Assembly (NCBI GenBank): GCA_036788695.1
Contig: DAIQMY010000001.1
Coordinates: 150,792-214,791, forward strand
Reading direction: 5' to 3'
DNA length: 64,000 nt
From: Candidatus Levyibacteriota bacterium
GTDB lineage: Bacteria > Patescibacteriota > Microgenomatia > Levybacterales > GWA1-39-11
Shown: positions 1 through 64,000 of the stretch, piece by piece
Numbering within the stretch: the stretch's first letter is position 1
Layout of the letters: every line of letters starts with the position of its first letter
The notes under the pieces: generated by a model
Seen by the model: only the letters and a program-made list of their open reading frames with translations
Database searches by the model: none
What the model was told of the DNA's origin: nothing
Made by a program: the position numbers and the translations under genes

Positions 1-2417
1 CAGGCGGGTGGAGGACCAAACGCTCCGCCGCAGTGCGCAATTAGATTGATTTGAAATAATCCTATACTGTAATCGGGGCATACCTTATTAGTAGCAAATG
101 GATCACTTCCACTTTCAAGGTTACAGATGAGTGAGGCAGTAAGTGCGAGGTCGGGTTGGTTATTAAAATATGGAAGGAGATGTTCATATGAGCAGTATCC
201 TGTTCCTTCTTTAGGTCTGGTGCAGGCATTGGGTGACTGGGAGCCTCCGGGTCCAGCTGTGGATGCGCTTGCTTGTGCCCAGGCAGAGTTTGTTATATTT
301 ATATCAGTTTTTACGGGAAGGACAGTAAAGGTAAATGATGATGCTGCGGCGTTTCCTGAATCTGAAAGATTCCATGACAGTGTGCGGTCAGTTGTGTCAA
401 GCGTATAATTTCCCGAAGTTTTATTATCAACAAGTATAGTATTTTCAGGAATTTGATCAAAAATAATAATATCCTCTTTCCTGACGGTTGAATCTGATGT
501 GAGGGTGTAGGAGATAGTATAGGTAATTTCTCCTATCTCAGCTAATTCTGTTTGTGAAACTGTTTTTTGTAGTGTGAAGCTTGGAATGGGGTTTTGCGTT
601 GGCGGCTGTCCCACGCCTCCCCCTCCCCCTGTCCCACCACCAATTGTGGAACTGCCTGAATTATCAGAGGCAATCGTGATTACAGTCATCACGAACACAA
701 TGAAGAGTAGAATTACGCATGATACGCCAACGGTTACCCCTCCTGCGGGCGTTTTAAGAAAAGTCAGAGCCACTTGACTTACTCCTTTTTTTGCAAGCTG
801 TTGCTCTCCTTTCTTTGCTGCAGATGATGCTGCTTTTTGTGCAGCCTTTTCTCTTAGGCTTTTTCCTAAGCTTCTATTCATGTTTGAAATAGTGGAAAAA
901 GGACTTCTGTCTCGCACGCCACTTCTAAGAATTCGTGATTGCATATGAGGCTGAGAAGTAGATTGGCTAGTTTTTCCTTCCTGTTTTTGTCTTTGTTCTC
1001 GCTGACGCTTATAAAAATCGTAGCTTACGGCTCCAAGTGGGGAGATGACATATCTTCCGTATTTCCAGGTCTTACTTTGCCAAACCTTTGCGTCTCTTAT
1101 TTTTCTTAGCAGCTCAAACCTATCAAAGCCATTTGCAGCAGCTTTTGTTAATATTTTATTGATCTCTATTTTTTGGTATTCCTTTGCAGTTTTTGGTTTT
1201 CTTGCCACCTGTTGCGGTTTATTTGGGGAAGCCGTTTTTTTGGGTAGTATTTTTTTAATTCCCACAACAAAAGAAGGCGGAATTAAATGTTTTGTTTTGC
1301 TATATAAAATCCCAAGAGGCGAATATTTATACACGTTTTTGTACCACTTGAGTGTGGTTGAGGCAGTTTTTTTTGTTGCGGCTAGTGTATTTGATTTTTT
1401 TTGCACTTTTTTTGTATGCAGACTGGTATTATTTTCCTCACTTTTTTCTGTTTTTTCTTTTTTTGAGATATTTCTGTCTGAAATCCCTGCCGCAATTTTT
1501 CGACCCAATTCCCATTCTTTTAAGCGAGGACTTAGTTTGCCCATGAGAAAGCCTAATGGAGTATACTTATATATATCCACATACCCCTTTGCCCCTTTTT
1601 TTGCAGCAGCCTTGAGTGTTTGTCCTGCTTTGGATGGAGTTTTTTTTGGAGTTGTAGGCGTGGGCGGTAACGGTTGTTTTATATTTTCCGGAGACGTGAT
1701 GTTTTTATCTAAATCTTGTGTGGAGGAATCCGTTTGTGAAATTGGTGTGGAGGGTGAATTTTCCGCGGGAGAACTTTGTGCAGATGCGATTTCTTGTGGT
1801 GAATTTGTTTGAGACTGATCAGATTTTGCCTCAGACTGGGCAGTCGTGGTATTAGGTGTGTTCGGGAGCGCTGCCTTTGCAATGGTCTGAGAAGTCTTGC
1901 CTATCTGTTCTTCGTAGTTTCGGTTTTCGTTTACCCTGAATGAGCTATCCTTTTCAAAGGATATAGATGAACTTTTACCAATCCCTCTTTCATTGGTTCC
2001 AGAAGATTCAGGGGGTGTCTTTGCTGATATATTTTCTTCACTTGCGTTTTCTTTTTTGTCTTCCCCATTTTCATTGTGTACCATGTGAACATTGCTATGT
2101 TCTGAGGCGTGCTCTCTCCCATGACCATCTTTCTTGTGGTCTTCTGTTTTTTGTTGGCTCGTTTCCTCCTCCTTTTTGTCTTCGGTATTTTCAGGTTCTA
2201 ACACAAGATTTTTGGTAGCTCGGGCTTTTTCTCTTTCTAGAATATTTATTTTCTTATGTATTTCTGTTTTCTGAGTTTCTCCTTCCTTTAGCGAAAGGGT
2301 ACCGTTTGTAACTGAATCCTCTATGTTGCGCTCGTTAGTCACAAGCTGCTTGATTGAGGAGTCTATATTTTTTATCTGATCCTCGGAAGTAGGGGGTGTA
2401 TCAGAATTGTTTGCCAT
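1..2417 (-). CDS. Partial (C-terminus runs off window edge) large membrane-anchored VirB1-like cell-wall hydrolase: N-terminal charged low-complexity region with three Y-x-Y-x-P-L-G repeats, one TM helix, DUF11-like conserved-repeat beta domain, C-terminal lysozyme-like/lytic transglycosylase motif
   Basis: Manually translated minus strand from ATG (complement of 2415-2417) down to position 1 with no stop (>805 codons). It is not in the ORF track because no stop lies inside the window. TM segment VALTFLKTPAGGVTVGVSCVILLFIVFVMTVITIA. C-terminal NLESGSDPFATNKVCPDYSIGLFQIN resembles the Glu-Ser catalytic and G-L-x-Q-I-N motifs of SLT/lysozyme-like folds. Start is 19 bp downstream of the VirB4 ATPase gene on the same strand. 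Confidence 0.5.
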   Translation of the reverse strand, partial: MANNSDTPPTSEDQIKNIDSSIKQLVTNERNIEDSVTNGTLSLKEGETQKTEIHKKINILEREKARATKNLVLEPENTEDKKEEETSQQKTEDHKKDGHGREHASEHSNVHMVHNENGEDKKENASEENISAKTPPESSGTNERGIGKSSSISFEKDSSFRVNENRNYEEQIGKTSQTIAKAALPNTPNTTTAQSEAKSDQSQTNSPQEIASAQSSPAENSPSTPISQTDSSTQDLDKNITSPENIKQPLPPTPTTPKKTPSKAGQTLKAAAKKGAKGYVDIYKYTPLGFLMGKLSPRLKEWELGRKIAAGISDRNISKKEKTEKSEENNTSLHTKKVQKKSNTLAATKKTASTTLKWYKNVYKYSPLGILYSKTKHLIPPSFVVGIKKILPKKTASPNKPQQVARKPKTAKEYQKIEINKILTKAAANGFDRFELLRKIRDAKVWQSKTWKYGRYVISPLGAVSYDFYKRQREQRQKQEGKTSQSTSQPHMQSRILRSGVRDRSPFSTISNMNRSLGKSLREKAAQKAASSAAKKGEQQLAKKGVSQVALTFLKTPAGGVTVGVSCVILLFIVFVMTVITIASDNSGSSTIGGGTGGGGGVGQPPTQNPIPSFTLQKTVSQTELAEIGEITYTISYTLTSDSTVRKEDIIIFDQIPENTILVDNKTSGNYTLDTTDRTLSWNLSDSGNAAASSFTFTVLPVKTDINITNSAWAQASASTAGPGGSQSPNACTRPKEGTGYCSYEHLLPYFNNQPDLALTASLICNLESGSDPFATNKVCPDYSIGLFQINLIAHCGGAFGPPPA

Positions 2418-2435
2418 ATGATAGTTTTAAAATAA

Positions 2436-4424
2436 TCATTCATTATTCACCTTGTTGTTATCTGTAACAGGAGACGTAATAGGCTGTTGTGTAATTGGTT
2501 GAGATGCCTGTGGAGTAGGTTTCATAGCGGGTTGCGTTAGAGGCGCTTCTGTAGGAGGAGCTTCCTGTTTTGCGTCTGCTTCTTTTATGAATTGTTCTGC
2601 TGCCTGCGTATTTGTTCGTTCTGCCTCATCCAAAATGTCTTGAGGTTTAGAGGTGACCAGTTGATACTCAAAGTTTGATGCCAAAAATTGAGCTGTTAAG
2701 TGGTTTTGCCCTGCAAAAAAAAGTCCCTCTCCAACCTGCGCTGTTAGCAGAAATTGCTTTTCACCTTCTGATAAGTTAAGGGTTGAGGCGAGCGTTTCTA
2801 CCTCAGATGAGTTTTGTTTTAACAGGACCTGCATAGAAGAATTAGATAAGATTGCCTTGCCATAGTCGGAAGACAGGAAATCTTCTATGTCTTGGGTAAG
2901 CGTTGTAACTCCCAGGTAATATTTTCGTGCTCGCTTTGCAATTCCTTGCAAGAATGCAGCAGAGTCAGGATTTTTCATAAGATACCATGCCTCATCTACT
3001 ATTAATATACGTTTTTTCAATTTAGTTCTTACTCTGTTCCAAATAAAATCTAATATTACCTGCATGGCGACTGGCCTAAGAGATTCTTCAAGCTGTTTTA
3101 TTGAAAAAACGGTAAGTTGATTTTTAACATCGTAGTTAGTCTGTGAGTTTAATAGTCCTGAGAACCCTCCTTTGATGTACTTTTCTAGTCTAAACGCAAG
3201 GTCCTTGGCATCTGTTTCTTCCATATTCAAAAGTGTTTTATATAAATCCTCAAGAATGGGTGGTTCATTGCCAAAAGTTGATGGGTCAGGGATTATCCCT
3301 TTTTGCTTGTAACACAAAACGAGCGCGCGGTCTAAAATTGCCTCCTGTGTTGGAGAGAATTCACCAAGCATAATCTTGAGAAGTGAGTGGAGGGATAAAA
3401 ACTTTATTCCAAGCTGCGCTTCTGATCTGTCATCTGAAAGAAGGGCAAACGGATTAATTTTTACCTCAGAGTCTTTTGAAAAAGATATGTATTCTCCATC
3501 GAGCGCATGGCAGAGTGCTTTATATTCATCCTCAGGATCTATGATGAGAATTTCTGTGTCAAACATCATTTGACGCAACACCTCAAGCTTAACTAGAAAT
3601 GATTTTCCAGAACCAGATTTCCCAAAGACAACAGAATTTGCATTCTCAAATGAGAAGCGATCCACAATGATAAGTGAATTATTTAGCGTGTTTACTCCAT
3701 AAAAAATACCGTTTGGTTGAGATATTTCATAGGATGTGAAGGGAAACGTTGAGGCAACGGATGTAGTATCCATGTTTCGGGTAATAAATAATTTATCCTC
3801 CCCCAGGGGGAGTGTTGTTTTAAATCCGTCCTCCATTTGAAGAGTAGCGGGTTTTATAACCAGCAAGTTTGAGGCAAGTAGGGAAGTGAGTTCATTCGTT
3901 TTCTTATCAAGTTCATCAACTGTTTTTGCTGAAAGTGTAACATAGAGTCCAAATTGAAAGAATCGTTCAAGTCCCCGCGCTAACTCTTCACGCAGGGCGA
4001 TCGCGTCCTCAAGGGATGCTCGAACCTTAGGATCAGGTTCTATGCCGTTTTTCATATCTGATTCAATCGTTGCTTCCATTTCTCCAATTTTGCGTTTCAA
4101 ATTGGAAAGAATATCCCGACTTTCAACTGGGTATATAAACATAGATACGTTCATGGTTTCCTTGTAGTCTATAAGTATAGAAAGCCAATTTGGAGAAACT
4201 TCGCGCGGATAGTCAATTACAATAAACGTTCGGTAGAAAGCGTCTCCTACGCGAATATATTTAAAATCTACCTCAACGGATGAGGGAGCAAGAAGATCTA
4301 TCAGAGACACAGACCCACTTTTTAATTTCCCAACATCGTGTGTGATTTGAGGTTGTGGTGCAGATTGAGCTGTTTGTGCAGGTGCACTTTTTTCTGTTTG
4401 TTTTTTCTTTCCTAGTCCTAGCAT
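2436..4424 (-). CDS. virB4: VirB4/TrbE/CagE-family T4SS ATPase, C-terminal ATPase portion (662 aa)
   Basis: Walker A VVFGKSGSGKSF and Walker B RILIVDEAWYL (the DEAW motif is typical of VirB4). N-terminal stretch LIDLLAPSSVEVDFKYIRVGD...YPREVSPNWLSIL resembles the VirB4 middle region. Own RBS AAAGGAG 9 nt upstream of ATG. Confidence 0.8.
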   Translation of the reverse strand: MLGLGKKKQTEKSAPAQTAQSAPQPQITHDVGKLKSGSVSLIDLLAPSSVEVDFKYIRVGDAFYRTFIVIDYPREVSPNWLSILIDYKETMNVSMFIYPVESRDILSNLKRKIGEMEATIESDMKNGIEPDPKVRASLEDAIALREELARGLERFFQFGLYVTLSAKTVDELDKKTNELTSLLASNLLVIKPATLQMEDGFKTTLPLGEDKLFITRNMDTTSVASTFPFTSYEISQPNGIFYGVNTLNNSLIIVDRFSFENANSVVFGKSGSGKSFLVKLEVLRQMMFDTEILIIDPEDEYKALCHALDGEYISFSKDSEVKINPFALLSDDRSEAQLGIKFLSLHSLLKIMLGEFSPTQEAILDRALVLCYKQKGIIPDPSTFGNEPPILEDLYKTLLNMEETDAKDLAFRLEKYIKGGFSGLLNSQTNYDVKNQLTVFSIKQLEESLRPVAMQVILDFIWNRVRTKLKKRILIVDEAWYLMKNPDSAAFLQGIAKRARKYYLGVTTLTQDIEDFLSSDYGKAILSNSSMQVLLKQNSSEVETLASTLNLSEGEKQFLLTAQVGEGLFFAGQNHLTAQFLASNFEYQLVTSKPQDILDEAERTNTQAAEQFIKEADAKQEAPPTEAPLTQPAMKPTPQASQPITQQPITSPVTDNNKVNNE

Positions 4425-4463
4425 GTTTTACAATAACTCCTTTTTGTCGTATGTAGCGTATTT

Positions 4464-5078
4464 CTACACAATAATATTTTTAACGTCACTTGTTGAAAAG
4501 TCCACATTCATGCTTGTCTGGTTGAAAAGTTCAAAAAATACTCGTCCTAACTCTTCAGCCTTAATGACTCTACTGGAAAGCCCTATTCGTTCAATTTGCG
4601 TCATAACATTTGTTCTCTTGCTAGCTATTGCATCCGCGGTGCGTGCTTCGTGCGTCTTTTTACTGCCTCCTGATGTTGGCCCTAGCTCGAGCGCATTAAA
4701 TGGGATTACCACATATGTTTTTTTATCTAGCAGCCCATCTTCTTTTATAAGTTCCTGGATGAAATCCTTGTAGAGCCTTAAGTGCTCAGCCACTCGTGCG
4801 TTTTGGGTAACGGTAATTTTGTGATCAAGAGATGAGACATATGATGAGAGATCAATTCTTTTGGAAACTATCACAATCTGGATTGCAAAAGAGAGAGAAT
4901 TTAAAAGCGACATATACCCATATATACGCGCGTTTTGTTCGTCTTGGGAAAGAAGAAAAAAGTTAACAGATGAAACTTCCAGGATAGAGCATGCATTTTT
5001 TCCTTTTAAAAATACCGTGTCATCCCGAATATCTTCGATCTCAATAAAGGATTGTGTTGTCGATTTAATTTTAGCCAT
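4464..5078 (-). CDS. Stand-alone VirB4 N-terminal (CagE_TrbE_VirB-like) domain protein, 204 aa
   Basis: IEIEDIRDDTVFLKGKNACSILEVSSVNFFLLSQDEQNARIYGYMSLLNSL resembles the N-terminal domain of Gram-positive VirB4 homologs (PrgJ/TcpF/TraE type). Sits directly upstream of the ATPase part on the same strand, separated by a TAG stop and a 39-nt spacer containing an RBS. Confidence 0.5.
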   Translation of the reverse strand: MAKIKSTTQSFIEIEDIRDDTVFLKGKNACSILEVSSVNFFLLSQDEQNARIYGYMSLLNSLSFAIQIVIVSKRIDLSSYVSSLDHKITVTQNARVAEHLRLYKDFIQELIKEDGLLDKKTYVVIPFNALELGPTSGGSKKTHEARTADAIASKRTNVMTQIERIGLSSRVIKAEELGRVFFELFNQTSMNVDFSTSDVKNIIV

Positions 5079-5086
5079 GGGCAGTT

Positions 5087-6154
5087 TTATAAAGTATTTT
5101 GTGCAACTCCAAACAATTCACGTCTTAATTTTTCGCGTTGGTCTACAGATATTACTTGAATAGGTTGAGCCACTGATCCATCAAGCGTTATTCTGGTATC
5201 TTGAAACTCTTGTTTTTTTAACGTGTCCTCAAGGTGCAGGGTATATGTTCCGCTTGGAAGTGGAGTTGCGGCTCTAAAAAAACCATTTGCGTCAGTTCGG
5301 AAGGTTCGGAGTGGAACGTTTTGCGTATCAAGCACTTCCACAATGATGTGGGGGAGCGGTTTTCCTCTTGGGTCAAGTATTTTGCCTTGTAAAATATTGG
5401 CTATGTCTATGCCTCCTACAGATACTTGAGAGGGTGCCACTGGAGGGGTTATCGGTTGCGTTTCAGCTACTGCATGAGGCGTAGGAGGAACAATTTGTGA
5501 TTGAGAAGCAGAAGATTCTGTTTGGCTTGTACTTTCCTGAACAGGAGGGACTGAAGTTTCCGTATGGGGAGCAGATAATTCCCCAGACGTTCCTTCTTGC
5601 GTGTGTATGGCAGAGGCTTGCGTTGTGGGAGTTTTTTCATCGGCCTTAATAACTCTATTCGTAAATCCGCCCTGCTGTGTTGTGCCATCTTTGAAGAGGT
5701 TGCTCACGTTTTCTACTTGAGACTTCTCATCAGCATCAGGCTTAAAATAAGAACTTGCAAGCTGATTAAAAAGTTTTGCTTTTTGTACTGCTGCGCTGTC
5801 TCCTGAATTTGAGTCAGTAACGTTAGTGTGCGACGGAGGGGTAAATGTAAAGTATGGCATTTGTACTCCGTGTTTTTTGTAAATATATTGATTTTCCGCG
5901 GGAATTGCCTTAAAGAAGTTAAAAAGCATCTTATCCATAGGTCTTCCATCAATAGGCACAAACGCAAGACAAAGCCCTACGCCTCCTGAGAGAAGCATAA
6001 AGGGAAGCTTTAGTAAAAACGGAATGGGGAAAAAATAGAACAAGAGTGCAAAAACCCCGCCACCTAAAAGATATAAAAATTGTTTTACCGTAACAGATCC
6101 TATAAGCCTAAATTTAAACCCTGTAACGTCTTGGGGGATAGGATGATTTTCCAT
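5087..6154 (-). CDS. VirB3/PrgI-like small T4SS membrane protein fused to a long Ser/Thr/Pro/Gln-rich linker and a C-terminal transthyretin/carboxypeptidase-regulatory-like beta-sandwich domain
   Basis: N-terminal FKFRLIGSVTVKQFLYLLGGGVFALLFYFFPIPFLLKLPFMLLSGGVGLCLAF gives two TM helices in the VirB3/PrgI arrangement. Position immediately upstream of VirB4 in the conserved VirB3-VirB4 order. C-terminal GKILDPRGKPLPHIIVEVLD...GTYTLHLEDTL resembles a prealbumin-like fold. Confidence 0.4.
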   Translation of the reverse strand: MENHPIPQDVTGFKFRLIGSVTVKQFLYLLGGGVFALLFYFFPIPFLLKLPFMLLSGGVGLCLAFVPIDGRPMDKMLFNFFKAIPAENQYIYKKHGVQMPYFTFTPPSHTNVTDSNSGDSAAVQKAKLFNQLASSYFKPDADEKSQVENVSNLFKDGTTQQGGFTNRVIKADEKTPTTQASAIHTQEGTSGELSAPHTETSVPPVQESTSQTESSASQSQIVPPTPHAVAETQPITPPVAPSQVSVGGIDIANILQGKILDPRGKPLPHIIVEVLDTQNVPLRTFRTDANGFFRAATPLPSGTYTLHLEDTLKKQEFQDTRITLDGSVAQPIQVISVDQREKLRRELFGVAQNTL

Positions 6155-6402
6155 ATATTAAAGGGTATAACGTGAAACATATGCTTTCAAGATTATCAAA
6201 ATAGGTCAAAAAAAAGACATTCTGTGCGTAACGTGAAAAGCGCTGTGCTTTCTTGACACGCGCTTATGTTTTGCCGTACCATAAATAAAGAGAATGTTGT
6301 AAGCAGTTTGTTATTTTGTAGTTAAGAAGAATAGTGAAAAGAAGCCTATAATGCGAGTAAGATAATGATAAAAGAAATACTTTCTAAAATTATTTCATAA
6401 CT

Positions 6403-6741
6403 ATGGAATTTACACCGGAAAAGAAAAAAACAGTAGAGAAAATGATAGTTGATTCAATGATAGACGCTGTAGGGGCAGGAATTGTTCCTGAAGAAGAGCT
6501 TACTAGTATCTCTGATTTTGTTTTAGCTCGAATAGATGCCATAAACAATGAAGATGAATTGGTTATTTTTCTTGTTGAACTTTCTCAAAAATGGTCATTT
6601 TTCTTACCGATTGAACGCTTCATTGAAGGTGAGGCGAAAGAGGCGGAAGATAAAAAGTCAGTAGATAAAGCAGAAAATCTTATAAAGGATGGACAAATAG
6701 ATCAAGCGCTGCAGGTTTTAAAGGCAGCAGAGGGAGCATGA
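6403..6741 (+). CDS. Small acidic hypothetical protein (112 aa), translationally coupled to the next gene
   Basis: ORF with ATG start; its stop overlaps the start of the 645-aa ORF (6741/6743). Highly acidic composition. Confidence 0.45.
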   Translation: MEFTPEKKKTVEKMIVDSMIDAVGAGIVPEEELTSISDFVLARIDAINNEDELVIFLVELSQKWSFFLPIERFIEGEAKEAEDKKSVDKAENLIKDGQIDQALQVLKAAEGA

Positions 6742-6742
6742 T

Positions 6743-8680
6743 ATGACAAAGAATATACAAACAGAGGCAGCAGCGCGTGCCATAACAAATAGAACAGAGC
6801 TAACTCCGGCTGAGCAGCAAGATAAACAAAAACAGCTCGCAGCAGGTGCTGCAAAAAGAAGTCTTGAAAAAAGACGTGAGGCCCTGGGTGGAGACGACCA
6901 TGGCTTTATGGAGGGAATGAGGAGTACAAAAAAAGAGACACTTGATGTGCCAACCGCAGATGATGCAGAGAAGGTAATTGAATCAGCCGCCAATACTCCT
7001 GAACAAAAAAGCGAAGCAAAAAAAATAGACGCAGTTTTGCGAGCAGTATTCTCAGGAGATAAAGCCTATCTTGAGGAACATCAGAATGCAACAAGTGACT
7101 CGTTAATTGCTCCTATTCGTGAAATGATGAGAAGGGACCCTGCCTTCAAAGAACTAGCAGATGCGATTGACAATAGTCCTGCTTCTTTCAATGAATGGGT
7201 TCAATTTGTGGCAGAGCAGTTAGATTCGGGGCGTAATCCAGGGGATAACAGGTTTGTGGACAATCTTCAGGCAAAGTATAAATCGTTTATGGAGAAGGAC
7301 AGAGAGGAATCGGGGGATAAGACGGCAATTCGAAGAAAGCTTGATATGCAAAAAGCAAAAGAAGACGCGCTAAACGATCAGTATCAGGCAAATATAAAAG
7401 AAGTTGAAGAAAATCGAGCACGAAAAGAATCTTTTTCTGATATGGATAACGGTGCGGGAAAAGAATTAAAGGAGATAACTGATACGGTTGCTAGTGAGGC
7501 TGAAGATCGGAAGCGGATAGAGGAGGAGATTGCGGAATTAAGAGTTGATAAAGCAAGAGTAGATGAAGATGCGCATAGCACTAATTTGTCAATAAGAAGA
7601 GAAGCCGAGCAAACACTGCGTCGATTGAGGACGAATATTTCTGATAAAGAAAAAGAGCTTGCCCCATTTAAAAAAAATATTGTTAAAAAAGAATCATTGA
7701 CTTCTGAAATGAAAGGATTAAATAATACGCACGAAAAACTTTTGCAAGATCAAGGAAGTCTTGCAACTCAAATTGAAACGATTCGTGAGGAGCGAACAAA
7801 GATAGAGAAACAATTAAATATCGGAGGCGGTAAGGATAAGGAGGACTTCGTAGGGGACCTGCGAGCTATTATGGGTGATGCTTTTCGGGACACTATGATT
7901 GCCAGATTTGATGCACAGCAGGCAGGCGTTAGTGAATCCTTTAAGGAGCTTATTGCGGAAGCACGCGATCCTCACGTTAAGGCAGCACTGGAGCAGCTGC
8001 AAGATAGTCATAATCGTTGGAAGGATTGGGATTCGGTCTGGAAAACAAAGCTGAAGGTTCCTTATGGTCGCAAGGAAGAGCCAAGTATGCAAAAGGATCT
8101 TATGAAGGAAGATGTAGACATTTTGCTTAAAGAGGGTCCTGAGAGTTTTATGAGAAGATTTCTTAGCCACAAGATGGATCCGGATACGAAAAACGCAGGT
8201 AATCCTCAGGGAATGATGTACTCTAAAGAAAAGATAGACGAACTCATTTCAGATAAAGACTTTATGGCTGCGGTACAGCCAAAGGCTGCCGGGTTATTAG
8301 TTCGCCAGGCAGTACAGACAAACGTATTGTCTGAGCGTCAAATGGCTGAGTTGAGAGATACAGAATGGGGAATGAGTGCGATTGAAAGTGCGCTGATGTT
8401 GGATAAGACTGCAGTTGAGAGCGGTAGAGCGCATCAGGCAATAGACTACATAAAGAAGCATCCAAAATTTGCGTGGTGGATGCTTCTTACGTTTTTATGG
8501 CCACCAGCAGGATTATTCGTTGCGGGAGTATACGCAGGTAAAGAGGTTGTGTCTGGAGTATTTCCGGGTAAAAATAAAGAGCATGCCGGAGGGCATGATA
8601 AAAAGCCTGTGAATGTTGAGCCTCCTCCATCACCTCACAATGAGCAGCAGTTTGCGCCTAGCCTCGCACCTGCGCATTAA
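6743..8680 (+). CDS. Large charged coiled-coil protein (645 aa) with a hydrophobic segment near the C-terminus (HPKFAWWMLLTFLWPPAGLFVAGVYAG); unknown function
   Basis: Long ORF with K/E/R/D/Q-rich, helical-looking sequence and a C-terminal TM helix. No recognisable catalytic motif. Confidence 0.55.
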   Translation: MTKNIQTEAAARAITNRTELTPAEQQDKQKQLAAGAAKRSLEKRREALGGDDHGFMEGMRSTKKETLDVPTADDAEKVIESAANTPEQKSEAKKIDAVLRAVFSGDKAYLEEHQNATSDSLIAPIREMMRRDPAFKELADAIDNSPASFNEWVQFVAEQLDSGRNPGDNRFVDNLQAKYKSFMEKDREESGDKTAIRRKLDMQKAKEDALNDQYQANIKEVEENRARKESFSDMDNGAGKELKEITDTVASEAEDRKRIEEEIAELRVDKARVDEDAHSTNLSIRREAEQTLRRLRTNISDKEKELAPFKKNIVKKESLTSEMKGLNNTHEKLLQDQGSLATQIETIREERTKIEKQLNIGGGKDKEDFVGDLRAIMGDAFRDTMIARFDAQQAGVSESFKELIAEARDPHVKAALEQLQDSHNRWKDWDSVWKTKLKVPYGRKEEPSMQKDLMKEDVDILLKEGPESFMRRFLSHKMDPDTKNAGNPQGMMYSKEKIDELISDKDFMAAVQPKAAGLLVRQAVQTNVLSERQMAELRDTEWGMSAIESALMLDKTAVESGRAHQAIDYIKKHPKFAWWMLLTFLWPPAGLFVAGVYAGKEVVSGVFPGKNKEHAGGHDKKPVNVEPPPSPHNEQQFAPSLAPAH

Positions 8681-8699
8681 GGAAAAGTGGGAAGTATGA

Positions 8700-9056
8700 T
8701 TAGAGTTTCTCTTCTGTTTTCGGAGGACTTGTGAGTTGGTTTAAGTCAACGCCCGTGAATTGAGACAAAAGGTTTATCATGACAAATGACATCATGATAA
8801 TAACTAGCCCAATAATTGCATAGGTAAGTCTTTTTCTGGCATTGTCCACTTTTTCTTTATCCCCTGAAGACGTTACATATTGGTAGCCTGAGTAAATGAT
8901 AAGAAATACGGCAACTACGCCGGATAGGACTAGTGCTGCATTAATTACATTTTGTAAGACAATCCATATGCAGGATATGGTAGCTACTCCTGTTGCATCT
9001 GGAATTCCCTCCAATGGTCTTACACATTCTCCCCAATCTTCTGTGAATAAATCCAT
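8700..9056 (-). CDS. T4SS pilin-like small membrane protein (VirB2/TrbC-type, T4SS_pilin family), paralog 3
   Basis: Two hydrophobic helices flanking the loop YVTSSGDKEKVDNARKRLTYAIIGLVII. The same architecture and motif recur in three neighbouring genes. Confidence 0.6.
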   Translation of the reverse strand: MDLFTEDWGECVRPLEGIPDATGVATISCIWIVLQNVINAALVLSGVVAVFLIIYSGYQYVTSSGDKEKVDNARKRLTYAIIGLVIIMMSFVMINLLSQFTGVDLNQLTSPPKTEEKL

Positions 9057-9121
9057 GTGCTATTAGCATAAAACAAATGTGAAAGATAATTCAAGAGGAA
9101 AGGTGTAAGTAGGCACCGTAC

Positions 9122-9577
9122 TTATTGGCTAGTATTCCGAAGTGTAGGTATTTCAAACCCAGAAGTAAGGTAATTACCGGTAAAGATGTAAAGGACTGCG
9201 TTTATGATAACGTAGGCTAATATAACTATGATAAGTCCTACAATTGCTGCAACTATTGTAGAGCGTGCAGTATCAATTTTTCCTTTATCTCCGCCTGAAA
9301 GAATCCATCGAACGCCTCCATACAAAAGGAAAATAAGGGATAAAACAATTCCGATAATTATAATAGCGTTTATAATAAAAGCAATCAGTTGATTTGGTGA
9401 CACGTCAATATTCCCGATTGATTTAGGTGACTTAATTATTATAGGTTCAATATTCTGAGCAAATGCAGGGGTCGCTAGAACGGACATAAGAAGTGAGCCA
9501 AATGATACTGAGGCGGTATTTATTATTTTTTGCAAACTCATATGATTAATTAGAACATGTTTTTTTTTGCATGTCAA
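9122..9577 (-). CDS. T4SS pilin-like small membrane protein, paralog 2, with an N-terminal Sec-type signal peptide
   Basis: Core IFLLYGGVRWILSGGDKGKIDTARSTIVAAIVGLIIVIL. The track start at 9577 is TTG. An in-frame ATG at 9541 gives MSLQKIINTASVSFGSLLMSVLATPAFA-QN, a classic signal peptide. Confidence 0.6.
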   Translation of the reverse strand: MTCKKKHVLINHMSLQKIINTASVSFGSLLMSVLATPAFAQNIEPIIIKSPKSIGNIDVSPNQLIAFIINAIIIIGIVLSLIFLLYGGVRWILSGGDKGKIDTARSTIVAAIVGLIIVILAYVIINAVLYIFTGNYLTSGFEIPTLRNTSQ

Positions 9578-9583
9578 TAAGCG

Positions 9584-9913
9584 TTATTGTTTTCCTATGT
9601 CTTGTAGGACTTGCGCGCCCAGGAGTAAGCCCACAATTCTTACAATGATAAAGGATAGGAGGATAATAATAAGCCCTACTATTGCGTACGTGATAGTGCG
9701 TCTTGCGCGGTCCAGTTTTGCCTTATCTCCTTGAGACGTAATCCATAAAACTCCCGCGTATAAAAGAAAAATAAGAGACGCAATAATGCCTATGGTAACG
9801 AACAGTCCTAATCCGAAGTTAATAATATCAGATGGGGCGTTTGCGCCTGATGGGATATTTTCAGGTGTTTGCACGTCTCCATATCCGGGTATTTTTAAAG
9901 ATAAGTATTTCAT
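9584..9913 (-). CDS. T4SS pilin-like small membrane protein, paralog 1
   Basis: Core IFLLYAGVLWITSQGDKAKLDRARRTITYAIVGLIIILL. Its ATG directly abuts the stop of the upstream pilin-like frame (TAATATG). Confidence 0.6.
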   Translation of the reverse strand: MKYLSLKIPGYGDVQTPENIPSGANAPSDIINFGLGLFVTIGIIASLIFLLYAGVLWITSQGDKAKLDRARRTITYAIVGLIIILLSFIIVRIVGLLLGAQVLQDIGKQ

Positions 9914-9914
9914 A

Positions 9915-10401
9915 TTATTGAAAGCCTGGTATTCGCAAAATGTTTATACCTATAAACTCAAGTATCGCAATTGAGAGAATAATAAATATTAGTCCAGTGA
10001 TTGCTGCGGTTATTTGTTCCCGTGCTTGACCCACTTTTTCTTTGTTTCCCGCAGATGTCATGATGGTATATCCTGCGCGGATAAAGAAAAGGAGAGCTGC
10101 AACTCCTCCGATTGAGAGTACTATGGTAAAAATATCACGTACAAAAAATTGAGGCTCTGTGCTGATCTTTATTCCAAGTGCTGTTGGAATTTTTTTGCAA
10201 TACCCAGTTGTCTGATCTATATCTTGCTTATCGCAAAGCGCTCGGGGTTGAGACCATGGAATTGCAACTCCTAACTCTTTGCCATATGGATCTTTTATTG
10301 CTGTGCCTATTGTTCCTGTTTCTCCGCCGCTTGCTATTGTAAGCGGAATAAAGTAGTAGGTGAAATCGTTTTGTTCGCAGGTAAAAGTGTTTCCATTTTT
10401 T
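9915..10401 (-). CDS. Fourth T4SS pilin-like domain in an open frame of ~160 codons that lacks any ATG/GTG/TTG start; likely the C-terminal domain of a fusion with the upstream secreted protein via a -1 shift at an A8 tract, or else a pseudogene
   Basis: Manual translation of the minus strand gives ...KKIPTALGIKISTEPQFFVRDIFTIVLSIGGVAALLFFIRAGYTIMTSAGNKEKVGQAREQITAAITGLIFIILSIAILEFIGINILRIPGFQ*, which matches the pilin paralogs. The frame stays open upstream to a TAA at about 10423 and overlaps the last 20 codons of the 419-aa ORF in the -1 frame. The only in-frame Met lies inside the TM helix. Confidence 0.45.
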
Positions 10402-11557
10402 TTAAGTCCCGGCCGTCTTTAATTTTAAGAAGATATTTTCCTTCTGTAAGGGTTCCAAATACATATCCGTCGGCATCTTTTGATTCTGAACTGAGGAACA
10501 TATCTATCTCTCCTGTTCCATCTTCGGGTTTGGGGTTTGCGTTTACAACTAAGCATCTAGGCGCACTCTTGTAATCATTATCCAACCCTTCAACCTGTAG
10601 CCAATAATCATTATAAATATTTGAGTCCTTGCCTGATTTTATGTTTCTACCTTTTAAAATAATGGGTAGGGTGAATCCATTTTTTGTACTATTTGTATTT
10701 AGATTTGTGACAGTTTCCGCTTTTGGCTTTATAATCTCAGGGTAAAAGTGAGTTACGTAAAATACCGCATCCGCCTTTACATCATCAGGGCTTACGCTTT
10801 TACTATCTTTCCCCTGCGATAAATATACATGGTATGTTTTTCCTGCGTGAAACCAATCTCCAGAAGTGAACTGATTCGTTTCAGTACAGTCTTCTTTAAG
10901 TGTTTTTTCTCCATCCCCACACAACTTGCTTAGTATAACTATTCCGTCTCTTGGTTGCGCTTCTTGCCAGTCATCCTCCCCACAATCTTGAGGTTTACTT
11001 TTGAGGCAGTAGAAATATTTTGCGTTTTTAGTAGGATTGGAAAGATTAATAAATCGAACAGAAATATAAGGAACGCTTTCATCTATAAATGCTTGATTCG
11101 TTTTTGGATTTTTTGGAAGTCCTCTTGTTGCGCCCAGTCCCTTACAGATATAGTAAGATTCAGTAGTAATGCAGTCACTCAGGTTTGGATTATTAACTTC
11201 ATCTAAAAATCTGTCTTCGTCAGTTTTTCCCTCCTCGTTTGCACATGTACTTTCTGTAAAAAGAGTTGAATCATCAATTGTAATGGTAGATGTTCCTAAA
11301 GGTTTTTGTATTTTGCGATTTTGTGCCGGAATATCAAAGTACCTGCATAAATTTGTGCAGATATTGTCATCAGGGGGGACAAATGAGATGTCCTTTAAGG
11401 GCACTTCTTTCCCTTTAATAGTTTTAGTTACCAATTTTTGGGAAGAACATTCGCTTAGGTCTTGTCCGCTGAATTGAACACCCGTGGCGTATGTTGTAGC
11501 TGTTGTGAAAATTAAAAATAAGAAGAAGACAGGCAATAGCAGGAAAGTTTTCTTCAT
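10334..11557 (-). CDS. Secreted Cys-rich protein (about 407 aa from the internal ATG; the track ORF starts at a TTG at 11593); candidate pilus-associated adhesin
   Basis: Signal peptide MKKTFLLLPVFFLFLIFTTATTYATG. Numerous Cys residues suggest disulfide-rich extracellular domains. The 3' end contains the A8 tract (plus-strand T run 10396-10403) where a -1 shift joins the downstream pilin frame. Confidence 0.55.
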   Translation of the reverse strand: MKKTFLLLPVFFLFLIFTTATTYATGVQFSGQDLSECSSQKLVTKTIKGKEVPLKDISFVPPDDNICTNLCRYFDIPAQNRKIQKPLGTSTITIDDSTLFTESTCANEEGKTDEDRFLDEVNNPNLSDCITTESYYICKGLGATRGLPKNPKTNQAFIDESVPYISVRFINLSNPTKNAKYFYCLKSKPQDCGEDDWQEAQPRDGIVILSKLCGDGEKTLKEDCTETNQFTSGDWFHAGKTYHVYLSQGKDSKSVSPDDVKADAVFYVTHFYPEIIKPKAETVTNLNTNSTKNGFTLPIILKGRNIKSGKDSNIYNDYWLQVEGLDNDYKSAPRCLVVNANPKPEDGTGEIDMFLSSESKDADGYVFGTLTEGKYLLKIKDGRDLKKMETLLPANKTISPTTLFRLQ

Positions 11558-11598
11558 ATAACTATCATAGGAGGTTTTTTGCTCTAAAGTCAAGAAAT

Positions 11599-12930
11599 TT
11601 ATGGAAGAAAGCGGTATCCTCTACCTTTTATAGTAGTAAGATGTGTCGGGTTGTTTGGGTCTTCTTCAATCTTTCGTCTGACTCTGTATATGATTTGATC
11701 AAGTGCTTGGTCGGTCACGCCCTCACGTGTCTTTTCATCTGACCATACAGACTCTATTATTTCCTCTTTTGTACACACCTTATCAGTGTTTTGAATTAAA
11801 AACCGTAACAGTTTAAATTCTGATGGTGAGAGTATATCCGTTAGCGACTCGTTCCCTGCTTTTATTTCTTGAGTATCTGTGTCAAATGTTATTTTCTCAG
11901 TTGCGGGGTGTGGAAAGTGGGACAGATTTTTTTCAAATAAAGGAATTTGAATTTCTCCGTTCTGAACAAGATAAGAGTATTGCAGAAAAGAATCTTTTGG
12001 AGTATCTTTTGGGGATTTGAGAAGTATTTTTTGCTCAATTGGTATAAGCGAATTCCATATTTCAGTCAAAGCTCCTTGAATTGCAGCTTTTGAAAGTAAA
12101 AAAGTTGCCATATCCGCGTGCTTTCCCTCTTGAGCAAGCACAGTTTCAAGGGCTATTCTGGATAATTTTCCATGTCCCCCTGTAAGTTTTATAATTTCTT
12201 TGTGCGTTGCAGGACTAACCGTTCTTCCGCTCGTTTTCTCAAGATAGGCAAAGCGGAAAGCATTCGCCTCAGCGTCACAAAGGGGAAGGAAAACGTGGTT
12301 TCCTACGACAAATTCATAGAAATCCCCGTATATGCTAGGTTCCAATAACTCCTCAAGCGGTCGTTCTAGGGAGAAAACGCAAGAAAATCTATATTTTGCC
12401 CTATTTCGTAAAACATGCAAATCTGTAAAAAAAGAAGAACTTATCTGTGGGAAATAGGTGTCAAATCTATCAAAGAGAAGAACTACGGTTAGCTCCCGCT
12501 CTATAGACAAATAGTCTATGGCACGTTTTAACGCCTGAAAAAGTATTAATTCATCCTGAAAAGAAATCGCCTCCTTGAGAATGTTGTTTACCGCCTCTTG
12601 TTCTTCCTCCATCTTCCGTTCTGAAAAAGAGTAGGAAAGGGAGATAAGAATAAATTTTATTAGTTCGTAAAAATTTCTTCCCTTAATCTCTGATAGATCC
12701 ATATAGACAAAGTGGTACCATTTATAGTTTTCTCCTAGGTGAAGAACGCGCAAGGGATTATTGTAGGCTAAAAGCCGCAAGACGTTTGAACGACCAACTC
12801 CAGGAAGGCCGACAACTTGCGCGGAGTTTCCCTTTTGAACGTATGAGAGAATTTTATCTATCTCATGTGTCCTGGAGGATGGAGGATAAAGAGAGTCAAA
12901 ATGCATGGGTTCTGAGGCTAAAGTAGTCAT
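11599..12930 (-). CDS. Putative transcriptional regulator: N-terminal P-loop NTPase-like domain (AAA/STAND-like) plus C-terminal OmpR/PhoB-type winged-helix DNA-binding domain
   Basis: P-loop-like VVGLPGVGRSNVL. C-terminus TKEEIIESVWSDEKTREGVTDQALDQIIYRVRRKIEEDPNNPTHLTTIKGRGYRF matches the trans_reg_C winged-helix signature (W...V.V.I.RLR.K...........I.TV.G.GYR). Confidence 0.55.
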   Translation of the reverse strand: MTTLASEPMHFDSLYPPSSRTHEIDKILSYVQKGNSAQVVGLPGVGRSNVLRLLAYNNPLRVLHLGENYKWYHFVYMDLSEIKGRNFYELIKFILISLSYSFSERKMEEEQEAVNNILKEAISFQDELILFQALKRAIDYLSIERELTVVLLFDRFDTYFPQISSSFFTDLHVLRNRAKYRFSCVFSLERPLEELLEPSIYGDFYEFVVGNHVFLPLCDAEANAFRFAYLEKTSGRTVSPATHKEIIKLTGGHGKLSRIALETVLAQEGKHADMATFLLSKAAIQGALTEIWNSLIPIEQKILLKSPKDTPKDSFLQYSYLVQNGEIQIPLFEKNLSHFPHPATEKITFDTDTQEIKAGNESLTDILSPSEFKLLRFLIQNTDKVCTKEEIIESVWSDEKTREGVTDQALDQIIYRVRRKIEEDPNNPTHLTTIKGRGYRFLP

Positions 12931-13003
12931 ATGTTAGTTAATTGTAAGCTTCTTATAAGGATAATATCAAGTTTGAAGGTGCATCTTCCCCTATACTTGC
13001 CTC

Positions 13004-16000
13004 ATGAATGAAAGATTTTTGCCACAAGAATTGACAGCAGGAAGGGTATCTTCTACACTTAATGTAAGGAGTACTATGCCAGAGCCACAAAAAGAAGAAC
13101 CTATTGTTCTCAAAAAAAATGAAGTGCATCCTCCCAGGATAAGTAATTCTCCACGACCAGAATCAATACAAGAGCTTATGCAAAGTCAGGCAGAACGTGA
13201 GGCGGCACGAGCCATAATGGAAGAGGCTCGGAAGCAAGGAAAAACATTATCTGAGGATGAAAAAAAAATGATTCTTGCTTCAGGAATTAAATTTCCTATT
13301 TTTGGAGGCGCTGATGTGCCAGAAAATGATTCTTATAATCCAGACAGTGAAGACAGTGAAGAAAACCAGGGCGGAGAGGTTATAAGAAGGGGTTTTGAGC
13401 TGCGACCCCCACGTGATCACGCCCATAACCCGCAACTCCTTGATGAGATAGAAAAATTTAATAGGGTAGCTGAGTTGGGTGTTGATTTTGATGATCTCAA
13501 ACGCGAGGCAGATAAAATCATGAATCTTCAGTCGTTAGACCCAAACAATCCGATTACATCTGAGCAAAGACAAGACCTTATAAGACAGCTTTCTAAGAAA
13601 GGACAAGAGATTGCGGAAGCAAGAATGAATAATCCAGACAGGTTTGGTTTTTACCTTGAAACCCAAGACTTACGAGAATTGGATGATGATCCTATAGCAT
13701 GGCTAGATTCTCAATTTGGTCAAATATACAATTTGTCTAGATTGGGGAATGAGTTAGATTCTCCCGCTTTGCAGCGTGCGCAGACAGAAGTACAAGAAGC
13801 ATCTGCATATCTCCTGAAGAGATTTGGAAAATTCAGAAAAGAGGGGATTAAAAATGCCAAAGACGTTGATCAGGCAAATCAGGATAGTAAGTTGTTGTTG
13901 GAATTTAATGAAACATTTATGATCAGGTTAAACCTCATTTTTGCCAGAACAGCAATTGATCAAAGAAATATGGAGCAAATACAGGGCGCAGTTGGAAGAC
14001 TAAGAACTTTAGGTTTTGCCGGAGCCCAAGCTTTTGACAATGGAGCAGTTGGTGCTATGTATAACCGTATGGAGGCGATGCTTGGGAATTTGCGGCTTGC
14101 AGAAGGTGGGCGTGAGCATCACCTTAATCCTATGTCTTTAAACAAGTTGCAGGAAAGAACTATAGACGAGCAGATAAAACTTGCAAAAGAAGGCGTAGGT
14201 ATATTTGCCGATAGATATAAGGATATCCTGTTGGATCCAAAGAAACGGTTGAATGCTGATGACGTATTAAAACGCGAGATAATCAGGTCTGTTAGAACAG
14301 CATACGATATTTTAGTTGTATCCCAGAGAGTAGCAATAGTTGCCGCTCGCGGTAATTATAGAGGAGACAGGCAGCAGTACTTCTCTGATAATGGTGGTGC
14401 TTTTGCTGTATTTAACTTGGAACAAATGACTATTAATAAGTGGGACCTATTAAATCATGAGGAGCAGGAGTTCTTTGATTTTCTCAAGCTTGACATGGCT
14501 ATTAATAATAAAAAAGGAGTAGATGTATCCGGGTTGACGCGTGAACAATTATTAGACTTAGGAGGAAGGCTATTTAGGGATCTGTATGTAGTTCCTGATT
14601 TTTATTCATCATCCTGGAGAATGAATGGAATGAGGGATCAGTTGGGGAGGGTAATTCAGTATAGGGCTGAAAACGACAAAATGATTGAGAAGTTGATAGA
14701 AGATCCTAATTTTACTCCCGCTGATGAAAGACTAGTGGAGTTGCAACGGCAAATGAGGGCAGACAAAGAAAGTTATATGAAGGCATGGGATGAGCGTAAT
14801 CCTTCAAATAGAATATTGCCGGGAGATCGCGAAATTGCGCAAAGACAATTTTCCCGCCAAATGTTTGAGAAAGTCTTAACCCGTGACCAAAGAGAGCTAT
14901 GCCTGAGAGTTCTGACACCGGACGACATGATGGATGTTATAAATGTTGCAATAAAAAAAGCCGGTACGCAGTTAGGAAAAGAGGTTGGAGACTTTGCTCT
15001 GTTTGTACAGTTGAAGCAAAGTTTGGGACATTTAGGACATCGCTCTGGATCACCGGAAGATATACGTAAAGAGACACGTAACTACAGGACTGAAGTTTGG
15101 GAAAAGATTCAAAAATTTAAAACAGAGGATGTTATACAGTTGATAAGAGGTCGGGCACGACCAGATATATACACGGAAGACTACAATAACTTGCGTGAGT
15201 TATATACGCTTTTTGAGAAAAATGATCCAGAATTGGGAGTACTAACTAATGAGCAGAAAGAATTGCAAAAAACGGGGGGCATAGAAGCATTTCATACATA
15301 TGATAGGTTTATTGAGAAATACGGTTCAGTAATTCAGGCAGTACGTCAAGACGCAATGCGAAACAGCTTAACTGGTCCAGAGCAGGTAGATATGACCAAT
15401 CTAAACCCTCGACAGATTGAAATGGTTAACAGAATGCTAGGGAATGGAGCAGCGGTTACTCTCCAAAATATCTATAAGGACATGAACAAATTTATAAATC
15501 GTCACGGTATTGTCAAGGAACTTGTGACAAGCCATAAGTACATAGATCTTTACAATAGAGTAATAAACGTAGAGGATGTAATGCTTGACACATTAGAATC
15601 AATACCTGAAAACGCGAGCTTCCAGAAGTTATCAGATTATTTCACTGCAGAGTCAGGAGCAGATGCCTTAAAACGAAACTTTAATGATATAGGAAATGCG
15701 GTGAATGCAGGGAACGCATTTATTAAATTTATCACAACTGAAGACAAGGAAGGAAGATTTAAAGAATCCAAAGTTATGAAAGGCGCTGTGGAGGCGTATA
15801 ATGGTCGCGGAAACGGTGCTGAAGTTATGCGATTTACCTATGGAACAGAATTATTATATTCTCTGCAGTACTATTGGGTTAATATGTTGCGTTTAGGTGC
15901 ACTTCCGTTAAGAAAGCCAACCTCAGTGAAGCAGGAGCATTATGGAATTGGAGCAAAATCCTTAACCAGAGAAGATGTCCGTGGAGATTTGGATCATCAC

Positions 16001-16195
16001 AAAACAGAATTTGTAGGACGAGGAGCAGATGCTGATCAGTGGTTTGTCCAATTAGAGGAGCTAACAGGGACAGATATGGAATCTACAATGAAGAGAAATG
16101 CGCTAACACTTCTGATATATGCGTTCTTGGGGATAGTGGTAGGAGCGCCGGTTGGGGCTGCGGCAGCAGCACTGGCAGGAGCGCAGAAAGGATAA
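13004..16195 (+). CDS. Very large hypothetical protein (1063 aa), charged and mostly helical, with an extreme C-terminal hydrophobic tail (LLIYAFLGIVVGAPVGAAAAALAGA); unknown function
   Basis: Uninterrupted 3.2 kb ORF with ATG start, divergent from the regulator gene. No recognisable enzymatic motif. Confidence 0.55.
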   Translation: MNERFLPQELTAGRVSSTLNVRSTMPEPQKEEPIVLKKNEVHPPRISNSPRPESIQELMQSQAEREAARAIMEEARKQGKTLSEDEKKMILASGIKFPIFGGADVPENDSYNPDSEDSEENQGGEVIRRGFELRPPRDHAHNPQLLDEIEKFNRVAELGVDFDDLKREADKIMNLQSLDPNNPITSEQRQDLIRQLSKKGQEIAEARMNNPDRFGFYLETQDLRELDDDPIAWLDSQFGQIYNLSRLGNELDSPALQRAQTEVQEASAYLLKRFGKFRKEGIKNAKDVDQANQDSKLLLEFNETFMIRLNLIFARTAIDQRNMEQIQGAVGRLRTLGFAGAQAFDNGAVGAMYNRMEAMLGNLRLAEGGREHHLNPMSLNKLQERTIDEQIKLAKEGVGIFADRYKDILLDPKKRLNADDVLKREIIRSVRTAYDILVVSQRVAIVAARGNYRGDRQQYFSDNGGAFAVFNLEQMTINKWDLLNHEEQEFFDFLKLDMAINNKKGVDVSGLTREQLLDLGGRLFRDLYVVPDFYSSSWRMNGMRDQLGRVIQYRAENDKMIEKLIEDPNFTPADERLVELQRQMRADKESYMKAWDERNPSNRILPGDREIAQRQFSRQMFEKVLTRDQRELCLRVLTPDDMMDVINVAIKKAGTQLGKEVGDFALFVQLKQSLGHLGHRSGSPEDIRKETRNYRTEVWEKIQKFKTEDVIQLIRGRARPDIYTEDYNNLRELYTLFEKNDPELGVLTNEQKELQKTGGIEAFHTYDRFIEKYGSVIQAVRQDAMRNSLTGPEQVDMTNLNPRQIEMVNRMLGNGAAVTLQNIYKDMNKFINRHGIVKELVTSHKYIDLYNRVINVEDVMLDTLESIPENASFQKLSDYFTAESGADALKRNFNDIGNAVNAGNAFIKFITTEDKEGRFKESKVMKGAVEAYNGRGNGAEVMRFTYGTELLYSLQYYWVNMLRLGALPLRKPTSVKQEHYGIGAKSLTREDVRGDLDHHKTEFVGRGADADQWFVQLEELTGTDMESTMKRNALTLLIYAFLGIVVGAPVGAAAAALAGAQKG

Positions 16196-16207
16196 AACAT
16201 AAAAATT

Positions 16208-17932
16208 TTATCTTCCAAGCATTCCTTTAAAGAATTTTTTCGCTCCTCCAATAGCTTCAGGTGTGGTTGATCCGGCTTTATATTCTGCCTTTGCTCCAAA
16301 CGCCATTTCTTTGACACCACTAATACCTTTTCCTCCTACTGCCTGGGAAGCGCCAAAGGATGTCCTAATATCTTTTAGTCCAAAGTCCATAGCGCCAACT
16401 GCCTTTCGGGTTCTATCAAGTATACTTGGCATGGATATGATAAAGCCAAAGCCTATAAATGCCGCTATAGCAGGACTTCCGCCGACCGCGTCACCTATAA
16501 GCGGAGGAGAGAAGAGCCCACCTTGACTTCCTACGTTGCTCATAATTGTTTTCCCAAGTAATATTACGCCAAACGCCATAGGAAAAACTGATAAATGGCC
16601 CATGAGATGCCGTATCCAACTAGAAAATCCTAATTTACTTCCCGGAAATATTCCAGCAGTTATCCAGAGGGGAGCAACTATTACATCTATGAGAACATAG
16701 ATAAAAGATTTTATAAGCGTAAACCATACGCGGAACAATGAGAATATAATAGCAATGAGTATTATTAAAAATGTAACAATAGTAAAAAGGCTGATAATCG
16801 CTGCCCTGAAGAACGATTCAACAAAATTACACCCTCCTCCCGCAAACAACCCTCCTATGGGCGTATCCCTTAGCCATCCTCCCAATCCTGGCACATATCC
16901 CAATGCTCCTACGCCCGCTGTGACCCCAATTTTCCCTAGATCTACGACTCCACACCCAATAGAGCTGACGGCATTAAAGGGGGTGAAGAAGACCTGGAAA
17001 AAAGATGAGATGGTAGACTCTAAAAAGTCTATTGAGATATTTCCTAAAACCTTGCTAATGCCCCAGGAAGTTTGCCCGGCGATCCCTATAATTCCGGGAA
17101 TATGATTTATACCGCTCAGATTTGGTGTGTCTATACTAAATGATTTGTTTACTACGCCAAATACGGTAGAGGAGGTGCTAACATTTGTTGGTATAAGACT
17201 ATTAAATGTTAGAATAACAAGATAAAGGGTCACATACATAAAATCTATAAGAAGTCCGGCGATTGCGTAAGAAAAAGTGACTAAAATAAGCGCTATTATC
17301 ATTTTGGGGATTTGGTTTTGAATACTCATAACCGTACGTGCATCAATTTTTACCCTGAACATAATTGCAAGTCCCACAATAGTAAACCCTAAAACAAAGG
17401 CGAGGTATGCAATATCTCTAAATCGTGCCCATATTCCAACAAGCGGTCGTAACCTGTCAAATCCTACTCCGTTTTCTTTAGGGTCATTCTCTGCGTAAGC
17501 GCTGCGTGCTACGCCAAAGTTTCCTGCCATATATGCTGCGTAGTCCACTCCGGATACTGGTAGAGTAAAGGTTTCACCTATAAGTCTTCCCATGACCTGT
17601 GTTGCTCCTCCTCCTTGGGCCTCATATCCTATTTGTCCACTTTTTAGATCTACCCCCAAACAGGTTTTTTTTGGGTCTAGAGGGTTATATCCTGAAAGCA
17701 CGCAGACTGTGCTTGCTAGTGTATTGATGAGTGTCGCTTGAGTAAGCGTATTAAGATTTTGAGGAACTTGAGGGTTAACATTTCCATACAGCATTTGATT
17801 ATTCATTGTTGCGACAGTTGGATAGGTAGTTGCAGAAGGAGTAATTATGGGTGCTTGAGCAAGAATGGGTTTTATACTGCTTGCAATAAGAAAGAAGACA
17901 AGAACGTACAGAATATGTTTTAGTTTTCTCAT
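16208..17932 (-). CDS. Polytopic membrane protein, VirB6/TrbL-like candidate, with a signal peptide and an N-terminal extracytoplasmic domain followed by at least six TM helices
   Basis: Internal ATG at 17932 gives signal peptide MRKLKHILYVLVFFLIASSIKPILAQA (the track start at 17977 is TTG). Multiple long hydrophobic helices and Gly-rich loops, and its position in a T4SS-like island. Family assignment is by architecture and context only. Confidence 0.4.
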   Translation of the reverse strand: MRKLKHILYVLVFFLIASSIKPILAQAPIITPSATTYPTVATMNNQMLYGNVNPQVPQNLNTLTQATLINTLASTVCVLSGYNPLDPKKTCLGVDLKSGQIGYEAQGGGATQVMGRLIGETFTLPVSGVDYAAYMAGNFGVARSAYAENDPKENGVGFDRLRPLVGIWARFRDIAYLAFVLGFTIVGLAIMFRVKIDARTVMSIQNQIPKMIIALILVTFSYAIAGLLIDFMYVTLYLVILTFNSLIPTNVSTSSTVFGVVNKSFSIDTPNLSGINHIPGIIGIAGQTSWGISKVLGNISIDFLESTISSFFQVFFTPFNAVSSIGCGVVDLGKIGVTAGVGALGYVPGLGGWLRDTPIGGLFAGGGCNFVESFFRAAIISLFTIVTFLIILIAIIFSLFRVWFTLIKSFIYVLIDVIVAPLWITAGIFPGSKLGFSSWIRHLMGHLSVFPMAFGVILLGKTIMSNVGSQGGLFSPPLIGDAVGGSPAIAAFIGFGFIISMPSILDRTRKAVGAMDFGLKDIRTSFGASQAVGGKGISGVKEMAFGAKAEYKAGSTTPEAIGGAKKFFKGMLGR

Positions 17933-18029
17933 AGGGCAGGTAGTTTTAGTATGGCTCAAAAAGCAACAAAAAGTCAAGGAATATATAAGTAGGGGTTTTT
18001 ATTGACAACTATATATAAAACAGGGTATC

Positions 18030-18596
18030 ATGCGACTAGGTATGAAAGTAAAAGTTTCCACCCTAATTTTTATAAGTTTCTTTTTTGTTTTTATAAGTGC
18101 AAAAACGGTTTCTGCGCAGGTGATAGAGCTTTCACCGACCATTCCTATATCAACACCTGCTGCAGCAGTTCAAACTGTAGATTACCAACTTCCATATCCG
18201 GGTCTTCTTCCAGACAACCCTTTATATGTGTTTAAGGCGGCGCGAGACAAGGTAGTAGAATTTCTTATTTCTGATCCGGTTAAAAAAGCTGAATTTTACC
18301 TACTTTCATCAGATAAAAGGGTAAACACAGGTTATTACCTTATTATAAAAGGAAAGCATGATATGGGAATGTTATATATCTCCAAAAGTAATAGCTACCT
18401 AAGTCTTGCAAATTCTGCCACTACACAAAGCGGTGAAAATGGGAAGAGCATTCGTGACAGGCTAGACTTGGCAGTAAAAAAACATATAGAGTTGCTTAAT
18501 TCTTTAACAAAGAGAATTGATAAAAAAAATAGCACAAAACTTGCAAATGAGATTAAGAGATTAGAGAAATTTCAAACGCTTATAAATAAGAAATAG
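18030..18596 (+). CDS. Secreted hypothetical protein with a DUF5667-like motif (LPYPGLLPDNPLYVFK)
   Basis: Signal peptide followed by the conserved LP.PG.LPD.P.Y motif, characteristic of a domain common in CPR-type genomes. Confidence 0.5.
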   Translation: MRLGMKVKVSTLIFISFFFVFISAKTVSAQVIELSPTIPISTPAAAVQTVDYQLPYPGLLPDNPLYVFKAARDKVVEFLISDPVKKAEFYLLSSDKRVNTGYYLIIKGKHDMGMLYISKSNSYLSLANSATTQSGENGKSIRDRLDLAVKKHIELLNSLTKRIDKKNSTKLANEIKRLEKFQTLINKK

Positions 18597-18807
18597 TCTT
18601 ATCTTCTCTCAGTCTTCGTTTCGTGTCTGGCATTCTCTTTAATCACACTTCGCACCGTATTATAAATGATCTGATTTTTTGAGTCTTATAGGCGTAACTA
18701 GAACACATAAAATACTCAGCAGAAAAGTGGAAATCTCTTCAAATTTCTTACATGAAAATAGTGAGGCTAAAAAAAGACCTGCATCTTTTTGATACAGTAA
18801 TTACCTG

Positions 18808-18836
18808 TTGACAGGATAAATATAGTGTCTTACCAT
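18808..18836 (+). promoter_or_regulatory. Candidate sigma70-type promoter for nrdR (TTGACA, 17 nt spacer, TACCAT) with an overlapping NrdR-box-like sequence AGGATAAATATAGTGT (18813-18828)
   Basis: -35 TTGACA at 18808-18813 and -10 TACCAT at 18831-18836. The 3' half of the overlapping 16-mer (ATATAGTGT) matches the NrdR box consensus half acaCwAtATaTwGtgt; the 5' half is degenerate (12/16 overall). Confidence 0.3.
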
Positions 18837-18923
18837 AGTTTTTGGCACTAAATATGGTTCAAGCCTATGATAGCCAAATAAGAAAGATCAATTAGGCAAA
18901 GAGTAAATTGAAAACAAAACAGA

Positions 18924-19373
18924 ATGCATTGTCCATATTGTACAAGTCAGGAAACGGAAGTAGTTGAAACGAGAGTAGGTGAGGATGGCACAAATATTAG
19001 GCGTAGAAGAACATGCGCTGCTTGTCAAAAACGTTTCACAACATACGAGCGGATAGAGAACATACCACTAATAGTCAAAAAAAAAGACGGGAAAAGGGAA
19101 CAGTTTGATCGGGATAAATTGCAGAAAGGAATGATCACGGCAACTCAAAAAACAACAGTTACCGTTGTAAACATAACACAAATAGTAGATGAGATTGAGC
19201 GAGAGCTGCGGGGAGGAGAAAGCGTTGAGATTGAAAGTAAAAAGATAGGGCAACTGGTTGCAGCGAAACTGAAAAAGATAGATAAGATAGCATATATTAG
19301 GTTTTCAAGTGTATTTAGACAATTTGTTGACCTAGAGGACTTTCAGAAAGAATTACAAAAATTAATTAAATAA
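18924..19373 (+). CDS. nrdR: Transcriptional repressor NrdR (zinc ribbon plus ATP-cone)
   Basis: MHCPYCTSQETEVVETRVGEDGTNIRRRRTCAACQKRFTTYERIE is the canonical NrdR N-terminus. Located immediately upstream of the ribonucleotide reductase gene. Confidence 0.9.
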   Translation: MHCPYCTSQETEVVETRVGEDGTNIRRRRTCAACQKRFTTYERIENIPLIVKKKDGKREQFDRDKLQKGMITATQKTTVTVVNITQIVDEIERELRGGESVEIESKKIGQLVAAKLKKIDKIAYIRFSSVFRQFVDLEDFQKELQKLIK

Positions 19374-19375
19374 TT

Positions 19376-21826
19376 ATGACAAAACAATTAGAAGGACTAT
19401 CACAAAAAGTATTTTTAGATCGTTATTCCCTAAAGGATAAAGATGGTAACCCTGTTGAGAAAACTCCAGATGAGATGTGGAAGCGGGTTGCCCGTGGAAT
19501 CGCCGAGGTAGAGCCCCAAGATAAAAGAGCTGAATGGAGAAAGAAATTCTACAATGTAATGCGAGACTTTAAGTTTCTGCCAGGAGGTCGTATTTTTGCG
19601 GGAGCAGGAACCGGGTATGATGTTACTTACTATAATTGTTTCGTTATCCCAAGCCCTAAAGATTCAAGAGACGGAATACTAGACAACCTTAAATCTATGA
19701 TTGAGATTATGGCGCGTGGCGGAGGTGTAGGTCTTAATCTTTCTTCTCTGCGCCCTCGGGGTGCTCGCGTTAAAAAAGTAAATGGATTCTCATCAGGTCC
19801 TATTAATTGGGCAGAATTATACTCACTTGCTACTAAAGATATCGTGCAGCAGGGTGGAAGCAGGCGCGGTGCTCTTATGCTTATGCTTCATGATTGGCAT
19901 CCTGATATAGAAGAGTTTATTACCGTAAAACAGGATTTAACCCGTATAAATGGTGCAAATCTTTCCGTTTGTGTTTCTGATGCGTTTATGGAGGCGGTGA
20001 AAAAAGACGCAGATTGGGATTTGGTTTACCCAGACCTAGATGATCCTCTTTATGATTCTCATTGGGATGGAAATCTTGATGAATGGAAGAAATTAGGGGG
20101 GAAGGTAAAAGTGCAGAAAACCATCAAGGCAGCAGAGTTGTGGAACCTCATTTGTGAAGCGGCTTGGCGATCAGCAGAACCAGGTCTTCATTTCTTGGAA
20201 AGATCAAATAAAAGATCAAATACCTATTATTTTGAGAAACTTATTGCGACTAATCCCTGCGGTGAGCAACCCCTATCTGCATGGGCGGTTTGTAATTTAG
20301 GCGCTATGAACTTAGTTTCTTATGTAAAAAATGAGAAATTTGATTATGAAACATTTGGTGAGGATGTAAAAGTTGCAATGCGATTTTTAGATGATGTTAT
20401 TGATTCAACATATTACTTTCTTCCCGAAAATGAAAAATGCGCAAAGGATATAAGGCGAACTGGACTTGGCATCATGGGGTTAGGAGATGCCTTAATCATG
20501 ATGAAGTTGCGATACGGTGCGGAAGAATCTCTTCCTGTAATTGAAAAAATCTTTAAAACTCTTCGGGATAACGCATATATTGCCTCGTCTGATATAGCAC
20601 GAGAAAAGGGATCATTCCCCATGTTTGATCGTGAAAAATACCTAGAGGGGTATCATATTAAAGCACTTCCAAAACAAATTCGTGATAGGATTGCAAAAAA
20701 TGGAATTAGAAACGCTGTACTACTAACAATTGCTCCAACAGGGACAACAAGTCTTCTAGCGGGAACAACATCCGGCATAGAGCCGGTGTATGAATTCGAA
20801 TTTATTAGACGTTCTAAGTTGGGAATTGATAAGCTCTATCATCCTCTTTATGACCAATGGAAAAAAGATCACCCAGAAGAGAAGCGTCCATCCTATTTTG
20901 TATCCGCAAATGACCTTGCCCCTATGGATCACGCTAAAGTTCAGGCAATAGCACAGCAATACATAGATTCTTCAATTTCAAAGACCGTAAATGCTCCTAA
21001 TGCACACACAATAGATGACGTAAAAACGCTTTATATGGCTGCATATGATTTGGGCATGAAAGGAATTACCTATATGAGAGACGGATCACGCCAGGGGGTG
21101 TTGCAGCGTGAAGAGAAAAAAGAAGACTTACCTGCAGGTGAGGCAGGGAAAAAAGAAGGAGCAGTATCAGTTCCTCCTGCAAAGTCTCCAATTCTTCGCC
21201 GTCCCATGGTGATGCGTGGACTAACCTATAAAACACAAACTCCGTTGGGGGATGCATTTGTGACCATAAATAGTGATGATAATAACAATCCATTTGAAAT
21301 GTTTGTAACTATTGGGAAATCAGGATCAGACGTTGCTGCTATGGCAGATGCTTTAGGCCGTATTATATCATTGGTATTGCGTCTTCAGAGTCCAGTTGAG
21401 TCGCGTGAACGTGTCAGGCAAATTATTGCGCAACTTTCAGGAATTGGTGGAGTGCGCTCTGTTGGATTTGGTCCTAATAGAGTTAGATCCGTTCCGGATG
21501 CTATGGCAAAAGTACTTGCTGAGGAGTTTGAATTTAAGGTAAATGGGAGAGTGGTAGATTCACCTAAAACTGCGACTCCTGCAGATGCGGTACCAACAGC
21601 AGTTAATGGTGGAGCAAGCCTAAGCGCTACCGGGACACCAGTTATTAATGCAGATGCTGTAAGTCAGACACCGCAAGACACAAAGACTGCAACAATTGAA
21701 CAATTACCACTTGAGGCAGTAGAAACTCATTCTCATGCAGATGTGTGCCCACAGTGTGGAGTTGCCTCATTTGTTCATGAAGAAGGATGCAGCAAGTGCT
21801 ACAGTTGCGGACATGCCGAGTGTTAA
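19376..21826 (+). CDS. nrdJ: Ribonucleotide reductase, probably class II adenosylcobalamin-dependent (NrdJ-like), with a C-terminal Cys-rich zinc-ribbon tail
   Basis: RNR active-site region TNPCGEQPLS, a single large polypeptide with no adjacent small subunit, an adjacent PduO-type adenosyltransferase, and a C-terminal CPQCG...CSKCYSCG. Confidence 0.8.
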   Translation: MTKQLEGLSQKVFLDRYSLKDKDGNPVEKTPDEMWKRVARGIAEVEPQDKRAEWRKKFYNVMRDFKFLPGGRIFAGAGTGYDVTYYNCFVIPSPKDSRDGILDNLKSMIEIMARGGGVGLNLSSLRPRGARVKKVNGFSSGPINWAELYSLATKDIVQQGGSRRGALMLMLHDWHPDIEEFITVKQDLTRINGANLSVCVSDAFMEAVKKDADWDLVYPDLDDPLYDSHWDGNLDEWKKLGGKVKVQKTIKAAELWNLICEAAWRSAEPGLHFLERSNKRSNTYYFEKLIATNPCGEQPLSAWAVCNLGAMNLVSYVKNEKFDYETFGEDVKVAMRFLDDVIDSTYYFLPENEKCAKDIRRTGLGIMGLGDALIMMKLRYGAEESLPVIEKIFKTLRDNAYIASSDIAREKGSFPMFDREKYLEGYHIKALPKQIRDRIAKNGIRNAVLLTIAPTGTTSLLAGTTSGIEPVYEFEFIRRSKLGIDKLYHPLYDQWKKDHPEEKRPSYFVSANDLAPMDHAKVQAIAQQYIDSSISKTVNAPNAHTIDDVKTLYMAAYDLGMKGITYMRDGSRQGVLQREEKKEDLPAGEAGKKEGAVSVPPAKSPILRRPMVMRGLTYKTQTPLGDAFVTINSDDNNNPFEMFVTIGKSGSDVAAMADALGRIISLVLRLQSPVESRERVRQIIAQLSGIGGVRSVGFGPNRVRSVPDAMAKVLAEEFEFKVNGRVVDSPKTATPADAVPTAVNGGASLSATGTPVINADAVSQTPQDTKTATIEQLPLEAVETHSHADVCPQCGVASFVHEEGCSKCYSCGHAEC

Positions 21827-21904
21827 GATTGAATTAAGACTTATGAATTTAGAAGTAAATTTTTGTTTCAGAATTCCTAGATCTTAATAATTTGTTAACG
21901 TTGG

Positions 21905-22027
21905 TAACTTGGGTGGAATTCCCGGCCTGTGCCGCAACTGTTATAGACAGAAAACTTCGTTGACCGGTTCCGCTCGAGCAAGCTTTTTTATGGCCTTCTC
22001 GAGTACCGAGGAGGCTTTTTTCGTTTT
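21905..22027 (+). promoter_or_regulatory. Putative cobalamin (AdoCbl) riboswitch with an intrinsic-terminator expression platform, upstream of the PduO-type adenosyltransferase
   Basis: 21911-21942 GGGTGGAATTCCCGGCCTGTGCCGCAACTGT resembles the conserved aptamer core GGUG..AAUCC...GC.G.CCCGC.ACUGU. Downstream hairpin CCTTCTCG-AGTAC-CGAGGAGG (21994-22014) is followed by T6 (22016-22021). A duplicated CTCGAG element (21973-21978 and 21999-22004) could form an alternative antiterminator pairing. Confidence 0.45.
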
Positions 22028-22037
22028 TAAAACACAT

Positions 22038-22586
22038 ATGGTGATTTATACAAAAACTGGAGACCGCGGAAAGACAGCGCTTTTTTCCGGGAAAAGAGTA
22101 TGGAAGGATGACACCCGGATAGATGCTTATGGGACACTAGATGAGCTAAATTCTGTGATTGGAATAATACTGTCCTTTAATACTAAAAAGACAAAAGAGA
22201 ATAAATATATTGTTCGCATTCTTTTATCTATTCAAGTGGCAATTTTTCCAATCTGTTCATATCTGGCAGACCTTCCAGATACGCTTTCTGATGTAGATCT
22301 TGAACTAGAAACAAAAAAATTGGAAAAAGAGATAGACAAAATGACAAAAAAAATGCCAGAACTTTCTAATTTTATTCTACCGGGTGGAGGAGTGGTAGGT
22401 GCGAATTTACATTTAGCAAGAACAGTAAGCAGGCGGGCAGAGCGGAAAATTATAAAACTTCATAAAAAAGAAAAAGTAGATATTTGCGTAATCCAATATG
22501 TAAATAGACTCTCAGATGTGTTTTTTACCCTGGCCCGATACGCAAATTATCTAGAGCATAAAAAGGAGACCATTTGGGAGAGATAA
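22038..22586 (+). CDS. pduO: ATP:cob(I)alamin adenosyltransferase, PduO/MMAB type
   Basis: MVIYTKTGDRGKTALFSGKRVWKDDTRIDAYGTLDELNSVIG matches the PduO-type ATR N-terminus. The true start is probably the ATG at 22038 rather than the track start at 21909. Confidence 0.8.
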   Translation: MVIYTKTGDRGKTALFSGKRVWKDDTRIDAYGTLDELNSVIGIILSFNTKKTKENKYIVRILLSIQVAIFPICSYLADLPDTLSDVDLELETKKLEKEIDKMTKKMPELSNFILPGGGVVGANLHLARTVSRRAERKIIKLHKKEKVDICVIQYVNRLSDVFFTLARYANYLEHKKETIWER

Positions 22587-22588
22587 TC

Positions 22589-23929
22589 ATGAGTGAATTT
22601 CTTTTGCCCCAACAAAAAAACCACTTACCCCCTTTTTTCGTAGAGACAGAAGCAACACCAGTTATTCCCTCAATGGCTTTTGATGTTGCAAGAATTAAGA
22701 GAAGCGGGGAGGAAGACCTTTACGGTTTAAAAGATACTGGTTTTCAGGTGAAGACACAAATTGACCTATTGCTTGAGAATTATAAAAATGGGATTCCCCT
22801 CTCAAACTCATTTCAACAATTAGAACAGGACATCCAAGGTTTTAAGACAGAATACCTGGTTGAACTTCCTGTGTTTCCTATTGTTTTAGAGAAAGCATTA
22901 TATAAGGGAGAAATGAGATTAGTGGGGAAACTGTATGGAGGAAAGCCTGTAGTAGATGCGACTGATGATAAGGAAAGACATGGAGCGGTTAAGAAGTCTA
23001 TTAAAAAGATAGAAGAAAAGTTAATTGATGCGCCGGCAGGAACTATGGCTGTTATGACTAGTCCCAAGGGATGGAGTGGGTATGAAGGGATAACATATCC
23101 AGATTCTCAAACGTATTGTTTTGAAGTTCAAGAGGATGGTGGGATAAGAGGTTTTACCTTAAAAACAGACATGAGTCTTTCTCAAAACAAAGAACTTTTA
23201 ATGAATTTAGGAGTACCTAAAAATGATTTTAAGGAGGAAAAAGATGCAATAAGCAGCATAAAAGAAGTGGTAAGCAATGTAGCATTTATACCTTCAGAAA
23301 ATGGTAAAAAGATTGAAGATATAGTGCAAATAATAAAGCATATAAAAGGTGACGAATCAGCTTATAAGGATAGTAGTGGGAAAAGTAGGACTTTTAACGA
23401 GATGATAAATCACTTAAAAAACCCGGAACACTTGTGGACCTTAGACTCAAAAACAAGAAGATTAATAGATGATTTTAGGGAATACGCATCATACCGCTTT
23501 GCAACTAAAGACAGTCTGTTAAGGCAGGACTTGGGAACTGGTTTAGGATACACTGTTTTAAAGCTTATGCATGAGATAAGAATGCCCCAAATAAAAGGTA
23601 AATATATGGAAAAGGGTAAGGTCTATGATCCGGCTCAAAAAGTTGTGGTTCCCTTTAATGCACGGGATACTCTTGAGAATTTGAAAAAAATTGGTGGATG
23701 CGCGGGTGGAGGAAATAAAAATAAAATAGGTGATCCAGTTAAGCAAATTATTAACTCCATAACGCCTCGGTTAGGATCTACAAATTTGTTTGAAGATGAA
23801 GGGCAGGAGTGGTTTACGTGCCCTAAATGTAGTTTTAAGGCAGACGGTCCGGTAGGGAATCAGTGCCCAGGATGTAAAATTACCATGGAGGAATACGCTC
23901 AGGAAGAAGGAGCAGTAGTTTGCGCATAA
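22589..23929 (+). CDS. Hypothetical protein (about 446 aa) ending in a CxxC...CxxC zinc ribbon; unknown function
   Basis: ATG at 22589 lies 2 nt after the pduO stop with GGGAGAG 6 nt upstream (the track start at 22574 is TTG). C-terminal WFTCPKCSFKADGPVGNQCPGCK. No recognisable enzymatic motif. Confidence 0.5.
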   Translation: MSEFLLPQQKNHLPPFFVETEATPVIPSMAFDVARIKRSGEEDLYGLKDTGFQVKTQIDLLLENYKNGIPLSNSFQQLEQDIQGFKTEYLVELPVFPIVLEKALYKGEMRLVGKLYGGKPVVDATDDKERHGAVKKSIKKIEEKLIDAPAGTMAVMTSPKGWSGYEGITYPDSQTYCFEVQEDGGIRGFTLKTDMSLSQNKELLMNLGVPKNDFKEEKDAISSIKEVVSNVAFIPSENGKKIEDIVQIIKHIKGDESAYKDSSGKSRTFNEMINHLKNPEHLWTLDSKTRRLIDDFREYASYRFATKDSLLRQDLGTGLGYTVLKLMHEIRMPQIKGKYMEKGKVYDPAQKVVVPFNARDTLENLKKIGGCAGGGNKNKIGDPVKQIINSITPRLGSTNLFEDEGQEWFTCPKCSFKADGPVGNQCPGCKITMEEYAQEEGAVVCA

Positions 23930-23931
23930 AT

Positions 23932-24087
23932 ATGGATAGCAATATATGTGAGGTTTGTTTTAAAATAAAATGTAGAGGGTGCGGGTGGGAGCCGGATTAC
24001 AATCAGGTAGTTCTTATCCAAAAAGAAATCCTCACCGCCTGTCCTGATTGTGGCTGGAAACCAGGGGAATCTATCACTACCTCTTGA
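23932..24087 (+). CDS. Small Cys-rich zinc-ribbon protein (51 aa), not in the ORF track
   Basis: Manual translation gives MDSNICEVCFKIKCRGCGWEPDYNQVVLIQKEILTACPDCGWKPGESITTS*. Three CxxC-like pairs; the start is 2 nt after the preceding stop. Confidence 0.35.
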   Translation: MDSNICEVCFKIKCRGCGWEPDYNQVVLIQKEILTACPDCGWKPGESITTS

Positions 24088-24105
24088 ACATGGTACAATC
24101 CACAT

Positions 24106-24537
24106 ATGCCTCAGAAGTTACCTTTAAATGAATTCCTGAAAACCTTTGAAAAAGTTCCTCGCGTTGCAATAAGTCTTTTTATAAAAAACAGCAGCCATGA
24201 AATTCTTTTAACAAAGCGTCTAATTGAACCTGGTAAAAACACATGGCATCTTCCCGGAAGCTTTATTTTAAAAGGAGAACGGATAGAGGAGTGTATAGCA
24301 CGTATTTTAAAAACTGAACTTGGATCAGAGAGTAGTTTTCGTGCCTATGTAGAAAATGTATTTGAGGATTTAGAAAAAGACCCACGCGGTCACATAGTAG
24401 AGATGATTTATAGAGTAGAGGGGGATATAACTCCTCATGCTACAGAAGAGACTGCGGAATCATGTTATTTCAGTGTCTTGCCTAGGGATATAGGATTTAA
24501 CCATAAAGAAGTCCTCCGGGTTTTAGGGTACAAATAA
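24106..24537 (+). CDS. NUDIX hydrolase
   Basis: Nudix box GSFILKGERIEECIARILKTELG (G x5 E x7 R E x2 E E x G). Confidence 0.8.
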   Translation: MPQKLPLNEFLKTFEKVPRVAISLFIKNSSHEILLTKRLIEPGKNTWHLPGSFILKGERIEECIARILKTELGSESSFRAYVENVFEDLEKDPRGHIVEMIYRVEGDITPHATEETAESCYFSVLPRDIGFNHKEVLRVLGYK

Positions 24538-24696
24538 GTACTATTTAGCCTCAAAATGAATAGAACAACCTGTAGTAAACACCATAAAATGTGGATAAAA
24601 GGTTTATAAGATAAAAGAGTAGACCTGTAGTATGTATTTAAGATAAATAAAACTTGTGAGTACTACTACTTCTACGAAGATTATATACTTATATCT

Positions 24697-25401
24697 ATGC
24701 CAAGCTTCATTTTAGACTTTTTATTTCCAAAAAAATGCATAAGTTGTAAAAAATTCGGGTCTTATATATGTGATGCATGCTTTTCTTCTATAGAGCCGTT
24801 TGACCAATATGTGTGTCCTATGTGTCTTAAGCACTCAATTACCGGTGAAACGCATCCAGGTTGCGTTACCCCTTTTTCTCTGGATGGGTTAATATGCGGA
24901 GTGGTATATAAAGGGGTTATGAAAAAAATGATTTTTAGACTCAAATATAGCCCTTATGTTTTGGATATAGGCACAATTATGGGAGAAATAGCAGTTGATG
25001 TTTTGAGTCAAAATGAGCTTTTTTCTAGAGTACTCTCCTCCCATCCTATAGTTGTGGAAGTGCCTCTCTCTTCTTATAAATTGAAAAAAAGAGGTTATAA
25101 TCAGGCAGAAATCCTGAGCAAATTTTTGGCAAATGAATTAAATATATCTTTTACGAAGGAAATATTAGTAAGAATTAAATCAACAAACCCTCAATTTAAG
25201 TTAGATAAAAAAGAACGACAAAAAAATGTGTTGGGGGCTTTTGAAATAAACAAAAAATATAAAAACATAACAAAAAACAAAACGGTAGTTTTAGTAGATG
25301 ACCTTTCTACTTCATGTGCTACCTTACGGGAATGCGCAAAAGTGTTAAAACGAGCCGGTGCAAAAAAGGTATATGGTGTAACTTTTGCCAGGGAACTGTA
25401 A
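24697..25401 (+). CDS. comF: ComF/GntX-family protein (double zinc ribbon plus phosphoribosyltransferase domain)
   Basis: N-terminal CISCKK...CDAC...CPMC zinc fingers and C-terminal PRTase motif VVLVDDLSTSCATLRECAKVLKRAGAKKVYGVTFAR. Confidence 0.8.
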   Translation: MPSFILDFLFPKKCISCKKFGSYICDACFSSIEPFDQYVCPMCLKHSITGETHPGCVTPFSLDGLICGVVYKGVMKKMIFRLKYSPYVLDIGTIMGEIAVDVLSQNELFSRVLSSHPIVVEVPLSSYKLKKRGYNQAEILSKFLANELNISFTKEILVRIKSTNPQFKLDKKERQKNVLGAFEINKKYKNITKNKTVVLVDDLSTSCATLRECAKVLKRAGAKKVYGVTFAREL

Positions 25402-25525
25402 GTATCAGCTCGAAGAATACCAATATGTACGGTATAATACCTATATACGAATTTTTAATAAGCCTTGCATCCTACGGTATTTTAGAGGAAGTATGTTTTG
25501 AGGTTCTTAAAAACGTTTATATAGT

Positions 25526-25972
25526 ATGAAAATTTTTAATAAACAAGCACCAGGAAATTTTAATGTTGAAGAGAGATATGAGGCGGGAATTGTTCTTCAG
25601 GGTCAAGAGGTGAAAGCCATAAAATTAGGGCATGCGGATCTAACCGGATCATACGTAAAACTTTTGGGATCTGAGGCGTATCTTATAAATTCCCGTATAT
25701 TCCCTTATGAATATGCGCGAGCGCAAGGTTATCAAGAGACAAGAACTAGAAAATTATTACTTCATAAAAAAGAATTATTAAAGTTAAAAAATAAACTTTC
25801 TGAAGGGAAACATACTTTAGTTGGTCTTTCTCTTTATGATACGAAAACAGGACTTGTAAAGATAGAGATTGGGCTTTCAAAAGGGAAAAAGAAACATGAG
25901 CGGGAAAAGGACGTAAGGCGCAGAGAATTAGACCTGCAATCCGAAAGGGAGTTTAAAGAAAAAAACTACTAG
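25526..25972 (+). CDS. smpB: SsrA-binding protein SmpB
   Basis: EAGIVLQGQEVKAIKLGHADLTGSYV and overall SmpB-like sequence. The tmRNA gene lies immediately downstream. Confidence 0.9.
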   Translation: MKIFNKQAPGNFNVEERYEAGIVLQGQEVKAIKLGHADLTGSYVKLLGSEAYLINSRIFPYEYARAQGYQETRTRKLLLHKKELLKLKNKLSEGKHTLVGLSLYDTKTGLVKIEIGLSKGKKKHEREKDVRRRELDLQSEREFKEKNY

Positions 25973-26058
25973 AATAGCCTCAAAACTGGACATTCAGCCT
26001 CAGATTTGGTATACTACATGTAATCTTTTCGAGGCCAGGAACGCTTCGAAAAGACTCT

Positions 26059-26459
26059 GGGGATGCAATGCATCGACAGGAATTGCTCTTTTACAACTGC
26101 AAGCCGGCGATGGTTCACAGCCGTAAAATAGGACCAAAAATACACGGTAAGTTTAATCTTACCCAGGGTCTCAAACGCGTTTTCGCGGATAGAGACATGT
26201 TTAAAGTAGGGCAACCTGCTTTTAACTTCGCTTAATAGCGCCTTGCTTACGCCCTTTCTTTTCTTAACGGATAAGCGTAGGTAAAAACCTTGTTAAGATA
26301 GGATTCAAGAAGTGATTAAACTTGAATTAGAAAAATTAGATCTTGGAACTGTTTCCCCTGTCAATTGGGTCAGAAATAGTTCGACAACAAAAAATTGACT
26401 ACGCTTGTAGATGTTTTAAAAAGTAGTTTTTGGACGGGAGGTCAAACTCCCCATCTCCA
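26059..26459 (+). ncRNA. ssrA: tmRNA (ssrA), about 401 nt, one-piece
   Basis: 5' GGGGATGCAATGCATCGACAGG (tRNA-like 5' end). 3' GGACGGGAGGTCAAACTCCCCATCTCCA (T-arm plus acceptor strand complementary to the 5' GGGGATG). Candidate tag ORF GCG GAT ... GCT TAA TAG (26185-26238) encodes ADRDMFKVGQPAFNFA followed by a double stop. Confidence 0.75.
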
Positions 26460-26466
26460 CACTTTA

Positions 26467-26491
26467 AGCCCTCAAAACCTGAGGGCTTTTT
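26467..26491. terminator. Rho-independent terminator (bidirectional position between ssrA and the convergent minus-strand gene)
   Basis: AGCCCTCA-AAACC-TGAGGGCT hairpin followed by TTTTT. Confidence 0.6.
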
Positions 26492-26496
26492 CGTAT

Positions 26497-28281
26497 TTAG
26501 TAGTCTACTGAATACACTTTGTTTTCAGAGACTACATATATTTTTTTCTCTTTCTCGTCTGCTGCGATTGATTTTGGAGCTTTCATGCCGGAAAGAGGTA
26601 TGCTTAACACAAGATTTCCGTTTTTATCTACAACATATACGATCTTTTTTTCAGGATCGAGTATATATAAATTTGCATAGTCTATATCTGTATATATGCG
26701 GGAGTTAGTAGATAATGCTTTGCCTTTATAGCTGAAGCTGTCTTCCTTTCCTCTGGTATATTTTTTTATAGACCCATTTTCTATCACATAAATTGATGCG
26801 TCTATTGCAAGGCTTGAAGGATTTTGAATTGTTGTATCACCTGTAAAATACGCAGCCTTTCCAAAACTTTCCGGGAGATATTTGTAAATTGTTTTATCAG
26901 TTTTTGAAAGAAGGTAGATATTCCCTCCAAACGTATCGATTGAAATAGGATTTGCCTGTTTTTCAATTATCGTTTCTATTTCTCCATTAGATTTTGTGAC
27001 TCGCTCAACTGTTTCTCCGGTTAGAATATAGACATTTTTTTCATCTGCCGTAATTCCATAAACGGAGCCCACTCCATTAAACGTAGAGACTACTGATCCG
27101 TCAGATGTTAATAATCCTCCCTTTGAACTTCCAATCACCGCAATCTCTCCTCCCTTTGCTGTTATATATACAATGTTTGGAATTTCGGTGTTTTTTCTAG
27201 CATCAAAAAAAACATTTATTTTTGATTTCCTGCCTGAGGCATCTTCGCCCAATGATTTGTTCACGCTTTCTAAGAATACACCAAGTGATTTTCGAGCATT
27301 ACTTTCCGGCGGGAATTGTGAGATTTTACTTTCAACATTTGATTTTATTTCAGATAGCTCTTCTATCGCAAGACTCTTATTCAGGCTCATAAGTGCTATA
27401 GCGTCTTCATACTTTTGTTTATTTTCAGAAAGAATTAATTGTGCTTGTTCATTAAGGTGAGCATTTTCTCTTCCTGTTTTTTCAAGAAATATAGCTATCG
27501 CCAGAACAACAAGTAAAACTAAAACGCAAATAACAATAAGTTGTTTTTTTGAAAAATTTCTCAGTGATGGAAGTTTTATTTTTTTGATTATCCCTTCCAA
27601 ATGGAATTTGGGTATATGTACTACTTTCTCTTTTTCCTCTGTGTTTGTCAGGTCAAGCGTGTCGTTGTCAGGCGCCGCTTCATCTTCTTCAGCTACTTTT
27701 CTTTCTCCGATCATGCTCCATATGAGTGCGGCTTCTTTTCCTGTTGGGTTATCATGAATGAATGGGGCAATAGATTCACTAATATTGTGAGGGGTGCCTG
27801 CGCTCAATGATTTTTCAATTTCATCAGATGATACAGTTGTGAGTAAGCCTTCCGTTGCGACTAAAATAATATCTTCTGGTTCAACAATTCCTGAAAAACC
27901 AGTTGTTGTATTGGGTTCGCCAGTTGCAATAATTATTGTTTTTCCACCGCGCCGCAATAAAACGCTACCCGAATGAGCAATTATTATGTAAAGTGTTGAA
28001 TTAACTATTGTTGTGAGAACAAGTGATAATGACACGTTTTTAGAGAGTTCGCCCACAACTGTTTCAACAGCCCTCTTCAGTGTCTCTAGATTTTTTTCGT
28101 CCAGAGCAAAAAACTCTCTTTGTAGGCGCTCCAGAGTATCTTTCCCTAGTGATGCGATTGTTTCCTTACCTTCCTCACAAAGACTTACGACAAGGTGTAG
28201 CTTGCCTGCGCTATAAGCCTGCGCCCAAGAAGAGGAAGTAGCAGTAGCGACAACTTTGGCAACGGGAGAAGAATGTTCCAT
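26497..28281 (-). CDS. PP2C-family protein phosphatase-like domain, one TM helix, and a C-terminal beta-propeller-like repeat domain
   Basis: N-terminal AHSGSVLLRRGGKTIIIATGEP and EPEDIILVATEGLLTTVSSDEI resemble PPM/PP2C motifs. Mid-protein TM LIVICVLVLLVVLAIAIFL. The C-terminal region has repeated hydrophobic-Tyr beta-strand motifs. Likely start is the ATG at 28281 (the track start at 28296 is TTG). Confidence 0.5.
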   Translation of the reverse strand: MEHSSPVAKVVATATSSSWAQAYSAGKLHLVVSLCEEGKETIASLGKDTLERLQREFFALDEKNLETLKRAVETVVGELSKNVSLSLVLTTIVNSTLYIIIAHSGSVLLRRGGKTIIIATGEPNTTTGFSGIVEPEDIILVATEGLLTTVSSDEIEKSLSAGTPHNISESIAPFIHDNPTGKEAALIWSMIGERKVAEEDEAAPDNDTLDLTNTEEKEKVVHIPKFHLEGIIKKIKLPSLRNFSKKQLIVICVLVLLVVLAIAIFLEKTGRENAHLNEQAQLILSENKQKYEDAIALMSLNKSLAIEELSEIKSNVESKISQFPPESNARKSLGVFLESVNKSLGEDASGRKSKINVFFDARKNTEIPNIVYITAKGGEIAVIGSSKGGLLTSDGSVVSTFNGVGSVYGITADEKNVYILTGETVERVTKSNGEIETIIEKQANPISIDTFGGNIYLLSKTDKTIYKYLPESFGKAAYFTGDTTIQNPSSLAIDASIYVIENGSIKKYTRGKEDSFSYKGKALSTNSRIYTDIDYANLYILDPEKKIVYVVDKNGNLVLSIPLSGMKAPKSIAADEKEKKIYVVSENKVYSVDY

Positions 28282-28288
28282 AACTCCA

Positions 28289-28531
28289 TTATACAAAAAT
28301 TGTTACAAGAAGCAGTAGTAATGTTCCAAAAATAACGCTATATGCTATAAATTTAAGAACAGGAGAGAATGAAACCTGATTAACAAGTTTTGTAAGGGAT
28401 GAGATTTGACGCGTTAAAACTATGGTGAATAGTAAAAATAGCAACTCTAATAACACCAGAGCAATTTTTATGAAAACATCAGGTGAGTTTAAAAAATTAG
28501 TAACGTTTGTAATTATATCTTCTAGGCTCAT
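28289..28531 (-). CDS. Small membrane protein, hypothetical
   Basis: Short ORF with two hydrophobic helices. The internal ATG at 28531 is the probable start. Confidence 0.35.
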   Translation of the reverse strand: MSLEDIITNVTNFLNSPDVFIKIALVLLELLFLLFTIVLTRQISSLTKLVNQVSFSPVLKFIAYSVIFGTLLLLLVTIFV

Positions 28532-28535
28532 ATTG

Positions 28536-29213
28536 TTATACGGGTTTATCAACTACTAATTCGCCGATTATTTTTCTTACCAGGTTGGGATTCGGTGCGC
28601 GGTCGTATTCAATATTTTGATGAATACCCTCTGTTTGTATGAATATATCTCCATAATCAAAAAAACTTCTGATCCCGCCTGCTTGAGTAAATGATACGTC
28701 TACAATACTTGGAAGGCGAGCTTCAGAAATCATTTTTACAAGAATATTTGGTACATCTATGTCCATTGCTCGTTTGTTAGTGACTATCCCTACGTTAAAA
28801 TACCAAATTGCGAAATTTAATAATATAAAAGCAAAAACTATCAAATAGTAAAACAATGTAGAAAGTATTAAAAGGATTGGGGATATAATTATTGCGGGAA
28901 AAAAGATTGGTGCAAAGAAAAAAATTACGGGGGGGACAAAAAGAAGAAGTATAGATGAGAGAGTCCAGGGTACATTCGTGATGAAGTCTCGTCTCACTAA
29001 TAGTACCACATCCTCATCTGCCTCCTGATTTTGGAATGTTACACCGTCAGGGTAAACAGACATAGAAGAATAAAACTTAGGTTTTTTGTGTTCGTGATGA
29101 TGGACAAGAAGCTCTGATTTTGGATCTTTTTCCTGTGCATTTTCCTGATGTTTTTCTGAAATTTCTTTCTGTTGGCTTAAGATAAACTCACCTTTTAATT
29201 TTTCATTATCCAT
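28536..29213 (-). CDS. Membrane protein with a bacterial PH-like (bPH_2/YdbT-like) domain
   Basis: Two TM helices followed by ...GIVTNKRAMDIDVPNILVKMISEARLPSIVDVSFTQAGGIRSFFDYGDIFIQTEG, resembling the bPH_2 fold found in YdbS/YdbT proteins. Confidence 0.45.
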   Translation of the reverse strand: MDNEKLKGEFILSQQKEISEKHQENAQEKDPKSELLVHHHEHKKPKFYSSMSVYPDGVTFQNQEADEDVVLLVRRDFITNVPWTLSSILLLFVPPVIFFFAPIFFPAIIISPILLILSTLFYYLIVFAFILLNFAIWYFNVGIVTNKRAMDIDVPNILVKMISEARLPSIVDVSFTQAGGIRSFFDYGDIFIQTEGIHQNIEYDRAPNPNLVRKIIGELVVDKPV

Positions 29214-29263
29214 AATATAAGAATTCGTTTGTTTTTTACAATTCAAGTAATTATAGCAGACTG

Positions 29264-31018
29264 CTACTGTTTTTCGACGTTATAGAGAGGTCCTACTATC
29301 TGCAGGTTTGCGGGTGCACGAAGGTTGAAGTATGTTTTAAAGTCCGCAGCAGAAAATGTTTTTGATCCACCGTCTCCGTTAAAGGTTATGGAAGTGGTTC
29401 TTCCGCTTCCTTTATCCCAATCAACTGATGCGCCTGACACTGAATTAAATGGTGTACCACCCCTACTTGAAAGTTCCTGTCTCACGCGTGCCGCATCCCA
29501 CGTTTCAGTCCCGGCGGGATTTGGTTTATCAGGTTGGTATAGATGTTCGTGAGTGCTTGAATCTTTTTGTGCAAGCATTAAAACATTCACTATATCTCCC
29601 ACTTCCTCACTCTTCATCCACGCGGTACCACTATAAGCACTTCTTGATCCCCAGTCACAGTAAAACCACGGAGATGCCTTATCATAGGCGCTATTTTTTA
29701 AGTCATCAAATGAATTTATTGTGTCTGTGGTTGTGTCTTTTGCATTTTTTGTATATGGGGTACTATTCCATCCGATATCACTTGATGTGTAAACGTACCC
29801 TCCATGTGTTGATGAGAACCATGCTTTAATTGGATTGCCTCCATTTGTGAGGACTTGTCCTGCTGTTGCATTCACAGCGTCTATCCAGGATTGAGCATTG
29901 AGCTCTTTTTTAACAACTTGGCATGATTGAGAAGGACAGATAGTGCCGCTGCCATTATTTGTATAGGCAAGAGCATATGAGCGTGCGGCTATAGCTTGAG
30001 CCTTTAATGCTTCAGATGGCCAGCCTGACGGTACTTCGTAAACATGCTTAACATATTCTTCTATATTCCATGTATCATCAAATGATTGACCATATTCATT
30101 TGTCCCCGTAACATGAATGGATGCTCCCTGATTATATCCAGATGTGAGATCGGCATTATAATATGATTTTAATATCTGCTCTGCGTTCTGTCCCGCCTCA
30201 GCCCTTCCCTTAGCTCCATATTGATTTAGTCCAACTCTGTTTGGTACCCCAAAAGTAAAAAATCCAAAACGGGGAGAAAACCCAGGATCTTTACCATTTG
30301 TTAAGTCAGAAGAGCACCCTCCACCAATTCCCGCGTATGCTGATTGGGGAATGTTTAAGCTCGCAAGTCTTTGTGACAAAATAGACTGTTGCTTTGCTGA
30401 AAGTTCAGCAATCTGTGAGGTAAGGGTTGCTTGATATGCACGTGCACCGTCCACTAATTTTTGTACATCTGCCTTTTGTGTATCAACCTGTTTTTTTATT
30501 GAGGCGAGCTTTACTTGTTCTTCCTCGAGCGCTTTTTTTCGATCCTCAAGATCAATTATTTTTAATGCAATTGATGTAATAATTGCTTTATCTTCATCTT
30601 GACCTTTTTTTTGGTATGCAATTATTTTCGTTGCGTCTTGCGCGTCTTTTGATGATAAAAATATAAGCAAAGGAGAGAATACATAATTTTTTATGTAATA
30701 GTCACGTACTGCTTTGTTAAAAACAGCTCGCTGTTCCCCTAAATCTATATAGCCCTGGGCAATGTTTTTTTTCTTTTCAGCAATATCTGATTCAATGCCG
30801 ACAACTTGGGCGGTTATTGCGTCCAACTGTTTTTTCATGCTTACCAATTGTGATTCAAACGGAGCTGTTGCGCGTTGAGATGATGAGAGTGAACTTTGGA
30901 GCTCCGCAATTTTACGGCTAATATCATCAAGCTCATCAGAATATGCTTGGGATTTTATAAAAAAGATTGAAGAAATTAAAAAAAGGATAACTACAACAAG
31001 ACTTAAAAGTTTTCTCAT
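29264..31018 (-). CDS. SpoIID/LytB-domain peptidoglycan hydrolase with signal peptide and N-terminal coiled coil
   Basis: EEYVKHVYEVPSGWPSEALKAQAIAARSYALAY closely matches the SpoIID signature (EEYL.GVVP.EMP.SWP.EALKAQAVAARTYAL); GLNQYGAKGRAEAGQNAEQILKSYY matches a second SpoIID motif. Confidence 0.75.
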   Translation of the reverse strand: MRKLLSLVVVILFLISSIFFIKSQAYSDELDDISRKIAELQSSLSSSQRATAPFESQLVSMKKQLDAITAQVVGIESDIAEKKKNIAQGYIDLGEQRAVFNKAVRDYYIKNYVFSPLLIFLSSKDAQDATKIIAYQKKGQDEDKAIITSIALKIIDLEDRKKALEEEQVKLASIKKQVDTQKADVQKLVDGARAYQATLTSQIAELSAKQQSILSQRLASLNIPQSAYAGIGGGCSSDLTNGKDPGFSPRFGFFTFGVPNRVGLNQYGAKGRAEAGQNAEQILKSYYNADLTSGYNQGASIHVTGTNEYGQSFDDTWNIEEYVKHVYEVPSGWPSEALKAQAIAARSYALAYTNNGSGTICPSQSCQVVKKELNAQSWIDAVNATAGQVLTNGGNPIKAWFSSTHGGYVYTSSDIGWNSTPYTKNAKDTTTDTINSFDDLKNSAYDKASPWFYCDWGSRSAYSGTAWMKSEEVGDIVNVLMLAQKDSSTHEHLYQPDKPNPAGTETWDAARVRQELSSRGGTPFNSVSGASVDWDKGSGRTTSITFNGDGGSKTFSAADFKTYFNLRAPANLQIVGPLYNVEKQ

Positions 31019-31078
31019 GGGAGTAATAATAATAACAATTTTTACCTATGCTTACAACCCGGGGAAGGAGGTTGTGGG

Positions 31079-31150
31079 TGGGCGCGGCAGGATTTGAACC
31101 TGCGACCAATTGTGTATAAGACAACCGCTCTACCACTGAGCTACACGCCC
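31079..31150 (-). tRNA. tRNA-Ile with anticodon UAU (decodes AUA), 72 nt
   Basis: Reverse complement GGGCGTG-TA-GCTC-AGTGGTA-GAGC-G-GTTGT-CTTATAC-ACAAT-TGGTC-GCAGG-TTCAAAT-CCTGC-CGCGCCC-A. Clean cloverleaf with a 7-bp acceptor stem, U33, anticodon TAT, A37 and discriminator A. Confidence 0.7.
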
Positions 31151-31205
31151 AAAAACGAAACTGTGGTAAATTATAGCACGAGAAAGGTAAATATTCGATT
31201 CGTAA

Positions 31206-33638
31206 TTATACAAGGCCGCCGTTGCCGCCACCTAGTTTATCTTCTCCCGGGTTACCAAATGGGTCCTCACCGCCAGGGCCCAGGTCACCAAACACCTCAA
31301 AGAGTTTAGATCGTTTTGCAATTTCTGCTTCTACCAATTCCTTGGGTTTTCCGTACTTTAGTCTGGATAATTCTTTAACTAGTTCAGCGACCCGAGGGTT
31401 TGCCATCCTTCGTTCTGCTTCAATATCCCGTGTAAGATCCATTGAAAATGGGGGAGCTGGTTCATTTTTTATAACAGTTTTTACATAAGCGTGACGAGCT
31501 TCAATATTTATTAAATCAGCTTCGGTAAAGGTAGGTTGGAATTCATGCTGAAGATAATTTGCGTCAGATACACCTACTCGGAAGGATACAATGGTTCCAA
31601 CATTTCCAAAGATAGCATTTTTAATTTCCTCTTCAATCTGTCCTATGAACTGGTTTGCAACTATCAAGTTCAATCTATATTTTCTTGCCTCAGAGAGTAT
31701 TTGTGCAAAATCAGGTGTTGCAAAGTTTTGGAACTCGTCAACATAGAGGAAAAAATCGCGTCTTTGTTCTTGTGGAATATCTTGTCTACTCATGGCAGCA
31801 ACGAGTATTTTAGGAACGAGTATAAGCCCAAGAAAGTTTGAGTTTTCTTCACCTATTTTCCCTTTGGCAAGAGAGATAAGAAGAATTTTACCCTCATCCA
31901 TTGAGCGTCTAAAATTAAAGGAGGAATCAGATTGACCAATCATATTTCTCATCATAGTGTTTGTAACAAATCGTCCAAATTTTGAGGTAATATAATCCAG
32001 TACTTCAGATTTATGAAAATCTGATGTCTGAGCAATCTGGTCAGTCCAGTAACGTCTAATAATAGGATCTTTTACTTTGGGAAGAAGTTCTTGAACAAAA
32101 TTTTGATCAGTTAAAACACGCATAACCTCTACAAAGGTGTTCCCTGGCTCCGACATAACAGTAAGCATAGCGTTTCTTACAGCGTGTTCAAATCGAGGTC
32201 CTATGATACCTGTTTGGTGTGGGTCAAAGAGTTTATACATGAGCCCTATAATAGATGTTACAACCAAATGTTTTTGTTCTTCGGTTTGTGCTTCAAGCAT
32301 GTTTAACCCCATGGGGCGTTCTGTGTCTGATGGGTCAAAAAGTATTACGTCTTCCGCGCGTTCAGGTGGGATAAGCGGTAAGATTAAGTCTATTGTGTCA
32401 TGAGGATCAATAAAGCAAACTCCGTGACCGGCCTTAATATCTTGCAGTATCATATCTTTTAGAAATTCAGACTTTCCGACCCCCGTTTTTCCAACTATAT
32501 ACATATGCCGTCTCCTGTCATCTTCTCCTATGTATATAGGCTTGGAATTTCCTCTGTATTCACTTTTCCCTATGTAGAGTCCGGTTGTTGGAATACTTGC
32601 GGGCGCAGGCGCGCTGCGGGCAGCCAACCAGTGGATATGTGGGCTTTCAACTGATTTATTTGGAAAGTGGAAAATAGTTGCGAGTTCATCAACTGAAAGT
32701 ACAGAACCTTTCTTCAGAAGAGGGAGCGTTCTGTAGATAAAATCCACCATGAACATCCCTTTAAAATACTTCATTTTTTCCTTGGAGAAAGAATTATATG
32801 AGGAGAATTGTGTAAATGAGGTCACCATATTTTCTAAGTGCGCATTTGCTGCTTCTTTTGAGGAAGATGAGACAACAAGTCTAATATAGGTATTAAATGC
32901 GGGTTTTGACAGTTTTCCTTCAATTGCTTCTAGTTCTTTTTGGTCGACTGAATATTTTGCTGTCTCAGGATTTGCTTCTCGTTTTTTAATACCGGTGATA
33001 TGTGCTCTCCCTTGCTTTTTCCATTTCCCGTCAGTAGGGGTGATAAGTATTTGAATAGCAGCAGACTCCCCTTCCTGCATTTTTCCAAGAGTTGAAACCA
33101 TAGTTGACATTGGATCAACAGGAAGTTGCTGAAATGACTTGATCGGGATATAAGGCGAAGACTTAAGAACCAGTCCTGCAAATGCTACCTTGCTTTCATC
33201 CGTAAAAATATCATATTCCTCAGCAGGTGAAATGTTTGCGTCGGGATATGCTCCGTGGATTTGTTTCTCAACCATATCCTCCAATTTTTTAGGAATTGAT
33301 ACATAAAACCTGATATCTCCTGGTTTTGCGACTATTTCAAACGCGATATAATCAGGTACTTTTGAAAATCCAAGTAGTCCTTTTGCGCCTTTTATTCCAG
33401 AAAAGGCTGAAAACATTTGTTCTGCTGCATCTATCTTTATCTCATTTTCGCGAGGTAGCTGTACCTCAAGCAAGACCATATCAAGAGCCTTTTTCTGTCT
33501 TTCTCGGTTTTTTTTCCAGAAAAGATAAGCAATATACGCTCCTAGGACCGCAAACACAATTATGCTGGTGAGAAGAATCCCTATTGCAAGAACAAAAAGA
33601 AGCGTGATGATGTTGTTTACTACGTCTATTCCTGTCAT
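31206..33638 (-). CDS. VirD4/TraG/TraD-like type IV coupling protein candidate (membrane-anchored P-loop ATPase, 810 aa)
   Basis: N-terminal TM region. Walker A HMYIVGKTGVGKSEF. Walker B FFLYVDEFQNFA (the DEFxN motif is typical of T4CPs). Followed by ARKYRLNLIVANQFIGQI, which is like the T4CP xxQSxxQL motif. HerA/FtsK-like alternatives cannot be excluded from sequence alone. Confidence 0.5.
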   Translation of the reverse strand: MTGIDVVNNIITLLFVLAIGILLTSIIVFAVLGAYIAYLFWKKNRERQKKALDMVLLEVQLPRENEIKIDAAEQMFSAFSGIKGAKGLLGFSKVPDYIAFEIVAKPGDIRFYVSIPKKLEDMVEKQIHGAYPDANISPAEEYDIFTDESKVAFAGLVLKSSPYIPIKSFQQLPVDPMSTMVSTLGKMQEGESAAIQILITPTDGKWKKQGRAHITGIKKREANPETAKYSVDQKELEAIEGKLSKPAFNTYIRLVVSSSSKEAANAHLENMVTSFTQFSSYNSFSKEKMKYFKGMFMVDFIYRTLPLLKKGSVLSVDELATIFHFPNKSVESPHIHWLAARSAPAPASIPTTGLYIGKSEYRGNSKPIYIGEDDRRRHMYIVGKTGVGKSEFLKDMILQDIKAGHGVCFIDPHDTIDLILPLIPPERAEDVILFDPSDTERPMGLNMLEAQTEEQKHLVVTSIIGLMYKLFDPHQTGIIGPRFEHAVRNAMLTVMSEPGNTFVEVMRVLTDQNFVQELLPKVKDPIIRRYWTDQIAQTSDFHKSEVLDYITSKFGRFVTNTMMRNMIGQSDSSFNFRRSMDEGKILLISLAKGKIGEENSNFLGLILVPKILVAAMSRQDIPQEQRRDFFLYVDEFQNFATPDFAQILSEARKYRLNLIVANQFIGQIEEEIKNAIFGNVGTIVSFRVGVSDANYLQHEFQPTFTEADLINIEARHAYVKTVIKNEPAPPFSMDLTRDIEAERRMANPRVAELVKELSRLKYGKPKELVEAEIAKRSKLFEVFGDLGPGGEDPFGNPGEDKLGGGNGGLV

Positions 33639-33650
33639 ATGTGTATTTCT

Positions 33651-34172
33651 TTAAGCAGCTTTTTTACCACCTAGAATTTTAGGTAATTTCCCCCATTTTA
33701 AAATTTTCCACCTGTCGTGAGTGGCTTTATTAAGAACTTTCCCATCTCCTGTCCCAAACGGTTTAGAATTCAGTACGTTAAAATCAGAAATTGTAGGAAT
33801 ATTTTGATCTAGGGATACGTTGTTGCCAGATATGCCTTCCACGGGGTGAATATGCCCAGTTACTTCAGCTTGTGTTCCATCAAGCGCCTGTACGGTTTCC
33901 TGTGCAGTTAGGTGTTCACTTGTAGGCTGAACAAATTTGACTACATCCTCAGAAACCTTTGGGTCGATAGATTCTTTGGCAGCTTCAATATTAGGGGAAG
34001 TTTCAAGTGTTTTTTCAATTGCTGCATCAGATACAGCATTACTTGTTATCTCTTTTTCAACTTCTACTGCCTCTTCTGTGGCAATTTCATTTGAGAGCCC
34101 TGTATCTTTTCCCTGTGCTGACAGTTCTGGGTTAAGAGATGTATTTTTAACTTCGTTTTGTGCTTGACCCAT
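33651..34172 (-). CDS. Acidic hypothetical protein (173 aa)
   Basis: ORF with ATG start. Low-complexity acidic sequence with no recognisable motif. Confidence 0.35.
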   Translation of the reverse strand: MGQAQNEVKNTSLNPELSAQGKDTGLSNEIATEEAVEVEKEITSNAVSDAAIEKTLETSPNIEAAKESIDPKVSEDVVKFVQPTSEHLTAQETVQALDGTQAEVTGHIHPVEGISGNNVSLDQNIPTISDFNVLNSKPFGTGDGKVLNKATHDRWKILKWGKLPKILGGKKAA

Positions 34173-34253
34173 GCATCCATGATATCACCTATGCATTCTT
34201 TTGGCAATTTCACAAACCTAACAGAAGAGTAACAAGATGAAACGAGTAATATG

Positions 34254-34345
34254 CGGAGGAGACAGGATTTGAACCTGCGCGAGCCTGTTTAAGGGGCTCA
34301 GGGGGTTAGCAACCCCCCGCAATGGACCAACTATGCGACTCCTCC
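34254..34345 (-). tRNA. tRNA-Ser (anticodon GCU), class II with long variable arm
   Basis: Reverse complement GGAGGAG-TC-GCA-TAGTTGGTCCAT-TGC-G-GGGGG-TTGCTAA-CCCCC-(variable arm GAGCC...GGCTC)-GCAGG-TTCAAAT-CCTGT-CTCCTCC-G. Confidence 0.85.
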
Positions 34346-34411
34346 AAGCCTTGCAATTATACCATGAGGAAGTAGAAATATGGCTTGTTACATGATATAG
34401 TCTGAATGTGA

Positions 34412-34496
34412 GGAGAGGTCGCATAGTGGTCTAGTGCAGCGGTTTACTAAACCGCCGTATCGCAAGATACCGAGAGTTCGAATCTCTCCCTCTCCG
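34412..34496 (+). tRNA. Class II Ser-type tRNA with apparent anticodon ACU (atypical); paralog of the tRNA-Ser(UGA) at 35456
   Basis: GGAGAGG-TC-GCA-TAGTGGTCTAG-TGC-A-GCGGT-TTACTAA-ACCGC-(variable arm GTATC-GCAA-GATAC)-GAGAG-TTCGAAT-CTCTC-CCTCTCC-G. The 5-bp GC-rich anticodon stem forces a TTACTAA loop, giving positions 34-36 as ACT. Confidence 0.55.
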
Positions 34497-34519
34497 CATT
34501 ATTATAATTCTCTTCTTTT

Positions 34520-34530
34520 TGGTATAATTC
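34520..34530 (+). promoter_or_regulatory. Extended -10 promoter element TGGTATAAT, 8 nt upstream of the ATG of the 142-aa gene (short or absent leader)
   Basis: TGgTATAAT at 34520-34528; ATG at 34537. Confidence 0.3.
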
Positions 34531-34536
34531 CCCTTC

Positions 34537-34965
34537 ATGAGTATTATTGAAGCAGCAACATCTATATTTGAAGATAAAATTCAAAGAACAGCCGCAAGGG
34601 AAATGAATATGCGATATAAAAAAGGGGAGGAGCTGATACTGGATACAGCAAGAGACGCGCGGTGGATTGTTTCAGAAAGTGGATTTTCAGATATTTTAAT
34701 GGTTCAGGATTCGCTTCGGGCATTTGTAGATATAGGAATTAGGAAAAGAGATTTGCAGATTGCAGACGATACAAGGTTGGCTTTTCTAAATATTCCAAGC
34801 CCTATGGTACAAAAAGCTATATTGAGGGGAGCTTGTCGGGAGGCAATCTTGTTTTGGGATGAAAAACTGCGTGAACCTGATGCATTATATGAAGTTGTAC
34901 AATATGGTCCTGAGAGGATTGATTTTTTTAATTTTCAACTTGCCAACCTACAACAAAAGACGTAA
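34537..34965 (+). CDS. Hypothetical protein (142 aa)
   Basis: ORF with ATG start and a promoter-like element immediately upstream. Confidence 0.4.
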   Translation: MSIIEAATSIFEDKIQRTAAREMNMRYKKGEELILDTARDARWIVSESGFSDILMVQDSLRAFVDIGIRKRDLQIADDTRLAFLNIPSPMVQKAILRGACREAILFWDEKLREPDALYEVVQYGPERIDFFNFQLANLQQKT

Positions 34966-35053
34966 AGAGGCGCAGTTACTTGTCTTACCGTATTCTCACA
35001 GTTTTCATATAGACTTTTTGTGTAGTCCGGCAGTATACTGTATATAATAAGGT

Positions 35054-35365
35054 ATGCTAGCACTACTATTAATAATTCTTATTGCCCTATGGTTTTTAGG
35101 ATATATTCACATTGCAGGGTATATTCCTAACTTTCCCTTATTTTCTATTAATAATCACAGTGTTTCTTTGTGGGACATTTTAATTCTTTTGGCAATTGGG
35201 TGGGCAATAGGAATTCTCCCAAGCCCTCTTCGTCAAATAGCTGCGGCACTCCTTATTATTTGGATTCTTGCAACGCTTGGAATAATCGCTATTGGAGGAC
35301 TTGCACAAATAATAGTTCTTGCTATTATCGCGGGAGTGATCCTTGCGCTTCTAGATGTTGTGTAG
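35054..35365 (+). CDS. Small hydrophobic membrane protein (103 aa), hypothetical
   Basis: ORF composed almost entirely of hydrophobic helices. Confidence 0.35.
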   Translation: MLALLLIILIALWFLGYIHIAGYIPNFPLFSINNHSVSLWDILILLAIGWAIGILPSPLRQIAAALLIIWILATLGIIAIGGLAQIIVLAIIAGVILALLDVV

Positions 35366-35455
35366 CTTCATATTAGACCCCAAATACGTTATAATACATA
35401 AACTTGGAGAGATCGTGTAAGGAACTTTATAGACCTTGTTTGACTCTCCATATAT

Positions 35456-35542
35456 GGAGAGGTCGCATAGTGGTTTAGTGCGAAGGTCTTGAAAACCTTT
35501 ATGGGGGAAACCTCATCGGGGGTTCGAATCCCCCCCTCTCCG
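35456..35542 (+). tRNA. tRNA-Ser (anticodon UGA), class II
   Basis: GGAGAGG-TC-GCA-TAGTGGTTTAG-TGC-G-AAGGT-CTTGAAA-ACCTT-(variable arm)-GGGGG-TTCGAAT-CCCCC-CCTCTCC-G. Confidence 0.85.
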
Positions 35543-35650
35543 CATAAGGTCGTTGATGTGCCAAGCTTGGCTGTGAAATAACGGAAATCCTATTGATTTG
35601 TTCTGTCTCCTCTGTTAAGAATTTATTAATTTCTCAATACCAAAAAAATT

Positions 35651-36697
35651 ATGAAAAAAAAATTAACCGTTCTTACATCTTTAATAGGTATAGTGGTTAT
35701 CGCGGGATTTTTTTACCTTCAGAAAAATGAAAAAATGGTAAGTCCATTAGAAATGTTGAAGCCAACTCCAACCCCAAAACCTTTGCTTGTCTATACATTT
35801 AACAATCTTAGGAAAACGTCTTTTCTGAAAACACAAATCACCATGGGGAGAATAATTGATGAGACAGATGATTCTATCTCTCAAATGTTTTATTATAAAG
35901 TACCAACACGCCCTAGCTCTCAAAATGTAAAAACGGTAAGTGGGCTTGCAAACATACCCAAAAAACCTGGCGAGTACCCGGTAATTGTTATGTTGCGGGG
36001 ATTTGTACCTAGTGAATTATTTTTTTCTGGAGTAGGGACACAGCCTTCTGCGACTCAACTAGTGAAGAATGGGTACATAACACTTGCTCCTGATTTTTTA
36101 GGTTTTGGGGAATCAGATACATTTGCGTCTGACTCATTTGAGAATAGGTTCCAAACATACACAACTACGCTTTCACTTTTTTCATCTATTCCCACATTGA
36201 ATGAAGGGTTATCCGCAAGTTATTCTGGAACTATTACGGCAGATACTACAAAGATAGGATTATGGGGGCATAGTAATGGGGGGCATATAGCTCTCTCAAC
36301 ACTTGCCATAAGTGGAGCAAAATACCCTACTGTTTTATGGGCACCTGTTTCAAAATCATTTCCGTATTCAATTTTATACTACACGGATGAATCAGATGAT
36401 CAAGGTAAAACATTACGATGGGTTTTAGCTCAATTTGAAAAAGCATATGACACTTATGATTTTTCTCCTGAAAGATACTACCAATGGATTAAGGCACCAA
36501 TTCTTATAAATCAAGGGGGGGCAGATCAGGAAGTTCCATATTGGTGGAGTGATGAGCTTATGGAAGATTTAAAAGAAAAAAAAGTAGACGCTGTTGCAAC
36601 GATATATCCTGGAGCGGATCACAACATGCGACCCCTAGAAGCTTGGAATCAGGCAGTTGGAGCAACTATAGAGTTTTATAATACTCACTTAAAATAA
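35651..36697 (+). CDS. Secreted alpha/beta-hydrolase-fold enzyme (esterase or peptidase-like)
   Basis: Signal peptide. Nucleophile elbow GLWGHSNGGHIA (G-H-S-x-G) and a downstream Asp/His-containing region (GADHNM). Confidence 0.65.
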   Translation: MKKKLTVLTSLIGIVVIAGFFYLQKNEKMVSPLEMLKPTPTPKPLLVYTFNNLRKTSFLKTQITMGRIIDETDDSISQMFYYKVPTRPSSQNVKTVSGLANIPKKPGEYPVIVMLRGFVPSELFFSGVGTQPSATQLVKNGYITLAPDFLGFGESDTFASDSFENRFQTYTTTLSLFSSIPTLNEGLSASYSGTITADTTKIGLWGHSNGGHIALSTLAISGAKYPTVLWAPVSKSFPYSILYYTDESDDQGKTLRWVLAQFEKAYDTYDFSPERYYQWIKAPILINQGGADQEVPYWWSDELMEDLKEKKVDAVATIYPGADHNMRPLEAWNQAVGATIEFYNTHLK

Positions 36698-36784
36698 AAG
36701 AATTTGAATTATTTAGTCTAGGTAGTTATAATCCTTTCATGGTAAGAAAAGAAGATAAATTAAGTGGATTGGTAGCTAATTTCC

Positions 36785-37294
36785 ATGAGTAAGATGATTG
36801 AAAGAGTTACATTAAGATTTGAAACAAAGAGAAAAGAGCAGCATGAAAAGGGGGAAGGTGATTTAGCTAAGACATGGGGGAAACTAATGAAGGATAAGAA
36901 ACAAGAAGCAGGAGATCTCCCTTCCCGTTTTGCATTTAAATACTCTTCGGCAACGGAACGGTCTTATTATACTTTTGTAGAGCATGATAACACAAAGCTA
37001 GTATTTGATGACATTGATAGAGATCAAAATACTGGAGTAAGACAGTGTGTTGTTTTACATGATGGGGACGTTACTCTTTTAGCTACAGTTAAGCCGGTAG
37101 GTTGGGATGGAAGAGATAAGCATAGGTGGGAAGTCGTTGCTGATAGTCAGTTACAAAAGCTACTTCTTGAAAGCATTTATGGAAGTTTTAAAAATGCACC
37201 AGTTTTTGACCCAAAAGGAAAATTTCCCTGGAAAGGACTTTATCCAGATACCACAGAAGTTTTAAAAATATTACGCTCTGAAGGTAAGATGTAA
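36785..37294 (+). CDS. Hypothetical protein (169 aa)
   Basis: ORF with ATG start. No recognisable motif. Confidence 0.35.
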   Translation: MSKMIERVTLRFETKRKEQHEKGEGDLAKTWGKLMKDKKQEAGDLPSRFAFKYSSATERSYYTFVEHDNTKLVFDDIDRDQNTGVRQCVVLHDGDVTLLATVKPVGWDGRDKHRWEVVADSQLQKLLLESIYGSFKNAPVFDPKGKFPWKGLYPDTTEVLKILRSEGKM

Positions 37295-37489
37295 GTTATA
37301 GATTGTAAGATGAGCACAATCTGGATAAGAGTAGTTGGGACTACTTTTTTTTATCTTTCTTCTGCTTTTTTTTCTCCTTTTTTGCGTGAGAATGTCTTTC
37401 AGCCATATATTAATAGTAGACGAGTCTTTTACAAAATTCAAGAGACATATTCTGCCCACCCTATGGAAATAAAAAAAGCACCTAAAAGT

Positions 37490-38332
37490 CTACTTAATCT
37501 TCTGGGCTTTTATAACTACATTATTTACTTCCCACCTATTGGTAAAGATTTTAGCTAAAAGCTTTTTAAAAGTATAAAATGTTTTAAAAGCATGAAATGT
37601 ATGTACTTCTAAAATTTTAAACCCACTTATTTCAAGCTCCATTTTTAAAATATCAATAGAGTAGTCTCTTACGTGCCCACTTAGATTTATTTTGTTTTTA
37701 CGAAGGTGCTCGTTTAATGGAGTTGAGATTAAGAATATTCCATGAGGGTTTAGACTTTTATTAACATCGCTTAAAAAAATGAGTATTTTTTTTGGGGAGA
37801 TATGTTCAAGCACTTCAATTGCTAGAATCACATCAAATTTACTTTTATTAAATATTCTTGACATGTTAAGAATGTCGCCCACAACAAAGTGACCCTTAAA
37901 TTTTTTCCTTGCCCTATCAACTACAGTTTTTGAGATATCAAGTCCAAACATATTTATCTTTTTTCCTTTTTTCTTTGCTAATTCTTCGAGATACCCCTGT
38001 CCAAAACCAAGATCAAGAAAGGGACCTTCTGTTTGTGGGAGTAAAGAGAATATTTTGTATATTTTATCTTTTGTCATTCGATCCTGATCGCTAAAGGAAA
38101 GCTCTTTTTTAAAATGGTTATTCCAAAAAAGTCCAGAATTTCTATTCGGGATTTCTTTAAGTTTTTTTTCATACAACTTCTTAAAAATATCCCGATTTTT
38201 ATCAGAAGCTGCAAGTTTTCTTGCGTCTTCAACTATAAAAGGGTTCTTGTTGCATTCTGAACAAAGCAATTCATTTTTTGTTTTTTGTTTGCAAAAATAA
38301 CAGAGAAAATTCACTTGACTTTTATTATCCAT
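37490..38332 (-). CDS. Class I SAM-dependent methyltransferase with an N-terminal Cys4 zinc ribbon
   Basis: CYFCKQ...CSEC zinc ribbon. Motif I FLDLGFGQGYL, and motif-II/III-like DVILAIEVLEHI. Confidence 0.65.
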   Translation of the reverse strand: MDNKSQVNFLCYFCKQKTKNELLCSECNKNPFIVEDARKLAASDKNRDIFKKLYEKKLKEIPNRNSGLFWNNHFKKELSFSDQDRMTKDKIYKIFSLLPQTEGPFLDLGFGQGYLEELAKKKGKKINMFGLDISKTVVDRARKKFKGHFVVGDILNMSRIFNKSKFDVILAIEVLEHISPKKILIFLSDVNKSLNPHGIFLISTPLNEHLRKNKINLSGHVRDYSIDILKMELEISGFKILEVHTFHAFKTFYTFKKLLAKIFTNRWEVNNVVIKAQKIK

Positions 38333-38350
38333 TTTTTCTAATAATATACT

Positions 38351-40552
38351 ATGCTTAGAATAGCGTTCTTGCTACGAGTTATTTTACCAGTAATCGTACT
38401 ATTTTCGTACTGCTATTTTTATGTAAATAATACCTACGCTAGCGATTTTTCGAACGACCCTTGGGTTAATTCTCCTATTGCTCTTAACGTCGGGCTAGCA
38501 AGTCATAATTTATTTACATTTGGGAACAAAATATACGTATTAGGAGGAGCAAACACAGACGATTATAACTCTGTGTATTCAACGGTTAGTAATAATGATG
38601 GATCAATTTCAAATTTGAGTTTTGTGAATAATCTTCCAGAGACAAGGTATTGGTCAGCTTTGGCAAAAACAAATAAAAAAGTATATCTTCTTGGAGGAGC
38701 GAAATTTGATGCAGGCGAATATTTTAAGGACACTGTTTATGGTGCTAATATTTTGGATGGTGGAGGAATTTCCACTTGGGATGCATTGGAACCTTTACCA
38801 ATTCCACTCGGGCAAGGAGGGTCAACGGTAGTAGGGAATTGGATATATTACTTAGGTGGGAAAAATAGTGACAGCGTTAAAGATAAAGTCTATTACTCTC
38901 ATATTAATGAAGATGGAAGTATTGAGAATTGGAATACTAGTCTTGTCAGCCTTCCTCATCCTATGACTGGAATGGGAGTAGTATCCTACAAGAATAATAT
39001 TATTGTGGTAGGGGGTGTTGTTTCCGGTATGGTGACAAACAAAGTATATAAGGCAGCAGTTGATCCTGCAAACGGCACTATCTCTGAATGGCAAGAGCTC
39101 ACGGATTTACCATCTCTTTTCAATGGAACAAATCAAGCAATCGTTGTAGAAAATAAATTAATAACAGTAGGGGGTGGGGATAGTAACGGTCCCACAGATA
39201 AAGTCCTATATACAACTATTAATCCTGATGGAACTATTCAGGATTGGGTGGAAAGCGCTAATGTTTTGCCTCAGCCAGTAGGGGGAGGAGCAATAGGATA
39301 TGTAGATGGTTATTTATATAGTATAGGCGGATATAATAATGGATATTTAAATAATGTCTATTACAGTAAGATCAGTATAGATAAAGTCTTAGACGTTCCT
39401 TTATTAAAACAGACCGATCCTTTTTGGGGGGACTTAGTGTATGATTCAGCAAATGTTTGGTCGCCACAGGATCCATCAATTGCTAGCTGGGGATGCGCTT
39501 TAACGTCTGCCGCCATGATCTTTAATTATCATGGCATTACTACCTTACCAAATGATCTCCCTCTTACTCCAAAGAGGTTGAATGAATGGTTAAAGAGTGA
39601 GGCTGATGGGTATGTTGGGAGCGGACTTGTTAACTGGCTTGCGTTATCTAGGCTGTCTAGAGAGGCTAAAGATAAAAACCCCAATTTCTCATACGATGCG
39701 TTGGAATATACTAGAACCGGATTTAATTCAATAACCCTGAAAGATGATTTGAAAAACAACCTCCCTTTAATTTTAGAGGTGCCGGAGCATTTTATTGTAG
39801 CGCAAGGAAGTACGAATGATACATTTTATATAAATGATCCGTATTACTCAAAAACATTACTTTCAGACTACGGTAATACCGCACTCTCAATGGGTAAATT
39901 TACTCCCTCAAATACTGATCTTTCCTACGTTATGTTAGTTGTAGATGATGGAGTAAATCTTTCTGTTTTTCAAAAATTCGGACCCTTAAGTATTCCTGTT
40001 GGATCAGGATTCCTTCAGCAACCACTAGTAAAAGAGGAGGGAACTGAAAAAAGTGGACCTCCTATGAATTTTCACTATATCCCAAAACCAACAGATGGTG
40101 GAGATTTTTTAGTAAATGTTTCTTCAAATATGACAAAACCATATACCCTCAAAGCCTACTTTTATGACATAAACGGAAACGTAAGGATAGAAACTATAAA
40201 AGGAATTGCAGGGGGTGATGTTCCAGAAAGTTATATAATATTATTTAATAAACAAAACCTTGAGAGTTCTACAATTTCCAAAAAATACTCATTCGATTCG
40301 TTAATTGCAGATTTAGACAGATTCTATAAAGATAAACAGATTACAAATACAAAAATATATAAAGCTTTGAGGTTAGATGTTGTTGAGGCAAAGAAGCTTT
40401 CTGTTAAACAAAAGAAATTATCCAGAGCACTTTTAGGCACATTTATTATTATGCTTGATACAAGTCATAAACTTTTCATAAAGAAAGATGCGTATCAAGT
40501 GCTCAGACCGCAGGCAGTTTTTCTCTATAACTCACTAAAAACTACAAATTAA
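38351..40552 (+). CDS. Secreted Kelch-repeat beta-propeller protein fused to a C39-like papain-fold cysteine peptidase/transglutaminase-like domain
   Basis: Repeated Kelch-like blocks (IYVLGGANTDD, VYLLGGAKFDAGEY, WIYYLGGKN, IIVVGGVVSG, LITVGGGDSNG, YLYSIGGYNNG). Downstream WSPQDPSIASWGCALTSAAMIFNYHG resembles the C39-family catalytic Cys region. Confidence 0.5.
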   Translation: MLRIAFLLRVILPVIVLFSYCYFYVNNTYASDFSNDPWVNSPIALNVGLASHNLFTFGNKIYVLGGANTDDYNSVYSTVSNNDGSISNLSFVNNLPETRYWSALAKTNKKVYLLGGAKFDAGEYFKDTVYGANILDGGGISTWDALEPLPIPLGQGGSTVVGNWIYYLGGKNSDSVKDKVYYSHINEDGSIENWNTSLVSLPHPMTGMGVVSYKNNIIVVGGVVSGMVTNKVYKAAVDPANGTISEWQELTDLPSLFNGTNQAIVVENKLITVGGGDSNGPTDKVLYTTINPDGTIQDWVESANVLPQPVGGGAIGYVDGYLYSIGGYNNGYLNNVYYSKISIDKVLDVPLLKQTDPFWGDLVYDSANVWSPQDPSIASWGCALTSAAMIFNYHGITTLPNDLPLTPKRLNEWLKSEADGYVGSGLVNWLALSRLSREAKDKNPNFSYDALEYTRTGFNSITLKDDLKNNLPLILEVPEHFIVAQGSTNDTFYINDPYYSKTLLSDYGNTALSMGKFTPSNTDLSYVMLVVDDGVNLSVFQKFGPLSIPVGSGFLQQPLVKEEGTEKSGPPMNFHYIPKPTDGGDFLVNVSSNMTKPYTLKAYFYDINGNVRIETIKGIAGGDVPESYIILFNKQNLESSTISKKYSFDSLIADLDRFYKDKQITNTKIYKALRLDVVEAKKLSVKQKKLSRALLGTFIIMLDTSHKLFIKKDAYQVLRPQAVFLYNSLKTTN

Positions 40553-40613
40553 TTTTCCGATTTCAAAAGTATGGGTTGAAGAATGCTACAGTTCTCCTGC
40601 ATAATAGGAGAGT

Positions 40614-41435
40614 ATGGTAAGCTTAAAGGTTGTAAAAAGAAACGGAGATCTTGAGCCGTATAGTGAAGAAAAGGTGATTCATACCATGAACCGTGTAGGC
40701 GTCCCTCCTCAGATTCAACCAGATGTTCTGAATCATGTACGCGAGCAGTTTGCGGGGGATTATATTACAACAGATGAAATATTTAAGCACGTATTTGAAT
40801 ATCTAAAAAAAATTGATAAAAAGGCAAGCCTTCGGTTGAATTTAAGAAGAGCTATTACTGATTTAGGTCCAACAGGATTTCCATTTGAAAAATACCTCGC
40901 CCGCATCTTCCAGGATCAAGGTTATAAGACTACGGTAGACGCACACTTAAAGGGAGAATGTGTTAATCATGAGATAGACATTATTTTAGAGAAGGAAGGA
41001 AAGCGGGATATAGTTGAGGTAAAGTTTCATAATGATCTTCAGGGAAAAACAGATCTTCATGTAGCACTCTACACATATGCTCGATATTTAGATCTTAAAA
41101 CAAAGCACCAAATTGATAACGTTTGGGTTATTACAAATACAAAATTGAGTCAGGATGCAGTTATCTATGCGCAATGTAAAAAAATGAAGATTTTGGCATG
41201 GAATTATCCATCGGAAAATCACTTACAACACTTTGTGGAATCTCCCAAAATGTACCCGGTCACTATTCTTACAGACTTAACAAGAGAAGAAAAACTAAGA
41301 CTTATTGAGGATAATTTAGTATTATGTAGGGACCTTCTTGCATTATCAGAGCAAGAGGTGGAAAGCTTTCCTTTTATAAAGCGATCACATCTAATACGAG
41401 CGCGGGAAAACGCAAGGTTACTACTGAATACGTAA
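40614..41435 (+). CDS. ATP-cone domain fused to an Mrr-like PD-(D/E)xK restriction endonuclease domain
   Basis: N-terminal VVKRNGDLEPYSEEKVIHTMNRVG (ATP-cone). Downstream HEIDIILEKEGKRDIVEVKF (E/D...EVK nuclease core). Strong RBS ATAGGAGAG upstream. Confidence 0.55.
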   Translation: MVSLKVVKRNGDLEPYSEEKVIHTMNRVGVPPQIQPDVLNHVREQFAGDYITTDEIFKHVFEYLKKIDKKASLRLNLRRAITDLGPTGFPFEKYLARIFQDQGYKTTVDAHLKGECVNHEIDIILEKEGKRDIVEVKFHNDLQGKTDLHVALYTYARYLDLKTKHQIDNVWVITNTKLSQDAVIYAQCKKMKILAWNYPSENHLQHFVESPKMYPVTILTDLTREEKLRLIEDNLVLCRDLLALSEQEVESFPFIKRSHLIRARENARLLLNT

Positions 41436-41498
41436 TTGCTTATTTATGTATTTATCATTGACATAGACAGGCATTCATACTAGGATTAAATTAAGAAG

Positions 41499-41960
41499 AT
41501 GTTAAATTTTTTGAAGATATCATTTCCTTATGCTGTAGCTCATGCCCACTGTGATATTCCCTGTGGAATATACGACCCAAACGGTGCCCAGTTAGCGGCG
41601 CATACTGTGCTTAGGATGACACAGTTACTATCTGAGAAAACTGAGACCCATGACGTAGCAAGAATTACTCATGTTAAAGAGGAACATGGTGAGGCAATTG
41701 AAGAAGAGTTGGGTACGCTTGAAAATGATTATTTTAAACCAGAACACTTTGAGCAATTTCCGGAATTAAAAGGTCTTCTTTCTGATTCAGTGAAGTTATC
41801 TATTGAAACCCGGCAGCACATAGATATTCAAAAAGCTGAAGAGCTACTTGAGAAAGTCTTACAAATTTCAGAGATATTTTATAAAACAAAGAATGTAACT
41901 CCAGTAAGGGTTTCTTCTGTTTATCCAACAAAAGGAGAGATTGTAGCCTATACCGCATGA
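41499..41960 (+). CDS. sodN: Nickel-containing superoxide dismutase precursor (NiSOD)
   Basis: Leader MLNFLKISFPYAVAHA followed by HCDIPCGIYDP, the Ni-hook (His1, Cys2, Cys6 of the mature protein). Confidence 0.85.
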   Translation: MLNFLKISFPYAVAHAHCDIPCGIYDPNGAQLAAHTVLRMTQLLSEKTETHDVARITHVKEEHGEAIEEELGTLENDYFKPEHFEQFPELKGLLSDSVKLSIETRQHIDIQKAEELLEKVLQISEIFYKTKNVTPVRVSSVYPTKGEIVAYTA

Positions 41961-42241
41961 TTCTAGGTATCTTCAAAATAACAGGTCACAGTATGGAGCC
42001 TACGATTAAAAATGGTGATAGTGTTCTTGCGGTGGGCATGTTTTCCATCAAAAAAGGGGATGTGATTGTATTCCAGAATGACTCTAAATATTTTGTAAAG
42101 CGGGTAGCCGCAATAATTGGGGATAAGGTGAAAGTTTTAGGAGATAACCCGGAAGATAGTTTTGACAGCCGTAATTTTGGAGAAATTGAAAAAGATGTTA
42201 TTATTGGGAAAGTAATAAAAAAATTTAAATGGTTTTTTTAA
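41957..42241 (+). CDS. sodX: NiSOD maturation peptidase SodX (S24/S26 signal-peptidase-like)
   Basis: GHSMEPTIKNGDSVL catalytic Ser motif. Overlaps the sodN stop (ATGA). Confidence 0.75.
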   Translation: MILGIFKITGHSMEPTIKNGDSVLAVGMFSIKKGDVIVFQNDSKYFVKRVAAIIGDKVKVLGDNPEDSFDSRNFGEIEKDVIIGKVIKKFKWFF

Positions 42242-42741
42242 TAGCATTTATACTCATCGTTATCTTGCTCCTCTTGCTTTCGGCAGTTTGGCCGCCGGAT
42301 TCACCTTGGAGTCCATGGTGGAAAACATACAAAAAAGCAGGACTTGCCGCGATTAGGCTTGCAGATATAACATCAAAAGATAAAGTATATGAATTAGGTT
42401 CAGGGGACGCAGAATTTTTGCTTCTCGTGGCAAAAGAAACTGGTGCTGCTTGCGTAGGTATTGAGATTGACCCGCTTCGTCACATAGTAGCCTTGTTCAG
42501 GGTGAGGATGAATGGTCTAGGATCATACATTACGCTCAAGAAAAAATCTTTTTACCATGAAGATATTTCTTCTGCTACTGTGATTTATATGTATCTCATA
42601 CCAAGAGTTCTTAAAAAGATTACTCCAAAGCTGCAAAAGGAACTAAAAAAAGAAACACGCATTATTTCTTATAAATACAAGATGGATCTACCACTTATAA
42701 AAGAAGATAAGAATCGTAAGCTGTATATGTACCACATATGA
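42229..42741 (+). CDS. Small membrane-anchored class I SAM-dependent methyltransferase-like protein
   Basis: N-terminal TM, then VYELGSGDAEFLLLVAKETGAACVGIEID (motif I-like). Confidence 0.45.
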   Translation: MVFLIAFILIVILLLLLSAVWPPDSPWSPWWKTYKKAGLAAIRLADITSKDKVYELGSGDAEFLLLVAKETGAACVGIEIDPLRHIVALFRVRMNGLGSYITLKKKSFYHEDISSATVIYMYLIPRVLKKITPKLQKELKKETRIISYKYKMDLPLIKEDKNRKLYMYHI

Positions 42742-42774
42742 TTTGCGTAAAGGTGCTATACTATTAGAGTTATT

Positions 42775-43041
42775 ATGGAATCGCCCCGATGTCAGAGTTG
42801 TGGGCAACCACTCTCTATTACTAACTTCGGTACAAATGCAAGTGGTACTTATAATGAAGAGTACTGTAGTATGTGTTTTCAGAAAGGACAGTTTACGGAT
42901 TCGGACATCACGCTTTCCCAAATGATGCAAATATCCGTGAATCATATGGTAAATGCGCTTCACATGAATGAGAATGAAGCAAGAAGTACTGTTTTAGAAG
43001 TAATACCAAAACTTAAAAGATGGAAAAATGTGAGAACTTAA
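42775..43041 (+). CDS. Zinc-ribbon domain protein (88 aa)
   Basis: CQSCGQ...CSMC pairs. Confidence 0.4.
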   Translation: MESPRCQSCGQPLSITNFGTNASGTYNEEYCSMCFQKGQFTDSDITLSQMMQISVNHMVNALHMNENEARSTVLEVIPKLKRWKNVRT

Positions 43042-44081
43042 AGTTTCTTTTTAAGGCTTAAAAGACTCCATCTTACTTTATCTGCAACTTTAATAAATTC
43101 ATACATTACTGGGTTTATTATCAGGTCATAACTTCCTACGTATTCTGTAAGAGTTGCGCCGTATCCTTGTTTGAATTTGTGGAAGCCATACCATGGATCT
43201 TTTGTGTTGGGATCAGGGTTTAGTGCGCCCCACATATCAAACTTTTTCAATTTTTCTTTTTTCCCAAAACGGATTGCTTCCCACATTATTAAATTGTTTG
43301 CCATCATTTCCCTGTGTTCCCTGGAAGACGCGCCATAGGGATAGTAAAGAGTATCATGAAACGAGAAAAGTACCCAAGAAGTCAGTATCTTTTCAGTTTC
43401 ATCAACGTTGACTGATGCATGGAACAGGTGGTATGAAAGTGCGGAGGTTTTTTTAGATAATTCTTCCCAGAGTTTTCTGTGATAAGAACGTGTATGAGCA
43501 TAAAATTTTTGTCGTGTAGTTGTTTCTTCATATAGTTTTAAAAATGATAAAAATCCTTTCTCTGAGTTGTCCTCTTTAATTTCTACATTATGCTTTAGGG
43601 CAATTTTTATATTGTAGCGGGTCTTTGGATGCATACCTGATAGAAGGCTTTCTTCTCCAGGAGTTAAATCTAGAACAAATGAATACTTAGTGAAGAGTGG
43701 GCGGAAGGAGTATTTTAGTGGGATATTTTCATTTAGTATCAATTGTTCAATTTCAAACGTACCGGCTGAGGCAGTAATATTTGGTTCAAGTTGTATGTAT
43801 ATACAATTATGTTTTTTTGCCTGCTCAGCAATATCTGCTAGAAGTTTAGTATTTGGAAGATTTCCCTTTGGAAGATAGCCAATAGTATATGGTAATTTCG
43901 GAATTTTGTGAATAGTCATGGTGTAGCAATTTGTAATATTTTTCTTTTCCCCAATTTCGCCACGTCTTACAATTTTGACCCCAGTACTTTTCCTAAATTC
44001 ACCCCATTCATATGACTGAAGAGGGTGTGTAACTGCCTTATTATATTCCTCTTTATAATTGTTTGTGATATCTGTAAACAT
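43038..44081 (-). CDS. FemAB-family peptidoglycan interpeptide-bridge aminoacyltransferase candidate
   Basis: N-terminal LQSYEWGEFRKSTG resembles the FemAB N-terminus (SWEWGEF). Length and alpha/beta pattern are consistent. Confidence 0.55.
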   Translation of the reverse strand: MFTDITNNYKEEYNKAVTHPLQSYEWGEFRKSTGVKIVRRGEIGEKKNITNCYTMTIHKIPKLPYTIGYLPKGNLPNTKLLADIAEQAKKHNCIYIQLEPNITASAGTFEIEQLILNENIPLKYSFRPLFTKYSFVLDLTPGEESLLSGMHPKTRYNIKIALKHNVEIKEDNSEKGFLSFLKLYEETTTRQKFYAHTRSYHRKLWEELSKKTSALSYHLFHASVNVDETEKILTSWVLFSFHDTLYYPYGASSREHREMMANNLIMWEAIRFGKKEKLKKFDMWGALNPDPNTKDPWYGFHKFKQGYGATLTEYVGSYDLIINPVMYEFIKVADKVRWSLLSLKKKL

Positions 44082-44113
44082 ACAAAATTGGTACTGATTA
44101 TAAGTATGTACCT

Positions 44114-45967
44114 TTATAAAAATGGTGGTGCACCGTTTTCAATTATCTCTGTATTATTATCTAATACTTCTTGCGGTAATTCAAAGATGAATCTTGAAAC
44201 AGAATTTGTTACTCTCTGTCCAAAGAAAAGTCTTCTTCTGGCAAATGTTAAATAAAGCTTTTCTTTAGCACGTGTAATTCCTACATATGCAAGTCTTCTC
44301 TCTTCCTCAATGCTTTCTGATTCTAAAATTGATTGTGCGTGAGGAAATAACCCTTCTTCCATTCCAATTAAGAAAACCATTTTAAACTCTAAACCTTTTG
44401 CTGCGTGGATTGTCATTAAGGTGATTGCGTTTTTTTCCGCATTTTTGTCTTTCGTTTCCGGAACGTACTCTTGCTCAACTAGTGCAATATTCTCTAAAAA
44501 GTCAACTACGTTTGGAAATTCTATAGCAACTGATCGTAATTCTTTTATGTTCTCAAGTCTACTTCTGTCTTCCGGATCATTCTCATCATACATCTTTAAA
44601 TAATTTGTATGAGATAAAACTTCATCCAATATATCAATAGTTGGAGCATCATGTATTTTCCCAAGTGCTATAGATTTTTCAAGATATGCAGTAAAAAGAC
44701 TCAGTCTTTTTTTCCCAAGTTTTTCAATTCTTTTATATGCGACCTTATCCTTCTGATTTACAAGAAATGATAGAAATGAAATTGCATCTTTTACTTCTTT
44801 TCTTGAATAAAACCTTGTTCCGCCTACTAAAACGTAAGGGATACTGTGATGAAGAAAAGTTTCCTCAAGTGCACGGGACTGCGCATTTGTTCTGTATAAA
44901 ACTGCCACGTCTTTTAGATGAAACGATGTATCATGTGACCTTTTTTGTAGTACTTTTTGAATGATAAATTCGGCTTCATTGTGTTCACTATCTGCTAGAA
45001 ACAACTCTATGTTTTCCCCAACTTTTTTATCAGTCCAGAGTGATAAAACTGGATGGGTGGTATTATGTGATATAACTGAAAATGCTGCGTCTAGAATCGG
45101 TTGTGTTGATCTATAATTTTGCGACAAGGATAACTCTTTAGTTTCAGGAAAATCTATCTTAAATTTTTCTAAATTTTTGTAGTCTGCTCCTCTAAATGAA
45201 TAAATACTTTGTGAAAAATCTCCTACTATGCATATATTTCTATGTTTTCCTGACAAGAATTTAGTTAATAGATATTGTGCAGGATTTGTGTCTTGATATT
45301 CATCAACTAATATATATGAAAATTGATTTTGGAAAATGGACAGAATATCAGAGTTGCTTTTGAATAATTCAATTGTTTTAAGCATTAAATCATCAAAATC
45401 TACCGCATCTTGTTCTTGAAGTAATTTTTGATAGACACTATATACCGCAGCGACTCCTTTTTGAAAATTTCCCCGTGCTATTGATGCATAGGTTTCAGGG
45501 TCAATCATTTGGTTTTTTGCATCAGAGATGGTATGAAGCGCACTTTTTGGTTTTATGTCTTTTGGGGAAAAATCCAATATTTCAAAGGCTTGTTTAACCA
45601 CATCTAACTGATCTTCAGTATCATATATACGAAAGGAATGTGATAAAGAAACATGGTTGCCATATTTTCTGAGTATTCTTGCGCACAGAGAGTGAAAAGT
45701 TCCAACAATTGGCAGCTCACTATTTTGTAAATGATAAGCCATGGCGGACTTTATTCGTTCTTTCATTTCGGACGCAGCTTTATTTGTGAAAGTAACCATG
45801 AGAATGTTTTCACCCTTGATATGTTTCTCCTGCATAAGATAGAGAACTTTATGAATGAGAACCCGCGTCTTTCCGGACCCAGCACCTGCTAGCACTATGA
45901 GTGGTCCGTCAGTTGTAGTGACTGCATTTCTTTGTTCGGAGTTTAATGTATTGAGAATGTCTTGCAT
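44114..45967 (-). CDS. pcrA: UvrD/PcrA/Rep-family ATP-dependent DNA helicase
   Basis: LNSEQRNAV, Walker A AGAGSGKTRVL, and a series of SF1 helicase motifs (VDEYQDTN, TFHS, TIHAAKGLEF, VGITRAK). Confidence 0.85.
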   Translation of the reverse strand: MQDILNTLNSEQRNAVTTTDGPLIVLAGAGSGKTRVLIHKVLYLMQEKHIKGENILMVTFTNKAASEMKERIKSAMAYHLQNSELPIVGTFHSLCARILRKYGNHVSLSHSFRIYDTEDQLDVVKQAFEILDFSPKDIKPKSALHTISDAKNQMIDPETYASIARGNFQKGVAAVYSVYQKLLQEQDAVDFDDLMLKTIELFKSNSDILSIFQNQFSYILVDEYQDTNPAQYLLTKFLSGKHRNICIVGDFSQSIYSFRGADYKNLEKFKIDFPETKELSLSQNYRSTQPILDAAFSVISHNTTHPVLSLWTDKKVGENIELFLADSEHNEAEFIIQKVLQKRSHDTSFHLKDVAVLYRTNAQSRALEETFLHHSIPYVLVGGTRFYSRKEVKDAISFLSFLVNQKDKVAYKRIEKLGKKRLSLFTAYLEKSIALGKIHDAPTIDILDEVLSHTNYLKMYDENDPEDRSRLENIKELRSVAIEFPNVVDFLENIALVEQEYVPETKDKNAEKNAITLMTIHAAKGLEFKMVFLIGMEEGLFPHAQSILESESIEEERRLAYVGITRAKEKLYLTFARRRLFFGQRVTNSVSRFIFELPQEVLDNNTEIIENGAPPFL

Positions 45968-46020
45968 ATTGCTATAATGGAGTATTCCCTATCATATGGG
46001 AATACTATTATAACTGCAAT

Positions 46021-46698
46021 ATGGAGAAAAAACGGATAATAGCGAATTGGAAATCATATAAGACAGCAGAGGAAACTGTGCTTTTTCTAGATTCGTTGAA
46101 AGCAGCTTGGGACGAATTACCATTGGAGAATAAGGAAATAATAATTCTCCCTTCCTATATGTCTCTTTCGACTGCGTACGTTTATAAAGAGACAGAGAGT
46201 TTACCTATTTTTATAGGGGCGCAAGATATTTCAACATATGATGAGGGGCCATATACCGGTGAGGTAAGCGGGAGGCAGATTTCGGAGTTTTGTCAATTTG
46301 TGCTTATTAACCACTCAGAAAGAAGAAGATACAATCATGAAGGAGACCAAGAGGCAAGAGCAAAAGTTCTTCAAACACTCAAATATAATTTAACACCCCT
46401 GTATTGTGTTCAGGATGAGAACGCTGCAGTACCTGATAATGTATTTGAAATTGTGTATGAGCCTCCTTCCGCAATTTCAACATTCCAGGAAGGAGCAAGA
46501 GTACAAGATGTAGCAGAAATAGAGCGGGTCTTTAGTGTTTTGGGTAAACGGTATCCGCAGGCAAAACTATATTATGGAGGAAGTGTTGATGCAGAGAGTA
46601 TTAAGAATCTAGTGCTTTTACCTCATATTGCAGGATTTTTGGTAGGAAGCGCAAGCTTAAGCCCTGAAAGTTTTGCAAAAATATTAATGGCATGGTAA
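46021..46698 (+). CDS. tpiA: Triosephosphate isomerase (divergent)
   Basis: ANWKSY, GAQD, YTGE, INHSERR, YEPPSAIST, YGGSV and GSASL correspond to the TIM signature blocks (NWK, GAQN, FTGE, GHSERR, YEPVWAIGTG, YGGSV, GGASL). Confidence 0.75.
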   Translation: MEKKRIIANWKSYKTAEETVLFLDSLKAAWDELPLENKEIIILPSYMSLSTAYVYKETESLPIFIGAQDISTYDEGPYTGEVSGRQISEFCQFVLINHSERRRYNHEGDQEARAKVLQTLKYNLTPLYCVQDENAAVPDNVFEIVYEPPSAISTFQEGARVQDVAEIERVFSVLGKRYPQAKLYYGGSVDAESIKNLVLLPHIAGFLVGSASLSPESFAKILMAW

Positions 46699-47834
46699 TA
46701 AATAAAAAAATAGCAATTGGTGTAGGCTTTGTTATTTTAATCATTTTTCTTTTGATTATACTCAAGACACTGCCCATATTTTGGGGAGTATTTATTGATA
46801 AAAAAATTAATGTTAAAAAAAGTGAAAATGGAAACATAAATATATTACTGCTAGGTATTGGAGGGGCAAAACATGATGGGCCAGATTTAACTGACACAAT
46901 TATTTTAGCAAGTATAAATCCTCAGAAAAATATTGTTCACCTGGTTTCAATACCCCGAGACTTATATGTGGATAGTCTACAAAGTAAGATAAATGCAGCA
47001 TATGCAAATGGACAGGAAAAAGGTGGGAAAGGTATATTGCTTGCACGTTCAACTGTTGCCTCAATAACCGGGATAAGGCCGGACTACGTATTTGTATTAG
47101 ATTTTTCTGGGTTTATAAAATTAGTGGATTTGATAGGGGGGATTGATGTGCCTGTTCAAAACACTTTGGATGATTATGCATACCCTGAAGAGGGGAAGGA
47201 GAACGAATTGTGTGGTGTAACAGATGATGGACTTGCTTCTTTTTCTGCGCAAATCGCAACGGGAAGTGCAACAGAATTTGATTTATTTCCTTGTAGATTT
47301 TTACATTTACATGTTCCTGCAGGGGTACAACATATGGATGGTGAGTTAGCATTAAAATTTGTACGCTCAAGGCATGCGCTTGGGCAAGAGGGGTCAGACT
47401 TTGCAAGAAGTAAGCGGCAGCAGTTAGTTATAAACGCAGTAAGAGACAAAATATTATCCCTTGGAACACTTGCGAATCCGGTTAAGTTGATAGGAATAGT
47501 TGGGATATTGGGAGACAATATACGTACGGACATACCAGAAGGGCAATTTGATGATTTTATAAAGCTCGCGCAAAAAATGAAAGGTGCAAAAATTGAAAGC
47601 ACGGTAATAGATGAAGGAGATCTGGGGCAAGAAAGATATGGGTTATTAATAAACCCTCCGCTTCAAGAATATAATGGTCAATGGGTTTTAGCTCCTAGAG
47701 CAGGGCGTGGTAACTATTCAGAAATAAAGACTTATCTTTCATGCGTCTTGAAGGGTGGGAAGTGCTTGATTACAAAAGATAGTGTTGAAATAGTGAAGGC
47801 ACCGCCTAGCGTGACTCCAAGTTCTCATAAGTAA
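46692..47834 (+). CDS. LytR-CpsA-Psr (LCP) family cell-wall glycopolymer transferase
   Basis: N-terminal TM, then NILLLGIGGAKHDGPDLTDTIILASINPQKNIVHLVSIPRDLYV (the LCP core motif). Confidence 0.8.
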   Translation: MVINKKIAIGVGFVILIIFLLIILKTLPIFWGVFIDKKINVKKSENGNINILLLGIGGAKHDGPDLTDTIILASINPQKNIVHLVSIPRDLYVDSLQSKINAAYANGQEKGGKGILLARSTVASITGIRPDYVFVLDFSGFIKLVDLIGGIDVPVQNTLDDYAYPEEGKENELCGVTDDGLASFSAQIATGSATEFDLFPCRFLHLHVPAGVQHMDGELALKFVRSRHALGQEGSDFARSKRQQLVINAVRDKILSLGTLANPVKLIGIVGILGDNIRTDIPEGQFDDFIKLAQKMKGAKIESTVIDEGDLGQERYGLLINPPLQEYNGQWVLAPRAGRGNYSEIKTYLSCVLKGGKCLITKDSVEIVKAPPSVTPSSHK

Positions 47835-50025
47835 TTTTAAAAATTGTAGTTTTCCCGTTTTTACTTTTAAAAATGCGTCGTCCAAGAAGATTAAAGTTAT
47901 TGATATTTAACCCCGAATATTTGCTTTTTTCAAGCTCTCCAACGATTACATATGAGATGTTATACTTTTTAATAATCTGCTTTGCTTCATCATATGTTCC
48001 CGCGTAAGCTTTTCGGATTTCTTCAATTCTTGGTGCGGGCACATCATATGTTCCGCGCCACAACCATTCATGTACTGTCCACCCTAAAATAGTTGGTAAT
48101 CCAGTGTTTGCTGATATTCTTGCAAAGTCCGTATAAGAATCTCCTTGAGCCTCTAGGATAACTGGCTGTCCGTAAACATTTTTTTGCAGAAAATCTATTG
48201 CTTCAAGATCTCCTGGGTATAAATTCACAAGATAGCTAGTTCCATCTAAGCCAGAATAGGTTTTAAAATCACCATAGTATGATTTTATAGCAAAGAATGG
48301 ATAGGTAAGAACAAGAGTAAGTAAGAAAAGGCTAGTAAGTAAGAAAAGTATTTTTAATAGTTTTCTTCGAATTGATATGAGAAGAAAAATGATTATATAG
48401 CCACTTGCTATCCCTAACATGATAAAGGACTGATAAACAAGTTTAAACATGGTATTTGCCCGGTAATGTTGAGGATAAATATCTTTAGCATATAGTATCT
48501 CAGGGAGGAGAATTAAGAGAGTTGATAGGAGAATGAGTATGAGAATAAATAGATTTCTACGCCCAGTTTCTTCAGAAAATGATAAATAGGAAAAATATTT
48601 CTTCCTGTTTTTAGTCTGTATGTTCACGTTTTTTGCAAAAAATAAAAATACAAAGAATACAAAAGCAAAGAAGTAGAAAAATCCATAAAGAATTAACAAC
48701 TGATAAAGTGGAGAGTGCTGGCAGTGGTCCGCCTCAAAAAGAAAGGGTCCAAGTTTTTGTAGATTGGGATAAATGTTAGATACACATAAAACTCCGATTC
48801 CTGAGACGAAAGGTTTGAAAAAGAGACTAAAAGGGATGGTAAAAACAGCATATAGCAATACAGTGATTCCTGCTTCTAATATAAATTTTTCAAAAGCCTG
48901 CTTTAATCCCAGAATTTTTTTAATTGGGAAATACCCTTTTGTTTTCTTAAGCGCTATTTTTACATGGGTAAGACTAAGAGCAAGAAATACAAAAAAGGTT
49001 AGTAGCATATAAATAATTCCATCCCATACATTTGTCATATACATAATGGCAAGCAGAAAAGATAAAAAAACAATTTGTGTTTTTAATAGTTTTTTTGAGT
49101 TAATGATTCCATACAGTAAGGCAATTATGGTAAGTACAAATGGGATATCTGCTACATGCCCATGAAGATCTGATACGACAAATGAATAAAGTGGGAATTC
49201 ATGGATGGTAAATGGAATAAATCTGGTCGCGTTTGGATACCAATAGCTATTTGGAAACAAGTGAGGAGTAAAAGATAAAAGCCATGGAGGCACAGGATTT
49301 TCACCTTTGTATGCTGTAAAAAATGCATAAAGTGTATGTAGGTTTCCTGAGAGTGATATGAGTGTTCCGCCTAATATTCCTCCTAGAACTGAAATCTTTT
49401 TGCCGTATTTATAAAACATACTGTAAAGAATTGAGAAACCCCCAGTGAATGTGAATGCGAAAAGCGTTGCTATCATAAGGTTATAGCTTATGTTTGAAGG
49501 AACTCCTGAAAGTCGTGTTAATACTGCTGCTGTTAAATGCCCAAAAAAGTAATAGTTTATGGAGAAGGGAGCAAGCCAGATATCTTTAGGCGGAAAGTAT
49601 GAGGAGCGAAGTATTGAATTAACAAATCCATAATCCATAAACTTCTCAAGCCCATGGATGCTTGGTTCGTGCGATCGTATATATGCCCAAATGATAATAC
49701 ACAGAAAGAAAAGCACTTCTTGAAGCATAATAATACCTGTATTCTTGAAAGAAAAAGAATAAAAATATTTTTTAAATAGTATAAAATTTATGATTCCTGA
49801 AGCAGTTATGAGAGCAAGGAGTGAATATAGGTGAAATGGTAATACGTGAAGCGTTCCTAGAAGAAGTGATCCGTAAGACAAGATACCAATTCCTACTATT
49901 TTAGAAAAAATATAATATCTGTTTTTTGTATCCTGGAATAAGTACTTCGTGAAGGGTAAAAAAATTATACCAATAATAAAAAGAGTTACCCACCACCTCA
50001 ATATAAAAATAAAATCATTTATCAT
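47806..50025 (-). CDS. Large polytopic membrane protein of the DUF2298/YYY-type (putative glycosyltransferase-associated), 739 aa
   Basis: More than 15 hydrophobic helices. A C-terminal soluble domain with LEAQGDSYTDFARISANTGLPTILGWTVHEWLWRG resembles the conserved C-terminal block of DUF2298 proteins. Confidence 0.45.
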   Translation of the reverse strand: MINDFIFILRWWVTLFIIGIIFLPFTKYLFQDTKNRYYIFSKIVGIGILSYGSLLLGTLHVLPFHLYSLLALITASGIINFILFKKYFYSFSFKNTGIIMLQEVLFFLCIIIWAYIRSHEPSIHGLEKFMDYGFVNSILRSSYFPPKDIWLAPFSINYYFFGHLTAAVLTRLSGVPSNISYNLMIATLFAFTFTGGFSILYSMFYKYGKKISVLGGILGGTLISLSGNLHTLYAFFTAYKGENPVPPWLLSFTPHLFPNSYWYPNATRFIPFTIHEFPLYSFVVSDLHGHVADIPFVLTIIALLYGIINSKKLLKTQIVFLSFLLAIMYMTNVWDGIIYMLLTFFVFLALSLTHVKIALKKTKGYFPIKKILGLKQAFEKFILEAGITVLLYAVFTIPFSLFFKPFVSGIGVLCVSNIYPNLQKLGPFLFEADHCQHSPLYQLLILYGFFYFFAFVFFVFLFFAKNVNIQTKNRKKYFSYLSFSEETGRRNLFILILILLSTLLILLPEILYAKDIYPQHYRANTMFKLVYQSFIMLGIASGYIIIFLLISIRRKLLKILFLLTSLFLLTLVLTYPFFAIKSYYGDFKTYSGLDGTSYLVNLYPGDLEAIDFLQKNVYGQPVILEAQGDSYTDFARISANTGLPTILGWTVHEWLWRGTYDVPAPRIEEIRKAYAGTYDEAKQIIKKYNISYVIVGELEKSKYSGLNINNFNLLGRRIFKSKNGKTTIFKITYENLESR

Positions 50026-50098
50026 TGAATTGAATTATTATACTATATTCTATGTGGATTGAGCGTTTTTCCCAGGAAAGATAGATCAAGTAAGTTTT

Positions 50099-51499
50099 TT
50101 ACCAATTTACCTGTGGAGATTTAAGGCAGGAAGATATATTTTCAAAACCAAATAATTGCATTGTTATTCTATCATTTTTAGGATCAGGGAAAAGTACTTT
50201 ACATTCAGAGAATGGTACAGGGGTGTCATTATCTTTATACCATTTTAGTCTCATTGTTCTACTTCTCGACGCGAAAAGAAATTGTATATTGTATGTAGCT
50301 CCATCATTCCCCGAAATTGTTTTCTCTGTGTTATATATCTTTTGCCCAAAGTACATGTGTGTTCCCCAAATATGCTTTCCTATGATATCAGTTGAAAAAA
50401 ATAAACCTACAATTAAAAACATAAAAAATATATATAAAAAAAATAGCTTTACATATTTGTTTTTTATAGTCCAAATTGCTGTCAGGGATAAAAATAGAAG
50501 AAAAGGGATAATGGGGAGTTCATATCGCGGAATTGTAAAAGTTTGAAATGTTAATATACAAAGAGTATATATTGCCGAAAATAAAAACATAAAAAGAAAG
50601 AGCCTTGAATTTTTACTTCCAGAAGTAATAAAAAGTTTGAAATTTTGTCTATTTTTCCCTACGATTAAATAACGAAATAGGAAAAAAAATGTGATTAGAA
50701 GTAGAACCCATAGAAAATTTAAAAATAAAACTTGAAGAGCGTGAGTTAGGAAAAAGAAATTGATAAATTTAAAGAATAATAGATTGTTTATTATAGTATA
50801 AAAGGAGCCGTGCTGGGCAGTTTCTGAAAATATATAATCTTTCCACGCACTTTTTCCGGATATATGCAAAAATAAAGACCATAAGAGATACGCACTAGCA
50901 GGTAAACCGTACGGAAAGAGAAAGGAAAGATTTTTTAGAAAAGTTTTTTTAATGGGGAAAGTATCTATTATAAAAAAGCTAAGAAGAGCAATAAGACCTG
51001 TTTCCTTTGTTAAAATAAGAAGCGTGAGAGAGAGTGAAAATAAAAACCGTTTCTTTGCCAAAAATAATGCGCAACAAAGTAGCAAAAAACATGTTAGTAG
51101 ATAATCTGTTAAGGCAAAAACTGCCGTTGAGATAAATAGTGGTTGGATTGAAAGAGCTACTGAGAAGAAAATTGCAAATGTTTTATCTATCATGCGCTTT
51201 CCAATATAATAAGCAGATATTATTCCTATAATTCCAGTTATATATCCGAGCAGACTATACGTAACACTATGAACACCTGCGATTTGGAAGATGAGAGCAG
51301 AAATGACCTCTTTTAGAGGAGGATGAATGGAGTTGAATTGAGAAAAGTAAAGCGGAAATCCTCCCTTTAAAAAATAATAAGATTTGACAAAGTCTATGTT
51401 ACCGTCACGTAAAGGAATAACAGTTACAAATGGAATTATTAAAATGGTAAATATAAATAGTGGGATGAGAATATATATATTTTTATATAATATTTTCAT
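50099..51499 (-). CDS. GT-C fold glycosyltransferase (family 39/83-like, ArnT/PMT type)
   Basis: Polytopic membrane protein with an LTKETGL-type loop motif and the overall GT-C topology. 4-nt overlap with the upstream gene. Confidence 0.5.
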   Translation of the reverse strand: MKILYKNIYILIPLFIFTILIIPFVTVIPLRDGNIDFVKSYYFLKGGFPLYFSQFNSIHPPLKEVISALIFQIAGVHSVTYSLLGYITGIIGIISAYYIGKRMIDKTFAIFFSVALSIQPLFISTAVFALTDYLLTCFLLLCCALFLAKKRFLFSLSLTLLILTKETGLIALLSFFIIDTFPIKKTFLKNLSFLFPYGLPASAYLLWSLFLHISGKSAWKDYIFSETAQHGSFYTIINNLLFFKFINFFFLTHALQVLFLNFLWVLLLITFFFLFRYLIVGKNRQNFKLFITSGSKNSRLFLFMFLFSAIYTLCILTFQTFTIPRYELPIIPFLLFLSLTAIWTIKNKYVKLFFLYIFFMFLIVGLFFSTDIIGKHIWGTHMYFGQKIYNTEKTISGNDGATYNIQFLFASRSRTMRLKWYKDNDTPVPFSECKVLFPDPKNDRITMQLFGFENISSCLKSPQVNW

Positions 51500-53139
51500 T
51501 TCGTTAGGATACCCATAATTTCTTGAGAAGAATAATGTTTTATATTTTTAAAAATAATAATTTTTGGATGGTCGTAGACCTGAAATGATTCCTCTGATGC
51601 ATCATCGTTTATTTCAAGCCCAAATAAAGAGGGATACGAGGAGAACTCCGCTACTTTTTTATATCCCAATTTTTCGGCAAAAAGATATTTATAATACTTA
51701 CTTGTTGTAGGATAACTTTCTGGTAAATGGATGAGTGAACCATGAAGTCGTCTTGTCGTAAGACTTATATAGTCAGCAGATGAGAGCATGGTGGCCAAAT
51801 ATTCTCCTTTGTTGCTAAATTCATTATCATAAATTGTAAGCTGTCTAGTGGTAAATGGAGTATCCTTTCCTGGAATATATATAGGGAGTCCGTCATCCCA
51901 GTGTTCTGTAAGCACTATTTCACCTGGCTTAATATTTTCTAACATCCAAAGTGAGGCAGTATATCTTGTCTGCGGTTTTGAGTAAATTGACATATATGAA
52001 ACTGCCCAGAGGACTGTAGCTAGTAAAAATATCCAAAGCATTATCTTCCCAATAAAATTATGTTTTTTTAAAAAAAATGAAAGAGTAAAGGCAGCATAAA
52101 GTGAGAAGAACGGCAAAAGAGGAGTCATATATCTTATAAATTTTGCGTGCCATGAAGCAGCATACAGAAAATAAATAACAGGGAATACGAGAATAAAAAG
52201 ATATGAAACCTGTTTTTTTTTAAAAGTAAAATAAAAGACAAGACCAAATCCTATAATTGATAGAGCAAAAACAGGTCCCATTTGCCAAAACAGATTATAT
52301 ATTTCATACAGATAAGAAATTGTTTTATCAAATTGATGGGTATATGGAACAATTATTCTTCCGGTTGCGACCCCGGTCTCATAATTCATCGATTGTAAAA
52401 ATTTGTGATAAGAAAAGAAAGTATATGGAGAAAAAAGAAAAAAAGTAACAAAGGTCAGTATGACAAAAAACACTAGTTTAAAAATAAAAGAAATAATTTT
52501 TTTCCCCCGACTTTGAAAATCTATTAGAAGAAAACTCAAAAAAGGAATCATCAGAAAAGATAATGCCGTAGTCTTGGCTGCGATCCCTAGTCCAGAAATA
52601 ATAGCGAGTGCGGCAAGCACGAGTGTTTTAGGTTTCTCATAATAACACAAGGAAAGATAGACAAGAAGCGTAATTGTCAAAATAAGAAAGCTTTCAGTGG
52701 TTGCAAAATGTGCTATCTGTATGGAAGAAACAGTAAATGCAAAAATAAAACTTGCAATAATTCCCGTTGTTTTATTGAATAGTTTTTTGCCAAGTAAAAA
52801 TAAAATCAAAATTGTGAGAGTTGAAAAAAATGCAGAAAAAGTTCTTCCAACTTGATTTATATGCCCCCATTCAGTAGTCCAAATGTTTGTTTGCTGTAGG
52901 GAGTTCATAATTTCCCCCGTACTTTTATAGAGATATACAGGCAAGCCCCCATAGGCAAAAAAGTCAGGGTCAAGTTGTGATACAAATTGAACCTTTGTAA
53001 CAGCGTTATCTATATTTCGTTCATCTGGGTGGAAAATTTGATAATTATCCCAATTTGTATTGTAGAAACGCATATATCCACCTATTAAAATAATGAATAC
53101 CACAAGAAGTAATTGAGAGTGTTTTTTAAAAATATTCAT
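51496..53139 (-). CDS. GT-C fold glycosyltransferase (family 39-like, PMT_2 type)
   Basis: First extracytoplasmic loop HPDERN (DE catalytic motif of GT-C enzymes) after TM1. At least 11 TM helices. Confidence 0.55.
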   Translation of the reverse strand: MNIFKKHSQLLLVVFIILIGGYMRFYNTNWDNYQIFHPDERNIDNAVTKVQFVSQLDPDFFAYGGLPVYLYKSTGEIMNSLQQTNIWTTEWGHINQVGRTFSAFFSTLTILILFLLGKKLFNKTTGIIASFIFAFTVSSIQIAHFATTESFLILTITLLVYLSLCYYEKPKTLVLAALAIISGLGIAAKTTALSFLMIPFLSFLLIDFQSRGKKIISFIFKLVFFVILTFVTFFLFSPYTFFSYHKFLQSMNYETGVATGRIIVPYTHQFDKTISYLYEIYNLFWQMGPVFALSIIGFGLVFYFTFKKKQVSYLFILVFPVIYFLYAASWHAKFIRYMTPLLPFFSLYAAFTLSFFLKKHNFIGKIMLWIFLLATVLWAVSYMSIYSKPQTRYTASLWMLENIKPGEIVLTEHWDDGLPIYIPGKDTPFTTRQLTIYDNEFSNKGEYLATMLSSADYISLTTRRLHGSLIHLPESYPTTSKYYKYLFAEKLGYKKVAEFSSYPSLFGLEINDDASEESFQVYDHPKIIIFKNIKHYSSQEIMGILTK

Positions 53140-54416
53140 GAGGAAGATGCGATGTCAGCAATTTTTTGACCTAACTCAACTGCATAATTTGTTCCCCTAT
53201 CCCATGGGTATACCTGTTCAATATTTGCAAGATACACCTTTTTAAAAGGCGTATAGAATGAAGGTATAAATCTGGAATAGTTTGGTGGAATAATAGGCTG
53301 CGCAAAAGGTGCACGAAAAACTTTAAAGGAAATAATATCTTTGTAATACTCTGGATTAATTTTTTTGAGCCATGGGTCATATAACTTTAATAATTTATTC
53401 TCATCCAGGGTAAATCTTGGGTCTGATGTTTCCATGTAGTTTCCGACATATAGTAAATGTTCATTATTATAGTGTTTTTTATCCATAAAATTAGTATGTT
53501 CAACTATAGCAAGTATAGGTGACTTGAGGTCACACATAGAAAGCCAATATGTTCCGTTTGAGAAGAATGGTTTTTTAAGTCGTAACACCAGATTCATAGC
53601 CGCGATGCCCTTGAGTTTTCCGAGTGAATCTTTGTAATCTTCAGGAAGTTGATTGGCAATTTTTTTAAATAAAAATGAAGGAGTTGTGACAATAACTGAG
53701 TCAAATTTTTTTACATACTCTTTTCCACGAGTTACGTATTTTATTGTAACATTATCATCTGATGAGAGATGAGTTACTTCTGTTTTAAAATAAAATGTAC
53801 CTCCCTTTTTTTCTATAACATCTTGTAGATGGGTTGCAAATTCTAAAAAACCTCCTTCAGGGTACGCAAGATTTGAAGTTCTTTTATAAATTCTTGCCCA
53901 AAACCAGGATAATGAAACTTGCCTTGAATATTTTCCTAATTTGTTCACCATTAACGGTTCCCATAATTTCTTATAAGCATTTTCTCCCATACTTTTCATA
54001 AGATAAGGTTCTGCTTTAAATTTTTCGAGAGGTTTCCATAGTGGGTTATATCTAAGTAATGCAAGAGATATTCCCATCCGAAAACGATCAATAATATTTA
54101 ATTTTGGAAATTTTAAAACTGAAAGTGGGGAATCAAGTTGATATATATCATCCTCTACGAAAGAGCAGGTAATTGGACGTTTAACAAGAACTTTGTGGCC
54201 TATCTCGTGTGCCAGGGCTAAAACGCTTTTATCGTTTGTGAACCAGTGGTGATAGTGATATTCAAGTGACCAGTCCCACCCTTTTTCTTTATAGCCAATT
54301 GCAAGCCCGCCAGGCTTAGTATCTAACTCAAAAATGGTAACGGTATGCCCTTTTTTTGTTAAATAATAGGCAGCAGATAATCCTGTGAATCCAGAGCCAA
54401 CAATTGCAATATTCAT
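53136..54416 (-). CDS. FAD/NAD(P)-dependent oxidoreductase (amine-oxidase/PPOX-like Rossmann fold)
   Basis: N-terminal IAIVGSGFTGLSAAYYL...TIFE...GG dinucleotide-binding motif. Confidence 0.6.
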   Translation of the reverse strand: MNIAIVGSGFTGLSAAYYLTKKGHTVTIFELDTKPGGLAIGYKEKGWDWSLEYHYHHWFTNDKSVLALAHEIGHKVLVKRPITCSFVEDDIYQLDSPLSVLKFPKLNIIDRFRMGISLALLRYNPLWKPLEKFKAEPYLMKSMGENAYKKLWEPLMVNKLGKYSRQVSLSWFWARIYKRTSNLAYPEGGFLEFATHLQDVIEKKGGTFYFKTEVTHLSSDDNVTIKYVTRGKEYVKKFDSVIVTTPSFLFKKIANQLPEDYKDSLGKLKGIAAMNLVLRLKKPFFSNGTYWLSMCDLKSPILAIVEHTNFMDKKHYNNEHLLYVGNYMETSDPRFTLDENKLLKLYDPWLKKINPEYYKDIISFKVFRAPFAQPIIPPNYSRFIPSFYTPFKKVYLANIEQVYPWDRGTNYAVELGQKIADIASSS

Positions 54417-54438
54417 AAATAAATTTGAGAAAAAGCCT

Positions 54439-55809
54439 TTATAGTATAAGCAACAATATAGATCCTGACACTATAAAAAGAATTGAGATGGATGTCAAGA
54501 AAATGCTTTGACTGACGCTTCCCGTTGGTGGCAGGGGCGGAGGAGAAGTAGGTGTTATTGCAGTTGCTGTCGGGATAGGGGTCTGTGTAGGGGCTAGGGT
54601 TGGGGTAGAGGACGATGTAGGAGTAGGAGTCGTTGTAAGGTTAATAGTAGGAAGGGCCGTGACGGTTGGTGTGGGTGCTAGTACTTGGGTAGGGGTAGGC
54701 TTTGCGGATGGTGTCGCGTCTTCAGCAATTTGTGAGCCAGATGCAAGAATTGTGAAGGAGCTTGCGACAGTTTTTGTTGCGCCGTTTGCGTCAGCAGCTT
54801 GTAGCTTTATTGTATATGCCCCTTGTGTCAGTGAAACAGCAGGTCTATACGCCCAGTTTCCATTTGGATCAGTTCTTACTTGTACATTTATTAAATCAGG
54901 TTCTGTAGATAGTGCTATAAGCGAATTTGGGAATGCAGTACCTTTGAATTGAGGCTTCTCATCAGTATATGTTTGACCATTTCTAGGTGAAATAATTAGA
55001 ATTTGTGCAGTTTTTTTACCAGTAGGGATTGCAAGAAGGCTTGATTGTGAGCTGAGGTTTTCCTCATCAGTACTAGCAATAAATGAATAGTTGCTAGATA
55101 AGGTAATCGTGGGTATCTCTGTGGATGGGGAATATGTGTATAGTATGTCAGATGTAAGATCCCCTTTTTTTGCGGAGAGGGAAATATGTGTATTAGGCAC
55201 GAGTGTTAGTATTTGGTCATGAGAAGTATTTCGTATAAGGTATGTTGGTATAGAATATTTTCCTTCAGAATTTGTAACAGCAGATATTGGGGCAGCATTC
55301 GGTATTTTAATATCTAATAAAACATCATTTGCGTTTTCGCCATTAGGTAAAATAACTTTTCCTGAAAGTGCATACGTGTTTCCTGAAGAAGGAGCATCTC
55401 CGTCAGCAGTTGTCGTGGTATAGAAGGTTCCATTATCCGTATACTCGTCCCCATTTGACAGGAGTGTGAATTTATATTGTGTATTTGGTTTCAGATTTGT
55501 AACTGTTATGAAATGGTTTATATATGATTGATTTCCCTGAGCGTCTCTGACATCAAATACAACAGAAGGAGAATCCGGATTATTGATTTGTACTGCTGAT
55601 AAGGTGGGGTCAAGCGTTGTAAAAGTTACAGTAAATGAACTATTTGTGATGTTTGATATGGACACGTTTTGTGGTTTTTCGTTAGGAGTTGCTTGGCTTG
55701 ATTTGAACACTCCAATTTGTACTAAAAATGCAGTTACAAAAAGTCCAGAAATAAGTATTATGAATGCAAAAACTGTAGGAATTCTTTTCTGGAATAAGTT
55801 TTTTTTCAT
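54439..55809 (-). CDS. Cell-surface protein with FN3/Ig-like domains, a Pro/Thr-rich stalk and a C-terminal LPPTG motif followed by a hydrophobic segment
   Basis: Signal peptide. FTVTFTTLDPT and other beta-sandwich-like segments. A long PT-repeat. C-terminal PPLPPTGSVSQSIFLTSISILFIVSGSILLLIL. Confidence 0.5.
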   Translation of the reverse strand: MKKNLFQKRIPTVFAFIILISGLFVTAFLVQIGVFKSSQATPNEKPQNVSISNITNSSFTVTFTTLDPTLSAVQINNPDSPSVVFDVRDAQGNQSYINHFITVTNLKPNTQYKFTLLSNGDEYTDNGTFYTTTTADGDAPSSGNTYALSGKVILPNGENANDVLLDIKIPNAAPISAVTNSEGKYSIPTYLIRNTSHDQILTLVPNTHISLSAKKGDLTSDILYTYSPSTEIPTITLSSNYSFIASTDEENLSSQSSLLAIPTGKKTAQILIISPRNGQTYTDEKPQFKGTAFPNSLIALSTEPDLINVQVRTDPNGNWAYRPAVSLTQGAYTIKLQAADANGATKTVASSFTILASGSQIAEDATPSAKPTPTQVLAPTPTVTALPTINLTTTPTPTSSSTPTLAPTQTPIPTATAITPTSPPPLPPTGSVSQSIFLTSISILFIVSGSILLLIL

Positions 55810-55814
55810 ACTAG

Positions 55815-56153
55815 TTATATTTCCGGGATAGATATCTCATTCGGGTTGTCTATGCTTGTTGTAGGAGTAGGTAATAGTATTGATTGTGATTGAGTTGGCG
55901 TTGGTAAAGGTGGGGTAGGCGTAGGTGACGCGCTTTGTGTGGCAATATTTTGACCCAAATCCACCGGTATCTGAAGTCGTGATCTGAGGTCTTCAATTGT
56001 CTGATTATTAAAATTTGGTGAAATAGGAATAATTTGCTCAGTTACATTACTGTTAATCGTTGACGCGTTGAAAATGTTATAGATAGTCAATGATATCCAC
56101 ACGAGAACTACAAACGTTGTAAATACTGCAAGGTATGCTAAATTTTTTAACAT
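55815..56153 (-). CDS. Membrane-anchored Pro/Thr-rich small protein (112 aa), hypothetical
   Basis: N-terminal TM helix followed by a PTPTPPLPTPTQ low-complexity region. Confidence 0.35.
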   Translation of the reverse strand: MLKNLAYLAVFTTFVVLVWISLTIYNIFNASTINSNVTEQIIPISPNFNNQTIEDLRSRLQIPVDLGQNIATQSASPTPTPPLPTPTQSQSILLPTPTTSIDNPNEISIPEI

Positions 56154-56165
56154 AGATATATTTGT

Positions 56166-56771
56166 TTATTCTTTTGCAAAGTACGCTTTGCCTGAAAACG
56201 ATAGTTCTAATTGTCCTTTGTCTGTTTTTCCAGTTGTAATTTTTTGAATACTAATTATTCTTTGGAAATTCGTTACGTTTTCAATAAACGTATTAACATT
56301 TTGTTCGCTTCCTGTTACATCAACTGTTATTGCATATCCGTATAACTTCCCACCTGCTTCAAGTGGATAATATTGAAGGGGAGACACGGTTAGCGACCCA
56401 AGTTCAACCTGATTTCTAGATGCCAATGTTTCAATTTGTCGAGTTAGTGTTGGAATATCTGGTATTACTGGAATTGCATTATATATTAATGGCAAATCCG
56501 GCTTGATTTGTGAATACTCAGCATCAAGACTCTGAAGTGCTGCAAGTTTTTTCTGCAAAGCAACATAAACATTCTTATTGTCCTCAAGTTTTTTTTGTAG
56601 ATTAGTAATAGTAGAAATAGCAGGTCGGAGAATAAAAAACCCAAAGAAAGATACTGAAAAAAGAGTGAACACTATGTATAAATAAGCGCCTGTTTCCTTT
56701 CTGGTTTTGACGCGTAAAAATTCCTGACGTAGCCAATATACTGGTTGTTTCTTTTTTTGTTCCGTGTTCAT
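56166..56771 (-). CDS. PilO-like type IV pilus assembly protein candidate
   Basis: Short cytoplasmic N-terminus, one TM, a coiled-coil segment (LQKKLEDNKNVYVALQKKLAALQSL) and a C-terminal alpha/beta domain. 4-nt overlap with the upstream PilN-like gene. Confidence 0.45.
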   Translation of the reverse strand: MNTEQKKKQPVYWLRQEFLRVKTRKETGAYLYIVFTLFSVSFFGFFILRPAISTITNLQKKLEDNKNVYVALQKKLAALQSLDAEYSQIKPDLPLIYNAIPVIPDIPTLTRQIETLASRNQVELGSLTVSPLQYYPLEAGGKLYGYAITVDVTGSEQNVNTFIENVTNFQRIISIQKITTGKTDKGQLELSFSGKAYFAKE

Positions 56772-57322
56772 AGTGAAATATCTGTTTGTTGTAAAGTAGT
56801 AACGAGTTTAAATCTAATCCCTTGATCAAGGCTCGTTAGTTCCTCGATAGATATGGAAACAACAGATGGATTTTTCTTTAACTTATCAATAAGTGTATTA
56901 AGCGTAAATATGGAGTAAGTCTGACCATCAATTGCAATACTGGTATCAGAAACATTTAAATTGCTTGTTAAAAATTCAGAGGTATTAAGATAGCTTACTA
57001 ATTCGCTTAGAAAAACCACTTTTTTTTGAGTATCGTTCTCAATTGTTTTAATTGTAGATAGCCTATTCTGAAGATTTCTATATTTTTTTTCGTTTACTGC
57101 TTGGGCTTCGATAAAAATTTGAGATTTTCGTATTTGGTCATTAAGGTCAACTATCTGTCGGTCAATAATAAATCTATAGCCTAGTGCGGCAAGCGTTAAA
57201 AGTTCAACCCCCACAATAATTACTCTCCCAGTATTTATTGTCCACTTGATGAATAGGCTAGAAGTTGATTCTGTATCTTTTCTGCCAAGGTTAATAGATA
57301 GGCGCTGTGCGTCATTTTGCAT
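56768..57322 (-). CDS. PilN-like type IV pilus assembly protein candidate
   Basis: N-terminal RLSINLGRK (like the PilN INLLP motif), one TM (VIIVGVELLTLAALGYRFII) and a periplasmic coiled coil. Confidence 0.45.
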   Translation of the reverse strand: MQNDAQRLSINLGRKDTESTSSLFIKWTINTGRVIIVGVELLTLAALGYRFIIDRQIVDLNDQIRKSQIFIEAQAVNEKKYRNLQNRLSTIKTIENDTQKKVVFLSELVSYLNTSEFLTSNLNVSDTSIAIDGQTYSIFTLNTLIDKLKKNPSVVSISIEELTSLDQGIRFKLVTTLQQTDISL

Positions 57323-57384
57323 GATTTAAGTGTAATGCGTTTTCGTGTGTTTGTCAAAGAAAAAAAGATGGGGTTTTGGTAAAA

Positions 57385-57705
57385 TTACTTACTTTTTTTT
57401 GAGGGTGCTTTTTTAACTGCGGGTTTTGCTTTCTTTGCTACAGATACTTTTTTTGCCTTTATATCTGCCCCTACAGCTTTTTTCGTAACGAGTGCTGACT
57501 TAATTCTTGATCCTTTATTTTTGTGAATCAAATGTTTTTTAACAGCCTTATCGATTACTGAGAAGGCACTGGAGATATCTTTATCGCTTTTAGATTTCTT
57601 CGCGGCTCGAACAACTGTTTCAAGCTTATTGCGGAAGAGTTCATTTTCAATAGCGACCTTTTTATCTCTTCGTAGTTTTTTTATTGCTGATTTAATAACT
57701 GGCAT
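57385..57705 (-). CDS. rpsT: 30S ribosomal protein S20 with a Lys/Ala-rich C-terminal extension
   Basis: MPVIKSAIKKLRRDKKVAIEN...KHLIHKNKGSRIKSAL matches S20. The probable start is the ATG at 57705 (the track ORF begins at a TTG at 57753). Confidence 0.8.
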   Translation of the reverse strand: MPVIKSAIKKLRRDKKVAIENELFRNKLETVVRAAKKSKSDKDISSAFSVIDKAVKKHLIHKNKGSRIKSALVTKKAVGADIKAKKVSVAKKAKPAVKKAPSKKSK

Positions 57706-57876
57706 AATAAATAATAGTTCTTTAGAAAACCTTGTTTTCCTAAAGACAGACAATATTGTACCATGCTATACTTGAAAAATAAAGCCCAGGGTAGAATTTT
57801 TTAGTATTGCCACAAGATGTAGGAAATAGTGATTTTGCAGTTGTAGTGTTATTTTTAAAGTTATTAAGATAGAAAA

Positions 57877-59520
57877 ATGAAAGAAATCTTCCAAAAAAGC
57901 ATAAATGCGCTTATTTCAAAACAAACAAACATTTTTTCCGCTGCTCTTTTTATTATTCTAACTACAGTAATATCTCAGTTATTAGGACTTTTTAAATATA
58001 GAATACTCGTTTCCTTATTTGGTGCATCAACAGAGCTTGGTGTTTTTTTCGCAGCCTTTAGAGTACCAGATTTTATTTTTCAGGTTGCTATAGCGGGTGC
58101 ATTATCAACGGCATTTATACCAGTATTTACTGAATATGTGGTACATGGAAAGAGAAGGGAAGCAGATTCTTTTACTTCATCACTTCTTACCATTGGTGTA
58201 ATTTTTTATGTTCTGGTAAGTATTATTGTTATTTTATTCTCTTATCAACTCGCGGAGTTAGTTGCTCCAGGTTTTTCCCCTCATGAGCTGAGATTGATGG
58301 CCCAGTTTATGATTATTATTCAACTTGCTCAAATGTTTTTTATTTTGGGTACAGTTGCAACAGCCGTCCTTCAGTCTTTGCAGCATTTTTTGATTCCTGG
58401 GATAGCAACAGCCGCATATAACTTGGGAATAATTTTAGGGCTTGTTGTTTTTGTCCCCTTTATAGGTTTCTATTCGGCAACTGTAGGTGTAGTTATAGGT
58501 TCTGTTTTATTTTTTATTGTGCAGCTTCCTCTTCTTATCCATTCAGGGTTTGTATATAAACCAACTATAGATTTAAAGAACGGTACGTTAAAAGTCATTC
58601 ATCTTATGGTTCCCAGATCAGCTACATTGATTGTAACGCAGCTTGCGATAACTGGTAACGTTTTTTTTGCGTCTTTTTTAGGGGCAAGAAGTTTAGTTGT
58701 TTTTGACCTAGCTCAAACGCTTGTTATGGCACCGGTGTTATTATTCGGTCAGTCTATCGCACAAGCATCATTCCCTGCTTTATCTCAGAAAAAAAATGAT
58801 AAAAAAACATTTGATTCAATTTTTATCTCCTCATTTAATCAGATATTATATTTAACGCTTCCATTGTCTGTATTATTTATTGTTTTAAGAATTCCACTCA
58901 TTCGACTTTTTTTTGGTGCTTCTCGATTTGACTGGACTGCTACAGTAGACACAGGAAGAACTCTTGCGTATTTTTCCGTATCTATCGCAGCTCAATCTCT
59001 GATATATCTATTGGCTAGGGGATTTTATGCTCATAAAGACACGAAAACTCCCTTTTTTGTGACTATTTTTGCAGTCTGTATAAATATCAGCATTTCATAC
59101 GTTTTTGTTCTTATTTATCACCTTCCCATATTTTTTCTTGCGCTAGCGTTCTCGATCTCAAATATACTTGCCTGCATTATCCTTTTTTTACTTTTAGACA
59201 AAAAAATACATTTACCAAAAAGAAGTATTATCATAACAAGCACAAAAATTCTTTTTGCAACCTTAATTATGGGAATTGCCTTGTATATTCCCATAAAATT
59301 GCTTGATCAGTTGGTTTTTGATACCACAAAAACAATAAATCTGATTCTTTTAACGGGTATTGCGTCTTCTGCCGGGTTAATTACATATATACTCTTTACA
59401 TGGCTGTTTAATATCCAAGAAGCAAGGTATGTGGTAGAAGTCGTAAAGAAATTTAAAAATGGGAAAAAATTATTACAAGACATGGGGGAATTAATAAACG
59501 GTCCAAAGCCTACGTTGTAG
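57877..59520 (+). CDS. murJ: Lipid II flippase MurJ (MviN family)
   Basis: More than 12 TM helices. N-terminal region LGASTELGVFFAAFRVPDFIFQVAIAGALSTAFIPVFTEY is characteristic of MurJ. Confidence 0.8.
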   Translation: MKEIFQKSINALISKQTNIFSAALFIILTTVISQLLGLFKYRILVSLFGASTELGVFFAAFRVPDFIFQVAIAGALSTAFIPVFTEYVVHGKRREADSFTSSLLTIGVIFYVLVSIIVILFSYQLAELVAPGFSPHELRLMAQFMIIIQLAQMFFILGTVATAVLQSLQHFLIPGIATAAYNLGIILGLVVFVPFIGFYSATVGVVIGSVLFFIVQLPLLIHSGFVYKPTIDLKNGTLKVIHLMVPRSATLIVTQLAITGNVFFASFLGARSLVVFDLAQTLVMAPVLLFGQSIAQASFPALSQKKNDKKTFDSIFISSFNQILYLTLPLSVLFIVLRIPLIRLFFGASRFDWTATVDTGRTLAYFSVSIAAQSLIYLLARGFYAHKDTKTPFFVTIFAVCINISISYVFVLIYHLPIFFLALAFSISNILACIILFLLLDKKIHLPKRSIIITSTKILFATLIMGIALYIPIKLLDQLVFDTTKTINLILLTGIASSAGLITYILFTWLFNIQEARYVVEVVKKFKNGKKLLQDMGELINGPKPTL

Positions 59521-59600
59521 ATATGAGTATTTTTTTAAATTAATGCTAATCTGTTTTATAAGTCACAAAATATATCCTCTTTTTTTCTTTATTAAAAATA

Positions 59601-61028
59601 ATGGAAGATAGACTACGTCATAAATGTGGAGTATTTGGTGTATTTGGTAAAGGACTTGACGTATCAAAAATAACATATTTCGGTTTATACGCATTGCAAC
59701 ATAGAGGTCAAGAGAGTTCCGGAATTGCAGTATCAAATGGTAAAAAAATTTCATCCCACAAGGGCGCAGGTCTAGTTGCCCAAATATACACAGAACAGAT
59801 ATTAAAAAAATTAAAAGGAAATATTGCAATTGGTCATAATAGGTATTCCACATCCGGTGGAGCTCATGGCGCGCATACGCAGCCTGTTTGTGTGAAAGGG
59901 GATAAGATGGCACTTGCACACAATGGAAATCTTCCAGTATTGGAAAAGTTAGAAAATTTTTTGACCGCAAAGGGGTTAAAAACTCAAGGGCATAATGATT
60001 CAGAGCTTATGCATATGGCAATTTCTTATTATCTTAAAAAAGGTGAAAGCATTGAGAATGCCGTACGTCTGTCATTCCCATTATTTACTGGATCATTTTG
60101 TTTATTAATAATGACAAAGGATAAATTAGTTGCAGTGAGAGATGCTTTTGGAATCCGTCCATTATCTTTAGGTAAAACGAAAGAAGGGTATATTGTATCT
60201 TCTGAAACATGTGCAATTGACACGGTATCCGCAGAATATCTGCGAGACGTGAATCCCGGAGAGATGGTTGTCATTTCTCAAAATGGTCTTCGTTCATACA
60301 AGCTTGAAAACGCATCGCAAAAACTTGATATTTTTGAACTTGTGTATTTTGCAAGACCAGACAGCATACTATTGGGTAAGCGCGTACACAACATAAGAAG
60401 AAGATTGGGGCAAGAATTGGCTCGTGAGGTAAAGATTGATGCTGACGTTGTCATTCCTGTACCTGATTCCGCTATTCCTGCTGCTATTGGATACGCGGCT
60501 GCATCAGGTATTCCTTTTGATTTTGGGCTCGTTAAAAATAGATACATTGGAAGAACATTTATATTGCCTGAACAAAGACTTCGGGAGAATAGTGTTCAAA
60601 TGAAATTGAATCCCATTCACGATATTATTGACGGAAAGAAGGTGATAGTTATTGACGATTCAATTGTGAGAGGCACAACCTTAAGAAAACTAGTTGAACT
60701 CCTGAAAAAAACAGGAGCAAAGGAAGTGCATGTGCTAAGCAGTTCACCTCCTGTGGTTTATCCGGACTTCTATGGTATTGACACTCCTGATCAGAAAGAA
60801 TTAATTGCATTTCATAAGACAATACAGCAAATACAAGAATATATTGGTGCTGATTCTCTACACTATTTATCATATGATGGGCTGATTAAGGCGACTGACC
60901 TTTCTGAAGATTTGTTTTGCATGTCTTGTTTTACCGGGGAATACCCAATTGATATAGGAGAAAACTACAAATCTATTGGTGTACCAAAGGCAAGAGGTAA
61001 AGGAGTAAGAATAAAAACAAAAGATTAG
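59601..61028 (+). CDS. purF: Amidophosphoribosyltransferase (PurF) with an N-terminal propeptide
   Basis: Propeptide followed by CGVFGVFG (N-terminal nucleophile Cys), plus PRTase motif VIVIDDSIVRGTT. Confidence 0.9.
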   Translation: MEDRLRHKCGVFGVFGKGLDVSKITYFGLYALQHRGQESSGIAVSNGKKISSHKGAGLVAQIYTEQILKKLKGNIAIGHNRYSTSGGAHGAHTQPVCVKGDKMALAHNGNLPVLEKLENFLTAKGLKTQGHNDSELMHMAISYYLKKGESIENAVRLSFPLFTGSFCLLIMTKDKLVAVRDAFGIRPLSLGKTKEGYIVSSETCAIDTVSAEYLRDVNPGEMVVISQNGLRSYKLENASQKLDIFELVYFARPDSILLGKRVHNIRRRLGQELAREVKIDADVVIPVPDSAIPAAIGYAAASGIPFDFGLVKNRYIGRTFILPEQRLRENSVQMKLNPIHDIIDGKKVIVIDDSIVRGTTLRKLVELLKKTGAKEVHVLSSSPPVVYPDFYGIDTPDQKELIAFHKTIQQIQEYIGADSLHYLSYDGLIKATDLSEDLFCMSCFTGEYPIDIGENYKSIGVPKARGKGVRIKTKD

Positions 61029-61034
61029 TCTTAT

Positions 61035-61634
61035 ATGAAAAAACTTGTAGTTCTCATCTCTGACACTGGAAAAGGAAGTAACATGCGCTCATTGATTGAT
61101 GCATGCATGAGTGGCTTATTACGCGCGGAGATAGTACAAGTAATTTCTGACACAGAAAATGCAAAAGGACTTGCGTATGTTAGGGAAAATAATATTCCGT
61201 ATAGTATAGTCCCAAATAAAAATGATTTATTGAGTAAGCTACAAGTGTATACACCTGATTTTATTTGTCTATCTGGATGGAAGCAGTTTATTGTTGGGGA
61301 AGTAATTGATGAATTTCAGGGTAAAATTACAAATTTACATCCTGGAATTATTCCAGAAACTATAAACGGTGAATATGAAAATCCTGACGGAACAAAAGCG
61401 TTATGGAATAGAGGAAAACTTACTGGGGCTGCAATTCAGAATGTTTTGAATTCTCACGCAACATATGCAGGTTCGTCAATTCACATCTTAACGCATGAGT
61501 TTGATTTTGGACCGGTTCTTGGCAGGTGTTTTGAGAAAGTCATACCTCAGGATACGGTAGAGTCTTTATATACAAGGCTAAAAACAAAAGAAAACAAATT
61601 ATACCAGGAGGTAATGATTCAACTATGTCACTAA
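61035..61634 (+). CDS. purN: Phosphoribosylglycinamide formyltransferase (PurN-like)
   Basis: LISDTGKGSNMRSLIDAC, NLHPGIIPE and HILTHEFDFGPVL correspond to the PurN blocks (SGxGSNL, NIHPSLLP, HxVxExxDxGxII). Confidence 0.65.
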   Translation: MKKLVVLISDTGKGSNMRSLIDACMSGLLRAEIVQVISDTENAKGLAYVRENNIPYSIVPNKNDLLSKLQVYTPDFICLSGWKQFIVGEVIDEFQGKITNLHPGIIPETINGEYENPDGTKALWNRGKLTGAAIQNVLNSHATYAGSSIHILTHEFDFGPVLGRCFEKVIPQDTVESLYTRLKTKENKLYQEVMIQLCH

Positions 61635-62947
61635 AAAACATTCTTATATTGGGATCCGGTGGACGTGAACATGCGCTTGCTGATGCATATTCTAAAGATA
61701 AAAAAGTAAAAATGGTATATGTCGCGCCTGGGAACCAATTTATGAGTTTTAAAAATAAAAAAATAATTCCGCTCTTGCATGTTCCGGCAACTAATTTTAA
61801 AGAAATATATAACGCGTGTAAGAACTATAAAATTAATCTTGTAGATGTTGCCCAAGATGAACCTATATCTCTTGGCTTTATTGATCTTCTCAAGAAAGAA
61901 GGAATACCTTGTTTTGGCCCATCACAAGCAGCTTCAGAAATTGAATGGAACAAAGAATGGTCGCGTTCGTTTATGAAAAAGTACAACCTTCCGATTCCTC
62001 AGTTTTCAATTTTTACGAATGAAAAGAAAGCAATAGAATATATTACTCACAAAAAAGATCAACCTCTTTACATAAAAGCGTCTGGTTTGGCTCAGGGAAA
62101 GGGAGCTATATTTGCAGTCAATAAAAAAGAGGCAATTCAGGCTGTTTTGAAAATGAAGGAGTTTGGTTTAGCGGGTGCCACTTTTTTAGTAGAGGAATGT
62201 ATGGTGGGGGAGGAGTTTTCATTATTTGTAATTTGCGATGGTGAAGATTACAAAATAATAGGTGCAGCCCAGGATCACAAGACGGTATTCAATAAAGGCT
62301 TGGGGAAGAACACTGGAGGCATGGGATGTGTTTTCCCCTCTACTCTAGTTGATAAAAAAATAATCCTTGAGACAGAAAAGAAGATTATAACCCCTTTTTT
62401 AAAAGGAATGGTTCAGGAAGAAAGAAGATATTCAGGCATACTATATGTTGGTTGTATGATTACAGAAAAAGGAGTTAAAGTTGTAGAATTTAATTCGCGT
62501 TGGGGAGATCCTGAAGCAGAGGTTATTCTTCCCGCAATAAGAACTGACTATCTGAAAATTGTTGAAAGTGTACTTCGGGGGGAATTAAAACAGCTCTCAG
62601 TTGTACTTGATAAAAATACGAGGGTGAGTGTTGCCGGATGCGCACATGGGTATCCTGAAAATTACAGTAAGACACGGGGGAAGAAGATATTTGGACTTGA
62701 AGAGAAAATACCTGGAATAAAAATATTTGGATCAGGAATAGACAAAAAGGGAGATGAGTTTATTGTATCAGGAGGTAGAATATTTCATGTAATGGGTGTT
62801 GGGAAAAATATTACTGAGGCAAGAAAAAGAGCATACGGAGCAATAGCGGGCATGTATGTAGAGGATAATAATTTACATTACAGAACAGATATTGGTTTTA
62901 AGGACATCGAAAGAGAAATTAAAAATAGAGAAAAAATGAGAATTTAA
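61625..62947 (+). CDS. purD: Phosphoribosylamine-glycine ligase (PurD)
   Basis: ILILGSGGREHALA at the N-terminus and an ATP-grasp core. Confidence 0.9.
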   Translation: MSLKNILILGSGGREHALADAYSKDKKVKMVYVAPGNQFMSFKNKKIIPLLHVPATNFKEIYNACKNYKINLVDVAQDEPISLGFIDLLKKEGIPCFGPSQAASEIEWNKEWSRSFMKKYNLPIPQFSIFTNEKKAIEYITHKKDQPLYIKASGLAQGKGAIFAVNKKEAIQAVLKMKEFGLAGATFLVEECMVGEEFSLFVICDGEDYKIIGAAQDHKTVFNKGLGKNTGGMGCVFPSTLVDKKIILETEKKIITPFLKGMVQEERRYSGILYVGCMITEKGVKVVEFNSRWGDPEAEVILPAIRTDYLKIVESVLRGELKQLSVVLDKNTRVSVAGCAHGYPENYSKTRGKKIFGLEEKIPGIKIFGSGIDKKGDEFIVSGGRIFHVMGVGKNITEARKRAYGAIAGMYVEDNNLHYRTDIGFKDIEREIKNREKMRI

Positions 62948-62979
62948 ATCTCCTGTTATCTTCTTGGATGCGTGCTTCA

Positions 62980-62988
62980 TGGTATAAT
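62980..62988 (+). promoter_or_regulatory. Extended -10 promoter element TGGTATAAT, 6 nt upstream of the lepA ATG (leaderless-type transcript possible)
   Basis: TGgTATAAT at 62980-62988; ATG at 62995. The identical TGGTATAAT also occurs at 34520. Confidence 0.3.
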
Positions 62989-62994
62989 CTTTGG

Positions 62995-64000
62995 ATGAAT
63001 CAAAGAAACATTCGAAATTTTGCGATAATTGCGCATGTGGATCATGGAAAATCTACGTTAGCTGACAGGCTTCTTGTATTGACAGGCACGATTAGAAAAG
63101 AAGAAATCGGAGAGCAGTTTTTAGACTCAAGCCCAATCTCAAGAGAACGGGGGATAACAATTAAGCTTGCACCAGTACGCATGAATTACAATTTGGATGG
63201 TGAAGATTATATTTTAGATCTAATAGATACCCCTGGACATGTTGACTTTTCTTATGAGGTAGTGAGGACACTATATGCGTGTGAGGGTGCAGTGTTGTTA
63301 GTAGATGCTACAAAAGGAATTCAAGCCCAAACCGTGGCAAATTATAACTACGCCAAAAAAATTGGGCTGAAAGTAATACCTGTTATTAATAAAATTGATC
63401 TCCCCATGGCAAGAGTCGATGAAGTGGAGAAGCATATGATAGATTCTTTAGGCTTTGAGAAATCTGAAATTCTTTACATATCTGCTAAAACTGGTGAAGG
63501 GGTTGAAGACTTATTAAGAGTAATTATAGAAAGAGTTCCTTCTCCATCTGGATCATCTGATGTGCCAACTCAAGCATATATTTTTGACTCAATATATGAT
63601 GAGCACCGCGGTATCGTTATCTTTGTACGAATTGAAAATGGGATTATAAAAAAGGGTGATGAAATCGTTTTTTTATCAGACAATTCACGCGCGCAGGTTA
63701 TGGATATAGGTTTTATGAGACCAACCTTTAATTCAAGCATAGAAATTGCAAACGGTGAGGTGGGTTATGTAATTACGAATGTGAAAGATATAACTCAGGC
63801 TAAGGTTGGGGATACCATGACTACTGTTAAAAACCCAGGAGAAGCTCTTCCCGGATTTTTACCTTTGAAGCCATTTGTTTATTTATCCATCTATCCATCT
63901 AGCAACAGTGAGTTTCAAGCTTTACGAAAAGCAATTTACAAATTAAAGTTAAACGATGCAGCACTTACTATTTCCCCTGAACACTCAACGATTTTTGGAC
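62995..64000 (+). CDS. lepA: Elongation factor 4 (LepA), N-terminal part; continues beyond the window
   Basis: MNQRNIRNFAIIAHVDHGKSTLADRLL (G1 motif) and DTPGHVDF (G3). No stop before the window end. Confidence 0.85.
   Translation, partial: MNQRNIRNFAIIAHVDHGKSTLADRLLVLTGTIRKEEIGEQFLDSSPISRERGITIKLAPVRMNYNLDGEDYILDLIDTPGHVDFSYEVVRTLYACEGAVLLVDATKGIQAQTVANYNYAKKIGLKVIPVINKIDLPMARVDEVEKHMIDSLGFEKSEILYISAKTGEGVEDLLRVIIERVPSPSGSSDVPTQAYIFDSIYDEHRGIVIFVRIENGIIKKGDEIVFLSDNSRAQVMDIGFMRPTFNSSIEIANGEVGYVITNVKDITQAKVGDTMTTVKNPGEALPGFLPLKPFVYLSIYPSSNSEFQALRKAIYKLKLNDAALTISPEHSTIFG

Follow-up and report, generated by a model that had tools for sequence, protein, structure and literature searches.

The gene at positions 11599–12930 (minus strand) of the window, by which the whole analysed stretch of 64,000 nucleotides from Candidatus Levyibacteriota is meant, encodes a protein of 443 aa, here called REG, and is a fixed component of a chromosomal T4SS-like/pilin locus of Levyibacteriota. 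It keeps one place in this vertically conserved locus across about 70 Levyibacteriota (Patescibacteria) genomes. The protein would appear to be a STAND-class cytoplasmic transcription factor stripped to a minimal form, a non-hydrolysing one dedicated to the pilus/T4SS locus, with a direct repeat in its own promoter (boxes B and C, see below) as operator; we would give this explanation, taken as a whole, about an even chance.

The REG protein

REG was delimited from the list of open reading frames and the translation, from Pfam and from an AlphaFold model (pLDDT 90.5); at least 882 homologues of about 440 aa were found. The N-terminal module (residues 1–340; 11911–12930, minus strand) comprises a P-loop nucleotide-binding domain (NBD), a helical lid and a winged-helix-like subdomain (helices 282–334), and is joined by a short linker to a C-terminal winged helix-turn-helix (wHTH) domain of the OmpR/PhoB type (residues 344–443; 11599–11901, minus strand). 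This order, ATPase first and OmpR-type wHTH last, with no receiver domain, had been given in a preliminary description and was confirmed by Pfam, by the AlphaFold model and by fold comparison. The C-terminus matches Trans_reg_C (PF00486) with 74.6 bits, above the Pfam gathering score, as the proposed OmpR type would require, and the nearest relatives of this domain are transcription factors throughout. Its recognition helix, VTDQALDQIIYRVRRK, is nearly invariant within the family, so that a conserved DNA target is to be expected.

The NTPase fold claimed for the N-terminus was also found. By structure the module is STAND/AAA+-like and has the corresponding NOD layout, a P-loop NBD followed by helical and winged-helix subdomains, although every Pfam NTPase model stayed below threshold for REG (AAA_16 reached 18.3 bits, with 32.6 required); among the family members searched, too, no NTPase model (nSTAND1 PF20703, AAA_16, AAA_35) passed its gathering score. 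Since searching PDB sequences with a profile of the N-terminus gave nothing but P-loop-level noise (best E = 0.03, an ABC transporter), the fold was assigned by structure. No Response_reg (REC) match was obtained in REG, the N-terminus being a P-loop fold instead, and NCBIfam response-regulator equivalogs scored far under their cut-offs and covered only residues ~345–441. Pfam matched neither BTAD nor TPR nor GerE. REG carries no sensor repeats and no receiver domain; because of the latter, control by phosphorylation of an aspartate would not apply. OmpR/PhoB response regulators have a C-terminal DNA-binding domain of the same family, and tandem binding to direct repeats is expected.

Among known regulators, the layout resembles that of MalT and the LAL proteins, with the NOD first and the DNA-binding domain last. 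MalT, however, has about 900 aa, with an arm, a large SUPR sensor domain, a HTH of the LuxR/GerE type and an active ATPase, whereas REG has 443 aa, no sensor, an OmpR-type wHTH and degenerate catalytic residues. AfsR and the large SARPs show the reverse order (DBD-BTAD-NOD-TPR), and REG has neither BTAD nor a TPR sensor; its minimal STAND-plus-wHTH layout thus differs from MalT, GutR and AfsR. The archaeal Walker-type ATPases PABY2304 (2qen) and SSO1545 (2fna), of the Pfam family ATPase_2 (PF01637), are 14% identical to REG and, unlike REG, contain no OmpR-type domain; the ATPase_2 model was matched by one of 13 REG family members (E = 0.022).

The nucleotide site

The Walker A motif, or P-loop, reads GLPGVGRS (12787–12810, minus strand), with Arg47 replacing the canonical Lys, and the Walker B motif reads VLLFDRFD (12460–12483, minus strand), with the invariant Asp154 followed by Arg155 at the position of the catalytic Glu. 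The canonical pair, GxxxxGK[ST] with hhhhD[DE], is not present in REG. In the family Walker A follows the consensus GxPGxG[KR]S; position 47 is occupied by R (62) or K (56) only, and at least 11 switches between the two were counted by UPGMA/Fitch. DRFD or DRFE forms the Walker B motif in 103 of 120 family members; of the 120, 105 have Arg and 4 have Lys at the catalytic-Glu position, which adjoins the Walker B Asp. Little or no variation is seen at G44, G46 and D154, and Ser48 is also conserved. Relatives from Chloroflexi carry FDEFD or FDQFD at the matching Walker B columns. Where relatives have GGHPGL, which contains the GxP motif of STAND proteins, the REG family has GGHGKL, with Pro changed to Gly at the aligned columns.

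In P-loop NTPases, exchanges of Lys for Arg and of Glu for Gln or Arg usually keep binding and abolish hydrolysis. The alternation of K and R in Walker A, with Arg in REG, and the change of the Walker B Glu to Arg therefore make ATP hydrolysis by REG doubtful, and as judged from these residues the catalytic site of the Levyibacteriota branch is degraded. Of the suggestion that REG integrates a nucleotide signal, one part stands, since binding of a nucleotide is plausible; a hydrolysis-driven switch is unlikely. An ATP-driven, catalytically active switch like MalT or AfsR, which would sense nucleotide or energy, activate the locus and cycle between an ADP-bound off state and an ATP-bound on state, could be argued from the STAND/AAA+ fold, from the conserved P-loop glycines, Ser48 and Walker B Asp, from the Walker A Lys, which is kept in about half of the family, and from a conserved acidic residue (D/E157) shortly past the Walker B Asp, which might serve as catalytic base. 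Yet the free interchange of K and R at position 47 (Arg in REG itself), a basic residue where Chloroflexi relatives have Glu or Gln, and the lack of a sensor domain that would couple a ligand to nucleotide exchange weigh against it, and we regard such a switch as quite improbable.

Relatives in Chloroflexi

REG is homologous from end to end with a family from Chloroflexi (hhalign probability 100, E = 1.5e-82, 430 columns). A profile of the N-terminal domain found 1157 cluster representatives at E ≤ 1e-3, mostly of 430–480 aa, and those tested had Trans_reg_C at the C-terminus; distant relatives scored about 25–32 bits on nSTAND1, AAA_35 and AAA_16, at or near the cut-offs. The proteins from Chloroflexi/Anaerolineae, annotated as winged helix-turn-helix transcriptional regulators of about 450 aa (nSTAND1/AAA_35-like NTPase plus Trans_reg_C), have the same size and domain order as REG and share with it the motifs LR.LR..KYR and GGH.G.L and the recognition helix of the wHTH. 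The arrangement with ATPase first and wHTH last, which had been described as the reverse of that in SARP/AfsR-type regulators, is the ancestral layout of a large family of Chloroflexi and Patescibacteria, besides being MalT/LAL-like, and is not unique to REG. Anaerolineae matches L075–L082 were left out as family members, being C-terminus-only matches to ordinary REC+Trans_reg_C response regulators.

The branches differ in the Walker motifs, with Walker A GxxxxGKS and Walker B FDEFD/FDQFD in Chloroflexi against K/R in Walker A with DRF[DE] in the REG branch, and in the surroundings, with a kinase/REC-TCAD9 cassette as the setting in Chloroflexi against a fixed place in the T4SS/pilin locus. 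In all three contexts that were read, genes for a multi-GAF His-kinase and a REC-TCAD9 protein lie ahead of the Chloroflexi-type relative; these partner genes are absent from the 64-kb window and from the Levyibacteriota loci. The REG family may have descended from Chloroflexi-type STAND-wHTH proteins paired with His-kinase and REC-TCAD9, the partner having been lost from the Levyibacteriota neighbourhood. No experimental characterisation of either branch was found in the searched literature.

The locus

The gene order RNR-NrdR-DUF5667-P589-P1063-REG-pilins-PrgI-TraC-VirB4 is conserved among genomes whose REG proteins are 41–87% identical, and synteny including the housekeeping flanks was seen in at least 24 loci. 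The GC content is 0.38–0.42 over 1–24 kb of the window, without a break, and no tRNA occurs before 31 kb. REG had been thought to be embedded in an island; the constant gene order, the even GC content and the housekeeping flanks speak against this.

The proposed tie to the T4SS_pilin cluster is well borne out: a pilin-domain gene adjoins REG in 61 of 63 informative orthologous loci (55 co-directional downstream, 6 divergent), which fits a locus-specific regulator. A large divergent gene (~1000 aa) lies upstream in 52 of 56 loci. In six rearranged loci REG has been moved or inverted and is still found beside the pilin array and a P1063-like gene. Since REG is always beside the pilus and secretion genes, it probably serves for their dedicated control.

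Directly downstream of REG lies a pilin-fusion gene (9915–11556, minus strand), delimited by tblastn comparison with an intact orthologue from L001 (466 aa), on which T4SS_pilin is annotated. It encodes a signal peptide, a large variable domain and a C-terminal T4SS_pilin transmembrane (TM) hairpin, and in the window it is split by a frameshift at an A8 run (~10388–10395), which may reflect an assembly error or phase variation. Three small T4SS_pilin (VirB2-like) genes follow in the array (8700–9913, minus strand), all with PF18895 above threshold and in an order, PIL1-PIL2-PIL3, that is conserved across loci. A prgI-like gene (VirB3-like plus CarboxypepD_reg), a TraC-like gene and the gene of a VirB4 ATPase (2436–6154, minus strand) belong to the T4SS-like machine; Pfam matches in this block are PrgI, P-loop_TraG, AAA_10 and CagE_TrbE_VirB, and an orthologue is annotated as TraC-like.

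On the other side, the divergent gene P1063 (13004–16195, plus strand; 1063 aa) encodes a protein with a conserved N-terminal motif, M(K/N)E..ELT..TL.., and a single predicted C-terminal TM segment. P589 (16208–17977, minus strand), a conserved polytopic membrane protein with at least six TM-like segments, marks the other edge of the locus and is present in nearly all loci. Neither P1063 nor P589 has a match in Pfam or NCBIfam.

Promoters and non-coding elements

The divergent promoter region of REG and P1063 contains a motif of three boxes, A-B-C (12941–12971, minus strand), which was recognised in the sequence, by promoter scan and in an anchored alignment of at least 20 loci. Box A, CTTGATAT (12971–12964), is the -35 element of the REG promoter, box B is CCTTATAA (12960–12953), and box C, GCTTACAA (12949–12942), overlaps the -10 hexamer TACAAT at 12946–12941. 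TTACAA recurs in boxes B and C as a direct repeat with a spacing of 11 bp; direct repeats with a period of 10–11 bp are a known binding mode of PhoB/OmpR/SARP winged helices. In 41 of 48 loci, at least 20 of these untrained, a position weight matrix of A-B-C has a match upstream of REG, and it matches almost nowhere else in the loci; the neighbouring pilin promoters do not share box B. Even in rearranged loci the P1063-type gene keeps to the motif, and P1063 is a probable co-regulated partner of REG.

The B-C repeat is the best candidate for a REG operator. As boxes A and C double as the -35 element and the -10 hexamer, part of the conservation is that of an ordinary promoter, and box B could alternatively be a site for RNA polymerase or for some different factor. 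In the rest of the window, matches to the B/C matrix are no more frequent than expected (14 matches, 16.6 expected). Going by the motif evidence, the candidate regulon consists of the shared REG/P1063 promoter. Another sequence, CTTGATATT, was considered as a repeated site and found uninformative, with 24 window matches at one mismatch against 33.8 expected.

Between the stop codon of REG and the ATG of the pilin-fusion gene, promoter scanning found a sigma-70-like promoter, TTGACT-18-TATGAT (11564–11593, minus strand), in which 6 nt separate the -10 element from the ATG, as is typical of leaderless genes. It is conserved across loci as TTGCAA/TTGACT ... TACGAT/TATGAT, and because it sits between REG and the pilins, co-transcription as the sole arrangement was rejected. 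No recognisable operator was seen in this near-consensus promoter.

A conserved non-coding element of 77 nt (6162–6238, minus strand) lies directly upstream of the prgI-like gene and has the form TTTCAC-N24-TTTGACC-N3-TTTGATAAT-CTTGAAA(-35)-N9-TTTCACGTTA-TACCCT(-10). It occurs only once in the window (nhmmer E = 2.6e-17, next best E > 1), and all 35 prgI-containing loci have exactly one copy. It is a candidate for a second regulatory target in the locus. It is not a described RNA family, since Rfam gave nothing at E ≤ 1 over positions 1–20000. An operator common to it and to the REG promoter was rejected (B/C matrix 2.55 in 33 prgI elements, 2.67 in shuffles), and no motif common to the promoters of REG, the pilin array and the prgI operon was found.

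Proposed mechanism

We suggest that the N-terminal module still binds nucleotide, the P-loop glycines, Ser48, Asp154 and a positively charged residue in the place of Lys being conserved, and that it would hydrolyse nucleotide poorly or not at all, given the exchanges of Lys and of the catalytic Glu for Arg. With binding kept and hydrolysis poor or nil, REG would be a slow or static, nucleotide-loaded oligomerisation platform, not a cycling switch. Oligomers could set at least two wHTH domains head to tail on the TTACAA repeats, spaced by 11 bp (12942–12960), in the shared promoter region of 73 bp. REG at boxes B and C would overlap the spacer and the -10 element of its own promoter, which would lead to negative autoregulation; counted for P1063, whose promoter has no properly spaced -35 element, the same boxes lie at about -45 to -60, and P1063 could thereby be activated. 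Further targets may be the promoter of the pilin array and, with its 77-nt element, that of the prgI-traC-virB4 operon.

Patescibacteria, which are ultra-small, account for a large share of bacterial diversity, and their T4SS-like pilus is thought to mediate an epibiotic lifestyle. Genes for such a pilus are among the few systems linked to the host-dependent life of Patescibacteria (PMC12102498). In the searched literature no regulator of the system is described, and REG is a concrete candidate, with an operator-like repeat and a conserved partner gene. Should the ordinary reading be right, REG would simply add another lineage-specific transcription factor to a family that is already there and uncharacterised; should its module bind without hydrolysing, it would be a natural case of a NOD used as static oligomerisation device. 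A bolder reading, which we consider rather unlikely, is that a STAND switch without hydrolysis and without its kinase/REC-TCAD9 partner has been re-used as master regulator of the T4SS-like pilus: it would read the nucleotide state of the cell (e.g., host-supplied or host-dependent ATP/ADP) purely by binding-driven oligomerisation and make expression of the large tail-anchored P1063, of the secretion ATPase operon and of the variable pilin array depend on it. If so, a host-interaction machine of Patescibacteria would for the first time have a defined transcriptional circuit, and REG would be a natural case of a transcription factor that uses a non-hydrolysing NOD.

Other explanations

REG could also be a general or global transcription factor of reduced genomes, its position next to the pilins being gene order without a regulatory link. 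In this lineage conservation of gene order extends over all 20 kb of the region, RNR and NrdR included, so that adjacency alone is weak evidence; furthermore, the REG-type motif was not found at the pilin or prgI promoters, and regulators are few in Patescibacteria. On the other hand, REG stays by the pilin array and the P1063-like gene when loci are rearranged, the promoter region that REG shares with P1063 contains the sole motif associated with REG that is strongly conserved, and degenerate paralogues away from T4SS genes belong to a different subfamily; a global role is therefore held to be unlikely.

There is little probability that REG, instead of being a transcription factor, is a DNA-handling accessory of the T4SS, i.e., an ORC/Cdc6-, MuB- or TnsC-like ATPase which is loaded on DNA by its winged helix and, for example, marks or processes DNA that is taken up or exported: the C-terminal domain is a bona fide Trans_reg_C by its score, its nearest relatives are all transcription factors, a role in signalling is suggested by the GxP-type motif of relatives and by the homology over the whole length to Chloroflexi regulators linked to His-kinases, and REG's own promoter carries a conserved direct repeat. 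nSTAND1 was defined in counter-invader systems (PMC8195603). Although relatives lie beside multi-GAF His-kinase and REC-TCAD9 genes and some are fused to a protein kinase or to TCAD9+TIR domains, it is very improbable that REG serves as effector arm in a STAND system of the conflict or defence type, like the nSTAND1/TCAD "ternary" systems, and switches on an anti-invader response, since TCAD9, kinase, TIR and other effector genes are absent from the Levyibacteriota locus, PADLOC gave no matches for REG, P1063 or P589, and the genes around REG are those of a conserved T4SS-like apparatus and do not make up a variable defence island.

The strongly degenerate, Patescibacteria-like paralogues mentioned above (P-loop MKKVGIS) do not adjoin pilin genes; one was found near a VirD4-like gene and another near glycosyltransferases. 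An association of the wider family with T4SS was therefore rejected, and the link is specific to the Levyibacteriota subfamily.

Domain structure and active site of the regulator

The regulator gene (REG; 11599-12930, minus strand, ATG start) encodes 443 amino acids. A Trans_reg_C domain was identified with Pfam at residues 367-441 (E = 6.7e-21; 74.6 bits versus a cut-off of 26.2), and no receiver domain was detected by Pfam. A sequence search of the PDB returned OmpR/PhoB-type DNA-binding domains only (DrrB, RegX3, KdpE, PhoB), and NCBIfam response-regulator models covered just residues ~345-441, with scores far under their cut-offs. Among the matches listed for REG were the wheat NB-ARC resistosome (15.3), Orc1/Cdc6 (14.4), SSO1545 (14.2), CED-4 (13.6), MuB, BrxC, TnsC and MalT (11.7). 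Since the C-terminus passes the Trans_reg_C threshold and an NTPase fold is present in the N-terminal part, the two-domain organization proposed in the preliminary description is confirmed. The catalytic residues are degenerate: the P-loop (Walker A; 12787-12810, minus strand) has the non-canonical sequence GLPGVGRS, with arginine replacing the lysine, and Walker B (12460-12483, minus strand) reads VLLFDRFD, with arginine at the usual position of the catalytic glutamate after the aspartate.

A search of 5.8 billion proteins yielded at least 882 homologues, nearly all of 433-460 amino acids, which are named just "winged helix-turn-helix domain-containing protein" and stem from Candidatus Levyibacteriota, Parcubacteria and the "Patescibacteria group". 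Scanning a single genome for each species gave 70 full-length loci, with Levybacteria/Levyibacteriota, Microgenomates or Patescibacteria in almost all titles. The title "uncultured Gammaproteobacteria bacterium" is borne by many TPA bins (L004, L006, L007, L010 and others) that contain a Patescibacteria-type REG locus, and appears to be a mislabel. Invariant or nearly so in the alignment are the P-loop glycines, Ser48, Asp154, Arg155, the LRNR.KYRF block, GGHGKL and the entire recognition helix of the winged helix (G404-K420, VTDQALDQIIYRxRxK). Among 120 family members, the position of the Walker A lysine is occupied by R (62) or K (56) and by no other residue, and Walker B has the form DRFD or DRFE in 103. 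At least 11 K/R switches were counted on a UPGMA tree, and a K-type and an R-type protein can be 76% identical.

The N-terminal nucleotide-binding domain (NOD) would be expected to bind nucleotide, since the phosphate-binding features persist and strictly K or R occurs at the Walker A position. Hydrolysis would be slight or absent, given the K-to-R and E-to-R replacements, the effects of which on hydrolysis are general knowledge for P-loop proteins. An active ATP switch would make use of the same phosphate-binding features, and is with these replacements an improbable alternative.

Genomic context

Synteny was assessed with the proteins of the window as phmmer queries against the ORFs from every fetched locus. 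One gene order, RNR-NrdR-DUF5667-P589-(P1063)-REG-pilin fusion-PIL1-PIL2-PIL3-(P645/P112)-PrgI-TraC-VirB4, recurred across genomes whose REG proteins are 41-87% identical; P589 is a membrane protein, P1063 the product of the divergent 1063-aa gene, and PIL1-PIL3 are small T4SS pilins. A pilin-domain gene follows REG directly on the same strand in 55 of the 63 loci with enough flank (median gap ~40 nt) and is divergent from it in a further 6, and a gene for 900-1600 amino acids is transcribed divergently from it in 52 of 56 loci. The products of these divergent genes keep an N-terminal "M(K/N)E..ELT..TL.." motif, the remainder having diverged beyond phmmer detection. Co-occurrence with T4SS_pilin genes was therefore seen (61/63 loci), and association of the regulator with the locus is strongly supported.

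The label "island-embedded" is not supported: gene order is conserved, GC content stays flat at 0.38-0.42 from 1 to 24 kb, no tRNA occurs in the window before 31 kb, and the remainder is ordinary chromosome (RNR, NrdR, cobalamin adenosyltransferase, UvrD, MurJ, a VirD4-like gene). VirB2 arrays are especially abundant in Microgenomatia according to a 2025 survey of Patescibacteria T4SS, in which a regulator is not mentioned (PMC12102498).

A global regulator whose position is merely syntenic would also be carried along in a conserved gene order, and is about as improbable as the ATP switch; in the rearranged loci L037, L055, L058 and L063, REG still adjoins both the pilin array and a P1063-like gene. 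That REG is a DNA-handling accessory of the T4SS, such as a MuB- or TnsC-like ATPase, is quite unlikely for a protein with a Trans_reg_C domain.

Wider relatives

With a profile restricted to the N-terminal 340 residues, 1157 clusters were retrieved at E <= 1e-3 from 1.84 billion cluster representatives, ~57 of them from the close family. Beyond these lies a far larger set (E ~1e-20 to 1e-30) of equal length (~450 aa), entered under the name "winged helix-turn-helix transcriptional regulator" from Anaerolineae or Chloroflexi, most of those tested having a C-terminal Trans_reg_C domain. Their matches to nSTAND1, AAA_35, AAA_16 and AAA_22 lie at or close to threshold, and some carry an N-terminal Ser/Thr kinase or extra TCAD9 and TIR domains. 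They show the canonical forms of the motifs, namely GxxxxGKS, hhhhFDEFD (or FDQFD) and GGHPGL, which is the STAND GxP motif. Profile-profile comparison aligned both families nearly end to end (probability 100, E = 1.5e-82, 430 columns); the architecture, which had been taken as unusual, is therefore the ancestral layout of a large uncharacterised family. No description of the NOD-then-OmpR order was found in the literature, where MalT, GutR and AfsR are cited as STAND transcription factors in recent work.

REG is thus a Trans_reg_C protein and a member of an unnamed STAND-wHTH family that also occurs in Chloroflexi. Features that define response regulators, SARP and MalT/LAL proteins were looked for and not found, so REG belongs to none of these groups; it is probably not an Orc1/Cdc6 protein either. 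In working principle it most closely resembles MalT/LAL proteins, in which the NOD also precedes the DNA-binding domain, and AfsR, where a NOD is combined with an OmpR-type domain that acts on 11-bp repeats, but compared with both it is stripped of sensor domains and its active site is degraded. In three Chloroflexi-type contexts the relative comes after a multi-GAF histidine kinase and a REC-TCAD9 (APH-like) protein; neither a sensor domain in REG nor a kinase/REC-TCAD9 partner nearby was detected. The nSTAND1 family was defined in counter-invader systems (PMC8195603); a defence-type STAND effector, at a locus where the association with pilin/T4SS genes and P1063 is fixed, is very improbable.

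Direct repeats in the shared promoter

The 73-bp spacer between REG and P1063 contains a promoter, TTGATA-18-TACAAT, with its -10 element 10 nt from the REG ATG. Alignment of orthologous spacers, anchored on CTTGATA, revealed a conserved motif of three boxes on the minus strand, of which B and C form a direct repeat: A (12971-12964; CTTGATAT), B (12960-12953; consensus CCTTACAA, in the window CCTTATAA), 11 nt after A, and C (12949-12942; GCTTACAA), 11 nt after B and overlapping the -10 element. Information sits in the B and C columns, with none in the 3-nt gaps between. In seven loci (L015, L019, L021, L024, L027, L028, L066) box C is no longer a usable -10 hexamer (CACAAA, AACAAA); since its ACAA core is kept there and a second -10 element lies closer to the ATG, conservation of B and C exceeds promoter function alone.

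A matrix built from 20 loci (score >= 16) picked out the motif in 41 of 48 loci, in each case upstream of REG. Among these are at least 20 untrained loci in which a small gene is inserted and the motif lies ~500 nt off, beside the P1063 start. It hardly occurs in the remainder of ~1.1 Mb of loci, and in the rearranged L055 it goes with the P1063-like gene. The centres of B and C are near -47 and -58 relative to the apparently leaderless P1063 start, for which no well-spaced -35 element was found. The winged helices of PhoB, OmpR and SARP proteins are known to bind direct repeats of a heptamer or octamer at an 11-bp period, and the B/C repeat is the best candidate operator, presumably for REG.

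Proposed mode of action

The NOD, holding nucleotide with little or no hydrolysis, would oligomerise REG and so place the winged helices on the tandem repeats, from where REG would repress its own promoter and probably activate P1063; additional targets in the locus are possible. This scheme as a whole is evenly balanced between holding and failing. The safer proposition is that REG acts as a transcription factor with a functional tie to the locus, and the details of operator and autoregulation are less certain than the scheme. The protein should be useful for research on host interaction of Patescibacteria and on minimal STAND modules, although it is not very surprising.

Other cis-elements

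A strongly conserved non-coding block of 77 nt (6162-6238, minus strand) immediately precedes the prgI-like gene. It comprises two TTTCAC boxes ~64 nt apart, a TTTGACC-N3-TTTGATAAT tandem (TTTGAC/TTTGAT) and a promoter-like pair of -35 TTGAAA and weak -10 TACCCT, the end of which is 7 nt from the ATG. The block has no second copy in the window (E = 2.6e-17; next match at E > 1), occurs exactly once in 35/35 prgI-containing loci and has no Rfam match (E <= 1, 1-20000). No connection of REG with this element was found: the B/C matrix scored no better in prgI elements than in shuffles, and B-C dimers were not enriched within the window. In loci L003-L072, intergenic DNA contains the octamer TTTTCAC[GA] at ~14 times the density of coding DNA (1.11 vs 0.08 per kb), most copies belonging to the prgI element and ~10 lying upstream of nrdR.

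The pilin fusion has its own near-consensus promoter immediately past the REG stop codon. At prgI, pilin fusion, REG and P1063 (start-proximal segments 6155-6162, 11557-11563, 12931-12940 and 12995-13003) predicted -10 hexamers end 6-10 nt from the start codon and no Shine-Dalgarno sequence was seen, which suggests leaderless or near-leaderless mRNAs.

Neighbouring genes

The pilin fusion (9915-11556, minus strand) is in two frames, split at an A8 homopolymer (ttaaaaaaaatgg, near 10388-10395), while locus L001 has an intact 466-aa orthologue. Either the assembly is in error here or the first pilin undergoes phase variation or pseudogenisation. P1063 (13004-16195, plus strand) combines the conserved N-terminal motif with a fast-evolving body and, from a single C-terminal TM segment, looks tail-anchored. 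P589 (16208-17977, minus strand) is polytopic and has six or more TM-like segments. Neither protein matched a family, though both are conserved parts of the locus. A VirB6-like channel was not found in Microgenomatia by the 2025 survey (PMC12102498); P589 could be this "missing" channel.

A VirD4-like coupling-protein gene (TraG-D_C; 31206-33638, minus strand) lies ~18 kb from the rest of the T4SS-like locus. ARAGORN identified tRNA-Ile with anticodon TAT (31075-31151, minus strand) and tRNA-Ser with the unusual anticodon ACT (34412-34497, plus strand), which adjoins, divergently, tRNA-Ser(GCT).

In many relatives (L004, L013, L016-L018, L023, L025, L029-L032, L035, L039 and others) a ~125-aa gene resembling four-helix-bundle/23S-IVS-type proteins is inserted between promoter and gene, ~100-500 nt upstream of REG and also of prgI. 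After it come short tandem repeats of an odd kind, such as GCTAGTNGCTAGT and TTTTGACTTTTGA, which reach up to the ATG.

What the first reader, a model, noticed from the sequence alone, without database searches (positions are those of the whole stretch)
18808..24537. nrdR-nrdJ followed by a putative cobalamin riboswitch controlling pduO and two uncharacterised zinc-ribbon proteins
A B12-dependent RNR with its NrdR repressor is followed, after a 211-bp gap, by an RNA element. Its core GGGTGGAATTCCCGGCCTGTGCCGCAACTGT resembles the AdoCbl riboswitch aptamer. The element ends in a terminator hairpin and T-tract, with a duplicated CTCGAG that could form the antiterminator alternative. Downstream, in the same orientation and tightly packed, are a PduO-type adenosyltransferase, a 446-aa protein with a C-terminal zinc ribbon, a 51-aa triple-CxxC protein (absent from the ORF track) and a NUDIX hydrolase. 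A riboswitch-regulated adenosyltransferase next to an AdoCbl-dependent essential enzyme implies corrinoid salvage and feedback control. The two unknown proteins under the same control are candidates for novel corrinoid handling or remodelling functions. An NrdR-box-like half-palindrome overlaps the predicted nrdR promoter spacer.
Basis: partly seen in the sequence, partly recalled or inferred. Interest (0 to 1): 0.6.

Follow-up and report, generated by a model that had tools for sequence, protein, structure and literature searches.

The report
B12 riboswitch operon with unknown proteins
A real vitamin-B12-sensing RNA switch sits after the B12-dependent ribonucleotide reductase of a Levybacteria (CPR) genome and controls a B12-activating enzyme plus two proteins of unknown function, and the larger unknown has a B12 switch in front of it in every relative examined, which marks it as a likely new B12-handling protein.

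Summary
nrdR (18924-19373) and nrdJ (19376-21826) are followed by a 211-bp spacer. It contains a class-II cobalamin aptamer (21894-21963), a short P13 hairpin, and a strong terminator (21992-16 plus T-tract). The two CTCGAG copies can pair as an antiterminator.

The window copy scores 31.9 bits against Rfam RF01689, below the gathering score of 36.5. Orthologous spacers score 38-53 bits. A 24-sequence alignment shows strong covariation (score 0.57 versus 0.16 in shuffles).

Downstream lie pduO, a 446-aa protein (P446), a 51-aa six-cysteine protein (P51) and a NUDIX gene.

The new result concerns P446. Its family has about 450 clusters at 50% identity. It has no Pfam, NCBIfam or PDB relative. 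In all 24 loci with upstream sequence, a cobalamin riboswitch lies in front of it. In nine of those loci a second riboswitch sits between pduO and P446. In four lineages P446 stands alone behind a riboswitch.

Neighbours elsewhere include DUF4430/DUF6580 uptake genes and, in one locus, cobS-cobC-cobT.

So this is a B12-repressed corrinoid-salvage operon of a known kind that carries an uncharacterised B12-regulon protein. The biochemical role of P446 is inferred, not shown.

The parts
18808..18836 (+). Putative sigma-70-type promoter of nrdR-nrdJ: -35 TTGACA at 18808-18813 and -10 TACCAT at 18831-18836.
   Evidence: Consensus scan, 10 of 12 matches. The layout is conserved in orthologous loci.
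18813..18828 (.). NrdR box 1 (AGGATAAATATAGTGT), lying in the promoter spacer.
   Evidence: 12 of 16 matches to the NrdR-box consensus ACACTATATATAGTGT. The right half, ATAGTGT, is conserved in 12 loci.
18845..18860 (.). NrdR box 2 (GCACTAAATATGGTTC), 32 bp after box 1 and downstream of the -10 hexamer.
   Evidence: 11 of 16 matches. The left half, GCACTAAAT, is conserved. Full palindromes occur in L004, L022 and L032.
18924..19373 (+). nrdR, the transcriptional repressor (zinc ribbon plus ATP-cone).
   Evidence: TIGR00244, 183.2 bits against a cut-off of 124.65. Pfam Zn_ribbon_NrdR and ATP-cone.
19376..21826 (+). nrdJ, the adenosylcobalamin-dependent class II ribonucleotide reductase, with a TSCPD domain and a cysteine-rich C-terminal tail.
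   Evidence: TIGR02504, 587.8 bits against a cut-off of 399.95. Pfam Ribonuc_red_lgC, E = 3e-124.
21894..21963 (+). Cobalamin riboswitch aptamer of class II, Cbl-IIb-like. Helices: P1 21895-21903 with 21955-21963; P4 21909-21913 with 21921-21925; P5 21928-21930 with 21934-21936 (loop L5 GCC at 21931-21933); P6 21938-21940 with 21948-21950; junction J6/3 AAAA at 21951-21954.
   Evidence: RF01689, 31.9 bits, E = 1.2e-5. Own covariance model R1, 73.9 bits. Covariation counted on alignment A4.
21972..21989 (+). P13 hairpin: stem GCU/AGC, loop CGAGCA. It is the presumed partner of L5 in the kissing loop. A T-tract follows at 21984-21989.
   Evidence: The stem covaries across loci (UCC/GGA, GCU/AGC, GCC/GGC, CUUC/GAAG) while the loop is invariant.
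21992..22022 (+). Intrinsic terminator: a 10-bp stem at 21992-22016 and a T-tract at 22017-22022. Its 5' arm (21998-22004) can instead pair with 21972-21978, which forms the antiterminator.
   Evidence: Terminator -16 kcal/mol, z = -3.78. Antiterminator fold -12.6 kcal/mol. Terminator scan. The complementarity covaries across loci.
22038..22586 (+). pduO-type ATP:cob(I)alamin adenosyltransferase.
   Evidence: TIGR00636, 178.4 bits against a cut-off of 108.45. PF01923, E = 5.9e-54.
22589..23929 (+). P446, an uncharacterised B12-regulon protein. Invariant residues: E88, E129-R130, S158, G370-C371-x-GGG, and a C-terminal four-cysteine ribbon (C411, C414, C426, C429).
   Evidence: No Pfam, NCBIfam or PDB relative. 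Family of 452 representatives. Conservation across 189 sequences. Always under riboswitch control.
23932..24087 (+). P51, a 51-aa protein with six cysteines (CxxC-x4-CxxCxWEP ... CPxCxWxP). Its start lies 2 nt after the P446 stop codon.
   Evidence: Conserved directly after P446 in L001-L005, L008, L010, L011, L013, L026, L031 and L032. No family hit.
24106..24537 (+). NUDIX hydrolase on the same strand. It is probably a passenger, not a conserved member of the unit.
   Evidence: PF00293, E = 2.6e-13. Present after P51 only in L001-L003 and absent in the other loci.

Best explanation
SHOWN BY COMPARISON. The locus has two regulatory layers.
1. nrdR-nrdJ is transcribed from a promoter bracketed by two NrdR boxes. 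This is the classical NrdR autoregulation pattern.
2. The 211-bp spacer after nrdJ carries a class-II cobalamin riboswitch that controls pduO-P446-P51 by transcription termination.

INFERRED FROM THE ANATOMY.
- With corrinoid bound, the P13 hairpin (loop CGAGCA) is held by loop L5 (GCCG) of the aptamer. The downstream 10-bp terminator then forms and the operon is switched off.
- Without ligand, the 5' half of P13 (GCUCGAG) pairs with CUCGAGU in the 5' arm and loop of the terminator, and RNA polymerase reads through.
- The architecture has no J1/3 bulge. P6 ends in a simple loop or a short hairpin. This matches the published description of Cbl-IIb, so the likely ligand is adenosylcobalamin, the product of PduO. 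That gives product feedback on salvage (about 0.6).

P446 AND P51. P446, and P51 where it is present, belong to the cobalamin regulon and act in acquiring or processing corrinoid for NrdJ (about 0.8). My preferred mechanism is an inference only (about 0.25-0.3). P446 is a cytoplasmic corrinoid-processing factor working just before PduO. The invariant cysteine in its glycine-rich GCxGGG loop would be a cobalt ligand or a nucleophile that removes foreign upper ligands (CN, CH3, OH) or helps reduce Co(III)/Co(II). Its four-cysteine ribbon and P51 would be metal- or thiol-based redox or docking modules.
For: Riboswitch:
- RF01689 hit in the window, E = 1.2e-5.
- Hits at or above the gathering score in orthologous spacers L001, L003, L004, L005, L025, L028 and L030.
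- The aptamer is found after nrdJ in 17 loci by motif search and covariance model.
- On alignment A4, 86.5% of cells are paired against 61.7% in shuffles. The covariation score is 0.572 against 0.162, and at most 0.12 when partners are slid. 17 of 22 pairs show changes on both sides.

Expression platform:
- Terminator statistics.
- The P13 stem and the antiterminator complement covary together: GCUCGAG:CUCGAGY, CCCGAG:CUCGGG, UUCCGAG:CUCGGAA and CUCUUCGAG:CUCGAAGAG.
- The Cbl-IIb architecture is as described in PMC7367189. Rfam model positions 9-17 are deleted in the window alignment, and bulged helix-1 positions 7-8 are matched by U-U, so the J1/3 bulge is effectively absent.

P446 in the B12 regulon:
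- The order nrdR-nrdJ-riboswitch-pduO-P446-P51 is conserved in Levybacteria.
- A second riboswitch lies directly before P446 in L008, L022, L023, L028, L030, L031, L034, L035 and L037. P446 stands alone behind a riboswitch in L007, L009, L033 and L036.
- In relatives the neighbours are DUF4430 and DUF6580 (an ECF-S-like membrane protein). In L030 they are cobS-cobC-cobT. In L003 and L028 a PNPOx-like FMN protein follows.

Invariant residues: C371, E88, E129, R130, S158 and the four ribbon cysteines, across 189 sequences.
Against: - The window aptamer is below the Rfam gathering score. It has two U-U mismatches in P1 and a C-A mismatch in the J4/5-L6 pair.
- Ligand identity and the direction of switching are inferred from sequence only.
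- L5 and L13 are invariant, so the kissing loop has no covariation support.
- In several loci the antiterminator complement is only 4-6 bp long.
- P51 is absent from several loci (L028, L030).
- No B12 transporter was found in the 64-kb window.
Confidence: 0.78

Rival explanations
1. P446 is a carrier or chaperone rather than an enzyme. It would bind corrinoid inside the cell for retention or storage when B12 is scarce, or hand AdoCbl from PduO to NrdJ, by analogy with MMADHC/MMAA-type trafficking proteins.
Against: A set of invariant polar residues (E88, E129, R130, S158, C371) looks more like an active site than a binding pocket. No G-protein or other known chaperone domain was found. P446 also occurs alone, without pduO or nrdJ nearby.
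Confidence: 0.2
2. P446 replaces a missing step of nucleotide-loop assembly or corrinoid remodelling. It would be a non-homologous substitute for CobU/CobY (cobinamide kinase/guanylyltransferase) or for CbiZ.
For: In L030, P446 lies between pduO and cobS-cobC-cobT behind its own riboswitch, and no cobU or cobY is present in that cluster.
Against: cobS, cobC and cobT are absent from all other loci and from the 64-kb window. P446 has no nucleotide-binding motif and no Pfam hit. The Levybacteria-type operons hold only pduO, P446 and P51.
Confidence: 0.08
3. P446 is a B12-independent substitute for a B12-dependent function, repressed when B12 is available in the way metE and nrdAB/nrdDG are regulated in other bacteria. 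On this view it is not a salvage protein.
For: P446 always has riboswitch control. It often has a separate second riboswitch, and in L007, L009, L033 and L036 it is the only gene behind a riboswitch.
Against: It shows no similarity to any ribonucleotide reductase or other enzyme fold. In 11 loci it shares one riboswitch-controlled transcript with pduO. It clusters with uptake genes. No radical-generating partner is encoded nearby.
Confidence: 0.05
4. The window's aptamer is a decayed, non-functional copy, and pduO-P446-P51 are expressed by read-through from nrdJ or constitutively.
For: The Rfam score is below the gathering score (31.9 against 36.5). There are mismatches in P1 and in the J4/5-L6 pair. 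No strong promoter was detected between nrdJ and the aptamer.
Against: All conserved core nucleotides, the P13 hairpin, the terminator and the antiterminator are intact. L001, the closest relative, has an aptamer at the same position that scores above the gathering score. The whole leader is conserved across roughly 40% protein divergence.
Confidence: 0.07

Closest known systems
Class-II cobalamin riboswitches (Rfam RF01689 AdoCbl-II, clan CL00101; subclass Cbl-IIb as described in PMC7367189)
   Same: It has the same four-way junction core (P3-P6) and the L4 loop sequence GUGNAANUC, the T-loop position in solved cobalamin riboswitches. L5 is GCC, and the ACUG...CAG core and a P13 hairpin in the expression platform are present. 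There is no J1/3 bulge, and P6 has only a small extension. Orthologues reach the Rfam gathering score.
   Different: J6/3 and the 3' strand of P3 read CAGAAAAC instead of the usual GCCAC-type B12 box. P3 is reduced to a single G-C pair that continues into P1. The window copy scores below the gathering score. The ligand has not been measured.
B12-riboswitch-controlled corrinoid uptake and salvage operons of other bacteria (btu, cbrT or btuM transporters together with a cobA/btuR or pduO adenosyltransferase). This comparison rests on my own knowledge of the comparative genomics of the B12 regulon.
   Same: A cobalamin OFF switch sits in front of an adenosyltransferase and, in relatives, in front of uptake proteins. 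The logic is feedback by the cofactor.
   Different: The operon is attached to the nrdR-nrdJ unit. It contains P446 and P51, which have no counterpart in the described regulons. Many relatives use two different aptamer types within one gene cluster.
CblC/MMACHC, BtuM and PduS/CobR. These are known proteins that remove upper ligands from cobalamin or reduce it ahead of adenosylation. They are functional analogies only.
   Same: The position in the pathway would be the same: between uptake and the PduO-type adenosyltransferase. BtuM uses a cysteine-cobalt ligand (own knowledge), and P446 has an invariant cysteine in a flexible glycine-rich loop.
   Different: No sequence or fold similarity was detected. 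No flavin or Fe-S motif was recognised. The activity is untested.
NrdR-box regulation of nrd operons
   Same: There are two 16-bp palindrome-like boxes 32 bp apart that overlap the promoter, and nrdR is the first gene of the nrd operon.
   Different: In the window each box is only a good half-palindrome. Complete palindromes appear in some relatives.

Membership tests
Rfam RF01689 AdoCbl-II (cobalamin riboswitch clan CL00101) | The window copy scores at or above the curated gathering score (36.5 bits). | tested here: not met
   31.9 bits, E = 1.2e-5 in a 501-nt search. There was no hit in the whole-window scan at gathering thresholds.
Rfam RF01689 AdoCbl-II (cobalamin riboswitch clan CL00101) | Orthologous elements at the same genomic position reach the gathering score. 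| tested here: met
   L005 53.0 bits, L030 44.6, L028 43.0, L025 39.8, L003 39.4, L004 38.5, L001 38.3.
Rfam RF01689 AdoCbl-II (cobalamin riboswitch clan CL00101) | The core helices P1/P3, P4, P5 and P6 are supported by compensatory changes. | tested here: met
   Alignment A4, 24 sequences. 86.5% of cells are paired against 61.7% in shuffles. Covariation score 0.572 against 0.162. P1 has 8 of 9 pairs with changes on both sides, P4 has 4 of 5, P5 has 2 of 3, and P6 has 1 of 3 (mostly invariant). Caveat: the alignment was fitted to the model.
Rfam RF01689 AdoCbl-II (cobalamin riboswitch clan CL00101) | An L5-L13 kissing loop links the aptamer to the expression platform. | tested here: inconclusive
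   L5 (GCCG) and L13 (CG(A)GC/U) are complementary and conserved in all copies, but they are invariant, so there is no covariation. The P13 stem itself covaries.
Rfam RF01689 AdoCbl-II (cobalamin riboswitch clan CL00101) | The RNA binds a cobalamin and changes gene expression. | not testable with these tools
   This needs in-line probing, ITC or a transcription assay.
Cbl-IIb subclass (AdoCbl-selective) | J1/3 is short and paired or mismatched, with no T-loop bulge, and P6 has only a small hairpin or loop extension (definition in PMC7367189). | tested here: met
   P1 runs directly into the G-C pair of P3. Rfam model positions 9-17 are deleted in the window alignment, and bulged helix-1 positions 7-8 are matched by U-U. 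P6 ends in a 6-7-nt loop or a single inserted hairpin. Selectivity itself was not tested.
NrdR regulon | Tandem NrdR boxes about three helical turns apart lie at the nrd promoter, and an NrdR protein is encoded. | tested here: met
   Boxes at 18813-18828 and 18845-18860 (12 of 16 and 11 of 16 matches to the consensus, 32 bp apart), conserved in 12 loci. NrdR TIGR00244 is above its cut-off.
Class II (AdoCbl-dependent) ribonucleotide reductase NrdJ | The equivalog model scores above its cut-off. | tested here: met
   TIGR02504, 587.8 bits against 399.95.
PduO-type ATP:cob(I)alamin adenosyltransferase | The equivalog domain model scores above its cut-off. | tested here: met
   TIGR00636, 178.4 bits against 108.45. 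PF01923, E = 5.9e-54.
Any described protein family for P446 (including CobU, CobY, CbiZ, MMACHC, PduS and the flavin reductases represented in Pfam and NCBIfam) | A significant profile or fold match. | tested here: not met
Rubredoxin / zinc-ribbon families for P51 | A Pfam match at the gathering score. | tested here: not met
   No hit for the window P51. The L008 orthologue gives only YnfU at 1.1e-3, 19.3 bits against a cut-off of 27.

The most novel reading that the evidence does not exclude
P446, with P51 as a partner in Levybacteria, would be the founding member of a new protein class with a new fold. It would process salvaged corrinoids in the cytoplasm of CPR bacteria. Using a protein cysteine and a Cys4 metal module, it would remove or exchange the upper ligand, or reduce cobalt, so that PduO can make AdoCbl for the cell's only ribonucleotide reductase. 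In function it would be an analogue of human CblC or bacterial PduS/BtuM chemistry. A still more radical reading is not excluded but is very unlikely (about 0.02-0.05): that P446 is a B12-independent replacement enzyme.
Probability: 0.3. Interest if true: 0.72.

Novelty: new variant of a known kind. Interest (0 to 1): 0.6.

Why it matters
CPR (Patescibacteria) cells have tiny genomes and cannot make B12. In these loci the ribonucleotide reductase found is the B12-dependent one, so getting usable adenosylcobalamin is probably essential for DNA synthesis.

Surveys of riboswitch regulons have repeatedly uncovered new B12 transporters and enzymes. Here such a survey singles out one family of about 450 sequence clusters. 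It has no known relative and lies behind a cobalamin riboswitch in every locus examined.

That makes a concrete open question testable with one purified protein: which proteins process and reduce salvaged corrinoids ahead of a PduO-type adenosyltransferase in minimal cells?

The locus also supplies a compact class-II aptamer variant (J6/3 = AAAA, no J1/3 bulge). In relatives, two aptamer types work side by side, which is useful material for studying corrinoid selectivity.

Tried and rejected
- Whole-window Rfam scan at gathering thresholds found no riboswitch. A local scan at E-value threshold and comparison with relatives were needed.
- P51 has only three database relatives, because such small ORFs are rarely called.
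- Literature searches for DUF6580, for DUF4430 with cobalamin, and for CPR with cobalamin and adenosyltransferase found no description of this operon or of P446.
- The Polaski 2017 paper on riboswitch selectivity is not in the searchable library. PMC6158498 deals with J1/3-J6/3, not with the kissing loop.
- Cluster look-up gave no taxon names for distant family members.
- I considered the GGAGG inside the 3' arm of the terminator as the pduO Shine-Dalgarno sequence. In the window it lies about 24 nt from the ATG, so sequestration is unlikely here. In L004, L005, L030 and L031 the ATG directly follows the terminator, and dual control is plausible there.
- I rejected the idea that P4 pairs with the CCGAG element, because the complementarity is not conserved.
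- I rejected NUDIX as a conserved member of the unit, because it is present only in L001-L003.
- tblastn searches for CobS/CobT/CobC and for DUF4430/DUF6580 in the window were negative.

Full report
ORIGIN AND GENES

The window is from a Candidatus Levybacteria (CPR, Microgenomates) genome. The 446-aa protein is 100% identical to an NCBI entry from that taxon.

Gene calls in the finding are all confirmed:
- nrdR, 18924-19373: TIGR00244, 183 bits against a cut-off of 125.
- nrdJ, 19376-21826: TIGR02504, 588 bits against a cut-off of 400, with a TSCPD domain and a cysteine-rich tail.
- pduO, 22038-22586: TIGR00636, 178 bits against a cut-off of 108.
- A 446-aa ORF (P446), 22589-23929.
- A 51-aa six-cysteine ORF (P51), 23932-24087.
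- A NUDIX gene, 24106-24537.

All are on the plus strand, with gaps of 2-18 nt after pduO. comF, smpB and a tmRNA gene follow.

THE RNA ELEMENT IN THE WINDOW

The nrdJ-pduO spacer is 211 bp. A whole-window Rfam scan at gathering thresholds found only tmRNA and tRNAs. A local scan gave RF01689 (AdoCbl-II) at 21895-21963 with 31.9 bits and E = 1.2e-5. That is below the gathering score of 36.5. On its own this is suggestive, not proof.

COMPARATIVE EVIDENCE FOR THE RIBOSWITCH

I collected 37 related loci using P446 as the query.

- The order DUF5667-nrdR-nrdJ-spacer-pduO-P446-P51 is conserved in Levybacteria-type loci.
- The same aptamer follows nrdJ in 17 loci.
- Seven of those copies reach the Rfam gathering score, at 38-53 bits.
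- I built a covariance model (R1) from nine copies. It scores the window element at 73.9 bits, and the aptamers at or near the nrdJ-downstream position at 32-85 bits.
- On the resulting 24-sequence alignment, 86.5% of cells form standard pairs against 61.7% in shuffles. The covariation score is 0.572 against 0.162, and at most 0.12 when partners are slid by 1-3 columns. 17 of 22 pairs show changes on both sides.
- The alignment was fitted to the model, which favours the structure. The slid controls and the variety of pair types in P1, P4 and P5 still make chance very unlikely.
- A further 2-bp interaction also covaries. It joins the two nucleotides between P4 and P5 to the last two nucleotides of L6, and it crosses Rfam's P6. 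I did not establish whether this is a known tertiary pair.

APTAMER ARCHITECTURE

- P1 runs straight into a single G-C pair where P3 would be.
- There is no J1/3 bulge. Rfam model positions 9-17 are deleted in the window alignment, and bulged helix-1 positions 7-8 are matched by U-U.
- J6/3 is AAAA rather than a GCCAC-type box.
- P6 ends in a 6-7-nt loop, or in some loci in one inserted hairpin.

PMC7367189 describes exactly this layout as Cbl-IIb: a paired or mismatched J1/3 and a short hairpin on P6. It says that Cbl-I and Cbl-IIb bind adenosylcobalamin, whereas Cbl-IIa binds hydroxo- or methylcobalamin. The prediction that AdoCbl is the ligand is therefore an inference from architecture. 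I put it at about 0.6.

EXPRESSION PLATFORM

After the aptamer comes a three-base-pair hairpin, P13 (21972-21983). Its loop, CGAGCA, is invariant. Its stem covaries among loci: UCC/GGA, GCU/AGC, GCC/GGC and CUUC/GAAG.

Next comes a terminator at 21992-22016. It has 10 bp, -16 kcal/mol and z = -3.8, and none of 200 shuffles folded as well. A T-tract follows.

The 5' half of P13, together with its loop (GCUCGAG), is complementary to CUCGAGU in the 5' arm and loop of the terminator. The alternative fold has -12.6 kcal/mol.

Across loci this complement changes together with the P13 stem:
- CCCGAG with CUCGGG.
- UUCCGAG with CUCGGAA.
- CUCUUCGAG with CUCGAAGAG.
- UUUCGAG with CUCGAAA.

In about 20 of 28 riboswitches the complement is at least 6 nt long.

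This three-way covariation supports two mutually exclusive structures: P13 with the terminator, or the antiterminator. The kissing loop between L5 and L13 is common to all cobalamin riboswitch classes. If L5 (GCCG) captures L13 (CG(A)GC) when ligand is bound, the terminator forms and the operon is switched off. Both loops are invariant, so that contact has no covariation support and remains inferred. The two copies are at 21973-21978 and 21998-22003.

NRDR BOXES

- 18813-18828, AGGATAAATATAGTGT.
- 18845-18860, GCACTAAATATGGTTC.

They are 32 bp apart and flank the -10 hexamer TACCAT of a TTGACA-N17-TACCAT promoter. The layout is conserved in 12 loci, some of which have complete palindromes. This is ordinary NrdR autoregulation.

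THE UNKNOWN PROTEINS

P446 has no Pfam or NCBIfam match. A per-member scan of 26 homologues at E <= 5 gave only weak zinc-ribbon or rubredoxin-like matches to the C-terminus.

A profile search of 1.84 billion cluster representatives found 452 family members at E <= 1e-3 and 277 at E <= 1e-30.

An AlphaFold model is confident over residues 30-335 (mean pLDDT 82.5, pTM 0.74). It has no solved relative:
- Foldseek gives E >= 0.1.
- The PDB sequence profile matches only the ribbon.

Across 189 sequences the invariant positions are E88, E129-R130, G132, S158, G161, G370-C371-x-G-G-G and the four cysteines of the C-terminal ribbon.

P51 has the pattern CxxC-x4-CxxCxWEP...CPxCxWxP. It follows P446 immediately in at least twelve loci, although gene callers usually miss it.

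THE MAIN NEW RESULT

The covariance model found a second cobalamin aptamer directly in front of P446 in many loci.

Between pduO and P446:
- L008, L022, L023, L028, L030, L031, L034, L035 and L037.

In front of a solitary P446 that sits among type-IV-secretion-like genes, with no pduO or nrdJ within 5-7 kb:
- L007 (and its duplicates), L009, L033 and L036.

Rfam confirms several of these independently:
- At or above the gathering score: L028, RF01689, 50.1 bits; L036, RF01689, 40.8 bits; L008, RF00174, 36.0 bits; L030, RF00174, 35.1 bits.
- Just below the gathering score: L031, L022, L023 and L033.

These second copies have a more classical GGGUGAA...CAGAUCCCC core. They share the same P13 loop and the same antiterminator logic.

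Counting the loci where P446 shares the first riboswitch with pduO, 24 of 24 distinct loci with upstream sequence place P446 behind a cobalamin riboswitch.

Neighbouring genes in relatives point the same way:
- DUF4430 (related to the beta domain of transcobalamin) and DUF6580 (an ECF-S-like membrane protein) lie behind riboswitch 1 in L008, L022, L030, L031 and L035, and next to pduO in L023, L034 and L037.
- cobS-cobC-cobT lie directly after P446 in L030.
- A PNPOx-like FMN protein follows P446 or P51 in L003 and L028.

None of the transporter genes or loop-assembly genes is in the 64-kb window.

INTERPRETATION

Shown:
- The riboswitch is real and is a class-II cobalamin aptamer.
- It is coupled to a terminator/antiterminator platform.
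- pduO, P446 and P51 lie downstream of it with no intervening terminator.
- P446 is a constant member of the cobalamin regulon in this part of the CPR.

Inferred:
- The switch is OFF when ligand is bound.
- AdoCbl is the ligand.
- P446 and P51 act in corrinoid acquisition or processing.

The specific proposal is a guess, at about 0.25-0.3. It holds that P446 uses C371 in its glycine-rich loop as a cobalt ligand or nucleophile. This would strip foreign upper ligands or help reduction ahead of PduO. The Cys4 ribbon and P51 would serve as redox or docking modules. The basis is its place in the pathway, its invariant residues, and analogy with CblC, BtuM and PduS. No homology supports it.

The alternatives (a carrier or chaperone, a CobU/CbiZ substitute, a B12-independent isozyme, or a decayed switch in this particular genome) are scored separately.

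COMPARISON WITH WHAT IS KNOWN, AND NOVELTY

The riboswitch is a new member of a known class, in a slightly unusual variant. NrdR control, NrdJ and PduO are standard. A B12-repressed salvage operon is a known kind of system.

What is new is the pair P446 and P51: a sizeable family of unknown fold that is tied to cobalamin riboswitches without exception in the sample. I found no description of it in the searchable literature.

I rate the locus as a new variant of a known kind, with interest 0.6.

Noticed in passing
L008 6600-6737; L028 4860-4938; L030 4733-4923; L031 4796-4869; L022 6717-6848; L023 887-1031; L034 4994-5071; L035 4785-4854; L037 1035-1117: Many relatives carry two cobalamin aptamers of different type in one gene cluster. 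Type 1 (GGUAA...CAGAAAAC) lies after nrdJ and type 2 (GGGUGAA...CAGAUCCCC) lies between pduO and P446. Why P446 needs its own switch, and whether the two types sense different corrinoid forms, is unexplained.
   Followed up: partly
L008 5107-6046; L022 5026-6110; L030 3193-4141; L031 3161-4118; L035 3200-4147; L034 1265-1777 and 2316-4644 (-): DUF4430 (related to the beta domain of transcobalamin) and DUF6580 (an ECF-S-like membrane protein) lie behind the riboswitch in relatives. In L034 a prenyltransferase/terpene-cyclase-like 573-aa protein is added, behind its own minus-strand riboswitch (4826-4759). Together these look like a CPR B12 uptake set. None of them is in the 64-kb window.
   Followed up: partly
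L026 3876-4070; L002 5925-6029; L003 6063-6144: One to four decayed tandem copies of the last 20-36 nt of nrdJ lie just downstream of the real stop codon. The repeated segment encodes CGHAEC plus the stop. The window has no such copies. Their origin is unknown.
   Followed up: partly
L002 3229-4263: nrdJ in this relative is interrupted in frame by an intein of about 1 kb that carries a LAGLIDADG homing endonuclease (LAGLIDADG_3, 6.9e-23; Intein_splicing, 4.9e-11).
   Followed up: yes
L004 2602-3554: Two small ORFs (138 aa and 177 aa) of unknown function are inserted between nrdR and nrdJ.
   Followed up: no
window 21926-21927 with 21946-21947 (alignment A4 columns 94-95 with 114-115): A 2-bp interaction joins the junction after P4 to the 3' end of L6. 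It covaries (GC, AU, UA, CG) and crosses the P6 helix of the Rfam model, like a small pseudoknot. In the window one of the two pairs is a C-A mismatch.
   Followed up: partly
window 16208-17977 (-) and L007 8352-9929: The 589-aa membrane protein upstream of the nrdR cluster is homologous (E = 7e-41) to the protein directly after the solitary riboswitch-P446 unit in Curtissbacteria. P446 loci outside Levybacteria are regularly flanked by type-IV-secretion-like genes (pilins, PrgI, TraC, VirB4-like ATPase). This may be conserved gene order only.
   Followed up: partly
L003 8502-8957; L028 6615-7091: A PNPOx-like FMN-binding protein (PF01243) follows P446 or P51 in two lineages. It could be a flavin-dependent reductant for cobalamin reduction.
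   Followed up: no
window 25526-26462: smpB (25526-25972) is followed by the tmRNA gene (26059-26462; RF00023, 105.8 bits). tRNA genes lie at 31079-31150 (-), 34254-34345 (-), 34412-34496 (+) and 35456-35542 (+).
   Followed up: no
window 21984-21989 and equivalent positions in L001-L004, L006, L025, L026: A run of 6-8 U follows the 3-bp P13 hairpin directly, well upstream of the real terminator. It may be a pause site that gives time for ligand binding. This was not tested.
   Followed up: no
L001, L002, L003, L005, L008 (record titles): The genome records are titled 'uncultured Gammaproteobacteria'. Their gene content and 60-95% protein identity to the Levybacteria window indicate CPR genomes, so the labels are probably wrong.
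   Followed up: no

Follow-up and report, generated by a model that had tools for sequence, protein, structure and literature searches.

Introduction

Telling AUA from AUG is a classic weak point of the genetic code, and lysidine, the product of TilS, is regarded as an essential and nearly universal part of the bacterial solution, and it has been considered as a drug target. Within a 64-kb stretch of Levybacteria DNA (hereafter the window), a first-pass annotation reported a tRNA-Ile gene whose UAU anticodon is encoded directly in the genome. The locus raises the question of whether this gene is real, whether it reads AUA as isoleucine, and whether the cells that carry it have any use for lysidine.

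A tRNA-Ile gene with a genomic UAU anticodon

Both Rfam model RF00005 and ARAGORN bear out the call of a tRNA-Ile with a UAU anticodon, at precisely the coordinates of the first-pass annotation and on the minus strand, which had been left unstated (Table 1). The Rfam match spans the full length of the model with maximal posterior ('*') at all positions, and its score of 76.6 bits (E 4.8e-15), set against a gathering score of 29, argues against the pseudo-tRNA with a poor covariance score that the annotation had allowed for. ARAGORN reports tRNA-Ile(tat) on the same strand with slightly wider limits (31075..31151), as one of four tRNA genes in the window.

The sense sequence of the gene is GGGCGUGUAGCUCAGUGGUAGAGCGGUUGUCUUAUACACAAUUGGUCGCAGGUUCAAAUCCUGCCGCGCCCA, and by segment its RNA reads GGGCGUG, UA, GCUC, AGUGGUA, GAGC, G, GUUGU, CUUAUAC, ACAAU, UGGUC, GCAGG, UUCAAAU, CCUGC, CGCGCCC and A. 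The anticodon loop is C32 U33 U34 A35 U36 A37 C38; the discriminator base A73 is followed by CCCACAACC, and the CCA end is not encoded in the gene. C34, the trait that marks the canonical tRNA-Ile2 (CAU) as a TilS substrate, is absent, with T at position 34 of the window gene and of every orthologue described below. U35, the corresponding trait of tRNA-Lys(UUU), is also absent, with A at position 35 of the window tRNA.

Table 1. Features of the window around the tRNA-Ile(UAU) gene
Feature	Coordinates	Strand	Basis or remark
T4SS-like cluster	2436..9913		
VirB4/TraG P-loop ATPase of the cluster	2436-4424		
PrgI-family gene of the cluster	5087-6154		
Three T4SS-pilin genes of the cluster	8700-9913		
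smpB	25526..25972	plus	
tmRNA gene	26059..26462	plus	Rfam, 105.8 bits
SpoIID-domain protein, 584 aa, downstream neighbour	29264..31018	minus	Pfam
Sigma-70-like promoter site	31057..31029	minus	Simple scan
tRNA-Ile(UAU), 72 nt	31150..31079	minus	Rfam RF00005 and ARAGORN
Anticodon U34 A35 U36 (TAT)	31118..31116	minus	ATA on the plus strand; ARAGORN, sequence, Rfam
DUF8128 / TraG-VirD4-like P-loop ATPase, 810 aa, upstream neighbour	31206..33638	minus	Pfam matches
tRNA-Ser(GCU)	34253..34345	minus	
tRNA-Ser(ACU)	34412..34497	plus	Rfam, 54.6 bits
tRNA-Ser(UGA)	35456..35543	plus	
Sod_Ni (nickel superoxide dismutase) gene and the peptidase gene after it	41499..42241		

The gene is conserved across Levybacteria

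To place the gene in its lineage we used an alignment of the neighbouring ATPase to fetch 80 related loci with 6-kb flanks, one per species, from GTDB species-representative genomes. ARAGORN finds tRNA-Ile(tat) adjoining the ATPase gene in 73 of these 80 Levybacteria loci, at a median distance of 74 nt. Six of the seven remaining loci are uninformative because the contig stops 5-380 nt past the ATPase protein match; in the seventh (L040), 6 kb of downstream sequence contains neither a tRNA-Ile(UAU) nor an intron-split copy of one.

Trimmed to the tRNA, the 73 orthologous genes comprise 64 distinct sequences. All 64 share the hexanucleotide CUUAUA at positions 32-37 and A73, and all four stems vary. 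RNAalifold, applied to 44 of the 64, recovers the cloverleaf, and 18 of its 21 stem pairs have undergone compensatory double changes. With its invariant loop and covarying stems, the gene is functional and selected for its exact anticodon, and the same features in the orthologues rule out a chance match, a pseudogene or a recent mutation. As judged from these alignments, tRNA-Ile(UAU) is held by strong purifying selection at a syntenic position throughout the clade.

The elements by which E. coli IleRS recognizes its tRNAs are A73, A37 as the t6A site, U12-A23, C4-G69 and C29-G41. All 44 aligned sequences have A73 and A37, and 43 of them have U12-A23. C-G is found at 4-69 in just 31 of the 44, and the 29-41 pair is variable; the list used for this comparison was drawn up for the E. 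coli enzyme (Nureki 1994, cited in PMC3575796) and may not transfer to CPR bacteria.

AUA is a frequent codon and means isoleucine

AUA usage had been proposed as a check on the gene, and the codon turned out to be used heavily: ATA accounts for 32.0 per 1000 codons and 39% of isoleucine codons in the window (53 ORFs, 18,829 codons), and is also found in rpsT and smpB. The 80 related loci have a median of 21.4 per 1000 (28% of isoleucine codons; range 3.8-35.4), the window species is the one with the highest usage among the compared loci, and AUA makes up 2-3% of codons in Levybacteria. A 2025 survey (PMC12514573) classes anything above 10 per 1000 as 'high' and gives Borrelia burgdorferi, at 39 per 1000, as its top value.

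The meaning of the codon was read from the ATPase gene in 81 genomes, where an alignment column counted as isoleucine if 80% or more of the other sequences carry that residue. Of 510 uses of ATA, 479 fall in isoleucine columns, 15 in valine and 10 in leucine columns, and none in methionine or lysine columns. ATA thus occupies conserved isoleucine positions and never methionine or lysine ones, which establishes, at the level of aligned codons, that AUA is translated as isoleucine in Levybacteria. Taken with its conservation, the UAU gene is the normal AUA-reading route in this group of CPR bacteria, and it is ancient and clade-wide.

The lysidine route

A search of all six reading frames for TilS-like ORFs with an SGGxDS PP-loop motif came up empty in both the window and the 80 related loci, and three Pfam-annotated contigs lack any PF01171 protein within ±10 kb. 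The 38 CAU tRNAs in the related loci, which in many of them lie a few kb away, are either initiator-like, with C1 opposite A72, or resemble the E. coli elongator metT; none is Ile2-like, in approximately 1.2 Mb of Levybacteria DNA that represents a single syntenic region and so cannot show genome-wide absence of tilS or tRNA-Ile2(CAU). A scan for the KMSKS motif turned up no ileS, either in the window or among the fetched related loci.

A broader view is offered by Meheust et al. 2019 (PMC6744442), whose Supplementary Data 1 has just one family with the annotation tRNA(Ile)-lysidine synthase (K04075, PF01171). It occurs in 123 CPR and 866 non-CPR bacterial genomes and is listed as 'depleted'; the text of the paper is silent on TilS. 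These counts amount to ~5% of CPR against ~73% of non-CPR genomes, in a table that counts CPR as a whole and covers only 921 'widespread' families, so that a divergent, CPR-specific TilS family could be missed. For scale, ribosomal protein S10 is counted in 2138 CPR and 1054 non-CPR genomes and a class-I synthetase family in 2302 and 1182. Two enzymes of U34 modification are in the same table, MnmG/GidA with 5 CPR against 897 non-CPR genomes and MnmA with 1495 against 948. Levybacteria could be among the 123 TilS-bearing CPR genomes. Loss of the TilS route in this lineage is indirectly supported by these data.

The foremost alternative is redundancy, in which the genome would also possess TilS and a tRNA-Ile2(CAU->LAU) and the UAU tRNA would add capacity for a heavily used codon, a role proposed for it in Lactobacillus casei and some cyanobacteria. 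Double systems are on record in L. casei and Cyanothece (PMC3575796), and a TilS family does occur in those 123 CPR genomes. However, the UAU gene occurs sporadically among the known double systems, whereas here it is present at nearly every species locus with an invariant anticodon loop, and the low frequency of TilS in CPR genomes and the syntenic region devoid of TilS-like ORFs and Ile2-like tRNAs also argue against it. We consider redundancy unlikely, and favor a model in which tRNA-Ile(UAU) is probably the main AUA decoder of a genome that lacks tilS.

Two side observations emerged from these scans. The initiator-like tRNA(CAU) of Levybacteria is only 69-70 nt long. Its D arm, GUAGUGUACAGUGCAC, is unusual, and its T loop reads GCGCAAC where the canonical form is UUCRANY. 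This tRNA is found at L032 11348-11417 and L033 13888-13957, in L041, L043, L050 and L053 and in others, usually as a divergent pair with an elongator tRNA-Met. Separately, positions 10516..10653 of L040 give a sub-threshold match to a T-box leader (33 bits against a gathering score of 93), located between a tRNA-Met-like gene and a class-I aminoacyl-tRNA synthetase ORF with a KMSKS motif.

A proposed decoding mechanism

That the gene encodes a real and functional tRNA that decodes AUA as isoleucine is, in our judgment, nearly certain. We envision direct pairing of U34 with the A in the third position of AUA, which would make the lysidine step unnecessary; because position 34 is U and not C, lysidine would have no part in the process. 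In this scheme tRNA-Ile(UAU) would do most, and probably all, of the AUA decoding in the cell, and we think it likely that in Levybacteria it reads AUA without TilS and is probably alone in doing so.

A37, following U36, is the usual site of t6A. The state of U34 can be narrowed by the distribution of its modifying enzymes. An xm5U-type modification seems unlikely because MnmG is depleted in CPR. MnmA substrates have U35, and MnmA-type thiolation of this U34 is for that reason also unlikely. Since CPR bacteria are largely without TilS and MnmG, U34 would most likely be either unmodified, similar to the situation in Mycoplasma mobile, or carry a non-xm5 modification; whether it is in fact unmodified we regard as evenly balanced. 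In M. mobile U34 is unmodified, Arg865 of IleRS (Trp905 in E. coli) permits charging, and the ribosome itself was shown by experiment to reject AUG (Taniguchi et al. 2013, PMC3575796). With such a U34 in Levybacteria, both the avoidance of AUG misreading and charging by IleRS would likewise have to depend on properties of IleRS and the ribosome. The known solutions on the enzyme side are Arg or Lys in place of E. coli Trp905, or a eukaryote-type IleRS2.

A bolder proposition, which we put forward tentatively and with less than even confidence, is that Levybacteria, and perhaps much of the Microgenomates or CPR, have abandoned lysidine and read AUA through tRNA-Ile(UAU) alone. If true, an uncharacterised means of stopping U34 from reading AUG would be required in cells without MnmG, with a new U34 modification, or an adaptation of IleRS or the ribosome distinct from that of M. 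mobile, as the candidates; textbooks, which credit almost all bacteria with lysidine, would then be wrong about a large share of bacterial diversity.

Relation to known AUA decoders

The canonical tRNA-Ile2(CAU->LAU) likewise reads AUA and not AUG, and the bodies of the Levybacteria tRNAs have a mean identity of 71% to its E. coli representative ileX; unlike it, they carry U34 in all 64 distinct sequences and lysidine cannot form. [quoted passage not shown] The eukaryotic tRNA has a pseudouridine-A-pseudouridine anticodon, in which U34 is converted to pseudouridine. N. equitans resembles the CPR in being an ultra-small episymbiont, but belongs to another domain of life.

The closest parallels are bacterial. 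M. mobile shares with Levybacteria the genomic UAU anticodon, a small AT-rich genome, frequent AUA codons and an A37 available for t6A, and TilS is absent there and probably absent here. In contrast, M. mobile is one species with a recent loss of tilS within the Mollicutes, while the Levybacteria gene has become fixed in 73 or more species of a candidate phylum, and it is for M. mobile that an unmodified U34, the role of IleRS Arg865 and ribosomal rejection of AUG were demonstrated by experiment. In Bifidobacterium and Neorickettsia, which have IleRS2, a eukaryote-type IleRS, tRNA-Ile3(UAU) replaces tRNA-Ile2(CAU) clade-wide (PMC3575796; PMC8450103), as the UAU tRNA probably does in Levybacteria. 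Finally, a suppressor of tilS deletion in Bacillus subtilis, tRNA-Ile1(G34U), illustrates that a UAU anticodon can sustain life without TilS (Fabret 2011; Koehrer 2014, PMC3919564); it is a laboratory derivative of tRNA-Ile1, whereas the Levybacteria gene is natural, ancient and clade-wide.

The first-pass annotation called a genomic UAU anticodon rare. Among cultured bacteria this stands: in 2013 tRNA-Ile(UAU) without TilS was known from nine species in three clades (PMC3575796), tRNADB-CE has it in 19 species, the tRNAscan-SE 2.0 survey lists it for Bifidobacterium, Mycoplasma and Neorickettsia, 17 complete genomes in all (PMC8450103), and a 2026 preprint still refers to 'rare cases'. In the present lineage it does not, given the near-constant presence of the gene at the species loci. 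Taniguchi et al. also described 371 unique metagenomic tDNA-Ile(TAT) sequences of unknown origin (PMC3575796), for which CPR bacteria are a plausible source. We found no literature that links CPR with lysidine, tilS or Ile(UAU), in a search that left most subscription journals outside its reach.

Our findings most likely represent a new, lineage-wide instance of TilS-independent AUA decoding, a mechanism that is itself not new. The interest lies in scale: tRNA-Ile(UAU), hitherto a curiosity of a few genomes, is here fixed across a whole candidate phylum, and perhaps far beyond it, in which AUA is a major codon. The fixed UAU gene, together with the depletion of TilS and MnmG in CPR, suggests that decoding of AUA without lysidine is widespread in nature. 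The 64 natural variants offer material for studying how a modified or unmodified U34 avoids AUG. There is also a practical consequence, since such genomes will look less complete than they are to annotation pipelines that look for a tRNA-Ile2(CAU) and for tilS as a marker.

Gene neighbourhood

The upstream ATPase, part of the conserved Levybacteria core, was our synteny anchor. Its homologues are 67-89% identical, those with names belonging to Candidatus Levybacteria or the 'Patescibacteria group', and among the 80 species the identity is 64-99%. A search of genome contigs with the ATPase returned 570 relatives, and two GTDB species-representative contigs match the window at 99% identity, including one (L009) labelled Candidatus Levyibacteriota. 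These matches place the window in Candidatus Levybacteria, within the Microgenomates of the CPR/Patescibacteria. The window encodes other proteins typical of CPR/Patescibacteria, among them DUF8128, DUF5657 and DUF5667 proteins, T4SS pilins, PrgI, a VirB4-like ATPase, SpoIID, ComF, and SmpB with tmRNA, the smpB gene being followed directly by the tmRNA gene.

According to the first-pass annotation the tRNA is embedded in a protein-coding operon. In the window there are 55 nt between the ATPase stop and the tRNA and 60 nt from the tRNA to the start of the SpoIID ORF, all on the minus strand. A simple scan placed a sigma-70-like promoter site between the tRNA and the SpoIID ORF and found no terminator around the tRNA. 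In the relatives, however, the tRNA shares the strand of the ATPase in 56 of 73 loci and lies opposite to it in 17, which implies that it must be transcribable independently. The tRNA is a conserved neighbour of the ATPase, and the operon link is weak, being purely positional and not obligate.

The same surroundings bear on a second alternative, that the tRNA is the cargo or attachment site of a conjugative element or prophage. The ATPase has TraG-D_C and TrwB matches, a VirB4/PrgI/T4SS-pilin cluster lies elsewhere in the window, and phages often carry tRNA-Ile(UAU), with tRNA-Ile(tat) calls among the phage tRNA arrays of IMG/VR. Yet the ATPase belongs to the core genome and its flanks (SpoIID, SmpB, ComF, tRNA-Ser) are conserved, GC content is flat over the region, the tRNA diverges in step with host genes, a pattern scan of IMG/VR gave only GAT and CAT tRNAs from phages and no relative of tRNA-Ile(UAU), and no att repeats, integrase or patchy distribution among close relatives were seen. 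We regard a mobile origin as highly improbable.

The tRNA-Ile(tat) genes in the IMG/VR phage arrays, which hold 20-36 tRNAs, are unusually long at 91-94 nt, possibly owing to an intron or a long variable arm (L002 7128-7218, L003 12052-12142, L005 10205-10298). One of these contigs, L005, also encodes tRNA-Thr(agt), and another phage contig, L006, carries tRNA-Gly(acc) and a suppressor tRNA(tta). Within the window, 21 kb separate the DUF8128 VirD4/TraG-like ATPase beside the tRNA from the T4SS-like cluster, and the gene after Sod_Ni encodes a short S26/S24-type peptidase, probably the maturation protease of the dismutase. Many Levybacteria MAGs in GTDB are titled 'uncultured Gammaproteobacteria' or 'uncultured Pseudomonadales bacterium', which we take to be placeholder or wrong labels on the basis of their 64-99% identical core ATPase and shared synteny.

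Ancestry of the tRNA

At 86% identity, E. coli K-12 lysT, our reference for tRNA-Lys(UUU) (L092 1555-1630), is closer to the window tRNA than are ileX (74%), metT (72%) and ileV (69%). The corresponding family means are 72.5%, 71.4%, 69.8% and 69.0%. An origin through recruitment of a tRNA-Lys gene by a U35A change is possible on these figures. LysRS requires U35. The last alternative, that this tRNA-Lys-like body, near-identical to lysT in anticodon stem, variable loop and T arm, is charged with lysine or that AUA has taken on another meaning, such as methionine, is the least probable of all, since A35 excludes recognition by LysRS, the resemblance to tRNA-Lys vanishes across the family, and the ATPase columns that hold ATA are overwhelmingly isoleucine and never lysine or methionine.

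The tRNA-Ser genes near the ATPase include a further oddity. Anticodons that start with A are very rare in bacteria outside Arg, Leu and Thr, and the window has a tRNA-Ser(ACU), with A34, beside tRNA-Ser(GCU) and tRNA-Ser(UGA). tRNADB-CE has three entries with such anticodons for Ser. The gene is also found in L008, L009, L016 (1999-2084) and L024 (4813-4898), while 76 of the 80 related loci are without it. With three species-level lineages, covarying stems and an invariant UUUACUAA loop, it looks functional.
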